64,000 nucleotides of DNA from Octopus vulgaris (GCA_951406725.2 OX597818.1:120962001-121026000); one strand, 5' to 3'; numbered from the stretch's first letter, positions 1 to 64,000 are shown. A program made the numbers and translations. Notes: generated by a model not told the origin, from the sequence alone.

Positions 1-3000
1 AACATATGAATTCTTTTAAAAATAAAAACTTAATCAACTCAACCGGACCTAGTAAGTACATTTGGAGTCTTAAATCACTAAATATTAATTATAGTTTAAT
101 TTGGGAAATAATTTGTAAAACTAAATCATATACTATAGGAGCTAATTGTTGTTATTTATGTTCTAATGAGTTTAAAGAAATTTTATTTTATAAGTATGAT
201 AATTTACTTAATACTGGTGAAGAGCGCAAAATAAAATGCAGACATAAGTTACTTTACCTATATAATAAGTTTCATGATAAATAGCAATAATAGTTCCCTA
301 TTAGATTACTTTAGTTTAGTTTAAATTAGTTTAGATAATATATTTTTTGGTTATGTAGTCTAGGCTTTAATTATAGTTAGTCTTTATTGATATTTCTTTG
401 TTTTAATTAGTTCATTTTTAATTTATATTAATATAACAGTTTATGGTATGTTAAAACTTTAATAATTTATATTAGATTTTTTCATTTTCTTTATTTATAT
501 ATTTTTTTATTTTTATTTTATTTTATTATGTATTTTTATTATGCATTTGTTATATGTATTTTGGAGGATATATTTATATGTTGATGGGTGTTATTTAGTG
601 GTGTTTTTATTGAGTTTTGTATGTATGTGTGAATGTTTACGATCCCTTTGTTTTTTGTTTTTTATTTGGTATGTTGAATTGACAGATTTTATTTGGGTAT
701 TGTCTGTTATAATAAAGTATACACACCCATAACAAATATAAGTGCCCACTTCATTCGCGCGTACCTGGAATTGCATGTGAGCCTCAAAATATACACCAAA
801 CGGCCACTCCCGCCCCATACGGACAAATAAACACATACATCCCCAAAAATGGGCTTAATCCCACTTACACCAATCATATGTATACAATTATACACACTAG
901 AATAATACATAACTAACCCAAATATACAGAACATATTAAAAATCACCAACAAACAACCATCACAAATGAAACCTACACCCATACAATGACAAAACTCCCC
1001 CTCCATACCCAATTTACACCCACATAGCAATCCCAATATATTCATCCATACATGGACGCACGTGCGTGAAGCACATGCACACAATAAATACGTACAACCC
1101 CCCAATACACACTCATATACATACGTATTAAGCTCGACATCCACAGCAATACGCATACACCCACTCACACCCAGATGGGTGAATTGCACAACCAGGGAAC
1201 GCACACACACGTGTGCGTATTTTGATTGTGCAATTCGCCCATATGCATGTATGCGGGCGCGATTACATTGTTGCACATATCGAGCCCAACTAGCATGCAT
1301 ATGTACATGTGAGGGGTACACGTACATGCCGTGCGCGTGTACCCCTTGCATTTATACCCGTGCGTGAATATACACATGGAGACTACCACACAGGTACAAA
1401 TGTGTATAGTAATGGGAGCCCCATCACTACACTTAATGTATACTCTCACCCATCCGCACGGATGTGAAAGCGAATCTCCGGTGTATATGTTGAGGCTTAT
1501 ATGTAGCGCTGTGGAGGTGAACGTCGTTGAAATTGTGAATGAATGGGTGGAGTTGGGAATTGTAACCGGGTGGTGGGCTAGCGTTGCTTGGAATTGGGAA
1601 TGGAATAGTGTAGTAGTAAGGCAGGCATCGAGAATAGATTTGGGTTACTGCAAGTTGTTTGTTAGAGCAGCTAAGATGAGCTAAATCTCATAAATGTATA
1701 TAATAATTTATTATTATGGTAGTTTTATTAAAGAATCCATTCATAATAAATTTTTTTTAAGTAGTGATGGTTTGCCACGTGGATATAGTTTTTAGTTCCA
1801 TTTATTCTATTTCTCCATTCATAATTTTAAATGACGTTTACTTTCCATGGCGCGTATTCGTTTTTTACATAAGTTATATTTCTATGGTAACGTAATTTTG
1901 GTTTGATTTTTTTAACGGCTAAGAATTTAATTTCACTTCATAATTTGAAACTGACTTGTAAGTATGTATTTTATTTCTCCTTATGTCATATTGTTATTTT
2001 TGATATTCTGGTTAATTACGATGTATTTAATGTTGTTTTTTATTGGAGTGTTTATGTATATGAGATTGTGTGTGACTTTTTAGTTGTATAATTTATTTAT
2101 CTGTATGAGTGTGGGTGTGTAAATATTGTTGTATATATCGAGTTTAGTGAGTATGTATATGCGTATATTGAGGGAGTATATGTATCTGTTGTGTGTGTGT
2201 GTTTTGCGTGTGTGTGTGTTTGTGTGTGAATGTGTATATGGGTTTGTTATTTAGGTTTTGGGATGTATGTGTTAATTTGTCTGTGTGGGGAGGGAGTGGG
2301 TTTTTGGTGTATATTGAGGTTTATAAGTTAGTATAGGTATGTGTATAAGTTGTGGGTCTGTGGTTTACGTGTGTGTTTTTTTGTGTGTGAATGTTTAGGT
2401 TAGGGGGATTGCTATATAGGTTTGTTATAGAGTTTAGCAAAGGGAGATATTATCGTTATATGTTTTTAAGAGTTTTGGTTTATCATGGTTTTTTTAGGGA
2501 ATTCGTGGTAATTTGTCTATTTTCGATGTTGGTTGTTTTATTACATTGTTTCATTCATAATTTTTGAGTGGTGTTCGTTTTGCCACGTGAATATTATTTT
2601 TAATTCCATTTATTCCATTTCTCCATTCATTATTTTAAAGATGTTCGTTTCCAGAGCGGTTATATATTTTTTATACATATGTTAAGTTCCTTGGTAAAGT
2701 AATTTTGTTTGGTGTATATGTTGAGGCTTATATGTACTTGTGGGTGTGTGTGAGTGGGGTGGGTGTTTGTATTTGTTATGGGTGTGTGGTTTACGTGTGT
2801 GTATTTGTGTGTGAATGTATAGGTTAAAGGGATTGCTATATAAGTATGTTATAGTGTTTAGTAAAGGGAGGTTTTATCATTTATGTTTTGTGAGTTTTAG
2901 CTTATCATGGTAGTTTTATAAAAGAATCCATTCATAATTTTTGTGTTTATTTGTCTGTGTGGGGTTGAGTGGGTTTTTGGAGTATATGTTGAGGTTTATA

Positions 3001-4016
3001 TGTATGTATAGGTATGTGTAAGTGGTGTGGGTATTTGTATATGTCGTGGGTGTGTGGTTTATGTGTGTGTATTTGTGTGTGAATGTTTAGGTTAGGGGGA
3101 TTGCTATATAGGTATGTTATAGAGTTTAGTAAAGGGAGATTTTATCATTATATGTTTTTATGAGTTTTGGTTTATCATGGTAGGTTTGTTAAGGAATTCG
3201 TAGTAATTTGTGTCTATTTGCGATGTCTGTTGTTTTATTGCATTGTTTCATTCATAATTTTTAAGTAGTGTTCGTTTTACCAAGTGAATATAATTTTTAA
3301 TTCCATGTATTCCATTTCTCCGTTCATAATTTTAAGTGATGTCCGTTTTCTAGAGCGTGAATGTGGGTTGTATGTGTGTGTGTGTGGGAGTATGAATAAG
3401 TATTGTGTTGAAGTATTTAGCTATTTTATTTATTTATAGTTGCCTAGACGTTTTTATGTGTATGTATAGGGATATATATATAGGTGTGTGATTTAGTGTA
3501 TGTAGTTAGATATGGTTATATATAATTAGGTATATGTGTATGGGTGTATATATAGTTTATTATTATATTATTATTATTTTTTTGTTTTGTTTTATATTTT
3601 ATATTTTATATTTTATATTTTATATTTAATTGTTGATAGGTTTATTTTAGTTTATATATTGTTTATATATTGATTATATATGGATTATATATAGGTTATA
3701 TATGGATTATATATTTATATTTTTTCATTCATACTTTAATTATTTTAAAATTATTATTTTTATATTTTAAAATATTGATATTTTAGATTGGAAGTCCACC
3801 TGAAGATTGTCGATCAAGACAAGAAACAATTGTAGTGGCGGTTTTTTTGACTATTTATTAAAATTTTATGTATTGATTAAGTCTTTCCTTGTTTGTTTTG
3901 CAAAATAGTGGTTTTGTCTCTAATAATATTTTATAATATTTTACTATAAAATTGGATTTAATCCTAAATCTGATTTTTTCCCTGTAAATTTGGATTTATT
4001 CCCTAATATTTATTAT
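1..4016 (+). mobile_element. Penelope-like element 3' part: C-terminus of the endonuclease region (6-284) and a long T/G-rich 3' region ending in a hammerhead
   Basis: ORF 6-284 SKYIWSLK...WEII...CYLC...LLN...KCRH resembles the C-terminal segment after the GIY-YIG domain in marine invertebrate PLEs. Internal ~0.7 kb repeats follow, then a type I hammerhead at 3796-3838 and a TA tract. That the whole span is one element is inferred. Confidence 0.6.
3796..3838 (+). ncRNA. Minimal type I hammerhead ribozyme
   Basis: CCAC-CTGAAGA-TTGTC(GATCAA)GACAA-GAAAC-AATT-GTA-GTGG. Stem I CCAC/GTGG, stem II TTGTC/GACAA, palindromic stem III ACAATTGT, cleavage triplet GUA. Confidence 0.85.
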
Positions 4017-4207
4017 TTAAATAAATATATATATATATATATATAAATAAATATATATATATATATATATAAATAAATATATATATAAATATATATAAAT
4101 ATATATATAAATAAATATATATATATAAATAAATATATATATATAAATAAATATATATATATATAAATAAATATATATATATAAATAAATATATATATAT
4201 ATATATA

Positions 4208-4250
<43 letters not shown>

Positions 4251-4275
4251 TATATATATATATCTGTAAATATAT
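4017..4275. repeat. (TA)n/(TAAA) compound microsatellite
   Basis: Seen directly; a similar tract at 6307-6449 flanks the other side of the 596-bp array. Confidence 0.95.
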
Positions 4276-4468
4276 ATACTAAGCAATAAAGGGTTTAGCA
4301 ACGAATTGCCTTACCACAGACCGAATTTAGAAATAGCAGTCAAAGAGTTATAGCTATTTCTTCTACTAAAAAGGAAGATCTCAGTAAAAAACACAGCAAT
4401 TGGAAGGCAGACACAAACAGGTAAGAGAGAATGAATTGACGGCAATCTATCATACAATTTTAAGTTAT

Positions 4469-4566
4469 CTACGGACGCACGTTTCGAAATCAAGTTTTTA
4501 GGAAAGCATAAGAATTAAATATTAAATAATTCTACGTTACCCAAACTTCTTTTCTCTTCAGCGTAG
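4469..4566 (-). ncRNA. Type I hammerhead ribozyme (596-bp family, copy 1)
   Basis: Reverse complement reads CTACG-CTGAAGA-[69-nt stem II]-GAAAC-GTGC-GTC-CGTAG. Confidence 0.85.
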
Positions 4567-5064
4567 AATACTATAATCATAAATGATTATATATTGAATT
4601 TTGAGATACTAGAAGGCACCAACTCAACTCAGTATCAGAGCGAGCTAGAATCCGCAACTAGTATCACCAAACTCAAAGTGTGAATGAAAGGATTGTGTCA
4701 CCAGCCCCTTCCCACCCGCGTGTAGCCAAAACAAGATGCTATGGTCATCCACTGAGATAAAATATGGTTATCCGTAATAATGAAGGGTGAAATTAATTAA
4801 TTTGGAATAATTATCAATTACACCAAGTAGTCTTCGGCATGTAAAAGCCTCATTCGAGGAAAATTTAAGTAATACTAAGCAATAAAGGGTTTAGCAACGA
4901 ATTGCCTTACCACAGACCGAATTTAGAAATAGCAGTCAAAGAGTTATAGCTATTTCTTCTACTAAAAAGGGAGATCTCAGTAAAAAACACAGCAATTGGA
5001 AGGCAGACACAAACAGGTAAGAGAGAATGAATTGACGGCAATCTATCATACAATTTTAAGTTAT

Positions 5065-5162
5065 CTACGGACGCACGTTTCGAAATCAAGTTTTTAGGAA
5101 AGCATAAGAATTAAATATTAAATAATTCTACGTTACCCAAACTTCTTTTCTCTTCAGCGTAG
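5065..5162 (-). ncRNA. Type I hammerhead ribozyme (596-bp family, copy 2)
   Basis: Same motif as copy 1, offset by exactly 596 bp. Confidence 0.85.
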
Positions 5163-6019
5163 AATACTATAATCATAAATGATTATATATTGAATTTTGA
5201 GATACTAGAAGGCACCAACTCAACTCAGTATCAGAGCGAGCTAGAATCCGCAACTAGTATCACCAAACTCAAAGTGTGAATGAAAGGATTGTGTCACCAG
5301 CCCCTTCCCACCCGCGTGTAGCCAAAACAAGATGCTATGGTCATCCACTGAGATAAAATATGGTTATCAGTAATAATGAAGGGTGAAATTAATTAATTTG
5401 GAATAATTATCAATTACACCAAGTAGTCTTCGGCATGTAAAAGCCTCATTCGAGGAACATTTAAGTAATACTAAGCAATAAAGGGTTTATTAAAACTTGA
5501 TTTCGAAACGTGCGTCCGTAGATAACTTAAAATTGTATGATAGATTGCCGTCAATTCATTCTCTCTTACCTGTTTGTGTCTGCCTTCCAATTGCTGTGTT
5601 TTTTACTGAGATCTCCCTTTTTAGTAGAAGAAATAGCTATAACTCTTTGACTGCTATTTCTAAATTCGGTCTGTGGTAAGGCAATTCGTTGCTAAACCCT
5701 TTATTGCTTAGTATTACTTAAATTTTCCTCGAATGAGGCTTTTACATGCCGAAGACTACTTGGTGTAATTGATAATTATTCCAAATTAATTAATTTCACC
5801 CTTCATTATTACGGATAACCATATTTTATCTCAGTGGATGACCATAGCATCTTGTTTTGGCTACACGCGGGTGGGAAGGGGCTGGTGACACAATCCTTTC
5901 ATTCACACTTTGAGTTTGGTGATACTAGTTGCGGATTCTAGCTCGCTCTGATACTGAGTTGAGTTGGTGCCTTCTAGTATCTCAAAATTCAATATATAAT
6001 CATTTATGATTATAGTATT

Positions 6020-6117
6020 CTACGCTGAAGAGAAAAGAAGTTTGGGTAACGTAGAATTATTTAATATTTAATTCTTATGCTTTCCTAAAAACTTGATTTC
6101 GAAACGTGCGTCCGTAG
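6020..6117 (+). ncRNA. Type I hammerhead ribozyme (596-bp family, copy 3)
   Basis: CTACG (6020) CTGAAGA ... GAAAC (6101) GTGC GTC CGTAG; stem I CTACG/CGTAG; cleavage predicted after C6112. Confidence 0.85.
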
Positions 6118-6351
6118 ATAACTTAAAATTGTATGATAGATTGCCGTCAATTCATTCTCTCTTACCTGTTTGTGTCTGCCTTCCAATTGCTGTGTTTTTT
6201 ACTGAGATCTCCCTTTTTAGTAGAAGAAATAGCTATAACTCTTTGACTGCTATTTCTAAATTCGGTCTGTGGTAAGGCAATTCGTTGCTAAACCCTTTAT
6301 TGCTCATGTAAATATATATATATATATAAATAAATATATATATATAAATAA

Positions 6352-6384
<33 letters not shown>

Positions 6385-6413
6385 AATATATATATATATA
6401 AATATATATAAAT

Positions 6414-6446
<33 letters not shown>

Positions 6447-6449
<3 letters not shown>

Positions 6450-7329
6450 CTGTAAATGTAATATGCGACAATTATTCGGTAGCCATGTTAAAACTCCGAG
6501 TTTCGGATGCCGAGATGGAAATCCACGCCGCCATCTCTTCAGTTATCCGGCCATCTGAAAAAATGCTATGAAAAATTACCGTTATACAAAAGGAAATTGC
6601 TGTGTGATTGACCGTTATTAAGACAAAAGAGCTATCTGAATGACCGCTAAGTAAGGGAAGGGAGTAAAAGTAAGGGAAGGGAGTAAAAGTAAGGGGATAA
6701 AAAGTTCATAGTATTCGCGTATGCGCACATGTTCATACCTACACATGTGCACCCGCACACCTACGTGCGTACGCCTACAAGTATACATTCATCCAACCGC
6801 ACTTGAAAACGTACACATCCTTACTCTCACCATTCGCCAAATGTATATGTATATACATACAAACCCACACACGCACACGCGCACCATAAAGGTTCATACA
6901 TACGTCTATATACACACAAGCGCAAGAAAAAACAGGGCTAAGGGTAACAATACAGAAAAAGGTATAAGGGAGTATACAAAGAGTAAACCATGTCTATATA
7001 CGCATATACCCATATGCACGCACACACACACGCCTATATACGCACATACCCGCACACGTCTATATACGCGCACACACACGCACGCACAAAAAGAATCATA
7101 CATACGTCTATATGCACACATACACAAGAAAAAACAGGGCTAAATGCAAAAATACAGGGAAAATGTGAAATAATATTGAGTAAAATACGTCTATATACGC
7201 ACGTACTCGCATGCACGCACACACGCACACATCCACACGCGCGCAAAAGATTCCATATACACGTCTATATACGCACAGGGACTTTTATCATGGCTACCGA
7301 ATAACTGTCACATATTACATTTACAGATA
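6447..7329 (-). mobile_element. Non-autonomous element with ~51-bp inverted ends and a variant hammerhead-like motif (probably PLE-derived)
   Basis: 6447-6497 and 7279-7329 are inverted copies with about 4 mismatches. The - strand at 6488-6545 reads TAA-CTGAAGA-GATGG...CATCC-GAAAC-TCGGA-GTT-TTA. The interior is (CA/TA)-rich. Confidence 0.55.
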
Positions 7330-7426
7330 AATTCCTCTATTTACATAATATCGAGGTTTCTTTCTTTCTTTTGTTGTCTTACCATATTTAACAATATATA
7401 TATATAGGGAGAGAGAGAGAGAGAGC

Positions 7427-7474
<48 letters not shown>

Positions 7475-7527
7475 CAGATAGATAGATAGATAGACAGATA
7501 GACAGATAGATAGATAGACAGATAGAC

Positions 7528-7595
<68 letters not shown>

Positions 7596-7596
7596 G
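7427..7596. repeat. (GATA/GACA)n microsatellite
   Basis: Seen directly; another copy lies at ~14531-14600. Confidence 0.95.
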
Positions 7597-8242
7597 GACA
7601 CATTCTCATATATGTTGCTATAAAAACATCTCTGGTTATTAGAGAAGGGCTTTGTTAGGGGAGATTTTCAGTTTTAATTTTTCTGTTGTCGAAGATTCAT
7701 AGTTTTGCCAATGGATTCAGAAGTTGTTCGCAAACAGCTGCAGTAACTTTCTTCAGCTGAATACACGTCACTGATTGCTTGAAATTACCCAAATACGACA
7801 TCTTTAACACGAAATAACATCTAAAATACAATATTTTATCATAAGCGTTAAGAGTAAACCTTGTTCTATGTGACAGATTCAACCAGTATCCGAGGTTTCA
7901 AACTGTTTAGTTTAAAAAGCTTTTAAAATGTCTGTGACTGAGATTGACAAAATCCATAATTTCCCTTTGAATATTTCAATATTTCTTCAATAGTAAGCGA
8001 ACATTTTTTGCACATTTACTGATTGATACTGCGATCACTTTTTACACATGTACTGTAAAGTGTCTTTTATAAGAATATTCCACAATGCATATTTCTAACC
8101 GAACATAAATTTTCAAAATATTGTTGTTTTTGTTTGAATCATTTTATGTTGGTACGATTTATAACCCGCTCAATATCACTCTTGCCGACTGAAACAGTTA
8201 CTTATCTCGTGTGATAACTACATTAGGCATTAAATCACTTAC

Positions 8243-8355
8243 CTGAACATAATCCTCTTTAAAGATCAGCAAGTTTGGGCTGGGACCGAACCACAAGCAC
8301 AGTATACCCTTTTCCCGGTATTCATCTACGTATCGCATCAGATTTTTATAAATCA
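8243..8355 (-). CDS. Cytochrome P450 (CYP4 clan) coding exon 2
   Basis: ttttatttcag|...|gtaagt; 113 nt, phase 1 to 0; VIYKNLMRYVDEYREKGILCLWFGPSPNLLIFKEDYVQ carries the CYP4-type LWxGPxP motif. In frame with exon 1. Later exons were not found and probably lie left of the window. Confidence 0.8.
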
Positions 8356-8727
8356 CTGAAATAAAAACAGAATCTGAAGTTGATGTATGTATTTACAAAC
8401 AAAGACGAAATAATGTGTCGGGTACCTTTGGGCTTACTCCAGAATGGTTCCTGGGGCGTCTAGTTATATGAATAACTTGTTACAGTGCTAAAAATATCTG
8501 TTAATATTTTATGTTGAATAGTGAGTAATGTTATATTGCCCAAGTATTGTAACGCAATCGAATGTTGTTAAACGTTTAAATCTACAGTGTTGTTAAGCAT
8601 CCGCTTGAAAAGTAATGGTACCTAAGAATTTATTTGAATTAAATTTATTAAAGACTGAAAAGAATTGTCTTCGGTTTAACATCTCCAACGTAAGCCTTCC
8701 TTCACACAGAATTTAATTATTGTGAAA

Positions 8728-9233
8728 TCTATATATATAAAACTCTAGTTGTGTGAGTGTCTGTCCCCTTCGATTTAGATTCCTAACTCCTCCCATATTT
8801 TGCGGTGCAGTTTAACCAAATTCGGGTATCTTATAGTCGTGATTCATATCGAGCCCGTCTGACTATTAGCGCGCGTCAACGATGAGTCTACGATTTTAAA
8901 AATAATTTAACATCATTTTTTATTCCATTTTAATGCATAAAATGCATCGTATGTCGATGGCGGCGGAGTTGGCGTCCACGCTCACAGCTGCACCTGTTTG
9001 CTTCTTCCCCTTCCTTCCCTCGTGAAGCTGTGGGGAAGGGAGTGTAAAGAAATCAACGTCGTAATGCGTTGTGAAGGAAACCAGCGTTCTTTTAGAACAA
9101 CGACTTCATGGCTTGAAGACACCAAAACAAAAATGGCTAAGAAAGCCCGAATTTATAAGGGAAGTAACTCTCTAAAAATGCTTATATAGTTATTTCCCTT
9201 ACAAACCCGAGCAACGCCGGGCGATACTGCTAG
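8728..9233 (+). mobile_element. Non-autonomous Helitron in P450 intron 1
   Basis: 5' A|TCTATATATATAAAA; subterminal hairpin CCCGAGCAACGCCGGG (~9206-9221); 3' CTAG|T; inserted between A and T with no TSD. Confidence 0.8.
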
Positions 9234-9620
9234 TAGTAAATAAAACTGTATCACGGTACCAGTGTAGGATTTAAAGGTTTTGCTTACATCGACCGTAAAT
9301 GTAGGACCCTCTTTGTATTTAACTAGCTTGCTAGAAATAGCAGTCAAATTATATTCCAGTTACACGCTACCGTCTTGAAAAAAAATACTGAATAATGTAT
9401 TCGTAGATATGAAATACCCGAGATAAAGACAGCTCCATATCTAGAACACATTTGATCAAAGATTCATTCAGTCACTGCTGACTGGAAGCAGTTAAACATT
9501 ATCGTCATCATAAAGTCTAATATAAACACATGGTTCTCCGATAAAGAGGGAAGAATTGAGCGTGCAGATTTAAAACTGAAGATACAATTAATAAATTAAA
9601 GTGAAGTGAAAAACACAAAC

Positions 9621-9780
9621 CCGTATTATTTCCTTGGAGTCGTGGTAAATCGCCAATTAGATGCCAACTCTTCATACATGGTACGTTCCCGTAGAGTTTT
9701 AGCTTTTTCAAATACCATTGTAGAAAATGTACAATGATGCAAGCAATTGTAACTAATAATATAGTACAAGAGACCAACAT
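9621..9780 (-). CDS. Cytochrome P450 (CYP4 clan) coding exon 1
   Basis: MLVSCTILLVTIACIIVHFLQWYLKKLKLYGNVPCMKSWHLIGDL: N-terminal membrane anchor, basic stretch and PxxxxxxLIG hinge of microsomal P450s. Donor G|gtttgt, phase 1. Confidence 0.75.
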
Positions 9781-10055
9781 GGTAACACCTCACACGGTTA
9801 GATACAGTGTTAACTGTAATGATTTAGGACAACTTCTGCTTCAGTTAGGAAGTCAGAACATCGGAACGCAATGATACGCTTGGCAGAATAAAAATAACTC
9901 ATTTACATGTCAATGAGTTTCATACAATAGTAATGTTTCAAATTATGATACAATTCGAGGGAGGGGTAATTCGATAACATATTAACTCTTACTTCTTTTA
10001 TCGATCTTGAAAGGATGAAAGGCAAAACCGACTTCGGTGGTATTTCAACACAAAC

Positions 10056-10475
10056 AAGGCGGCGAGCTGACAGAAACGTTAGCACGCCGGGCGAAATGCT
10101 TTGCGGTATTTCGTCTGCCGCTACATTCTGAGTTCAAATTCCGCCGAGGTCGACTTTGCTTTTCATCCTTTCGGGGCCGATTAAATAAGTACTAGTTATG
10201 CATTGGGGTCGATATAATCGACTTAATCCGTTTGTCTGTCCTTGTTTGTCCTCTGTGTTTAGCCCCTTGTGGGTAATAAAGAAATAGAAATAGGTATTTC
10301 GTCTGCCGTTACGTTCTGATTTCAAATTCCGCCGAGGTCGACTTTGCCTTGCATCCTTTCGGGGTCGATAAATTAAGTACCAGTTACGCACTGGGGTCGA
10401 TATAATCGTCTTAATCCGTTTGTCTGTCCTTGTTTGTCCCCTCTGTGTGTAGCCCCTTGTGGGTAGTAAAGAAAT
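10056..10475 (+). mobile_element. tRNA-derived SINE family A, with internal duplication
   Basis: Head GGCGGCGAGCTG..., B-box GAGTTCAAATTCC, tail CCCCTTGTGGGTARTAAAGAAAT; many copies in the window. Confidence 0.85.
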
Positions 10476-10523
10476 AGGTATTTCAAGACAAACTTCATAT
10501 GTACCCCTGCAGGCAAATATTTG

Positions 10524-10565
<42 letters not shown>

Positions 10566-10640
10566 TGTGTGTGTGTGTACTGTATGCAGTTAACAGTTGA
10601 GATCTAGAGAAAAGTAAAAATGAAAATATTCAAAAGATCA

Positions 10641-10995
10641 ATAAGTTGTCCCGAAAGTTCTGAGCGTTTTTTAAGCTAAATCATTTAATGCTTCATTAAA
10701 AACACCTGAAACGTAACACAGTTAAAACTTTGGCATTGCTAGAAGTGATAGAGCATCTCTTCTCCGTTCCTGACTAAGAATAGATTTATCTTTCTTTCCA
10801 GTTACCCTTTATTGACATTTGAAATAGAAAACCATATATTTCATATTCCCATTGTAATACTTAAAAAATAAAGAGAGAGAGAGAGAAAATTCTGCAAAGA
10901 CTTGCAAAACATTTGTAGAGTTTATGGTGATGCTGCTGTCGGTCAATCAACTGTTCGGAGGTGGTTTGCAAAATCTAAAGCTGGAAAGTTTAGAT
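10641..10995 (+). mobile_element. Mariner transposon 5' relic
   Basis: Degenerate translation VYGDAAVGQSTVRRWFAKSKAGKF matches the mariner HTH region. Confidence 0.6.
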
Positions 10996-11137
10996 TCTGC
11001 CAGCTCGCCGCCTTAATTTCGAAAGCATTATCCTCAAGATGTAATGTTAGGAAGTACCAGTCCTATTGCAGTAATATGTAATTCAGGCCATAGCCTAATA
11101 AAAACAGGACACTGAACGCCGGCTGTAGATAAGATTT

Positions 11138-13013
11138 ATTTCTTTATTACCCACAAGGGGCAAACATAGAGGAGACAGTATATAACGTGTAGGGACAAAA
11201 GACGAATGAAAGAAAAATGAAATAAAAATGAAAAGATTAATGAAACCTTTTGGCCCAACCTCCGAACGACTCCATTTATTCTTTTAATACGATCTTAAAT
11301 GCAATCAAACCCCATCTGTCGGTAGAATGTCAATATTGAAATATCTCGGAGATTACGATAGTTTATATACTTTGGTACTTGACTGGTGTCCATTGTCTTC
11401 TCCCAGTATTCAAAGTATTTATTGCAGTTAACCATTTTTGACATTTGATCCCGCTTTGCCAGCACACAATTATAATGCCATGGTATACTACTATAATCTG
11501 CCGCATTAACTGTTATTGCATCCTCCCGAGTATTTATCTCGTTGTATAGGTCTTTATTTAAATCCTCGTATATCACTACGTATTTTGTTTTTTCACAAGT
11601 TGAGGGAGGAGAGTTTTGGGGCTCCTGTATGTTTGTGTTTTTCTTTGTGTCGGTGGGGTGTGGGAAGGGTTAGCGTCTGTAGGGGGAGGATGGGGCAAAG
11701 TGGGTGTGGGTGGATTTTGGGTGGGTTTAGGATAGGGGGCGACATCCACAGGGTGTACCTTTTCATCTTTTTTCTCTGTTTCCTTCAGACCGTTTCCCAA
11801 TCATATCCTTCGTTGTTTACTTCTTCCTCAGCACTTGAGTTTTCTTTTGTTGGTGTTGGAGGTGCGACTTCCTCCTTGCTTACGGGTTTTTCTTGAGGTT
11901 TTTTGGGCGGCGGAAGACAGTCCGCACTCATGTTGCCTTTTAGACCACACTTGTAGCAACACGGGGTCCTGTCCGCCACTCTGATCTTCTATAGAGATAG
12001 TTCATACAATATTTTTAAGGTCCTCCGGTGCCGCCAGGGTAAGCATATCCAGGCTCTGCCCTTGCCAATTCTTATGAGCTGTTCTTGTGGCTTGGAGGAC
12101 CACTATCTTATCTTCATTGCCCAGCAGTATGACAGCTACTGGCCAGGCTACGTCAATCTCTGGTGGTTCATCTACCCTAACACTGGAAGCACGTCTCCCA
12201 AGGTATAGGGATAGAAGTACAACTTCTCTGTCTTTAATGGGGTTGCAGAATATAACCTGGCAATAGCTACCTCTCGGAAATGTACCTACACTGTTCCGAA
12301 CTTCATTCCTCTGGCAAGGTACGAAAATCCTTACCAAAGTGGTTTCAAGGCTTTTTCTACTTGCGTGGTCGTCATTTTTCCGATTTTCTTTGTTTTCATG
12401 GAGTACGTCCTATATATTATAGTTTTCTCCTTGGTAGTTTTCAAAATTCCTTGGGAAATGGACACCTTTGCGTCGCACCCCTCCTAGAAAGCATGTTTTA
12501 TATTTGCTAAGTTTTGTTAGTTCGACTTCATTACTGTGGTTCTTGGCGATAGCCGCAAATTTCTTTTCTTCACCTGCTCTTCCTTTACTTCGACACACCT
12601 CAATAGTTCCTCCTCAGAAGACGTAAGCCCCGTGGAGGTGAGGCTTTCGTACTCCATCGTTAATACATGTGCTACCCACTTCTGCGAAGGGAGAAAGCAG
12701 CAACAGACTGCTGTCAGGCAGTAAAACAAGTGTAACAAAGTGTTTAAAAAGCACCAAATAATTTTAACAATAAACGATTCAACACGTACGTCAATACTGT
12801 AGATAAGACTAGTTTGAAAAAAACACATTTATTGTAGCAAAAATATTTACAGCAGGTTTTGTAGATAGGAAAAGAATCAATCAGAATTAACCATCATACA
12901 AACGTGCACGCGCGATAGACTGAATTACACATAACACGTAGTCGTAAGTTCAAGTTGTAACAAATGTAAAGTAACAATTTCGAATCCAGGAGAAGCTACA
13001 CTTCATGTCAATA
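11138..13013 (-). mobile_element. Degenerate L1/Tx1-type ORF1-only element (zinc knuckle) with a Tx1/SINE-like 3' tail
   Basis: Frameshifted ORF1 pieces including CYKCGLKGNMSADC. No RT between ORF1 and the 3' end CCCCTTGTGGGTAATAAAGAAAT at 11138. Confidence 0.65.
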
Positions 13014-13021
13014 CTGCCATC

Positions 13022-13459
13022 GGATCTTTTCGGTTTGAACGGCAGTTTTTTTCTAGCAGCGTCATATGAAATTGTCCCCCATAATTATAACCCTAGTATC
13101 GATCTGTTGCATTTCAATCTGTTTTAGGGTTAAGGTTAGTTAGGGTTAGGGTTAGGGTTAGGGGTGGGGGAAGGGTATCTTTTTTTCTTCATAAATGTAA
13201 ATAAACCCAATCTGTTTCTTAAACGAGGGACATATTCATACGGCACAGAATGTTTTCACTTCAATAGACGTCATTGATTGGTTAAAATTGCAGAAATTGA
13301 AGGAAAAAAACAACAAATATCTTACAAACTATAAAATTTTCTCAATAAAGCCAAGAGAAAAAGATGTTTTATAAACACATTCTACCAGTATACGAAGCTT
13401 AAAAGTGTTTAGTTACGTGGAAATTATTTTAAAATCTACCGTTCAAACCGAAAAGATTC
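13022..13459. mobile_element. MITE with 24-bp TIRs, an 8-bp TSD and internal TTAGGG repeats (Merlin-like by termini and TSD)
   Basis: TIRs GGATCTTTTCGGTTTGAACGGCAG / CTACCGTTCAAACCGAAAAGATTC; TSD CTGCCATC (13014-13021) / CTGCCACC (13460-13467); TTAGGG-type repeats at ~13124-13163. Confidence 0.75.
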
Positions 13460-13467
13460 CTGCCACC

Positions 13468-14530
13468 TATTTCTATTGGGAATATACCGGTGCAATAAGT
13501 TTTTGTTGCATGTAAAGTGTTTTCAAGCAGGTATTTGCTAAGCGCCAACTCTACACTTCTGAGTTCATATGGACGATCGACAAGAAGCTCACTGCAAACT
13601 TGCAGGATATTATTCACTCCATATTCACCCCTTGATGGTTGTATATATTTTGGCTAATAAAGTTTGACACATTTGATTTGTAAATCCTAAATTGTACCAG
13701 ATCGCACTTGGCAATTAAATGTTCGGGGCTGCCACATTTGTAGCATCTAGGCTTTTTGCCTTCTGCCACAACATATAAGCATTGCCCATTTTCCAAGTGG
13801 ATCTTATCCGGTAGGCTCTCGATAGAGGCCCCCTCAATCTGTATCGTCACCACTATTGTCTTCCCACCCCAAATGTCGCTAGGGTACACGGTGGTCTCCA
13901 AAATGTTTATATTGTTTAAATGGTAACAGATTGCCCCTGTTATCCATTTGTTAGGAAGCTCAGGAGGTACATTTTTAATAGTGATTCGACTCACTCTCTG
14001 GTTTTTATAGTATGGGACCATGATGATTTCATCATTTCCCAGAGACTCAGTAGAGTGAGCTTTTGCTACTTCCTGGTTAGGGAAGCGGACCACTACTGTG
14101 TTAAACTGGGGACCCCAGTTTATATATTCTTTTTCTTTCATTATGTTTTTTAAACATTTTTCTACATCAGTCTTTGTAATCTGTTCATTTAGTTTTTTGT
14201 TTTTCTAATAATTTTATTCATATTTGCACTTAGCGCGCGTACGTTCTTTTTTTCTCCTAATGCTTCCAAACTAGGAAAATGCTGGTCAATAAAAGAACGC
14301 GACCAGCGTTCTACAATAAAATTTCTCGACATTTTCTAATGTCAAGAAGAAAATTACAGAAATGAAATGGGGTTGAAACTGCCCCTAGGGGCGAATTCCT
14401 CCTTGGAAAAGCACTCAAACGAAAGTTGGGTGCCTTACACAACTTATTTACAAAAATGTACACAAAAATTGGGCTATAAATAGTCAAAATAAACGATTAC
14501 CTTCGGAGTCGAAGTGACAGCACGTCCATA
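13468..14530 (-). mobile_element. L1/Tx1-type ORF1 (gag-like, CCHC zinc knuckle) 5' element fragment
   Basis: ORF 13614-14141 with ITIKNVPPEL and an intact CYKCGSPEHLIAKC knuckle; the 5' end carries GGACGTG next to (GATA)n. Confidence 0.7.
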
Positions 14531-14533
14531 GAC

Positions 14534-14598
<65 letters not shown>

Positions 14599-14614
14599 CA
14601 CATACACATACAAG

Positions 14615-14660
<46 letters not shown>

Positions 14661-16199
14661 TTATATATTACGCAATGTAAATAAAATGTTTATACACACC
14701 CATATATGCATAACACCCATTAGTAAAAGTTATAATGAAATATATTTGATTCATCAGTTAATGACTATGAACTCATGAGAAACATTCCACATGTTAGATA
14801 TCAACTTTCATCCAAGAAGTGTTGGTATATGAGTCATTGTATACACGTCTGTTTTAGTTCACATTTGTAAAAAAAACAATGCTCAGGTACAACGAAAGTA
14901 GTTAAATATAAAATGAACGTGGTTAAACGGCAGGCTAGGCTGTAGGCTACCATCTCCCAATCTACTTTCGTTTTTGAAAACTTTCTTCGAATAATGCTTT
15001 ACTTTTTATCATTGTTCGCTATAACATCTACGCGGTCGTTCGGTTTTCCGAGAATAACAGCTAAACATCGAATTGGAACTGTACTAATTAACAAAGATTC
15101 TGCTTCACAATAAATAATAAGTTGGGCGTATCTACGAGTAAGGGTATACAGAGGTACACAGAGGTACAAGAGGATCAGGTAGTAGCTGTTGTTCATTAAC
15201 TGCAGATCAGCATAGGTTGAGCAGACTTATGATAAAAAAGGTGTCCTGGCTGAGGAAATACCCTCTGCTCTCATTAAATGCCTCCAGTCACAACATGCAG
15301 ACTACTGCGACTCCGTGATACTAGGGTAATTAATCTACTGCTTTTCTAGTTCTACTACCAGTTGCGCAGATCGTCTCGGACAGCCGGGCACATTGATTTA
15401 GTATACTTAAACAATTGAAGAAATTGCCATTTTATTATTATATTTTCAGAACAATGTATATTCTTCCATGTTTGGTTGACATTTGAAAAATAAAACTAAA
15501 TATACATCATATATCTCATATCATATCTGATATGTATCACACACACGCACGCACACACACACCAGCCAAACCAGCTCATAATGGGGAAAATGCTTTGAAA
15601 TTAAATCTGAAACAGGTTCCCGAAATACGCAGTTTTTTTGGTATCTTGAACTATTGGTGGCCCAACGGGTCACGGGTAGTCTAGTATAACATAAAGTCAA
15701 GTGCTGGTGGAAGCTTCCATATTCTTGTTATTCTTATTAGATGTGAATGGAATATAAAAAACAAAATGAGATGTGTATTTTTTTTCTTTTAAATCAACGA
15801 GTTTGAAGGAAATATTATGTTTATAGGAGATGATAAAAAAAGTCGTAACAACATTACCCTTCTACCGGAAAATAGATAATCTTAGAATCTTATCTGAAGA
15901 CATTGTGTAGTAATATCAAATAAACAGAAATACTTCCGTTATCTTATTCCTGTTTTAACTTTTACAGATGTGCTATTCTCACAGCTAATGTGATATATAT
16001 TTAGGAATATTGTAACAAACTATTTAATCAAGTTTTTTATTGAGGTAAGGAGTCGATTGATTTTATTTTCACTTAACAAAGAAATTGGGTTTCTGCTCAT
16101 GGTCACAAAGGTAGTGCGATTATATTAATTCGTATCGTTTGTGTTTTTTGCCCTTGAAAAAGACAGTAAAGACATATTACCAGTGGAAGATGCTTTCGA

Positions 16200-16741
16200 A
16201 GTTTCTGTTCCTCTTCTCTCCTCACTCATGCTGTATGCAATCCTCAAAGGCCCCACGTAAATCGTTATAATTGCTCCTGTCTCTCTACTCTCTTCTCATA
16301 TCTTTTTCTCAAATGTTAACTGGGAAATACATGAAAGAAAAGAGGAATAGAAATTGTATCAATCTCAGCTGCTCATGTGGTTCTATGGACGCAACGATCT
16401 CTGCACCTTCTTCTAGACACAAGTTACTCTCTTATACACACACGCGCCTTTGTGTTGGGGCTCCTTCGTGTTGGAAGTCATCTTGACCTTGTTATCTTCC
16501 CTACTTTCCCCTTCCCGTCTGACCATTCTGTCCGAGTCAGATGCCATGATAGATCGTTAGCCACTACACACATTTTTTTCTCTCCTTGTTTCTCTCCTTG
16601 TTTTTCTTTCTGTGTACCTTTCTGTAGAAAAGCGCAGGCTCGAAACGTAAGAGACTTTTTCTATTCCTGAGCGCTATACTAATACATCTGTTTGTTTGTA
16701 CACCACCTGTATTCGTCTTATGTTTTTTTTGTAAACTTTCC

Positions 16742-16742
<1 letters not shown>
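16200..16742 (+). mobile_element. Degenerate PLE-like 3' remnant
   Basis: Pyrimidine-rich tail with a decayed hammerhead-like ...GGCTCGAAACGTAAGAG, ending at (TA)n. Assignment by resemblance only. Confidence 0.4.
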
Positions 16743-16811
<69 letters not shown>

Positions 16812-16814
<3 letters not shown>

Positions 16815-16994
16815 GGTCCCGGGTTGATTCGGGGTTAACCACAGTAAATAAGGTACTCAATACATAGCAGAGTAAAATAATTTATTATATAGAAGGAGCT
16901 TCTACAGGACTAGAACTGTTTCATTCAAGAGAAATCTTCAGGATGCTTCTTGAATGAAACAGTTCTAGTCCTGTAGAAGCTCCTTCTATATAAT

Positions 16995-16996
<2 letters not shown>
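16812..16996 (-). mobile_element. 185-bp hammerhead mini-element with a 49-bp inverted duplication, between two (TA)n tracts
   Basis: Arms 16882-16930 / 16948-16996. The - strand at 16897-16947 reads AGCATC-CTGAAGA-TTTCTCTTGAAT-GAAAC-AGTTCTAGTCCT-GTA-GAAGCT. Confidence 0.7.
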
Positions 16997-17067
<71 letters not shown>

Positions 17068-17455
17068 CATACATACATACATACATATCCATGACATATA
17101 TATAAATACGTACTCACACACATGCAGATATACATTAACGGAGGGACTTGCTTTTGTCCTGGTCTCAACTATGTCAACGTTTTTTAACTAAATTGAAATG
17201 ACTTATAATGTTTACATATTGTGCATTTTTTTTTTCACTTTTACTTTCATATATTATTACTGTAGATAAAGTTCTAGAGTTAATCCCCAGGTTTTTATGA
17301 TGCGTGAAGCTTTTTAAACAGTGTGCACGTCTGTAATTTCTGGTAACGGCTACAGCGGAGCTTGTAGTTGTTGATCGTCTATAGTTATTGCTAATAGTGT
17401 GCATCCTAGCACATTGTCTCGCACAAGGGAGACTATCGATGTTGCATATATTTCT

Positions 17456-17686
17456 ATTTCTTTATTACCCACAAGGGGCTAAACATAGAGGGGACAAACA
17501 AGGACAGACATAGATATTAAGTCGATTACATCGACCCCAGTGAGTAACTGATACTTAATTTATCGACCCCGAAAGGATGAAAGGCAAAGTCGACCTCGGC
17601 GGAATTTGAACTCAGAACGCAGCGGCGGACGAAATACCACAAAGCATTTCGCCCGGCGTGCTAACTATTCTGCCAGCTCGCCGCCT
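17456..17686 (-). mobile_element. SINE family A
   Basis: Full-length reverse-complement match to the other family A copies. Confidence 0.85.
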
Positions 17687-18030
17687 GAACTCTTTGTGCC
17701 TGTTTGGTCTCTGTTTGACAGATGGGGATTTTCATAGATGTGCACTGGAGCGTTGTATGTATGTCTGGCTGACTGAGGGTGATTATTCATATAGTTACAG
17801 AGACTATACAAGTTGAAATTTGCTGCAGAAATAACCTATGCATCTCACATGTCTAGGTAGTGTGAGATTTTCTCTAATTTTGTTTTATTGTATAGATGCT
17901 CTGTGATCGCGGCTTGTGCACGACCGTTGATGATGTATAATACCATTTTCTGTGTTCTTTGTAGTTTATTGAGATTTCTGTGGAGGGATTGGAAACACTA
18001 GTAGGACTGGTATAGTCCATGTTTTATCAT

Positions 18031-18368
18031 AGGCGCAGGAGTGGCTGTGTGGTAAGTAGCTTGCTTACCAACCACATGTTCCCGGGTTCATTCCCACTGC
18101 GTGGAACCTTGGACAAGTGTCTTCTGCTATAGCCTTTATTTCACGTTGCTCCAGTTCACTCAGCTGTAGAAATGAGTTGTGACGTCACAGGTGCCAAGCT
18201 GTATCGGCCCCTTTGCCTTTCTCTTGGATAACATTGGTGGCGTGGAGAATGGAGACCTGTATGCATGGGCGACTGCTGGTCTTCCATAAACAACCTTGCC
18301 CGGACTTGTGCCTGGGAGGGTAACTTTCTAGGTGCAATCCCATGGTCAGTCATGACCGAAGGGAGTCT
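18031..18368 (+). mobile_element. Chimeric SINE (family B head, family C-type body)
   Basis: AGGCGCAGGAGTGGCTGTGTGGTAAG...GGTTCATTCCC head, then TTTATTTCACGTTGCTCCAGTTCACTCAGC body. Confidence 0.65.
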
Positions 18369-19065
18369 AAGCTCTCTTCAAAAGTGACTACAAAGTTATG
18401 AAATGCTCTGGAACGAAACGAAACTGAATACTACTTAGGCAAATTACTGTTTTTCAGATAATTAGCATTTTTCTCGGTGTAGAAACAGTGATCAGCTACA
18501 TTTCGAGATTGGATATGTCCAAAATTAGGTAACTACCCCTCTTTGAGAAATGGTTAAAACTTCCAGATTGGTTCTTCCTTTTAAGAATTGATTTCACTAT
18601 ACCTACTTAACATCCAGAAATATTTGAAAACAGTTTTCCGAGAGCTTTGTAAGGACATCATTCCTTACATCATTCCCTAGAAAAGTTGAATGACATGAGC
18701 TAGTTTTAAGATAATTTCTAGTGTTTATTATTTTATGTTTAATAATAGTTATGTGGACTAAATTGTGTGTGGTAAATTTTTCTTAACATTTATTAACATA
18801 GTTTCTGCTTAAAAGTTAAGATATCAATCTATATAGAAAATTACGTTTTTTTTTTGTTTTTTTTTTTGAAATCTCACAATGTGAGATATTCAACAACATT
18901 ACTTTGTAGTAAAGATTGTTTGCCAACATAACAGTAGGCCTAAACCAGGACTGCCATGTTATGTTGGCAAACAAACTTTACTTTCAATCTATATAATTCG
19001 TTTATTTAACGATTGTCTCATTATGCTGTCATTTAAGAGTTTATTTTATTTCCCCCCCACAGAAA

Positions 19066-19126
19066 ATGTCGTTGTTATGGAGCTGCTTTGGATTGTTAGT
19101 GGCGCTAGCAGTACATTGTACTGAAG
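19066..19126 (+). CDS. GH18 chitinase-like protein, coding exon 1 (signal peptide)
   Basis: cccacag|AAAATG; MSLLWSCFGLLVALAVHCTE; donor G|gtaagg, phase 1. The acceptor just before the ATG implies an unlocated 5'UTR exon upstream. Confidence 0.85.
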
Positions 19127-19779
19127 GTAAGGTTATGTACTTTTTATTACTGTAATAATGTATTTGTGAATGTACGTGCCTTAGTTGTTATAAAGTCGTG
19201 AGTTCAATTCCCGGTGACACATTGTGTCCTTGAGCAAGACACTTTATTTCACGTTGATCCACTCCACTCAGTTGACAAAAAGTGAAGGTACAACCAGAAG
19301 CTTACCCTCCAGTGGCATAGCTCTCATTGTCATTGAGGTTCAGACACCATACTGCAACGAAGACTGAAATTGTGCCGGAACATAGACCGCTGATACACTA
19401 CTAAAAACTTCGTTATCATGTAGTGTAAATAAAGTGATGCAGCCTGGGAAAAAACAATTTATTCGCACAGGTGGAATTGAACTTTGAACTAAAATAAATT
19501 AACGGTATAATGCTGTTGTTCCTTACAGTAAGCAGAACCGCCCAATAGTACTTGAGGTTAAGCAACTATTCTAACCACTATTCTAGCACGCACTGTTCAC
19601 ATAGGCACATGTATGGGTATGCGGTTTAAAAGCTTGTTCTTCAACCATGTGGTTTTGGATTCAGTGCCACCGCATGTTACCATAGGCAAGTGTCTTCTAC
19701 TATATCCTCCGTTCGACCAACGATTTGTAAATAAATTCGCTAAACGGAAAGTATGTGGAAGCCTGCTGTATATATATGT

Positions 19780-20110
19780 TAGTCGTATGGAAGATGGCAG
19801 AATCTTCAAGGACATACTCTACGAAGAGCTTGCTAGGGGCATTAGGTCTGTTGGAAGACCATTCTTACAGTACAAGGATGTCTACACAAGGGACATGAAG
19901 GCCTGCAATATCAATATTAGCAACGGGGAAGCGGTTTGGCAGCAACTATGGAGATTGGCGACGCACCATAGAAGGAGTGACTGAGGTAACAAGAAACTAA
20001 TACCTTACAATCAGCCAGGTAAAGTCTTCGCTACATCTACGTCACCTGCCAGAGGGAGTGTTTGTCCAGGATATGACTACATAGCCACAGCAAGAGATGT
20101 AAATGATATG
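19780..20110 (+). mobile_element. RTE-clade LINE 3' fragment
   Basis: RMEDGRIFKDILYEELARGIRSVGRPFLQYKD matches the RTE/BovB-type C-terminal motif. Confidence 0.75.
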
Positions 20111-21360
20111 AAATGTAAAAACCAGACTGGATTATTTTATGCGCAACTCCATTGTCTCTCGAAACAAAAGGATACCACTCCATATATTTATGTGTGCGCA
20201 TTTATTTGCATTCACTACCATACACCATTCTCTTCCTAATATTGAATCTTGCAACTGAGTTATGGGAGAGAGATAAAGTCTGCTGTCCTGTTTAGCACCA
20301 TTACCTAACCTTTACATGTATTTTGGTGGTGTTTAATCTGTTGCAAGCATCCGAACCAGAAATCTTGTGTGAATGCAACTTTTCTTCTTCTTCCCACCAG
20401 TCATATAAAATAACATAACTGCATCGACAGTTACACACATATATACAAACAGACACAAGCATACATATATATACACGCACATGGGTAAAGACCCTTTTCA
20501 GTCATGAATGACCATAGGATTGCACCTAGGAAATTCCTCACCGACGTACAAGTCCGGGAAAGGTTGTTTACAGAAGACCAACAGTCACCTATGAATACCA
20601 GCCCCCACTTCTGCACGCCAGTAATATTATCCAAGGGAAACTGACGTCGCAACTCATTTCTACAGCTGAGTGAACTGAAGCAACATGAAATGAAGTCTCT
20701 TGCACAAGAATACACCTCACAGGTCGATCCCGGAATCGAACTCACTACATCATGTTTATGAGCCCGACGCTCTAATCACTGAGTCATTTATGCCTTCACA
20801 CGCATACACACAGTACAATTTACGAACAAGTGAGGAAGCCTCTACATGGTCACTTGACCTGCAGTCAGTCAAATCTCCTTCAAACCACAATGAAGTGTTT
20901 TCCTAAAACTGGATAGACACATGATAATATAGCCTTATGTAATGGGACCTTTGTTCGGAGAATTCTGGCACCATGGAACACATTTTAGCTACTAGAGCTC
21001 TTAAATCTACAGTGGCCCGAAGTAGGACTAACCAGGGCCCCAACTATGGGTTAATTAGCATGTCGCAGGATTGCTTCCAGAAGGTTACTCACAGATGCTC
21101 CAATGAACCCAGGACAAACGAGGCCCTTTAGCCATCCTATCTTTTTTATATGTAAGACTACACTCACAAATGTGCTATTGTATTTTTAAGACGATGTAAG
21201 AGAAATTTGCAAGCTATTTCCATTCGTCCGTGAGCATGTTTGACCCTTGTTTAATCAGATCATGCAATATATCCTTAAGTACTCCTTTGCTCTGAAAATA
21301 ATGTATACTATATGCTTCGATGACTAAATAAGTTTAATATATTTTTTTTTAATCCCTAAG

Positions 21361-21529
21361 CTGAAGTCCGCCGTTGGTGTTACTATACAAACTGGTCTCA
21401 ATATAGAACTGGACTGGCAAAATTTGTACCAGAAGATATTGATGCAAACTTATGTACACATATATCATATGCGTTCGCTGCTCTTAAGAATGGGAAGTTA
21501 GCAACGTTTGAATGGAATGATAATGATAT
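21361..21529 (+). CDS. GH18 chitinase-like protein, exon 2
   Basis: [54 protein letters not shown]; ag/gt boundaries; phase 1 to 2. Confidence 0.95.
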
Positions 21530-22252
21530 GTAAGTAGCAGAGGAGATTTAAAATTCTTAACATTAAAATGAGTATAAGTTAATGAAATATAAAAATGTGA
21601 AATAACTTCGTATTGTTGTCTGCTTTTTAATGTATCCAGGATTACGTTAGTCAATATCTTTGTTTTCTAGACAATACAGTCTAATATGAGGCAAAAACAC
21701 TTCGCTACTATATCTGCTGTACCTATCTATCTACACACAAACACGCGCGCGCGCACATATACGTACATGCATACATACTTAAATACATGCATACACGCAT
21801 GCATACATACATACACCAGATTACAAGCTTAGGTTTATATCTGTAATTATTGGAGCCCTGGTATATGTAACACACTACCTAAATGCTAATTTTGAGAAAT
21901 TAGGCTTCTCAAAATCAGAAAGGAGAAGGCTAATTCGAAGACTACAAATCCATCCCATCACTGGAACTGTAAAAATCTGTAAGACTTTCCAGAAGTTTGT
22001 CATTTAAATATAGATGAGCATGTCTAGATATGTAACTATATGCATGAGAATACATACATAAAACATACAAATCTGCACATACATACATATATACATACAT
22101 ACATACATGCATAAATGCATACATACAAACAAAAATACTCTGTTATTGATATTGAGGTTCCAACGAAGTAACCTTGGATTTAGGTTAGAAACCGGTTCTT
22201 TCTCTATTGGCAAGAAATCTTGAAATACTGAATAATGACATATATACATAGA

Positions 22253-23486
22253 GAAAGGGTGGGCTGAAAGGTTCATAGACTGACTATGAGGGATTGATGC
22301 TAGAGCTGTGAAATCTTGCATGTATTAATTTCATCTCTTATTAATAACTACATTGTGTCTTTCTTGGTAAACTGATATCTGACTGTTCAAAGAAGACTTC
22401 AAAGGTAACTAGCAGCGACTTCTCTTAAAAAGGGAGAAAATTTGACAACGTGATGTTATCAACTACTTGCAGTAAAAGGGATTTAACCACCAACGACATT
22501 CATGCTGACATTAGGGGATGCTACATTAAGGGATGACGCTCCAGCTTTATCAACAGTGTAAAAGTGGACAGCTAATTTTAGGAGTAGAAGGGTGAGTCTT
22601 GAAGATGACCCAAGGTCTGGACGTCCTTCAACTGTCACAGCTGAGGAAAACATTGATTGTGTTCACCACCTGATGATGGATGACATGGGATTGACTATAG
22701 ATCAAATAGCCAATGGTATTAGCAGATCTCGAGAGAATTCCGAAAATTCTGCACAACGAACTTGGTATGACGAAGGTTTTTGCACGGTGACTGCCACGTC
22801 TTCTGACACCTGATCAAAAGTACACCAGGCTGATAAAAAAAAATACCACGGAAAAATCTGACATTGTTAGAGGCAGACCCAACTGGTTTCGTTAAACATT
22901 TCCTAATCCAGGATTAGTGTTGGCTTCATCACTTTGAGCGAGTGACAAAAAAAAAACAATCCATGCAGTGCAACACCCCTGCTTCAAACAAGGCCAAGGT
23001 CATTTCATCTGCAGGGAAGATAATGGCCACAGTTTTTTGGGATGCAAAAAGCATTGTGTTTATTGACTTTCTTCAAGGGGGCCACGAATGTCTATCAAGA
23101 CCAAATTCCCAGGAAAACTGACGAAAGGCACAAGGCCCAAAACATCAAAACACTGCTCAGCCCACAAGTCCTTGCTTTCAATGGCTGCTGTGCATGACTG
23201 TAGCTTTGAAATAGATCACTCCTATTCTCCTAATTAGGCTCCATCTGGTATCTACTGCTCCCCAACATTTGGGGACGCACTTGGTTGGGAACCAATATCG
23301 TAGTGATGATGACATCATATCTGCTGTTAGTATTAGTTGCTTTTGAAGTGTTCTTCGAACAGTCAGGTGTCAGTTTACCTGGAAAGAAATAATGAAGTTA
23401 TTAATGAGAAGGGTTGAAGCTATAGTATTTCGCAGTTCTAGCATCATTCCTTCAGTCAGCCTATGAACCCTTCAGCCCACCCTCGT
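22253..23486 (+). mobile_element. Full-length degenerate mariner element
   Basis: TIRs AGGGTGGGCTGAAAGGTTCATAGACTGACT / AGTCAGCCTATGAACCCTTCAGCCCACCCT; transposase relics LEDDPRSGRPST and FWDAKSIVFIDFL; many stops. Confidence 0.9.
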
Positions 23487-23494
23487 GTGTGTGA

Positions 23495-23531
<37 letters not shown>

Positions 23532-23679
23532 TATCGTTACTAATCTATACATACAGTATTATAGAAGAAATAAGTGAAGTTGAAAATAAAAATACATTTT
23601 AACTGGTTTTATATTTGTGTGGTTTGTAAAAGTGTAACTAAACTGTATGTATATATATGTACGTATGTATGTATTTATG

Positions 23680-23713
<34 letters not shown>

Positions 23714-24093
23714 TGTATGTATGTACGTATGTGTGTATGTATGCATACATGTATGTGCGTATGTGTGTAGGAATAAATGTATTTGAAAGCACTATCTCTT
23801 TTTTGCATTAACCTACAAATTTCTTAATCTTATAGGCTTCTATTAAACTTCAAATACTGAAGAATTTGGAAGTATTTAGTAATGGCTACTAACTTTTTAT
23901 TATTATTTAGATTAGCCTCTGCCATTTGTAATATATTCTCATAGAACTTCCCTGAATCGAATAAAATACAGATCGAGTACTGAAGAACATGATATCGCTT
24001 CTCTTGCCTAAAAATTGCTTTCGTGTGCAAAATATGAAATTAATGTTTCTTTTGTTGTGTATTTTAGCCTATCTATATTTTTATTATATACAG

Positions 24094-24346
24094 GTACAAC
24101 AGAGTTAACAGCCTAAAGACATCACATCCAAACTTAAAAACATTACTTTCAGTCGGAGGCTGGAATATGGGATCTATGCCATTTGTCAATACTGTTGTCA
24201 CCGAAGGAACACGCAGGTCTTTCATTGGATCAGCCATAGATTTTCTACGCCGCAATGATTTTGATGGCTTAGATATTTGCTGGCAGTATCCTACATCAAG
24301 AGGAAGTGATGACGTCGATAAAGAAAGATTTTCAATGTTACTCAAG
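24094..24346 (+). CDS. GH18 chitinase-like protein, exon 3 (altered catalytic motif)
   Basis: YNRVNSLKTSHPNLKTLLSVGGWNMGS...FLRRNDFDGLDICWQYPTSRGS...LLK; phase 2 to 0. Confidence 0.95.
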
Positions 24347-25093
24347 GTAATGTAGGGCCGTTTGCAAACTTTTTACTTAAATTTTTCTGTTCTAAAATTC
24401 GGTGGTCGATGAAATGAGTACCCGTCAATGCATTCCTGAATATCTGTCTGTAACACGAAATCCCGTAATGCGAAATTAAGCTTCCTATTGATTTTCATGC
24501 TATCAAGTGAGATTGCATTCCTAAGGATTTATTCAAAAAAGAAGCCACAAGAAAGAAACAGACAAGCAACACGATCACCTTTATGCATGTAGATAATTTT
24601 TTTGTTGTACATAGTACAACAGAGAGATATGCTTTTCTATTCTAGGCACAAGGCTCGAAATTTTAGGGGAGGGGGCCAGTCGATTAGATCGACCCCAGTA
24701 CACAACTGGTACTTAGTTTATCGACCCCGAAAGGATGAAAGTCAAAGTCTACCTCGGCGGAATTTGAACTCAGAAACAACAGAGATATATTAAAAGAACA
24801 AATCTGTTTTATAAGAATCGTAATATCGCAAGAGTACGTTCTTACCACAAAACATTTTGACTGCTGTGAGAGAGGTGTTCGTGAAACGTGCGTTACTAGA
24901 TGAATGAGGAATGAGGAACAATATTTATTATCTTATAGTTCATCATCACCAACATCAGCTTCAGAAATGAAGAACTTATCAAAAGTAGTTTGTTGTTTAT
25001 GACGCATCATTTCTTTGCACAGTTCAGTATAGAAACTAAGCTCATTATAAATTCCTCTTTTGATTTTTTTGTTACATTATATATATACAATGT

Positions 25094-25150
<57 letters not shown>

Positions 25151-25381
25151 CATATGTTACATATGTTAATTATATGGTATGTGTATGTATAAGTAAATGT
25201 ATATGTATTTTTATATTAGTTCTTGGGAAGTGAATATTTTCATTATAAACGGACATGAATTTTAATTCATTTTACCACTAATTAATTTACTCTAGGTATA
25301 CAGGTTTTTTCTCCTTCTACTATGTTGCCTGTATTTGCTTGTATATGTATGAAGGCTTGTACTATCATTTGTATGTTTAGC

Positions 25382-25427
<46 letters not shown>

Positions 25428-25726
25428 AGGTTTTTTTGGTATGTGTATGTATAGGTAAATGTATATGTATTTTTATGATATTATTTCTTGGGAAGTAAAT
25501 ATTTTTATTATAAACGGAGATAAATTTTAATTAATTTTACCACTAATTAATTTACTCTGGGTATAGAGGGTTTTTTCTTTCTACTAAAGTTAATTTATGA
25601 TTTAATGTTTTCTTCGATTTTAAATAATATGATTTTATGTGTATGTATGTATGTATGCATGTATGTATGTATGTATGTATGTATGTGGTTTTGTGTATTC
25701 TCACTACATACTTATTTAATTTTTAG

Positions 25727-25851
25727 GAAATGCGGGCTGCTTTTGATGAAGAAGGCAAGCGAACAAACCGTGCTCCTTTGCTCATTGGCGTTGTTGTGGG
25801 CTCAGAAGATCGTTTAGTTGATAGAGCATATGATATTGACACCTTAAACAC
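25727..25851 (+). CDS. GH18 chitinase-like protein, exon 4
   Basis: EMRAAFDEEGKRTNRAPLLIGVVVGSEDRLVDRAYDIDTLN; tttttag / gtaagt; phase 0 to 2. Confidence 0.9.
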
Positions 25852-26348
25852 GTAAGTGCATTTCTTTCATTCCCCCTTTTCACATTAGATACGACTTAAT
25901 TATTCTTGTCTTATTATCAATGAAGTTACTGACGAGTTTCTGCTCAATAAGTAAACTTGCTTGAATTTACACACAGAAAATAAAGAGATTATCCTGACTT
26001 GTAGCATTGCTGGCTAGTCTTTCGTCAAGAGGAATTGAGATTCTTCCCCTCACGATAAGAAGTTATAGCTACTGCTATTTAAATCAAACACAAGCTGGAA
26101 GCTAGAAGGCTTTGGATTTCGTGCGTTTATCGCAGGTGTCATTAAAATATTTAGACATTGCGGTTATTTCTCTTTTTAAACAAAAGAATGGCGGGTATAT
26201 ATTCGCTATTAAATAAACAACCAACAGTGAAACATGTTAAGAACGTTTCGTTTATTTTTAATCTGTGCTAAAAGAAGAACCATTTGTATTATCATTTGAT
26301 TACTTTCCACAACGAGGGCATTATGAATTGTAGCCTAACTACACTAAA

Positions 26349-26419
<71 letters not shown>

Positions 26420-26551
26420 GTGTGTGTGTGTTTTGTTTGTGTTTGTAAGTGTTTCTGTATACCGTTAAGAGATAATGCCTCCTTTATATAGGAGTTTATA
26501 TCGCATATCGATAAATAATAATCGAAAGAATTCGTACAATTATATTAAAAT

Positions 26552-26784
26552 AAGGCGGCGAGCTGGCAGAACCGTTAGCGCGCCGGGCGAAATGCTTAGC
26601 TGTATTTCGTCTGTCGTTATGTTCTGAGTTCAAATTCTGCCGAGGTCGACTTTGCCTTTCATCCTTTCGGGGTCGATAAATAAAGTACCAGTTTCGCACT
26701 GACGTCTATGTAATCGACTTAATCCGTTTGTCTGTCCTTGTTTGTCCCCTCTATGTTTAGCCCCTTGTGGGCAGTAAAGAAATA
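26552..26784 (+). mobile_element. SINE family A with TSD
   Basis: TSD TATATTAAAATAAG at 26541-26554 and 26785-26798. Confidence 0.9.
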
Positions 26785-27444
26785 TATATTAAAATAAGCA
26801 CAAGGGTCTATATGATTGATTAAACCCATTGAAGGTGGTGCCCTAGAGTGGCTGCAGCCCAATGATTGAAACCAATAAGAGAATAACAAAATGTTGGTAG
26901 CACTCGTAGGAATTCAAGTTTATTTTGAAAACTTTGTGAGGAAAGAAAGTTTATACAGAACACAATGACATGAATTTTGTTTTAGCCGTTCGATACCAAA
27001 GATGGTATAAGTCCTAAGAAGGTAGTCCTGGGGGTGCATGCTTAGAGAAGAACATCTTTAAAAACTATATCCTTGTCGTCTCTTTTACCATATGAGTTAT
27101 TATCAATTGTATCTGTACTTCAAGAAGTAAACAGTGTTTACTAAAAAATCGAAGATGTTACATGTGCCATTATTTGGCTAAGAATGGTGGCAAGCTGGCA
27201 AATATTGTTATTACGCCAAACAAGATGATTAGCGGTATTTCCTCCCGGAAGTAAGACGGCGAGCTGGCAGAAACGTTAGCACGCCGGGCAAAATGCGTAG
27301 TCTGCCGCTACGTTTTGAGTTCAAATTCTGCCGAGGTCGACTTTGCCTTTCATCCTTTCGGGGTCGATTAAATAAGTACTAGTTACGCACTGGGGTCGAT
27401 GTAATCGACTTAATCCGTTTGTCTGTCCTTGTTTGTCCTCTCTG

Positions 27445-27610
27445 GGATATTTGTCCATCTTGTTTGTTGTTAACACAACGTTTCGGCTGATATACCCTCC
27501 AGCCTTCAAGATACCTGACGAAGGCTGGAGGGTATATCAGCCAAAGCGTGTTAACAACAAACAAGATGAGGACAAATATCCGACCAATGTAAATAATGTA
27601 AATAATGTAC
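27445..27610. mobile_element. Fold-back PLE-like mini-insert with a decayed hammerhead, inside SINE sequence
   Basis: ~62-bp inverted arms (27445-27581) containing CTGACGA-AGGCTG...CAGCC-GAAAC pieces; (AATGTAAAT)n tail. Confidence 0.55.
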
Positions 27611-27617
27611 AAGTATT

Positions 27618-29203
27618 TTCTTTTACTTGTTTCCGTCATTTGACTGCGGCCATGCTGGAGCACCACCTTTAGTCGAATCAAATCGACCCCAGGATTTATT
27701 CTTTGTAAGCCTAGTACTTATTCTATCGGTCTTTTTTGCCAAACCGCTAAGTTACGGGGATGTAAACACACCAGCATCGGTTGTCAAGCGATGTTGGCGT
27801 GACAAACACAGATACACAACATATACACACACAAACATATATATATATGCATATATACGACTTGCTTCTTTCAGTTTTCATCTACCAACTCCACTCACAA
27901 GGCTTTGGTCGGCCCGAGGCTATAGTAGAAGACACTTGCCCAAGGTGCCACGCAGGGTTTAGATGGCGGGGTTCTTCATTGAACATGCTCGGTGAAAAGA
28001 CAGTGAAAGGATCGATCACTTATCTGAAAACCTCATAATGGAAGTATATTATAACAAATATGTAAAGAAACCAGGAGTGGCTGTGTGGTAAGTAGCTTGC
28101 TTACCAACCACATGGTTCCAGGTTCAGTCCCACTGCGTGGCATCTTGGGCAAGCGTCTTCTGCTATAGCCCCGGGCCGACCAATGCCTTGTGAGTGGATT
28201 TGGTAGACGGAAACTGAAAGAAGCCTGTCGTATATATGTATATATATATATATGTGTGTATGTGTGTGTATATGTTTGTGCGTCTGTGTTTGTCCCCCTA
28301 GCATTGCTTGACAACCGATGCTGGTGTGTTTACGTCCCCGTCACTTAGCGGTTCGGCAAAAGAGACCGATAGAATAAGTACTGGGCTTACAAAGAATAAT
28401 TCCCGGGGTCGATTTGCTCGACTAAAGGCGGTGCTCCAGCATGGCCGCAGTCAAATGACTGAAACAAGTAAAAGATAAAGATAAGATAAACCCGGATCCA
28501 TGTGGTTGGTAAGCAAGCTACTTAGCTGTTGTGCCGATAATATATTGTTTCACAATTTATCGAGCCATTAATTTTGGTTGGATTCCTTTTCATAATTACG
28601 TTTGTACACTACTTAATATTTGGGGATTGTTTACTGATTTATAATATATTTATAAAGTTTCTGGTAGTTATATGCTCTGATTAAACATTTCAAAGCTATA
28701 CAGCAACTAATTTATTCTCATAAGCTAGAATAAAAGTTTACTTATATAGCTTCTGCCCATCCGCGCACGAGGTATGCACAGCTTGAACCACATATGTGGA
28801 AATATTCAGATGAAAAAAAAAAGAAATAATAGTAATGCTGATAGGTCGAGGGTTTAGATGGCGCGGTTCTTTATAGAAAATGCTTGGTGAAAAGACAGTG
28901 AAAGGATCACTTGTCTGAAAACCTCATAGTGGTATAGGCGCAGGAGTGGTAAGTAGCTTGCTTAGCAATCACATGCTTCTGGGTTCATTCCCACTGCGTG
29001 GCACATTGGGTAAGTGTTTTCTACTATAGCCTCGGGCCGACCAAAGCCTTGTGAGTGGATTTGGTAGATGGAAACTGAAAGAAGCCTGTCGTTTATGTAT
29101 ATATGTATATATGTGTGTGTGTGTTTGTGTGTCTGTGTTTGTCACCCCAACATCGCTTGACAACCGATGTTGATATGTTTACGTCCCCGTTACTTAGCGG
29201 TTC
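27618..29203. mobile_element. Cluster of SINE family B copies (27618-27956 -, 28071-28490 +, 28936-29203 +)
   Basis: Shared GGAGTGG(CTGTGTGG)TAAGTAGCTTG head, GTGAGTGGATTTGGTAGACGGAAAC body and CAGTCAAATGACTGAAAC tail. Further copies at 34305-34630, 46575-46947, 54932-55365 and 59225-59440. Confidence 0.85.
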
Positions 29204-29247
29204 GACATACATACATACATACATACATACGTACATACATAAATATA

Positions 29248-29320
<73 letters not shown>

Positions 29321-29475
29321 TTATTTTATTCCACACGGGTAGAAATATAGGCAAGATAGAAATTGAAAACATACTGAGAATAGTTAACATCTGGAGTATA
29401 GCCTTTTCAGAAAACGTAATAGACTGATTAACTAAAGAGACAAAAATTTGCTTCATTATGTTAATTACGTTTTGA

Positions 29476-29708
29476 AAGGCGGCGAGCTGGCAGAATCGTT
29501 AGCACGCTGGGAGAAATGCTTAGCAGTATTTCGTCTGCCGCTGCGTTCTAAGTTCAAATACCGCCGAGGTCGACTTTGCCTTTCATCCTTTCGGGGTCGA
29601 TAAATTAAGTACCAGTTTCGCACTGGGGTCGATCTAATCGACTTAATCCGTCTGTGTGTCCTTGTTTGTCCCCTCTGTGTGTAGCCCCTTGTGGGTAGTA
29701 AAGAAATA
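29476..29708 (+). mobile_element. SINE family A with TSD
   Basis: TSD GTTAATTACG(T/C)TTTGA at 29460-29475 and 29709-29724. Confidence 0.9.
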
Positions 29709-30946
29709 GTTAATTACGCTTTGACACAGATAAATTCATATATACTCTCACATGATACTTTTGGAACGCAACCGTGTGTCACTAAAATGTACTAGAGCAA
29801 AGCCTCTAAATTAATATAATAATCGAATTATGTAAAGAGGCAAAAATATACGTTTCTATATATTTTTTACATTTGTAAGCAGATATTGATGTTCATATGT
29901 GTCTCGATATGTGACCTTACAGTGCAGCTGTGTATTAACAAAATATGCCAACAAATAGTTATAGATGCATATTCCAAACTTTCAATATGGTTCTTTTTCT
30001 TATATTTTCGTTATTCTTAATGCTGTTGTTGTTTCGGTGAGAATCTTGTCATTTTGTATAGCTGTCACTAATTTTCCAACAAATTTTCGCTTTTTTATAG
30101 CACTAGGGTGTAATTTAAAGGAATTTGGCTGCTATTTATTCTACGTCAAGTGGCCACATACAGAGTATCTCGTTGGATAATCTGAAGATTGTCGCGGATA
30201 GTAACTGTAACGATTATGCTGATTGTAATAATGATTATGATGATGTAGAGCGGTGGTTTCACAGAATCGTTGGAGCAACAGAAAATGTCCATTGTACAAT
30301 AGACACAAAGACTAAAAATCGGAGTTAGGGGTCGAGTCGATTACAATACTCAACTGGTACTTATTTTATCGGCTGTGAAAGGATCAAAGATAAATTTGGC
30401 TTTAGTGAAATTTGGACTCAGATCGTAAAGCCAGAAGACATGCCGAAAAGCAGTTGAGCGATGTGGTAACGATTTTACCAGCTCATCCACATCGGATAAA
30501 ACACCTTACTGTATTTTTCCGGCTCTTTGAGTTCTGAGTTCAAATCACCGAGGTCTTCTTTGCCTTTCATCTTTTCGGGATTGGGCAAATGTAGTACTGT
30601 ATTAGTAAATCACTAGAGTCCATTATGTCCACTAATCCGTTCCTACCGAATTTCAGGTCTTATGCCTATTCTAGAATAAATTACGATTATGACAGTTATG
30701 ATGTGAACAATGACGATAGCGATGACAAAGATAGGTATAATTAAGATGATGACGAAGATGACAATATGGATGAAAGGAAGAATAACTATGACAAAGATGA
30801 TGATAGCGACAATATTCAAAATATCAGAAATATAAAAATCTGTTGTTCATGCAGGTCCAGTTTTTATTTTAGATTCATTTGTAGGTTTGATTAAATGCTG
30901 AAATATGTTTATTTTTCTTTATTAATTAAATTAATCATTCTGGCAG

Positions 30947-31073
30947 ATCAGTAGATGCGGTTTCCCTGTTAACCTATGATTTCTATACCCCTGGAACCTT
31001 TAAGCATGCTGCTCATACAAGTGCCCTCTATGCAGGAAAGAGTTCAGTGGGACCCGATATGATGAAAAATGTT
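30947..31073 (+). CDS. GH18 chitinase-like protein, exon 5
   Basis: SVDAVSLLTYDFYTPGTFKHAAHTSALYAG...KNV (MxYD-type motif); phase 2 to 0. Confidence 0.9.
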
Positions 31074-31436
31074 GTAAGTAATTTTGTGTTCACGTATTTC
31101 ATACACCATATATACTTAAATCTTGTTTCACTTTCATTTTCACTTGTTGCCGTCATCCTTTATGTAAAGCTCCACACAAATTGTAATCTGCCGTTGTAAT
31201 GAGCCCTCTCTAATACACCTGGGGCAAATAAAAGAAATTACTATTAAGATGGTGAGCTGGCAGGATCGTTGATGCGCCGGACAAAAGGCTTAGCAACTTT
31301 TCAATCTGAGTTCAAATGCTGCCGATATCGACATTGTTTTTCATCCTTTCGGGGTCGATGAAATAAGTAGCAGTTAAGCACTGGGTTGACGTAACTGACT
31401 TCTACGTTCTCTTACAATACGGTTGCCATAAATATA

Positions 31437-31499
<63 letters not shown>

Positions 31500-33002
31500 C
31501 ACACTAGATAAAACCGATGAAATAAAAGAATTAGACCAAAGCCAAACTTACAAATACTTAGGAATCCATGAACTAGATAAGACACAACACACACAAATGA
31601 AAGAGAAAATAAAAAAAGAATATTATAGACGAGTTAGATCAATACTAAAAACAGAGCTCAATGCTAAAAACAAGATAATAGGTATTAACACTTTAGCTGT
31701 CCCAGTTATAAGTTACAGCTACAATATCCTTAACTGGACACTAAATGAACTGACCAAAATAGATAGGAAAACAAGAAAAATAATGACAGGATCTAGGATG
31801 CATCACCCAAAATCTGACATAGAGAGACTATATATACAACGTATAGAAGGTGGTAGAGGCCTTATACAGCTGGAAAACTACTATAAAATAACCACCATAG
31901 GACTGCAAAAATATCTACTTCAGAAGGAAGGAAAACTGATACAAATAGCGGCAAAACACGAGCAAAACAAAAAACTGTTCTCAGTATTTAAGGAAGCTGA
32001 CAAATACAAACAAGAAATCATACCACCTAACAAATATAAAGAAGAAGAAGAAGAAGAAGAAGAAGAAGAAGAAGAAGAAGAAGAAGAAACAACAAAAGCT
32101 ATAAAACAAATGAAATCCAAACTAAAACTAGAACAGCAAAGAACCATGATAAAACGATGGCAAGAAAAGCCCCTTCATGGTAAACACTGGACTAAACTAA
32201 ATGCAAAAGAAATAGACAAAGAAAAATCCCAGCAATGGTTGAGAAGCTCAGGACTCAAAGCAGAGACAGAGGGATTTTTAATTGCAGCACAAGACCAAAG
32301 CCTCCCCACCAGAAATTACCAAAAACATGTAATGGAAAGAAATATAACAAATAACTGCAGAATATGTGGAGATGGACAAGAAACAATAAATCATATTATC
32401 TCTGGCTGCCCAGTCCTGGCTAAGAAGGAATATATTCACAGACATGACAGAGTTGGAACCTACATACACTGGAAGCTATGCTAACATTATGGAATAACAA
32501 CAGAAAAAAGATGGTATAGGCACACACCAGAAAAGGTCACAGAAAACGAGAAAGCAACCATACTCTGGGATATGCCGATACACACAGATAGAGAAATTAA
32601 GGCCAACAGACCAGATATAGTTGTCAGAGATCATGAAGAAAAAAAAATGCTTTCTAATTGATGTATCAATACCGGCAGATGACAACGTGTCTCTAAAAGA
32701 AATGGAGAAACTTTCAAAATACAAAGACCAGAATGTGGAATCTAAAAACAGAAACAATTCCTATCATAGTAGGTGCATTAGGCATGATAAAAAATATTCA
32801 GACAAATACATAACAAAAACACCAGGACTTACAAACACATATAGCATACAGAAAATTGCACTACTAGGCACTGCACACATCCTACGCAGAACACTTTCCA
32901 TACAATAACCATCAGAGCATCACAACAAATCACAGCACATACCCAAGGCACACAGAGCTGTGCTCGGTAGTGAAGTGAAAGCACGCTATAAAAAAATTAC
33001 CA
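31500..33002 (+). mobile_element. 5'-truncated R4/Dong-like non-LTR retrotransposon (restriction-like endonuclease) inserted in (TAA)n
   Basis: RT thumb, CRICGDGQETINHIISGC zinc motif, RHD, RPDIVV...IDVSIP nuclease motif; stop at 32482 and frameshifts; (AAT)n on both sides. Confidence 0.9.
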
Positions 33003-33038
<36 letters not shown>

Positions 33039-33039
<1 letters not shown>

Positions 33040-33504
33040 CCCTGATGCAGTACCAGACAGTGGCTCTCATGGCTTCTGATCTTAACTGGTTGGAAGTATT
33101 AGCATGTACATTGTTTTGTCTTAGTAGAAAAGATGGTCTACAGCAAATATCTGCTCAATACCACAGATTTGCTTGTCAATTGTTTGACCTTAACCAGTTG
33201 AGCATGTCCCTTAGTGGCTGACGATATGTGCATCTCTGATCACGAGCAAAAGTAGTAGGGGAGCATCATAGCCATGTGTTGAAAGGAATTCTTGGAGGTT
33301 TGGATAATTCACCTTTGGAAACATGGGTGGTTCGTTCAACATCCTCACACAATCCTTATTCAGGGACCTTTTGAGCGGGATGGGCTACTCGACCGAAGAA
33401 AATTCTAACTGTGTCCTACCTGCAAAGTCATACGCCGTTTATCTTGATATGAGATCACCATGTCGCGCACATACGGTTGTGATACATGTGCCTGATCTCT
33501 CACT
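33039..33504. repeat. Unclassified insertion bounded by (AAT)n
   Basis: Higher-GC block with AAT repeats on both sides; no recognisable ORF. Confidence 0.4.
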
Positions 33505-33881
33505 CAATAATAATAATCCTTTCTACCAAGGGCACGAAGCCTGAAATTTTTGGAGAGTGGACTAGTCAATTACTTCGACCACAGTGCCCGGCTGGTACTT
33601 ATTTTATCAATTCTGAAAGGATAAAAGTCAAAGTCGACCTCGTCGGAATTTGAACTCAGGACGTAAAGACGGACTAAATGCCGCCAAGCATTTTGCCTGG
33701 TGTGCTAACGATTCTGCCAGCTCACCACCTTAGATAATAATAATATCAATAATAATAATGCTTTCTACTATAAGCACAAGGCCTGAAATTTGGGGAGAGG
33801 GAATAGGCAATGTAACGGGCGAAATACCATTAAACATTTCATCCAACGTGTTTATGATTCAGCCAGCTCACCGCTTTAATG

Positions 33882-33949
<68 letters not shown>

Positions 33950-35195
33950 CATAATAATAATCATAATAATAATAATGAAAGGAAAGGCATGGGAGGGGCG
34001 ATGCATACTGTGTGTGCAGATAAATTTTTATCGCAAATTATAGCGTAGCTTACAATCGGTTGCTTAGCAATACTTTTTAATTGAACTGAATTGATATGTA
34101 TTTATACTCCGGTGAAATTAAGAAATCAACTCGTAAATAAACGAAACCCTTGAATCCATCAGTGTACACACACATACGGGTGCACGTGCACACACACACA
34201 CACACAGCCACATATGTATGTTTGTACGCACTCGTGTCTACGCGCATAGGCACACCGTGATCTATACACACGCAGACAAGGGTCGGTTCATATGAGAAAG
34301 AAAGCTATAGCCCCGGGCCGACCAATGCCTTGTGAGTGGATTTGGTAGACGGAAACTGAAAGAAGCCTGTCGTATATATGTATAAATATGTATATGTATG
34401 TGTGTGTGTGTGTTTGTGTGTCTGTGTTTGTCTCCCTAGCATTGCTTGACAACTGATGCTGGTGTGTTTACGTCCCCGTCACTTAGCGGTTCGGCAAAAG
34501 AGACCGATAGAATAAGTACTGGGCTTACAAAGAATAAGTCCCGGGGTCGATTTGCTCGACTAAAGGCGGTGCTCCAGCATGGCCGCAGTCAAATGACTGA
34601 AACAAGTAAAAGAGTAAAGAGTAAGAGTAAAATAATATAACCACTTGCTTTATCAGGAAATTTGTAAGTTTGAATTAAATTTTTTTTTATTTTAAATTTT
34701 AAGTATCATTAAAATTTAAGTATAAATATTTATACTCCGGTGAAATTAAGGAATTAAGTCGTAAATAAAAAAAACCTTGAATCCATCACTGTACATACAC
34801 ATACATACATACGCACAAAGTTGCATATGTACGTACGTATGTATGTATATATGTATATATACGCACATGTGTCAATGTGCACAGGTGCACCATAATCTAT
34901 ACAGACAGGGACAAGGGTCGATTCCTATGAAAAACAAAATGAACAAAATAATATGACCACTTGCTTATCGGGAAGTTCTACTTTTACAATTATTTTTTCA
35001 AGATAATCAAATCAAATGTTCATTTCGAACTAATCACCCAATGAGTATTTATTCCAAATGTGGTGAAAATCCGTTTTTGTGCACATTATAATCTCGAAGT
35101 AATGTAATAATAGATAATTTTCGTGTTTTTCATATGCTTAAAATATTAAAATAACTGATGATTGCATATCAATCAATTTTTAATTATAATCCTAG

Positions 35196-35381
35196 GAATG
35201 GACTGCTAACAATTGGGTCAATAAAGGTCTTTCAAAACACCTTATCAACATTGGAATAGCGTTCTATGCTCACTCCTACCTGCTTGAGGATGCTAGCAAT
35301 CAGAAGGAAGGATCACCAACATCCAAAGCTGGTACAGCTGGACAATATACAAGACTAGATGGCTTTCTAGCTTACTATGAG
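35196..35381 (+). CDS. GH18 chitinase-like protein, exon 6
   Basis: EWTANNWVNKGLSKHLINIGIAFYAHSYLL...AGTAGQYTRLDGFLAYYE; phase 0 to 0. Confidence 0.95.
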
Positions 35382-35578
35382 GTAAGTCTGCTGAGCGTTT
35401 CATATACTTTGACCATCTAGCTTTATCATAGATTTATATTTTTTTTACCATCGTAGTCAGAATTTGTTATTTTGGTCACCACAGTTATCAACAGTACCAT
35501 CACTAACACCACCATCATAATCATTGTCATCAACATTAAGGTCATGATCAGCAGCACCCCCTCACCATCACCACCTTC

Positions 35579-35625
<47 letters not shown>

Positions 35626-35770
35626 TTCTACTAAGGGCACATGATTTGAAATTTAGAGGTAAGAGACTAGTCGATTTCAACGATTCCAGTGTTTTTCCAG
35701 GCAAATTCGATCTCGGAATAACAACAACAACAACAAAAACAACAACAACAACAACAAAAACAACAACAAC

Positions 35771-35809
<39 letters not shown>

Positions 35810-36473
35810 GATGATAATAGTCAAGACGAAGAGCGCTATTCGATTGTAATAGATAGTTTATTGAGTGGACGATAATCCGACAGTAAGTCTGTTTTTGTCA
35901 AGTTCAAAATAAGAAGTGATAAAAATTCAAATTTATAGAAATTGAAACGTAAAATATGAACGAGTGCAACCAGTGTCCACACGTTGATGGAATTACATCA
36001 TCAGTCTTTAAGTTTCAATTTTATGACAGGCGAAAAGAAAAAGACAGAAAAATAGGAAAGAAAAAAGAAAAGGAAAAAGAATATTTAATCAAACAGTTTT
36101 GTATTAATTTGTATAAATTTCATAATTTTCTTATGTTTTCTTAAACATTCTCCAGAACAATACTATGTACAAAACCAAATATATGACACCCTAAGCATAA
36201 CACCAACATGAAATTCTAGCATGTTGTCTCTTGAGGTCTTTGGGTGAGATTTGGAGCCAACTTGTACAAATAAAGATGGCAGTGTGTTTTGTAGATCTTG
36301 CTAGTCTCTAGCAGGTAGAAAAATCACAGGGAAATTCTCTCTTAGAACGTAGTCAATTTTATTGAATTATAGTTTTGGGTTTTTTTTTTTTTCCTTTTGT
36401 CCACCAACGTGAGGTTTGCTCTTATTTGATTTCTCTCTTACATTTTAAACTTCAATTTAATAATTTTTCTCAG

Positions 36474-36590
36474 GTATGTCAGATTATGAGTAGATCAACG
36501 AAATACTACTTACAAGACAAAGGCGTTCCTTATCTAGTTGATGGATACCAGTGGGTCGGATATGAAGATGAACGTAGCGTTGCATTGAAG
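36474..36590 (+). CDS. GH18 chitinase-like protein, exon 7
   Basis: VCQIMSRSTKYYLQDKGVPYLVDGYQWVGYEDERSVALK; phase 0 to 0. Confidence 0.95.
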
Positions 36591-37036
36591 GTAAGAAATA
36601 TACTCAGAGTTTAACTAATTTGGATACAGTGTAAGACAGTGTTTCTCAACCACTCTTCACCTATGGAACCCCAAGAGCAATATGGTCCCCGGTTGAAAAC
36701 TTCTGGTATACGGCTACAACCATACACTTGCTATTTCATATATATATAATTATGTCTTATAAAATGTTTAAAGTAATCAGGTAAAATTCAGACACGTTCT
36801 ATAAGCAAAATATGTTACAAATATTCTACATAACTAAGGGAAATATTAATACAGAACGTTTCAGTCAACTTGAGTTAATATGTTGGCTCCAAAAGTTGCC
36901 TTATACATAAAAGCATGCATACATACATACGTGATTACAGGGATATATACATACATGCATAAATAGACGCATACACACATATACATATACAAATGATTAC
37001 ATTTCTTTGATGTGCACTGCTATATCTGTTTGTCTA

Positions 37037-37088
<52 letters not shown>

Positions 37089-37375
37089 TATACATACATA
37101 AATATATATATACATATATATACATACGTATATATATGCATACATATATATATATTCATACATATATAATATATATATATATTATCCGAAATGTACAGTG
37201 TTATATAGCCATCAAGGTTGATCATAGCAATCGGTTTCACGAAAGGAATACAATGGATTCTTGCGTGAAACCGAATGGCAAGATCAGTCATGATGAATAA
37301 ATAATACTGTACCTTTCAAAATTTATACTCTATTGTCAGATATACGAGTGCAACTTTTACCTGATTATGATCTTT

Positions 37376-37417
<42 letters not shown>

Positions 37418-37435
37418 ATCTACCTATCTATATGC

Positions 37436-37475
<40 letters not shown>

Positions 37476-37704
37476 ACCTATCTATCTATCTATCTATCTA
37501 TCTATATGTATATATATATATATATATATAAATAAATATATATATATATATATATACGGTTAAGTAATTGAGATTCTAGTGAATTCTAAAGAATTCACAT
37601 GAATATGGTCCTTAACTAGGATGCACCGGAAATCTATATGGTGTTAACCATACGACAAGTGGGGTGATTACAAATAGGAAAAAAGCAACAAGAATGGATT
37701 AAAA

Positions 37705-37792
37705 TCTCGGTACGATCGTTTCGTACGAGGACATCTTTAATAAGCTACAAAAAATGCAGTGAATACAGATGGCTCGTACTCGTCAGCCGAAA
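37705..37792 (-). ncRNA. Type I hammerhead ribozyme (fold-back family, intact stem I)
   Basis: TTTCGG-CTGACGA-GTACGAG...CTCGTAC-GAAAC-GATC-GTA-CCGAGA; palindromic stem III ACGATCGT. Confidence 0.85.
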
Positions 37793-38958
37793 AAACATCA
37801 GAGAATTCCCAAACATCAAAAGGGGTAGATACAAAAGAGGTTGTAAGATTAGCTGCATTGAAGAAAGTTCGATTCATGGAGATCCGATGAAAGGTTTTAA
37901 ACCTATAGAATTTATGCATGTCTACATATAGCTCATATTGAATATTTGATTAAGTTGTGTGAAGAAATTTTCGGATACAGTCATGCAAAATTTCTGAAAA
38001 TCCGAGTAAGAGGCAAAGTGACTGCCATATCATGTAGAGGAAAGTCTGAGTAAAAGCATAGTGACTGTCATATCGTGTAGAGGAACAGATTGTTATTGAA
38101 ATCTACAAGAATCGCAGTTAAGTTCGATTTTTGGAGATCCGATGAAAAAGTCTTGAACTTACAAAATATGTGTATGTCCTTATAGTTCATAATCCAGTTT
38201 TGTGGAGAGATTTAGGGTACAATCATGCGAAAAATATCAGGGAATCCAAATGAGAAGCAAAATGACAGTCTTATATTGTAGCGGTTCAGGTTGTTAATGA
38301 AATTTTCAAGAATCACAGAAAGAGGAGGAGGGAGGTAGAAATTTAAACAGTTACTGCTATTTAAGCTTTCCTTTCTCTTTGACAGCTTAAATAGCAGTAA
38401 CTGTTTAAATTTCTACCTCCCTCCTCCTCTTTCTGTGATTCTTGAAAATTTCATTAACAACCTGAACCGCTACAATATAAGACTGTCATTTTGCTTCTCA
38501 TTCGGATTCCCTGATATTTTTCGCATGATTGTACCCTAAATCTCTCCAAAAAACTGGATTATGAACTATAAGGACATACACATATTTTGTAAGTTCAAGA
38601 CTTTTTCATCGGATCTCAAAAAATCGAACTTAACTGCGATTCTTGTAGATTTCAATAACAATCTGTTCCTCTACACGATATGACAGTCACTATGCTTTTA
38701 CTCAGACTTTCCTCTACATGATATGGCAGTCACTTTGCCTCTTACTCGGATTTTCAGAAATTTTGCATGACTGTATCCGAAAATTTCTTCACACAACTTG
38801 ATCAAATATTCAATATGAGCTATATGTAGACATGCATAAATTCTATAGGTTTAAAACCTTTCATCGGATCTCCATGAATCGAACTTTCTTCAATGCAGCT
38901 AATCTTACAACCTCTTTTGTATCTACCCCTTCTGATGTTTGGGAATTCTCTGATGTTT

Positions 38959-39046
38959 TTTCGGCTGACGAGTACGAGCCATCTGTATTCACTGCATTTT
39001 TTGTAGCTTATTAAAGATGTCCTCGTACGAAACGATCGTACGGAGA
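38959..39046 (+). ncRNA. Type I hammerhead ribozyme (fold-back family, G-G mismatch in stem I)
   Basis: Same motif, but the 3' strand of stem I is CGGAGA; duplicated at 41892-41979. Confidence 0.75.
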
Positions 39047-39072
39047 TTTTAATCCATTCTTGTTGCTTTTTT

Positions 39073-39288
<216 letters not shown>

Positions 39289-39337
39289 TAAGTATATGAA
39301 AGAATGGAGTTGAACGACTAGTTAACAAATATCCTTT

Positions 39338-39422
39338 ATTCTCGACATATGTTTCGAAGGCTGCATATTCCTAATTCCGAGGGAATAAGGAGTACATTAT
39401 GCAGATTTCTCATCAGGAAAAT
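39338..39422 (-). ncRNA. Type I hammerhead ribozyme in the PLE 3' region (pLTR)
   Basis: ATTTTC-CTGATGA-GAAATCTGCATA...TATGCAGCCTTC-GAAAC-ATAT-GTC-GAGAAT; palindromic stem III ACATATGT; duplicated at 42269-42353. Confidence 0.85.
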
Positions 39423-40211
39423 CAAGGAACTTATGTCGACATCAAAATGCACAAAAAACTTTTAGCTGACCGCTCTCAAGGAGCCCATGGCGATAATGAG
39501 TGTCTCTTTATAATGAGTGACGTCAGAGTGGCTGAATGTAGAAGAATCTAGAAGTTTCTAACGGTTCAAGAGTTCAAACGAAGTAGGAGGAGGGAGGCAT
39601 AAAAATAGTAAGGTGAGAGAGTGCAGGTTAAAAGAATGGTGGGTTTAAATGATTTCTTTTGTGAATGAGTGCCTGTGTGTGTGACTGTATATAACTGTCT
39701 TAATGTGTGTATATGTGTGTCTGAGTGCGTGATTGTGTTTGTGGATGGGTAGATGTCAGGAAACTGACAGCTGTAAGTTGAAAGGTCTGTATCTGTGTGT
39801 TCGATTATGTTTACTGTAGGGGAAGGAAAGTAGATAGCGAAAGGGAGAAAGAATCGGGCGAGGTGAGAGGCAACGCAAGAATGGATAGTAGTAATTGGGA
39901 ATATAAGAAAAACTTTTTTGACTATTGGGGTGAAATATAGCAAACGTTTTTTTGGAAATCGAGGGCTTATCTATATTAGTCACTATTTATATGGATGAAA
40001 TTTACTACTATCCATTCTTGCATTGCCTCTCAATGCGTTTTTTCTTACAATGACATAGTTTAGAAGAAAGACCGGCTTCGCGTTTAGCTTTTCAAATTTC
40101 TTGCGACGTTATGTTTATCTTGAACAGAGTTATCTTCATGTTTATGTTTAAAAGAGTTCTAAATAAGGGGAGATAATTAGTGATTTCTTCCGGTGTAAGG
40201 GAGATAATCGC

Positions 40212-41385
40212 TTAAAATTTTTTTCCTTTCCCTTGGTGTGAATTTCTCTGTATCAGTATGTTGGCATGGTTAAGTCTGGGCTTGTACTTTTCAATGAAGA
40301 ATGTTTCCTTGTTTAGTCTAATTTGTGTTGATGATCCGATAGCACATTGGTAAAATGGAAAGATTAAAAATTGTGGTCGTAGTTGCTTTGCGCATTTCTC
40401 AATGTGCTCACTAAAAGGTATCATTCTGTATTCTGGGAATGCAATCTGTTGTCGATGCAGTGTGCATCTACGTCTGAGTGATAGTCCCGTGGATCCCACG
40501 TAGTCTTGGTGGCAGCCCGAGCATTTTATGACATAAATTATATTTTCAGAGGCACAAGTAAAGTTAGATTTGATCTTGAATTTCTGTCCCTCTTTAAAGA
40601 GGAATTCTGATCCTTCTAGCAGGTTTGGACATGTTGCACAGTTCGATCTACCACATTTTTTTACTTTTGCATCCGTAATTTCAGAAAACAATTTTGCCTT
40701 TGTGAGAATCTTTTTAAGTGATTTAGGTTGTTTGTAGCTTTTAATGATTTGGTGTATGTTTAGAATTTCCTTTAATTTGGGGTCCTTATGAAGTATTGGT
40801 AAGTTCTGGGTGATGATGGTGAAGGCTTCTTTGTTTCTGGGGTTGTATGTAGATATGTAAGGTAGTATTTTCGGGGAAGGTGTGTTGTTGTGTTGAACTT
40901 TTCTTAAAGTTTCTATGTTGATTTCTGTTGCACGTCTGATCCCATCCTCTATGAGTTGAGCTGGGTAATGTCTGTCAATTAGGGTGTTTTTGAGTTCTTG
41001 CAGTCTAAAGTACCTGGTATTTTGTTCTGACACTATTGTGCATATCCTTCTTGCAAGGTTGAAGGGGATGTTTGTTTTAGTGTGTCTTGGGTGGCATGAA
41101 TTAAAAAGAAGGTATTGTTTGGCGTCTGTGGCTTTGTAAAAAATGTCTGTTTCTATTTTAAGGTTAATTTTTTTAATTAGTATATCCAAGAACGGGAGCT
41201 CCTTTTGGTTGTATTCCATTGTGAACTGTATATTTGGGTTTATGCTGTTCAATAGGTTTTTAAATTTTAAGAGTTTATCTGTGTTTTCATTCCAGAGTAT
41301 AAAACAATCGTCTAAGAATCGTTTCCAATTCTCTTTTATGTATTGAGAAAGGGGGTTTCCAAAGATTGATAAAGATTCCTGGTAA
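40212..41385 (-). CDS. PLE RT C-terminus/thumb and GIY-YIG endonuclease (5'-truncated, open)
   Basis: 394-aa ORF in the track. Sister copies: 43079-44325 (-, one frameshift) and 44618-46227 (+, two nonsense codons). Confidence 0.9.
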
Positions 41386-41891
41386 ATATAGTTCAACTTT
41401 CAAAAATGAATTGGGTACAAATAATCCCTTCCTTAAGAAAATTACAAAAAAAAAAAAAAAAAACCAAACAACCCACGAACAACCCCCAACTATCCTCCAT
41501 ACACTAAAAACAGAAATCACCCACAACCAACCTTTGCAAACCACGCAAGACCTAACAGGGAACTAGCTGACAGACGACGCGTCTATGAAATAAATTACAA
41601 CAAAAACAGAACACACCAACAACATCCTAAAACTACGACCCATTGTTGCTGGCCCAACCTGTGAAACACACAGACTAAGTCTATTTATGGACATCCTCCT
41701 GAAGCCCTTCCTTAAACATATCGATAGCCATATCAGAGATGACTTAGATATGTTAAACCACCTCCCAAAAAAGCCAAGGAAGAAACAATCCTGGTTTCAT
41801 TTGATGTAGTTAACTTGTATACCAGTATACCTCATAATTACAACCTCTTTTGTATCTACCCCTTCTGATGTTTGGGAATTCTCTGATGTTT

Positions 41892-41979
41892 TTTCGGCTG
41901 ACGAGTACGAGCCATCTGTATTCACTGCATTTTTTGTAGCTTATTAAAGATGTCCTCGTACGAAACGATCGTACGGAGA
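41892..41979 (+). ncRNA. Type I hammerhead ribozyme (duplicate of 38959-39046)
   Basis: Same motif inside the 2.93-kb tandem duplication. Confidence 0.7.
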
Positions 41980-42005
41980 TTTTAATCCATTCTTGTTGCT
42001 TTTTT

Positions 42006-42092
<87 letters not shown>

Positions 42093-42113
42093 ATGTATAT
42101 ATATATATATATA

Positions 42114-42215
<102 letters not shown>

Positions 42216-42268
42216 AATATAAGTATATGAAAGAATGGAGTTGAACGACTAGTTAACAAATATCCTTT

Positions 42269-42353
42269 ATTCTCGACATATGTTTCGAAGGCTGCATATT
42301 CCTAATTCCGAGGGAATAAGGAGTACATTATGCAGATTTCTCATCAGGAAAAT
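42269..42353 (-). ncRNA. Type I hammerhead ribozyme (duplicate of 39338-39422)
   Basis: Same motif, offset by 2931 bp. Confidence 0.8.
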
Positions 42354-45300
42354 CAAGGAACTTATGTCGACATCAAAATGCACAAAAAACTTTTAGCTGA
42401 CCGCTCTCAAGGAGCCCATGGCGATAATGAGTGTCTCTTTATAATGAGTGACGTCAGAGTGGCTGAATGTAGAAGAATCTAGAAGTTTCTAACGGTTCAA
42501 GAGTTCAAACGAAGTAGGAGGAGGGAGGCATAAAAATAGTAAGGTGAGAGAGTGCAGGTTAAAAGAATGGTGGGTTTAAATGATTTCTTTTGTGAATGAG
42601 TGCCTGTGTGTGTGACTGTATATAACTGTCTTAATGTGTGTATATGTGTGTCTGAGTGCGTGATTGTGTTTGTGGATGGGTAGATGTCAGGAAACTGACA
42701 GCTGTAAGTTGAAAGGTCTGTATCTGTGTGTTCGATTATGTTTACTGTAGGGGAAGGAAAGTAGATAGCGAAAGGGAGAAAGAATCGGGCGAGGTGAGAG
42801 GCAACGCAAGAATGGATAGTAGTAATTGGGAATATAAGAAAAACTTTTTTGACTATTGGGGTGAAATATAGCAAACGTTTTTTTGGAAATCGAGGGCTTA
42901 TCTATATTAGTCACTATTTATATGGATGAAATTTACTACTATCCATTCTTGCATTGCCTCTCAATGCGTTTTTTCTTACAATGACATAGTTTAGAAGAAA
43001 GACCGGCTTCGCGTTTAGCTTTTCAAATTTCTTGCGACGTTATGTTTATCTTGAACAGAGTTATCTTCATGTTTATGTTTAAAAGAGTTCTAAATAAGGG
43101 GAGATAATTAGTGATTTCTTCCGGTGTAAGGGAGATAATCGCTTAAAATTTTTTTCCTTTCCTTGGTGTGAATTTCTCTGTATCAGTATGTTGGCATGGT
43201 TAAGTCTGGGCTTGTACTTTTCAATGAAGAATGTTTCCTTGTTTAGTCTAATTTGTGTTGATGATCCGATAGCACATTGGTAAAATGGAAAGATTAAAAA
43301 TTGTGGTCGTAGTTGCTTTGCGCATTTCTCAATGTGCTCACTAAAAGGTATCATTCTGTATTCTGGGAATGCAATCTGTTGTCGATGCAGTGTGCATCTA
43401 CGTCTGAGTGATAGTCCCGTGGATCCCACGTAGTCTTGGTGGCAGCCCGAGCATTTTATGACATAAATTATATTTTCAGAGGCACAAGTAAAGTTAGATT
43501 TGATCTTGAATTTCTGTCCCTCTTTAAAGAGGAATTCTGATCCTTCTAGCAGGTTTGGACATGTTGCACAGTTCGATCTACCACATTTTTTTACTTTTGC
43601 ATCCGTAATTTCAGAAAACAATTTTGCCTTTGTGAGAATCTTTTAAGTGATTTAGGTTGTTTGTAGCTTTTAATGATTTGGTGTATGTTTAGAATTTCCT
43701 TTAATTTGGGGTCCTTATGAAGTATTGGTAAGTTCTGGGTGATGATGGTGAAGGCTTCTTTGTTTCTGGGGTTGTATGTAGATATGTAAGGTAGTATTTT
43801 CGGGGAAGGTGTGTTGTTGTGTTGAACTTTTCTTAAAGTTTCTATGTTGATTTCTGTTGCACGTCTGATCCCATCCTCTATGAGTTGAGCTGGGTAATGT
43901 CTGTCAATTAGGGTGTTTTTGAGTTCTTGCAGTCTAAAGTACCTGGTATTTTGTTCTGACACTATTGTGCATATCCTTCTTGCAAGGTTGAAGGGGATGT
44001 TTGTTTTAGTGTGTCTTGGGTGGCATGAATTAAAAAGAAGGTATTGTTTGGCGTCTGTGGCTTTGTAAAAAATGTCTGTTTCTATTTTAAGGTTAATTTT
44101 TTTAATTAGTATATCCAAGAACGGGAGCTCCTTTTGGTTGTATTCCATTGTGAACTGTATATTTGGGTTTATGCTGTTCAATAGGTTTTTAAATTTTAAG
44201 AGTTTATCTGTGTTTTCATTCCAGAGTATAAAACAATCGTCTAAGAATCGTTTCCAATTCTCTTTTATGTATTGAGAAAGGGGGTTTCCAAAGATTGATA
44301 AAGATTCCTGGTAAATATAGTTCAACTTTCAAAAATGAATTGGGTACAAATAATCCCTTCCTTAAGAAAATTACAAAAAATAAAAAAAGAAAAACCAAAC
44401 AACCCACGAACAACCCCCAACTATCCTCCATACACTAAAAACAGAAATCACCCACAACCAACCTTTGCAAACCACGCAAGACCTAACAGGGAACTAGCTG
44501 ACAGACGACGCGTCTATGAAATAAATTACAACAAAAACAGAACACACCAACAACATCCTAAAACTACGACCCATTGTTGCTGGCCCAACCTGTGAAACAC
44601 ACAGACTAAGTCTATTTATGGACATCCTCCTGAAGCCCTTCCTTAAACATATCGATAGCCATATCAGAGATGACTTAGATATGTTAAACCACCTCCCAAA
44701 AAAAGCCAAGGAAGAAACAATCCTGGTTTCATTTGATGTAGTTAACTTGTATACCAGTATACCTCATAATTATGGACTAGAGGCAATACAGTTCTGGCTG
44801 GACCAATTTCCGGAAGAAATACCAAAAAGGATCAGTAAAGAATTCATTACTAAATCAATTGAATTCATTCTACATAATAACCACTTCATGTTTGACAATA
44901 CATTTTACCGTCAAAAATCCGGAATTGCTATGGGTACAAGGGCAGCACCAGTCATTGCGAACCTAACAATGGGCTACATGGAAATAATCATTTAACAGGA
45001 ATCTTTATCAATCTTTGGAAACCCCTTTCTCAATACATAAAAGAGAATTGGAAACGATTCTTAGACGATTGTTTTATACTCTGGAATGAAAACACAGATA
45101 AACTCCTAAAATTTAAAAACCTATTGAACAGCATAAACCCAAATATATAGTTCACAATGGAATACAACCAAAAGGAGCTCCCGTTCTTAGATATACTAAT
45201 TAAAAAAATTAACCTTAAAATAGAAACAGACATTTTTTACAAAGCCACAGACGCCAAACAATACCTTCTTTTTAATTCATGCCACCCAAGACACACTAAA

Positions 45301-46420
45301 ACAAACATCCCCTTCAACCTTGCAAGAAGGATATGCACAATAGTGTCAGAACAAAATACCAGGTACTTTAGACTGCAAGAACTCAAAAACACCCTAATTG
45401 ACAGACATTACCCAGCTCAACTCATAGAGGATGGGATCAGACGTGCAACAGAAATCAACATAGAAACTTTAAGAAAAGTTCAACACAACAACACACCTTC
45501 CCCGAAAATACTACCTTACATATCTACATACAACCCCAGAAACAAAGAAGCCTTCACCATCATCACCCAGAACTTACCAATACTTCATAAGGACCCCAAA
45601 TTAAAGGAAATTCTAAACATACACCAAATCATTAAAAGCTACAAACAACCTAAATCACTTAAAAAGATTCTCACAAAGGCAAAATTGTTTTCTGAAATTA
45701 CGGATGCAAAAGTAAAAAAATGTGGTAGATCGAACTGTGCAACATGTCCAAACCTGCTAGAAGGATCAGAATTCCTCTTTAAAGAGGGACAGAAATTCAA
45801 GATCAAATCTAACTTTACTTGTGCCTCTGAAAATATAATTTATGTCATAAAATGCTCGGGCTGCCACCAAGACTACGTGGGATCCACGGGACTATCACTC
45901 AGACGTAGATGCACACTGCATCGACAACAGATTGCATTCCCAGAATACAGAATGATACCTTTTAGTGAGCACATTGAGAAATGCGCAAAGCAACTACGAC
46001 CACAATTTTTAATCTTTCCATTTTACCAATGTGCTATCGGATCATCAACACAAATTAGACTAAACAAGGAAACATTCTTCATTGAAAAGTACAAGCCCAG
46101 ACTTAACCATGCCAACATACTGATACAGAGAAATTCACACCAAGGGAAAGGAAAAAATTTTAAGCGATTATCTCCCTTACACCGGAAGAAATCACTAATT
46201 ACCTCCCCTTATTTAGAACTCTTTTAAACATAAACATGAAGATAACTCTGTTCAAGATAAACATAACGTCGCAAGAAATTTGAAAAGCTAAACGCGAAAC
46301 CGGTCTATCTTCTAAACTATGTCATTGTAAGAAAAAATTTTTTAATATTCTTCAGACATATTGACGCAAATATATATATTTTTTAACCTTTAAGCCTTCT
46401 GTAGTTTTTTCACTTCTTAC

Positions 46421-46511
<91 letters not shown>

Positions 46512-46769
46512 AGTTACAAGAAGATAAGCACACCACGTTGGTGGGTGACAGAGACACCAAGATTTACACAAATGTATGTGTGTGTGTATTTGCCAGGCTT
46601 CTTTCAGTTTCTGTCAACCAAATCTACTGACAAGGCTTTGATAGGCCTGAGACTATAGGAGAACACATTTGCCCGGGGTGTCATGCAGTAGAACTGATCC
46701 CGGAACCATGTGTTAGGGAAGCAAACTTAATACACACCCACAATATATATATATATATGTGTGTGTGTG

Positions 46770-46812
<43 letters not shown>

Positions 46813-47824
46813 ACCAAATCCACTCACAAGCTTTGGTCGCCCGAGGTTATAGTATAAGACACTTGCCCAAGGTGCGACGCAGGCACTGAACTCAGGACCA
46901 TGTGGTTGGGAAGTAAGCTTCTAACCACGCAGGCACACCTGCACCTGTTAATATATATTTATATACGTGTCTTGATAGAAAGCTAATTCACAGTCATTCA
47001 AGTATTCGAATTGAAGATTTTGGTAAACGTGGACATGTGTCTATCTTGAAAGGGACTACGTGAAACTATACAAGATCAATTGACACTTCAAAATTAATAG
47101 ATAATCTCGTGTAATCTCATGTAATCCATCCAAAATGGATGGGACCATGAGCATCTTGAACTGAAATGTTTCAACAACTGTGTATTTCCTTTAGAAATGA
47201 AACGATTGGTAGCTTTGTAAACACACAAATAAAGTGTCTTGATCTATGAAATGCAGTGTTGCGCACTCGTTCTTAATGTTCTATATTACCGTATATATGA
47301 ATGTGTTTGTGTAATGTTTGTATGTTTGACGCGCGTGTGTGAAATTCTTTTTAGGACAATGGATCGTGGGGCACATAAAACTATAAATAATAGTATTTCA
47401 AAAGCTTCCCGTGAAACTTAGATTCTTTCTATCCAAAAGAGTTTTTCAACCCCAATATTAGCATGTTATTATTTATAGCATTATGGACCTCAAGATCCAC
47501 TGTTTCAATAAAAGAATTATTTCACGTTTCTCGAAAGTTGATAAATTTTTGTGACGTCAGCAACATATGTATTTGTGTGTGCTTATGTATGCATATACCC
47601 GTATGTATGTGTGTGTGTCGGTGTGTCTGTGTGTGTATATCTATCTATATATGTATTATATGTATTATAAATCAGGACACGTGATCAAAGTTCGATCTCA
47701 GTTGTGTGTCCCACCCTCCACTCCTATATCCAGTGCGGTACGATGTGGGATATCAAACCACGGGCTACACTGGTGTGCGAAATATGTGCCACGTAATAGT
47801 ATTATTGTTTTCTGTCCTATCTAG

Positions 47825-47961
47825 GCGAAGTTTGCTCTTGACAATAAATTTGGTGGTGTCATGCTCTGGGCTTTCGATGTAGATGACTTCAAAGGAATAT
47901 GTAACACTCAAAAAGTTTACCCACTTTTAAAGAGCGTGAACAAAGTGCTTAATGGAGGATC
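47825..47961 (+). CDS. GH18 chitinase-like protein, exon 8
   Basis: AKFALDNKFGGVMLWAFDVDDFKGICNTQKVYPLLKSVNKVLNGG (GGxMxWxxDxDDF motif); phase 0 to 2. Confidence 0.95.
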
Positions 47962-48569
47962 GTAAGTATACATATTTTCTTGATTGACTGATAACATAAT
48001 GACTCATCTATTATTTGGATGTATGCTGAAATTGCATCTTCCAGAAGTTAAAGAAATCGGACCCGCTAAAGCGTACGCACGGTTTCAGAGGATTAATAAT
48101 AATTGCAATGAAATATACAAACAATCGATGGATCTGGATGTTGAATGAAAATCAAATACCGACTGATGATGATCGAGAGATTATATAATTCAATAGAGAA
48201 TATATTATACTACTTTCTGCTTTAACGTAGAACACATTTTAAGTGAAATATTTCTTCACTCCGTATTGAAAATACAGCATTTATGAAACTTATTGTATTT
48301 TAACCCCAAATCAACTTTGATCAGCAGAACATATGAGCAGAAATAATTCTACCATAACCATTCTATACTTTAATGCATGATCTAAAGTACATTATCTGAT
48401 GTGTACTTTATCAAAAGTAGTAAAATGCCGTTTAAAGGACATGTGGCAGCAATTACAGCCAGATCGAGCGATCACATAGGTATTCCGTTTTGACTCATTG
48501 ATAAATGTTTGATAATGTTGTCAATACGATTGGGAAGGAGTAAGGGGTTGTTCGAAATTATTGTCTATT

Positions 48570-48870
48570 ACTGGTACTCCGTCGGTTACAACGATGAGGG
48601 TTCCAGTTGATCTGATTAACAGAACAGCCTGCTCGTGAAATTAACGTGCAATTGGTCGAGCGCTCCACAGACACACATGCCATTAACCTAGTTTTTAAGA
48701 AGATTCAATGCGACACAGAATTACGGGTACAAGCAATTTTTTGGAGCCGCGTGAAGTGAACCAACGTGAAATGAAGTGTCTTGCTCAAGGACACAACGCG
48801 CCGCCGGGAATCGAATCCACTACCTTACAATCGTGAGCTGATTATCATAACTACTAAGCCACGCTTCTTC
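48570..48870 (-). mobile_element. tRNA-derived SINE family C
   Basis: Reverse complement has GCGTGGCTTAGTAGTTA, TTCGATTCCCGG and TGTGTCCTTGAGCAAGACAC. Related copies at ~19170-19290 and ~20490-20800; another tRNA-headed SINE at ~50410-50680. Confidence 0.7.
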
Positions 48871-49981
48871 ACTGTTTGCCATCACATGAAATAATAGAAA
48901 CAACATCCACATTTCATTAAATTTTCCCATGTCCTTCTTAGTAAAGAACATATTGAAAAATGTAGTCTGGGGACCAATGCAACAAAAAAGAAATACGATG
49001 TTACTTGTCCCAAATGCAGGCAATCGTAAATCTGCTCAGTGAGGAATTACTTGATGTTAGACATACAAAAAATAACCGCAATAACAATATTGATTTAGAT
49101 TTAGAAGTAACAAGGAAATCTCTCCTAGGTGACTGTACCTGCTAGAAATAGTGGCAAAATAGCTCTAATCACATTGTTTTCTTAAATAAGTTGGTAGTTA
49201 TCGATGCAAGTAATAATACGAACAAAAATGGGATGGTGACAGCTTGGACTCTTAATAAAAGGTCTACCTTGATCAGGCCTATACCAGGAGTAAAGCAACA
49301 TATATGCATATTTTGAATTCTAAAACTGCTTGATTTGATCAATTAATAATTTCTTTTGTGTTGTATTAACGCCCTCACCATTACGCTGGGGGATTTTGAG
49401 AGCAGAGTGTAAGTTTCACCTCTAAATGAATAAATCAGATTAATATTCTAGAGGTCTCTTTCTGGACAATTATTTCAAGAGAAATAATCATTTCTTCATT
49501 ATAGTTATCGGGATTGGAAACTTAAATATTAAATTAAGGAATCATAAGGAATAAGATGCATAGAATTCGCCATTTTATAAATATTTATTATAAAGTTCTT
49601 AAATTTTTTTTTGGTCAGCATTAATCATGTCTAACACTATTTCATTCTTTTTAGAATTTTTTTTTTTTAGAAATTGTAGCCTAGGATTTATTAATCAAGC
49701 ATTTTCTGAAACGCGACATTTCTTATAGGTGAAAAATAATTGCAGTTTAGAAGAAAAGAACATAAAGTGTGTTTTCCTCTTTTATTTTTCTTCGTTATAA
49801 AGCATTAGTAGATTTGCAATCGTGATAAAATCGAAAGTTCTTAGGTTCTACATACAGAAGCCGTTTTTCAAAGAATTCTACCTTATGATGGTGTCTTGAA
49901 GTAATTAATAGTTTTGGTTCGTTTAACTGCAAAAAAAATTCGACGTATTTTTAAAATCCTTTTCCGTTTTCTCTCTCACAG

Positions 49982-50004
49982 AATCCCAACTCAAACTACA
50001 ATAA
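49982..50004 (+). CDS. GH18 chitinase-like protein, exon 9 (23-nt micro-exon, Thr/Pro linker)
   Basis: Strong pyrimidine tract ttttctctctcacag|AATCCCAACTCAAACTACAATAA|gtgagt; converts phase 2 to phase 1 exactly as needed; encodes (S)IPTQTTI(S). Confidence 0.85.
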
Positions 50005-51500
50005 GTGAGTATTTTTTCTTACGTTACTTTCTTCACTAAACATTAACATTTAACTTTTTTATATATTAACAAGAGCTACAATATATTAGTAAAGTTAGTG
50101 TTTGATATAATGAACATCTGTCGAAATCGACCTAGAAAAATTTAGTAGGTAACAATAAAAGCATTATTAGTCACTGAGAATTATTTTAATTTAATCGGCA
50201 AGTATATTTTTCTTGATTATTTCTATTTAACCTTTTTATGTTAACACCAACTATTGATTCTACATACAGATAGCAACAGAAACATAATATGATTTGCCCC
50301 GTTTTCTTTTTGAATGATAAAACTCACGTAGATAAAAATTTCCTGGTCTTGATAAATCAGCATTTCCCATTTAACCATAGATACAGGAAAAGTTTTTATA
50401 GACGTGCAGCGGACTCGCGGTCGAGGGATCGCGGGTTCGAATCTCAGACTGGGTAATGTGTATGTTTATGAGCGAAACACCTAAGCCCCACGCAGCTCCG
50501 GCAGAAGGTAATGGCGAACTTCTGCTGACTCTTTCGCCACAACTTTCTCTCACTCTTTACTCCTGCATCTTGCAGCTCACCTGCTACGGACCGGCGTCCC
50601 ATCCAGGTGGGGAACCTATACGCCAAGGAAACTGGGAAACCGGCCCTTATGAGCCAGGCGTGGCTCGAGAAGGAACAAACAATGATTGGTTAGGATAAAT
50701 TTAGAGTTGGTGAAACGATAGCAGTTTAATGATATCTACAATGCTATTTTACTAACATTTAGCAGCGAAGTATCCTCATTGTTTACAAATGTCCACTGTA
50801 TTATTAGTCGAATAAGAAATGTACAGGAGACTAATATCTGCTGTCCATGTAAAATTTCGAACCAACTGGAACAGCCCTATGTAGACACTCTACCTTCTAG
50901 AAATAACATCCTAATCTCCTTCAAATCACATCCTACCATTCTAAAACGGGTAGAACATTTACATTGGGTAGCATTGTCCCCGGTACATTCTTCGTTCTCA
51001 ATGATTAAGTTCAGCAGAATAAGTTTTAGAGTAATATCCTAAATTTATTTAATTATGTTATTCTTTTTCAATCACTTAAGTACATCTATCCTCGTGTATC
51101 ACAGATGTTTGGTTCCAAAATAAGAACGTGTTAAATGAATAAATGATAAATGAATAATAAAACGTGGAGAAAATAGATTTCATTCTGAGACCCAAAGTTG
51201 TCCTGGTTACTGTGTATAATCGCTGGAGGGCACCCTTGACTGACCTAACTATTGAATGTACTATGTTACCTCGTATCGGTGAGAAATGAATTAGTGATAA
51301 ACGAGGATAGAAGTATATTTATTTTTGATTCAGATATTTAAAGCTTCCATTTAAAATAATTTAAAATTAACCAGTAGAATTAATATTCTACTGGTTACTT
51401 TTAATCATTTGAAAACGATCATTTTACTCGTTACAGTAAAATATTAATTGCTTGCATCTTTGCAAACTTATGACTATTTTTATTTTGTTTAATTGCTTAG

Positions 51501-51673
51501 GTCCTGTAGATGTATGCAAAGGTAAATCTGGAAGTTATCCAGACCCAGTCTCATGTAAGAGCTTTTACATATGCACGAATGGAAATGGATTTAGTGCCCT
51601 CTGCCCTACTAATCAGTTATTCGATCATGTTTCAAATAGATGTGTTGAATCCTCTCGGGCCAAATGTTCATGA
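51501..51673 (+). CDS. GH18 chitinase-like protein, exon 10 (CBM14/peritrophin-A chitin-binding domain, stop)
   Basis: PVDVCKGKSGSYPDPVSCKSFYICTNGNGFSALCPTNQLFDHVSNRCVESSRAKCS*, six Cys. Total CDS is 1371 nt = 456 aa + stop. Confidence 0.9.
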
Positions 51674-51710
51674 GTTTCTCCAAGAAGACCACGAATCAAT
51701 CTTGGAAATT

Positions 51711-51795
51711 AATAAATTTGAGAGTATTTATGAAGGATTACCCATAGCAGGAAATTTTATTTCCAGTCTGTTGGTAAAATATTGTATTTAATAAA
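51711..51795 (+). terminator. Candidate polyadenylation signals
   Basis: AATAAA at 51711 and 51790, with a T-rich downstream region. Confidence 0.5.
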
Positions 51796-52127
51796 ATATA
51801 GTATTTAATTTTATGAATATTTAAAATGCATTAAGTTTATTTTGTTTGAACGTGATTAAAAATCCTTTTGTATTATCTTAAAATGCTTTTGTTTTTCTTG
51901 CAAGTTGCTGTTACTTGAGTTAGTATAAATAAGACTGGGGTGTAAGTGTCCAATATCCAAACTTTATATTCAACCAATAACACTGTGAAGTCAATGGTCA
52001 AAATTTTATTGTTAAAGGATCCAGTTTACCTGGCTATAAATAGGCAAAACAGTTCACCTAATATATTGATGTAATAGCTCTGATGAATTAAAATTTCCCA
52101 GTATTTAAATTCTGTAATACTTCATGA

Positions 52128-52388
52128 GTGGAGGCGCGTGGCTTAGTGGTTAGGGTGTTGAACTCATGATCGTAAAGTTGTAGTTTCGATTCCTGGACCA
52201 GGCGATGCGTTGTGTTCTTGAGCAAAACACTTCATTTCACGTTACTCCAGTCCACTCAGCTGGCAAAAATGAGTAATCCTGCGACGGACCGGCGTCCCGT
52301 CCAGCTGGGGAACACATACGCCATTGAAACCGGGAAACCGGGCCCATGAACCTGGCTATGCTTTAAAAAGGTGCATTTATTTTTTATT
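52128..52388 (+). mobile_element. tRNA-derived SINE family C with TSD
   Basis: A-box TGGCTTAGTGG, B-box GTTTCGATTCC; TSD TAATACTTCATGA at 52115-52127 and 52389-52401. Confidence 0.85.
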
Positions 52389-52666
52389 TAATACTTCATG
52401 AAGGTAAAGAATATAATTTTGTGGCCATTTGAAATAAAAAAAATTTAAGTGAAAAAATTGGTGGATTTTTTTCTCTTACTACTTGATAAATACTTATAAA
52501 GATTTTATCCTATTTTTAAATTATATATATATATATATATATATTAACAATCAAGGAACGGCCATAATAGGCCATTCACCCACTAGAAATAACAGCCAAA
52601 AGCTTTAACCGCAAAATAACGTCAATTCCGTAAACCAGGAGAAAATTGAAAAACATTTACCCTGTA

Positions 52667-52773
52667 ATTTCTTAGACGATGCACCGTTTCATCTTCTGTT
52701 TAATGGAAAACTAACCTGATTAAATTAAATCAAGCCAATCTACCATAGGCCCTTAGATTCATCAGTAAGAAAT
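52667..52773 (-). ncRNA. Type I hammerhead ribozyme (493-bp family, inverted copy)
   Basis: Reverse complement of the motif at 53073. Confidence 0.85.
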
Positions 52774-53072
52774 AGCCAAACCGGAACAGATATTTTTCAC
52801 GAGGCATTCTCATTGCTACCTCATCAATATCTGACCTAAAATTTTCAAATCGTCGCACTCGCTGGAGGCAAAAGAATTCTACAAAATTTTTTTTGCCACC
52901 CTATATTGATTAATTATGAATTTTCTGGTTAATTCCGTAATGGAATCGGCGGCTTATATTTATTTGCTGCCGATAAATTTGGCGCGAGTGCGACGATTTG
53001 AAAATTTTAGGTCAGATATTGACGAGGTAGCAATGAGAATGCCTCGTGAAAAATATCTGTTCCGGTTTGGCT

Positions 53073-53179
53073 ATTTCTTACTGATGAATCTAAGGGCCTA
53101 TGGTAGATTGGCTTGATTTAATTTAATCAGGTTAGTTTTCCATTAAACAGAAGATGAAACGGTGCATCGTCTAAGAAAT
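53073..53179 (+). ncRNA. Type I hammerhead ribozyme (493-bp family)
   Basis: ATTTCTTA-CTGATGA-ATCT...AGAT-GAAAC-GGTGCATC-GTC-TAAGAAAT; 8-bp stem I; stem III ACGG(TGCA)TCGT. Confidence 0.9.
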
Positions 53180-53565
53180 TACAGGGTAAATGTTTTTCAA
53201 TTTTCTCCTGGTTTACGGAATTGACGTTATTTTGCGGTTAAAGCTTTTGGCTGTTATTTCTAGTGGGTGAATGGCCTATTATGGCCGTTCCTTGATTGTT
53301 AATGTTGAACTTAAAAATGGTTTATGACTATTTAATTTTTTCCCACTAGGCCGCTGGAGGCAAAAGAATTCTACAAAATTTTTTTTTGCCACCCTATATT
53401 GATTAATTATGAATTTTCTGGTTAATTCCGTAATGGAATCGGCGGCTTATATTTATTTGCTGCCGATAAATTTGGCGCGAGTGCGACGATTTGAAAATTT
53501 TAGGTCAGATATTGACGAGGTAGCAATGAGAATGCCCCGTGAAAAATATCTGTTCCGGTTTGGCT

Positions 53566-53672
53566 ATTTCTTACTGATGAATCTAAGGGCCTATGGTAGA
53601 TTGGCTTGATTTAATTTAATCAGGTTAGTTTTCCATTAAACAGAAGATGAAACGGTGCATCGTCTAAGAAAT
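53566..53672 (+). ncRNA. Type I hammerhead ribozyme (493-bp family)
   Basis: Same motif at +493. Confidence 0.9.
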
Positions 53673-54058
53673 TACAGGGTAAATGTTTTTCAATTTTCTC
53701 CTGGTTTACGGAATTGACGTTATTTTGCGGTTAAAGCTTTTGGCTGTTATTTCTAGTGGGTGAATGGCCTATTATGGCCGTTCCTTGATTGTTAATGTTG
53801 AACTTAAAAATGGTTTATGACTATTTAATTTTTTCCCACTAGGCCGCTGGAGGCAAAAGAATTCTACAAAATTTTTTTTTGCCACCCTATATTGATTAAT
53901 TATGAATTTTCTGGTTAATTCCGTAATGGAATCGGCGGCTTATATTTATTTGCTGCCGATAAATTTGGCGCGAGTGCGACGATTTGAAAATTTTAGGTCA
54001 GATATTGACGAGGTAGCAATGAGAATGCCTCGTGAAAAATATCTGTTCCGGTTTGGCT

Positions 54059-54165
54059 ATTTCTTACTGATGAATCTAAGGGCCTATGGTAGATTGGCTT
54101 GATTTAATTTAATCAGGTTAGTTTTCCATTAAACAGAAGATGAAACGGTGCATCGTCTAAGAAAT
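54059..54165 (+). ncRNA. Type I hammerhead ribozyme (493-bp family)
   Basis: Same motif at +986. Confidence 0.9.
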
Positions 54166-54387
54166 TACAGGGTAAATGTTTTTCAATTTTCTCCTGGTTT
54201 ACGGAATTGACGTTATTTTGCGGTTAAAGCTTTTGGCTGTTATTTCTAGTGGGTGAATGGCCTATTATGGCCGTTCCTTGATTGTTAATGTTGAACTTAA
54301 AAATGGTTTATGACTATTTAATTTTTTCCCACTAGGCCGCTGGAGGCAAAAGAATTCTACAAAATTTTTTTTGCCACCCTATATTGA

Positions 54388-54442
<55 letters not shown>

Positions 54443-54513
54443 TATATATATATGCACATATATATATATATACATATGTAAATATATATATACATATATA
54501 CATATATACATAT

Positions 54514-54613
<100 letters not shown>

Positions 54614-55114
54614 GGAGAGAGAGAGAGAGAGGGTCTTCCATGCAGTTTTTGTCCATCATGTTCAGTCACAAGGCATTGTTGTCCCGCGGGTATTAGTAGA
54701 AGACCTACACTTATGGTCTTATGGTGCTGCATAGGAGGACCGAAACCATGTAGTTGCAAAGTTAGTTTCTTGTTTTAAACAAGAAATATTGGTTGAACAT
54801 TCTCATCAAAAGTGTCATAAAATACAAACATAACCACCTGACATGTTTATCTGGCATGGTTATTTACAGGTAGAGCAGTTAGTTCTTTATGTGTGAACGT
54901 TCAGTGAGAAAGGGAATATTTATGAACACTTGGCGCAGATGCAGCTGTGTGGTAAGCAGCTTCCTTCCCAACCACATGGTTCCGGGTTCAGTCTCACTAA
55001 CTGGCACCTTGGGAAAGTGTCTTCTACTATAGCCTCGGACCGACCAAATCCTTGTGAATGGATTTGGTAGACGGAAACTGAAAGAAGCCCGTCATGTATA
55101 TATATATGTGTATG

Positions 55115-55145
<31 letters not shown>

Positions 55146-55929
55146 ATTTGTTATTTGTGTCTGTGTTTATCCCCCACACCGTTGCTTCGCAACCGATATT
55201 GGTGTTTACGTCCCCGTCACTTAGTGGTTCAGCAATAAGTGATTGATAGAATAAGTTCTAAGCTTACAAAGAATAATTCCTGGGATAGATTTGTTCGACT
55301 AAAGGTGGTGCTCCGGCATGGCCGCACTCAAATGACTGAAACATGCGAAAGAAAAGAATAAAAGAATAATTGATTCAAAATTCAAATTACAAGTTGTATT
55401 TGTACTCACAGTAATGGATACTCTTGCTTGTGTTACTAAACCTCTACGTGATAATCTGCAAAAGCTGGTATTTTCAGAAAAAGAAAATGTCCAGCTGACA
55501 CGCACGTGACACACTTAATGTATACAAGCAGTAAGTAGAACAATAAAGATATGCAAGACTGTTTAAAAGATTTAACATGTAGCTCTTTACCCATGTTTTA
55601 TTTCAATTCCAGTAATGGCGATTTATTTCTTTGTTAGAAACTCACTCCATTTTTATGGGGGGAAAGGTAAATAATTAATCAAAAACTGAGACTCACACAG
55701 ACACAGTCATATATGATAAATACAGCAGGCAATGTATTTGACTTATAATTCTGGTTTAACTACACCATTATGTCGTGGTTATTCATTTCTTCAAGTGTAT
55801 CTTTACTTTCGTCAAAGTATTTTGACGGACTTTGCGATGCTTGAATAGTATATACAGTTTTTTGCTTATCTTTTTTGCTTGTCTTACATTGCTTCTTTCG
55901 TTTCGTTCTGTGTCTAGGAATTTTACTAT

Positions 55930-56622
55930 TTACAGCAGGGTATAATTTATCATTTGCAAGAGTATAATATTTTCTGGTGATGTAGCACAGTCTTTTTTCA
56001 CGTAATGTTTTTGTTGGTTAAATGTTAAAGTAGGTGTCCATGTGGGTATATAACTACTGACGTAAGAATACGTATCAGAATCATCAGAGAGGTCATATGA
56101 TTGGGTTATTGACCCAGCAATATCGTTCTTTTGGAAAGGAATAGAGTCTTGTACCCATGAGTTTTCCGTATGAGATATATTCAGGTCTTTTGAGATGGAA
56201 TCCTTCAGGGTAGAACTTAAATCGTGAGCTTGTGTGAGATCATTCGCAATAGAATCTCGCAAGTATGACAACTTTTTGCTCACTGGCGATACTTTATAAG
56301 AAGCTTGTCCATTTCTAAAGTTTGTGTCTTGACATTGTTCTTCCTTCGTCCACTTGTCTGTAATATCTCCAACTGAAGGTTGACGTATGAATATATCCAA
56401 CATTCCTCTAGGGAGCTCTTTGTTGTATTCGTTCAAGTTTTCTGCTGATTCAGTCCCTTCCTCTGTTGGAATATTGCCACTTATTTTATCATGACAACAT
56501 CTTATTGAGGAAGAACTATCAATTTCACCGGAATGTTTGCCACCGTCTTCAGAGGAAATCTGCATCAGTTTTCCAGTCGCTGTTGCTAAATGTTGCTGCA
56601 AACTGTGAATCAGAAGTTCTTT
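55930..56622 (-). CDS. Uncharacterised protein, large (possibly terminal) exon, Ser/Asp-rich
   Basis: Acceptor tatttttag|AAAGAA; ~230 open codons KELLIHSLQQHLATATGKLMQISSEDGG...; in frame with the exon at 59473-59628. Confidence 0.65.
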   Translation of the reverse strand, partial: KELLIHSLQQHLATATGKLMQISSEDGGKHSGEIDSSSSIRCCHDKISGNIPTEEGTESAENLNEYNKELPRGMLDIFIRQPSVGDITDKWTKEEQCQDTNFRNGQASYKVSPVSKKLSYLRDSIANDLTQAHDLSSTLKDSISKDLNISHTENSWVQDSIPFQKNDIAGSITQSYDLSDDSDTYSYVSSYIPTWTPTLTFNQQKHYVKKDCATSPENIILLQMINYTLL

Positions 56623-57034
56623 CTAAAAATATAACAAGAGAAACTAATAAACAAAATTTTAGCTACATATTTATTGTCATTGACATAGTTATAGGAAAGT
56701 TAGCAATAGATAAGGTTAGTTGGGACACGATAAAATTTTAGCTTTGTACCTGTACGTGAAACAGATACCAAGCCAATGAGAGACACTCTACACGGTAGTA
56801 CAGCTGCAAAGGTTCTACGGATATACTCTGCTGTCTTAAAGACGGAAAGGATGCATTCGATAATTGCAATCCTTAAAAAGGATAAAATAATCACATTTCG
56901 AATCATAGACCTTCGGTAGTCATAGACCTTCGGTAGTCATAGACCTTCTGTGATCATAGACCTATGACCTTCTCTGATCTTCTGTGGAAAGGTTGATCGG
57001 TAACTAAACAACTACAAAAAGCAACCATAATACC

Positions 57035-57262
57035 TATTTCTTTACTACCCACAAGTGGGTAAACACAGAGAGGAAAAACAAGGACAGACAAACGGATTAA
57101 GTCGATTATATCGACCCCAGGACGTAACTGGTACTTAATTTATCAACCTCGAAAGGATGAAAGGTAAAGTCGACCTCGGCAGAATTTGAACTCAGAATGT
57201 AACGGCAGACGAAATACGGCGACGCATTTCGTCCGGTGTGTTAACGTTTCTGCCAGCTCGCC
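57035..57262 (-). mobile_element. SINE family A
   Basis: Reverse-complement match; followed by CCTAAC repeats. Confidence 0.8.
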
Positions 57263-58289
57263 TAACCCTAACCTTAACCATAATACCAACACAGAGACAG
57301 TAACTGAGTATTTATATTACATACCAGCATGGTGGGAAGAGTTGTGGTTGATAGGTATTGAAGTGAGTTGGACTTCATGGAGATACAATGAAGTGCATGT
57401 GAGCGAGTTCATCGGTGTATAGATTGATTATTGGAAAGGAAACAGATGGTGTTTTTAGGTGAAGGCAATTTGATTGTTAATCCCTGCTGGATTAGTAGTG
57501 ATTAATCAGAAAGCAAAATGTGGCCAGCAATTTCGGGAGAAGGAGTAAGACGATTATATCGACCCCAATATTCAGTTGGTACTTATATTATTTTTTCGAG
57601 CTCGAATGTATGAAAGGCAAAGTCAACCTCGGCAGAATTTCAAATCAGAATGCGAAGCATTTCACCCGGCGTGCCAGCAATTCCGCTCGCTCGTCGCTGT
57701 GATGTAGTTTATAGTATTAGCAAGAGACTGGAATTAGACGTATACAATACCATGAATAGTGACATGCAAGTAGGCGGAGCCGATGGGCCAACTGAAAGTG
57801 ATTACCTTGTGGATCTTGGAGAGGTAGTAGGTACGAAGATGATGGGAAAATATGATGTACAGACGATGTGTTCAATGGATATGTGAGGAAGTATTCTTAT
57901 TCATGGTTCTGGCGTTGCTTTTCTCTTACCCCTATTTCGATATTCTATTATTAAGATGATAAAGAAAGCAATGTAACTGTAATAACGTGATGAGATAAAG
58001 ATATGTGAAGATATATGGAAGAATCTACAGTGTTCCCCAGGAGAGAGGTCGAGGAATTGTTTGAGGTTGTGCTGCAAACCACAGATGCTTTTCTGATACA
58101 TACAAGAGTTGAAACGGTCGGTCATATGGAAAGGCAAACTAGATTCGTGTTGCGTAGAGAGGTGATGTCCTGGATGAATGTATTGGCATTGTCTGGGGAA
58201 CGAGATCAGGCATAGCATCCAGGTTTGGTGTGGTGAGGGGTGTTGAAGAAACTGTAGAACAGTCAGTCATATAATTTATGGTCTTCATA

Positions 58290-58828
58290 AGGTGGCGAGC
58301 TGGCAGAAACGTTAGCACGCCGGGCGAAATGTTTAGCGGTACTTCGTCTGCCGCTACGTTCTGAGTTCAAATTTCCACCGAGGTCGACTTTGCCTTTCAT
58401 CCTTTCAGGATCGATAAATTAAGTACCAGTTACGCACTGGAGTCGATATAATCCACTTACTCCGTCTGTCTGTCCTTGTTTGTCTCCTCTGTGTTTAGCC
58501 CCTTCTGGACAGTAAAGAAATAGGTATTTCGTTTGCCGCTACGTTCTGAGTTCAAATTCCGCCGAGGTCGACTTTGCCTTTCATCCTTTCGGGGTTGATT
58601 AAATAAGTACCAGTTACGCACTGGGGTCGATGTAATCGACTTAATCCGCTTATCTGTCCTTGTTTGTCCCCTCTGTGTGTAGCCCACAAGGGGCTACACA
58701 CAGAGGGGACAAATAGGTATTTCGGTGTCGATAAATTAAGTACCAGTTGCGTCCTGGAGTCGATCTAATCGACTGCACCCCAACTCACTTCTCTAAACAT
58801 TTCGGGCTTTATGCATAGAGTAGAAAAG
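58290..58828 (+). mobile_element. Composite/dimeric SINE family A insertion
   Basis: 17-bp TSD AATTTATGGTCTTCATA at 58273-58289 and 58829-58845 brackets duplicated SINE bodies. Confidence 0.85.
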
Positions 58829-59220
58829 AATTTATGGTCTTCATAGTCTGATTGCCATCAAAAGGTGATTAGGAAAGCTGTGAGAAGTGATGGGGTCGGA
58901 TTTGAAAAGACTAATGATCCAGATATGGAAGTAAGGTGGTGTGATGCTAGTGAGGGTGAAGGGTAATTTGTTAGTGAGCAATAAAAATGGAGATATCCGG
59001 AAAGTTAACAGGTGCTAAGTATGATACATGTTAGTTCTAGAACAAGTGGGAGAAGTTCTTCGAAGAATATCATCAATTGTATAAAATGATAAACCTGGAG
59101 CTTCTTCTATACCGGAAAAGCTGGTCGGTTGAAAGTTGATCATTTGGGGGAAGGAGGCGTTGGACATCTTACACAATAAACATAATCCCAAAGGCCTGTA
59201 TCTTCAATTCTGTGTGGGAA

Positions 59221-59267
<47 letters not shown>

Positions 59268-59472
59268 TGTACCGTTGTGTGTGTGCCTTTTGTAATTCCC
59301 CCCTACACCTTTTGACAACCAGTGTTGGTTTGTTTACGTCCCCATCACTTAGCAGTCCGGCAAAAGATATCAATAGAATAGGTACCAGACGTGGCCACAG
59401 TCCAATGACCAAACCAAGGATAAAAGAGATAAATAAATAAAAAAACAAAAGGTAGATCAATGAAATACTAAC

Positions 59473-59628
59473 TGCTTGCATGGATCTTTTCAGGGCCGAG
59501 TTTTCTACAACTAAATGACACAGTTCTTCATAATTAGGTTCTCTTTTGCAATATGTTAAACGCTTAACAGCGGTAACAGCAGCTGGGGAATCTAATTTGT
59601 CGCTTTTACTTTTTCTCCACAATAAAAT
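59473..59628 (-). CDS. Uncharacterised protein, internal exon (coiled-coil start)
   Basis: gttttcag|ILLWRKSKSDKLDSPAAVTAVKRLTYCKREPNYEELCHLVVENSALKRSMQA|gttagt; 156 nt, phase 0/0. Confidence 0.65.
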
Positions 59629-59825
59629 CTGAAAACATTAAAAACATTTAGAAATACAATTTGAAATTCAGGTCTGACAAGGTTACTGCTTCGAATGTGA
59701 TAATATATGACCCCGTAGATATTCTATGGTTTAATTAAAAACAACTGTTAAGTATCGACGACTAATGTGACAGGTGCGCGCACATATACGAACACCCTCA
59801 CTCTCTCACACACACGCAGCTAATT

Positions 59826-59861
<36 letters not shown>

Positions 59862-60157
59862 AGCCAGTAGTGTTTGTATGTATGAGTGGTTATATATACC
59901 ATTAGCGTCAATTTGAATCACTTTTTTCCCACGCACTTTATTTTTCTCACTCTTACCTCTCTCTCTCTCTCTTTCTCGGCATCTCTCTCTCTCTTTCTCA
60001 GCGTCTCGCTTTCTCGGTATCTCTCTCTCTCTCTCTTCCTCAGCGTCTCTCTTTCTCTCTTTCTTAGCATTTCTCTCTCTTTCTCGGCATCTCTCTCTCT
60101 CTCTTTCTCAGCGCCTCTCTTTCTTAGCATTTCTCTCTCTTTCTCGGCGTTTCTCTC

Positions 60158-60198
<41 letters not shown>

Positions 60199-60326
60199 GT
60201 CTCTCTCTCTCTCTTTCTCGGCATCTCTCCCTCTCTTTCTCAGCGTCTCTCTCTCTTTCTCGGCATCTCTCCCTCTCTTTCTCAGCGTCTCTCTCTCTCT
60301 CTCTCTCTCTCCCTCTCTCTCTCTTG

Positions 60327-60913
60327 CTGCACGCGATTGTGCAATGCCCGAAGGTGACTGAACTCTGGGCTTATGTCGAACACCTGCTGTCGCATTCGAG
60401 AAGTGTACAACTGTCGAGCGAATCTGTAATGAAGATAGTTCCGCCGACCTTCCTGAATAGGGAGGAGCGAGCCTGTTTCCTCTCGGTAGTTGCTATGGCG
60501 AAAGAAGTAGTGTGGAAGACGAGAGTAAAAGGAATTGCAACAGGCATGTTTATCTCCAGTCTCGAGCTAATCGACTTTTTCGTTTTCCACATGAAACGGA
60601 AAATAAGGCTGGAGAAGAAATGCCTGTCGCAAAGTGTGTTTCGTAAAAGATGGAAGTCTATAGCAAGTATGTTGCGAGTGAAAGAACCTGTTTAATCAAG
60701 AATGTGAAAAAGGAGAAAGCAAAGTCTTCAGTGTGAGTATGTGGTTTGTGGGGTCAACCACGTCCTCCGCTTCATTTTTTGTTATTCACTCATTATCATT
60801 TAATTGTATATATTTTAATTATTTGTTTATTCATGTTTCGTCTCATTCGATACCCTGACCCAACGTTTGTTTTGTCCCCTCTTTTTCTCAACTTTATGGT
60901 GAATAAAGAAATA
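60327..60913 (+). mobile_element. Tx1/L1-clade LINE 3' end (short copy)
   Basis: LHAIVQCPKVTELWAYV... and a 3'UTR ending AATAAAGAAATA; near-identical to ~61701-62290. Confidence 0.85.
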
Positions 60914-61011
60914 CTCTCTCTCGACGTTTCTCTTTCTCTTTGTCTTTTTCGGCGTCTCTCTCTCTTTCTCAGTGTCTCTATCCCTCTCTCTCTCTCTCTC
61001 TCTCTCTTTCT

Positions 61012-62290
61012 CGGAAGCTGTCCTTGAAAGGGAGGGCGGAGGTTGCAGAAGTGTTTATCGCCTCTGTAATCACTTACCGCCTAACCGTAGTGCCTTGCCC
61101 CGATTCGTGGCTGAACAAACTGGAACGCATGCTCTTTCGCTTTTTGTGGAGGGGCAGCAGACCTCTTGTAAGGCGCTCTATTTGCTGCCAAAAGCGCTGG
61201 AGGGTGGGTTAGGGATGCCGTGGCTAAAAATGCGCAGACATGCGCTCAGGCTTAGGCACCTCTGGATTTACCTGGACGGTTAGCAGGTGTGGTCTCCGTT
61301 TGTCAAGCTGTTATTTCCACAGTTCACATCGTTTAACGAACTGAACCCATGAATCAAGTGTAGACCGAGGTTGGGCATGTAGCATGCAGAGTGCTATCAG
61401 GCACTCGTGCTTCTCTCCCAGTCGGGCAACGCCGGTGGCGGGGGTACTACCTCGTTCTTCTATAGAGGGTTAGTAGAGTTTAAGTGAGACGACATCCTAG
61501 GAGAAACTCTGGGCTTCGACGAAAATCAACTGGCCAGCCTGTTCCAAAGAACATTCCGTCCGGGGCCTATGGATAATTACCAAAAGTCCCTGGCCTGGCA
61601 ATGTTACAGAGGAGCTTTACCGGTTCGAGATAAGCTCTTTAGACATGGGTGTGCACCTTCGCCGGTTTGTGCAAGATGTAAGAGGGACAGGGAAACTGTC
61701 CTGCACGCGATTGTGCAATGCCCGAAGGTGACTGAACTCTGGGCTTATGTCGAACACTTGCTGTCGCATTCGAGAAGTGTACAACTGTCGAGCGAATCTG
61801 TAATTAAGATAGTTCCGCCGACCTTCCTGAATAGGGAGGAGCGAGCCTGTTTTCTTTCGGTAGTTGCTATGGCGAAAGAAGTAGTGTGGAAGACGAGAGT
61901 AAAAGGAATTGCAACAGGCATGTTTATCTCCAGTCTCGAGCTAATCGACTTTTACGTTTTCCACATGAAACGGAAAATAAGGCTGGAGAAGAAATGCCTG
62001 TCGCAAAGTGTGTTTCGTAAAAGATGGAAGTCTATAGCAAGTATGTTGCGAGTGAAAGAACCTGTTTAATCGAGAATGTGAAAAAGGAGAAAGCAAAGTC
62101 TTCAGTGTGAGTATGTGGTTTGTGGGGTCAACCACGTCCTCCGCTTCATTTTTTGTTATTCACTCATTATCATTTAATTGTATATATTTTAATTATTTGT
62201 TTATTCATATGTTTCGTCTCATTCGATACCCTGACCCCAACGTTTGTTTTGTCCCCTCTTTTTCTCAACCTTATGGTGAATAAAGAAATA
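61012..62290 (+). mobile_element. Tx1/L1-clade LINE 3' part (RT thumb and zf-RVT)
   Basis: RKLSLKGRAEV, FRFLWRG, GGLGMP, LPVRDKL...CARC...ETVLHAIVQC; several stops. Confidence 0.9.
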
Positions 62291-63124
62291 CTCTCTCTCT
62301 TTCTCGGCATCTCTCTCTCTTTCTCAGCGTCTCTATCACTCCCTCTCTCTTTCTCGACATCTCTCTCTCTTTCTCAGCATCTCTCTCCTTTTCTCGGCGT
62401 CTCTCTCTCTCTCTCTCTCTCTTTCTGGTAATGTAACTGATTGTTGGATGTCAAATATACGAGTGACAGAGTAAGATGATTAAATATTTTACTGATGACG
62501 AATTGGATGCTGTTTACATGATTTATGACAAAATGATTGATGGTAGGATGCCTGATATAGAAGGAGTGATAGATTGTAGGATCGATGAATATTGTTTTAT
62601 TGACTATTGATCTGATTATGATTAGGTGATGTAGGTATTACGAATGATGGCAAAGGAACTGATAGAATAGAATGGCGGTATGCATAGATAACAAATGATA
62701 AGATCGCCAATAAGATTGATTGGTGAGTGGTCTATTATTTGACGTTTTATCTGTTTAATTGTCAAATATTACATGATCTAATATTTGTTAGTCGACTTTA
62801 TATGATGGTTTAATATTTACTAATTAAGTATTTTGTGGGTGAATAGTATCTTGTGGTCTAATAATTACGTCTCAACTCTTTGCTGCTTTAATCTTTAGCC
62901 ATCCGTTGACTTACTGTTGATGCTTTTACTATCATTATGAGTATTCTGATTTTAGAATTTGTATACTCTGTCTCTGCAAAAGACGATAACAGGATTGGCG
63001 CAAGGAAGATCATCAAATTAAACACTGTATCATAAAATTAGTAAAAGCATTTGAAAGAGCCTTAGATCACAATACCGAAGTGTATAACATTTATTATGTC
63101 TTAAGTGTATATATTAATTGAAAT

Positions 63125-63680
63125 CAAAATCAAATTCCATGACTGGCATCCGTGCTAGCGGGGTGCAAAGAGCACCATACAAGTGTGATCGTTGACAGAG
63201 CAGCTAACCGGCCTCCGTGCCAGTGGCACATAAAAGGCACCATTCGAATATGATCGTTACCAGCGTCGCCTTACTGGAACTTGTGCCCGTGCTAGTAGGG
63301 TGCCAAGAGCACCATCCGAGCGTGATCGTTGCCAGAGCAGCCAACTGGCTTCCGTGCCGGTGGCACATAAAAGGGCACCATTCGAGCGGGATCGTTACCA
63401 ACGTCGCCTCACTGGCACCCGTGCCGGTGGCATGTGTAAAAAGATTCGAGCGAGGTCATTACCAGTACCGCCTGACTGGCCCCCGAGCCGGTGGCACGTA
63501 AAAAGCACCCACTACACTCTCGGAGTGGTTGGTGTTAAGAAGGGCATCCAACTGTAGAAACTCTGCCAGATCAGATTGGAGCCTGGTGCAGCCATCTGGT
63601 TCGCCAGCCCTCAGTCAAAATCGTCCAACCCATGCTAACATTAAAAGCGGACGTTAAACGATGATGATGAGGAGGAGGAT
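63125..63680 (+). mobile_element. SINE-like repeat with internal tandem duplications and a (GAT)n tail
   Basis: Repeated CACCATTCGAGC...GATCGTTRCCA units; AAGGGCATCCAACTGTAGAAAC segment; ends GACGTTAAACGATGATGATG. Confidence 0.6.
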
Positions 63681-64000
63681 TCTAGCCTGGTTAGCTTTAG
63701 CACAGATCAGTAAATGTTTTGTTTACTGATTTATATATCTGAACAAGTCAGAGACTGACTGAGAGTATTAAGGGCCCTCGGGCATAACTGTTTACCGGGC
63801 CCCTTTGAATGTGTGTTTTAGTAGAGTGAACATGTAGAGTGCAGGCCCCTCAGAGCTCCGGGGGCCCTCAGGCAGTGCCCGATTTACCGACGGCTCAGTT
63901 CGCCTTTGGAACAAGTATTCTCAGCTTGGCTCAGATCGCCTGGGGTTTTCGTCAAATGAGGTTGAAACATCGTGCCAGGTGATTCTTTGGCATTTTCATT

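What the first reader, a model, noticed from the sequence alone, without database searches (positions are those of the whole stretch)
52543..54395. 493-nt retrozyme-like array: one intact hammerhead per monomer and no coding capacity
Seen: three near-identical 493-bp monomers plus an inverted partial copy. Each has a complete type I hammerhead (8-bp stem I, CUGAUGA/GAAAC core, GUC site). The two outer ends stop at different monomer positions, both at A/T microhomology with the (TA)n target. Established: tandem hammerhead repeats (non-LTR retrozymes) self-cleave to monomers that circularise and are thought to be mobilised by PLE reverse transcriptases. Inference: this is a cephalopod retrozyme family copied from a circular or multimeric RNA. 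The monomer is larger than the animal retrozymes I recall (a few hundred nt at most).
Basis: partly seen in the sequence, partly recalled or inferred. Interest (0 to 1): 0.88.

Follow-up and report, generated by a model that had tools for sequence, protein, structure and literature searches.

The report
Ribozyme repeat riding Penelope-type retrotransposons
This is one of an estimated thousand young insertions of a non-coding 493-base repeat with a predicted self-cutting RNA motif in every unit, and its back-to-back arrays with two fixed ends show the same insertion pattern as the genome's Penelope-like retrotransposons, which likely copy it from cut and re-joined RNA.

Summary
In detail: (TA)n, a 320-nt inverted arm, 3.1 direct 493-nt units, (TA)n, four complete type I hammerhead motifs, no long reading frame. 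It is one copy of a young dispersed family (2,850 exact matches of a 26-mer; about 1,100 loci by extrapolation). Copies are not randomly permuted. Most are head-to-head pairs of arrays whose outer ends are fixed: one 132 nt, the other 239 nt after the predicted cleavage site (72 of 73 classifiable pairs). Autonomous Penelope-like elements (PLEs) of this genome follow the same one-short-end, one-tailed-end rule (10 of 11 pairs) with 32-42-nt tails; here the tail is 107 nt. None of 96 stretches has an attached PLE reading frame, and no parent was found. Hints that templates were ribozyme-cut: three deletions at the cleavage site, arm ends enriched just after it in one of two samples, variants fixed across whole arrays. 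Mixed arrays show multimers also serve as templates. Self-cleavage, expression and circles are untested. The unit size is within the published range. Verdict: a new non-LTR retrozyme family whose insertions carry the PLE signature; known kind, unusually good material for testing the mechanism.

The parts
52522..52544 (.). left (TA)n target remnant, overlapping the arm end by A/T microhomology
   Evidence: sequence
52543..52862 (-). inverted arm, unit positions 306 to 132; its outer 3' end is the short end (site A)
52667..52773 (-). type I hammerhead motif in the inverted arm, predicted cleavage after 52675
52860..52862 (.). head-to-head junction, 3-nt microhomology between the two arms
52860..54395 (+). 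direct arm, 3.1 units, unit positions 181 to 239; its outer 3' end is the long (tailed) end (site B)
53073..53179 (+). hammerhead motif 1: stem I 8 bp, CUGAUGA, stem II 4 bp carrying a long hairpin (68 nt between core halves), GAAAC, self-complementary stem III, GUC; predicted cleavage after 53171
53172..53664 (+). complete cleavage-to-cleavage unit 1 (493 nt, 36% G+C; predicted circular fold -133 kcal/mol, z -3.5)
53249..53303 (+). site A module inside unit 1 (conserved box shared with sister families, hairpin, CC-rich end)
53566..53672 (+). hammerhead motif 2, predicted cleavage after 53664
53665..54157 (+). complete cleavage-to-cleavage unit 2
54059..54165 (+). hammerhead motif 3, predicted cleavage after 54157
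54290..54395 (+). the 107-nt tail between site A and site B, ending in a hairpin and an ACCCT motif before the A/T microhomology
54393..54596 (.). right (TA)n target remnant and adjoining microsatellite

Best explanation
The array is one insertion of a young, dispersed, non-coding repeat family whose head-to-head arrays end at two fixed sites in (TA)n, and it was likely made by the reverse transcriptase-endonuclease of a Penelope-like element copying ribozyme-cut, re-joined (probably circular) RNA of the unit. Steps. (1) Shown: each unit holds a type I hammerhead motif with a self-complementary stem III. Inferred: neighbouring hammerheads in a tandem transcript pair up and cut, giving unit-length and multi-unit RNAs; a lone unit would cut poorly, so a circle would be stable. 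(2) Inferred from published retrozymes: a host ligase closes some of these RNAs. (3) Inferred from the anatomy and from the in vitro work on the anole PLE: a PLE protein, probably as a dimer, nicks both strands of a (TA)n tract and primes two cDNAs, one at site A (132) and one at site B (239). Shown: 72 of 73 classifiable pairs have one end of each. (4) Shown: arms run from under one to over ten units, stop at variable inner points and mostly join with short overlaps or short fillers. Inferred: the two cDNAs are joined by end-joining. (5) Shown: both arms of a locus are as alike as units within an arm. Inferred: both come from one RNA or from sister RNAs of one source locus. PLE mobilisation alone I put at about 0.9; the full chain with cut and re-joined RNA at about 0.6.
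For: Family: 265 matches in the 40 best of 915 candidate regions; 2,850 exact 26-mer matches, control 0. Ends: 50 of 52 pairs A+B in best-hit loci (binomial p 5e-14 for 50 of 51); 24 of 27 in a position-ordered sample, no A+A or B+B; two loci are shared, so 72 A+B, 1 A+A, 4 with one unclassified end among 77 distinct pairs. (TA)n flanks: 51 of 52 on each side, both sides in 22 of 27. Same rule in autonomous RT+GIY-YIG elements of this genome: 10 of 11 two-ended stretches have one short and one tailed end (domains), and in the 596-nt sister family 10 of 15 pairs. Literature: inverted truncated copy plus tail at one end is the PLE pattern (PMC8557442); the anole PLE extends both strands and starts at two internal sites that define the tail (PMC11167929). 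Common source: mean substitutions per unit pair 1.85 within arms, 1.71 across arms, 5.01 between loci (133 units, subfamily A); 0.58, 0.84, 3.77 (55 units, subfamily B); variants seen in one locus only and fixed in all its full units in 8 of 30 and 3 of 11 multi-unit loci. Cut templates: three independent deletions at the cleavage site among 289 junctions; inner ends within 20 nt after the site 10 of 63 versus 2.7 expected, within 30 nt 14 versus 4.2. Between subfamilies the three catalytic-region changes fall on tolerated places: core position 7, the cleavage base, and a double change that keeps loop III self-complementary (tolerance recalled).
Against: No autonomous partner was found: five young RT+GIY-YIG families and one old Naiad-like family share no significant similarity with the unit. 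No RNA-level evidence of cutting or circles was obtainable. The end enrichment after the cleavage site is absent in the best-hit sample (2 of 112 versus 4.8 expected; that sample was selected for full units), two of the counted loci are fold-back junctions counted twice and one end is ragged. One of the three deletions has a 3-nt microhomology and could be slippage; none was seen among 67 junctions of the second sample. Many arrays are mosaics (for example L034, L035, L047, L060, L076, L086, L087), so a single one-unit circle cannot be the template there, and variants shared by the two arms sit at differing unit offsets. 'Private' variants may come from unsampled parents (under a tenth of the estimated loci were seen). 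No compensatory pair changes within the family's hammerhead stems (0 of 33 pairs). In the anole PLE, hammerhead mutants did not change insertion in vitro, and 8 of 9 Xenopus retrozyme dimers did not cleave in vitro.
Confidence: 0.6

Rival explanations
1. The family is a non-autonomous PLE copied only from uncut, linear read-through transcripts of existing arrays. The hammerhead is an inherited passenger, and arrays regain length at the DNA level by slippage or unequal crossing-over.
For: Mosaic arrays and repeated blocks fit a multi-unit template or later duplication; two loci carry the same rare variant at the same two unit positions (L086, L087). 275 of 289 cleavage junctions are intact. Unprocessed RNA was the main substrate of the anole PLE in vitro (PMC11167929).
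Against: Linear copying with internal starts can only shorten arrays, yet arrays of up to ten units carry locus-wide variants in both inverted arms at under 1% divergence. Deletions and inner ends cluster at the cleavage site. Four unrelated hammerheads of this design in the window keep core, stem I pairing and a self-complementary stem III with different letters.
Confidence: 0.3
2. The arrays are ordinary pseudo-LTR pieces shed, insertion by insertion, from an autonomous PLE whose terminal repeat is this sequence.
For: Anatomy, target and tail are those of PLE termini. Xenopus retrozymes often match pLTRs (24 of 57 families), so a pLTR origin in the past is plausible.
Against: No PLE reading frame is attached in 96 stretches, including 38 loci taken in chromosome order; up to ten full units follow each other with nothing between them, which copying of pLTR-ORF-pLTR does not give.
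Confidence: 0.05
3. The arrays arise at the DNA level (rolling-circle DNA transposition, extrachromosomal DNA circles or satellite growth with fold-back inversion), without an RNA step.
For: Tandem units, (TA)n targets and a few fold-back junctions (for example L045, L054, L237, L246) also occur with DNA rolling-circle elements (recalled).
Against: Fixed 3' ends facing outwards with variable inner 5' ends, the one-short-one-tailed rule shared with RT-encoding PLEs, and a hammerhead in every unit.
Confidence: 0.04
4. The structure is an assembly artefact (collapsed or folded-back reads).
For: Near-identical units next to low-complexity DNA.
Against: Dozens of loci on many contigs show the same two ends, locus-specific variants and different inner junctions; contigs of independent public runs hold the unit and its ends next to (TA)n.
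Confidence: 0.01

Closest known systems
Animal non-LTR retrozymes (Cervera and de la Pena 2020, PMC7229834; Li, Clavereau and Pollet 2026, 10.64898/2026.07.22.740005)
   Same: Non-coding tandem units, one type I hammerhead each, low G+C, structured predicted circle, co-occurrence with PLEs; weak palindromic stem III as in the dimer-acting salamander type; size inside the 51-972 bp range.
   Different: Here most copies are young, dispersed head-to-head double arrays in (TA)n with two fixed ends; the parts of these papers that I read do not describe insertion ends of this kind. Stem II carries a long hairpin. Cleavage and circles are shown there, not here. No matching pLTR was found here, unlike 24 of 57 Xenopus families.
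Endonuclease-bearing Penelope-like elements (Neptune/Poseidon type; anole PAc, PMC11167929; overview PMC8557442; rotifer copies PMC3846280)
   Same: Inverted 5'-truncated copy joined head-to-head, A/T-rich or (TA)n target, two alternative 3' ends with a tail at one end, hammerhead upstream of the start sites.
   Different: No RT or GIY-YIG reading frame; tail 107 nt rather than 30-40 nt (32-42 nt in four autonomous families of this genome); up to ten full units per arm.
Non-autonomous Chlamys PLEs such as MRC1 of Chlamydomonas (PMC8557442, passage)
   Same: Non-coding PLE derivatives that insert as multi-copy head-to-tail arrays.
   Different: Those generally resemble an autonomous family at the 3' end and belong to a clade described as lacking canonical hammerheads; here the hammerhead is complete and the partner is unknown.
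Twin priming of LINE-1 (recalled, no call)
   Same: Two primers on opposite strands give an inverted 5' part joined by microhomology.
   Different: There the second priming site is variable; here both sites are fixed and arms can overlap on the template by whole units.

Membership tests
non-LTR retrozyme | two or more consecutive tandem units, each with a complete type I hammerhead motif | tested here: met
   275 of 289 junctions intact across the family
non-LTR retrozyme | no protein-coding capacity, no attached ORF | tested here: met
   longest stop-free stretch 68 codons; no PLE frame attached in 96 stretches
non-LTR retrozyme | small unit, low G+C, stable predicted fold | tested here: met
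   493 nt, 36% G+C, circular fold z -3.5 against 60 shuffles; range 51-972 bp in the 2026 preprint, slightly above the 150-450 bp of PMC7229834
non-LTR retrozyme | no LTR, primer-binding site or polypurine tract of plant LTR retrozymes | tested here: inconclusive
   no terminal direct repeats apart from the tandem units; PBS and PPT were not searched for specifically
non-LTR retrozyme | self-cleavage in vitro | not testable with these tools
   only folding energies and indirect scars
non-LTR retrozyme | expressed as unit-length linear and circular RNA | not testable with these tools
   no run on record as RNA; only assembled contigs available
non-LTR retrozyme | co-occurs with autonomous PLEs | tested here: met
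   young families with open frames of 738-811 codons
non-autonomous Penelope-like element | tandem and inverted 5'-truncated arrangement with fixed 3' ends | tested here: met
non-autonomous Penelope-like element | [quoted passage not shown] | tested here: met
   72 of 73 classifiable pairs; tail 107 nt, longer than the published 30-40 nt
non-autonomous Penelope-like element | microsatellite or A/T-rich target | tested here: met
non-autonomous Penelope-like element | 3' end similar to the pLTR of an autonomous family | tested here: inconclusive
   none among five young families and one old Naiad-like family; the survey of PLE families was not exhaustive
autonomous Penelope-like element | ORF with telomerase-like RT and GIY-YIG endonuclease between pLTRs | tested here: not met
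Rfam hammerhead families | match at gathering score | tested here: not met
   the motif was found by a pattern scan instead

The most novel reading that the evidence does not exclude
This genome hosts a whole group of unrelated-looking hammerhead repeats (493-nt, 596-nt and older families) that share a two-site 3' module about 100 nt long. A PLE protein dimer is loaded asymmetrically on ribozyme-made RNA circles, one subunit at each site, and spins two cDNAs round the circle in opposite target strands, so every insertion is a frozen record of rolling-circle reverse transcription. That would be direct genomic evidence for the proposed but unshown retrozyme life cycle, with a partner PLE not yet described.
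Probability: 0.35. Interest if true: 0.8.

Novelty: new member of a known kind. Interest (0 to 1): 0.55.

Why it matters
How animal retrozymes get back into the genome is proposed, not shown, and the steps that give PLEs their tandem, inverted and tailed insertions are still open. Here an estimated thousand very young insertions tie a hammerhead repeat to the PLE insertion pattern by anatomy, give a near-absolute rule (one short end, one tailed end) that any model of PLE integration must explain, and name exact RNA start sites and a cleavage site to test. A 493-nt RNA that a PLE enzyme copies many times into (TA)n in trans would also be a compact substrate for biochemistry and for RNA-templated insertion tools.

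Tried and rejected
Rfam: nothing at gathering score; low-score hits were microRNA models on the inverted repeat. Arm ends exactly at the cleavage site: four seemed so but were alignment limits. A general phase preference of inner ends: weak only (Rayleigh p 0.03-0.29). Correlated arm lengths, as expected if two enzymes chased each other round one circle: not seen (rho -0.22, p 0.12). Both arms starting in the same unit: not supported, offsets differ. Periodic variants as proof of multimer circles: rejected as proof, later duplication fits too. Parent search: protein, family and DNA searches recovered five young RT+GIY-YIG families and one dead family; none resembles the unit; 20 plus 30 loci of sister families had no PLE frame nearby. 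Naiad lead: the 3' ends of two published Octopus Naiad consensus sequences share an 11-nt block with site A by eye, but genomic copies gave p 0.03-0.95 in 8 comparisons and are 73-94% alike, hence old; not accepted as the present partner. A short-stem-II version of this hammerhead as a parent sign: only 4 matches, all deletion variants. Expression: no RNA holder listed; contigs of runs guessed to be RNA from four studies cover the unit, and one such run covers the neighbouring exon but not introns; contig depths cannot rank expression or show ends, so no conclusion. Covariation inside the family: none. Earlier scan notes: none by sequence or place, none for the two-end wording.

Full report
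1. The observation. The window reads (TA)n, an inverted arm of 320 nt (52543-52862), a direct arm of 3.1 units of 493 nt (52860-54395) and (TA)n. The arms overlap by 3 nt. A pattern scan finds four type I hammerhead motifs with 8-bp stem I, CUGAUGA, a 4-bp stem II base, GAAAC and GUC; 1 of 20,000 shuffles of the unit gave such a hit. Rfam misses it; 68 nt lie between the core halves. Stem III is worth -0.2 kcal/mol alone but -17.5 as a 12-bp duplex between two copies, the design that works as a dimer in tandem transcripts (PMC4209133, passages; PMC7229834). The longest stop-free stretch is 68 codons. Below, unit position 1 is the base after the predicted cleavage site.

2. The family. The genome (2.8 Gb) gave 265 matches in the 40 best of 915 candidate regions, the 150 listed at 95-100% identity, and a second subfamily about 91% identical to the first (42 alignment differences). 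An exact 26-mer occurs 2,850 times, its control 0 times; the first 100 matches fall in 38 loci over 95 Mb of one contig, which extrapolates to about 1,100 loci. I examined two samples: 60 best-hit stretches (39, 20, plus the window) and those 38 loci in chromosome order; two loci are in both, so 96 stretches in all.

3. Anatomy. Copies are not random permutations. In the best-hit sample 52 head-to-head pairs were found; 50 have one outer end near position 132 (site A) and the other near 239 (site B), one has A+A, one has an unclassified end; 51 of 52 have (TA)n on each side; arms reach 5,156 nt. In the ordered sample 24 of 27 pairs are A+B, three have A plus an unclassified end, none is A+A or B+B; 12 arms stand alone (6 A, 6 B), some with a partner too short to align. 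Over 77 distinct pairs: 72 A+B, 1 A+A, 4 unclassified. Inner ends vary; the arms overlap by 1-13 nt in 34 of 52 and 11 of 27 pairs, otherwise abut or carry short fillers. No PLE reading frame is attached: tblastn hits in these stretches lie outside the (TA)n-bounded arrays or in the wrong orientation (with one query protein, with five).

4. The same rule in PLEs. The genome holds at least five young families with RT (four of them with a recognisable C-terminal GIY-YIG region by Pfam or alignment) and open frames of 738-811 codons. In 11 stretches with two outward-facing ends, 10 have one short end and one end with a tail of 32-42 nt (that both ends belong to one insertion is read from orientation). 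This is the published PLE pattern: an inverted truncated copy and a 30-40-bp tail often at one end only (PMC8557442, passages; PMC3846280, passages). The purified anole PLE nicks and extends both strands, starts at two internal RNA sites downstream of its hammerhead, and the tail is the sequence between them (PMC11167929, main text). I therefore read sites A and B as the two reverse-transcription starts and the 107 nt between them as an unusually long tail. A 596-nt hammerhead repeat elsewhere in the window behaves alike (10 of 15 pairs, ends near 198 and 293-308), and it and older families share a conserved box before site A and a hairpin plus ACCCT before site B (3,918 matches of a box motif).

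5. What was the template? Units of one locus differ less than units of different loci, and the two arms are as alike as units within an arm (1.85, 1.71, 5.01 substitutions per pair in subfamily A, 133 full units; 0.58, 0.84, 3.77 in B, 55 units; the T-run region was left out). In 11 of 41 multi-unit loci a variant seen nowhere else is in every full unit, which needs a one-unit bottleneck and regrowth at this insertion or at an unsampled parent. Other arrays are mosaics or show variants recurring every 2, 4 or 5 units, so multi-unit templates, template switching or later duplication occur too. Two signs point to RNA cut at the hammerhead. Three independent deletions of 9-15 nt lie at the cleavage site among 289 junctions (L039, L047, L071), against three other deletions of 4 nt or more away from the T-run; none was found among 67 junctions of the ordered sample, and one has a 3-nt microhomology. 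Inner ends fall within 20 nt after the site in 10 of 63 arms of the ordered sample (2.7 expected, p 6e-4) and within 30 nt in 14 (4.2 expected, p 1e-4; 2e-3 after removing two fold-back double counts), but not in the best-hit sample (2 of 112, 4.8 expected), which was selected for full units. The 30-nt window was chosen after seeing the data. These are hints, not proof. Between subfamilies the stems I, II and III are unchanged and the catalytic-region changes fall on core position 7, the cleavage base and the centre of loop III, which stays self-complementary; there is no two-sided pair change within the family. Across four different hammerheads in the window, core and palindromic stem III persist with different letters.

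6. The partner was not found. The unit matches none of the five young families. A resemblance by eye to the 3' end of published Octopus Naiad elements (PMC8557442 supplement part 24) led to 262 genomic matches, but the similarity was weak against shuffles and the copies are old. The survey was limited to best-scoring candidates, so a partner may have been missed.

7. RNA. No run holding the unit is on record as RNA; only assembled contigs could be laid. Nothing is concluded on expression, ends or circles.

8. Comparison with what is known. [quoted passage not shown] Their families span 51-972 bp, so 493 nt is ordinary; they argue for PLE origin from co-occurrence and pLTR similarity, sampled no mollusc, and found cleavage in 1 of 9 dimers. 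Cervera and de la Pena (PMC7229834; passages and parts 2-4 of 6) showed cleavage and circles in coral, mussel and axolotl and proposed PLE mobilisation. A 2026 octopus repeat annotation has no occurrence of 'retrozyme' or 'ribozyme' in its main text (PMC13282606, passages). Nine literature searches (open-access library only) listed no paper on cephalopod retrozymes or on two fixed ends in retrozyme insertions. Earlier notes of this scan describe PLE-type tandem arrays without hammerheads in other genomes (unchecked), which cautions that arrays of this kind may not need a ribozyme.

9. Verdict. Real, young and dispersed; a new member of a known kind. It works like a non-autonomous PLE (about 0.9). 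That its templates are hammerhead-cut and re-joined RNAs is my best reading (about 0.6 for the whole chain). The interest lies less in the element than in the strict end rule, the long tail and the scars at the cleavage site, which make the retrozyme life cycle and the PLE insertion mechanism directly testable. Interest 0.55.

Noticed in passing
window 4276-6304: A second, different hammerhead repeat (596-nt unit) inserted head-to-head in (TA)n; its family (1,921 candidate regions) has two preferred ends about 100 nt apart (10 of 15 pairs) and shares the 3' module with the 493-nt unit.
   Followed up: yes
L033:2800-3035, L129:2500-2790, L195-L213, L262-L291: Further, older non-coding families share the same site A box and a second end about 100 nt on; a gapped motif of the box has 3,918 matches, control 0.
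   Followed up: partly
window 38905-46337: A truncated RT+GIY-YIG Penelope-like insertion, head-to-head, with a hammerhead in its long 3' part, inside a 2.9-kb tandem duplication at 99.5% identity; close relatives have open frames of 811 codons but a different, short terminal repeat.
   Followed up: partly
window 37437-37846 and 41838-42007: Fragments of another repeat with a hammerhead of the same design (long stem II, self-complementary stem III).
   Followed up: no
window 51500-51673 and 47825-47961: Last exon of a gene with a chitin-binding CBM_14 domain, 0.87 kb upstream of the array; the earlier exon looks like a family-18 chitinase end (recalled; no Pfam hit). Read-through would fold the inverted arm and first unit into a 320-bp hairpin.
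   Followed up: partly
L031:7044-7084: A single-armed eight-unit array whose inner end is joined to (TA)n through about 41 nt of unknown origin.
   Followed up: no
L053:3008-5926; L252:3392-4839; L182:3790-4200: Insertions sit next to or inside each other's (TA)n ends, including two subfamilies side by side and a 596-nt arm at the end of an autonomous element.
   Followed up: no
L110-L119, L162-L168: Autonomous PLE families of this genome show one short and one tailed end in 10 of 11 two-ended stretches, both ends at internal TATA-like letters.
   Followed up: yes
window 55933-56622 (-); 31438-32481; 60327-62375; 13617-14204 (-): A 230-codon open frame without Pfam match, and LINE-type fragments (zf-RVT, zinc knuckle), one partly duplicated.
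   Followed up: no
window 53518-53588: One low-depth contig of run X1 skips 69 nt here; what lies between is not known.
   Followed up: no
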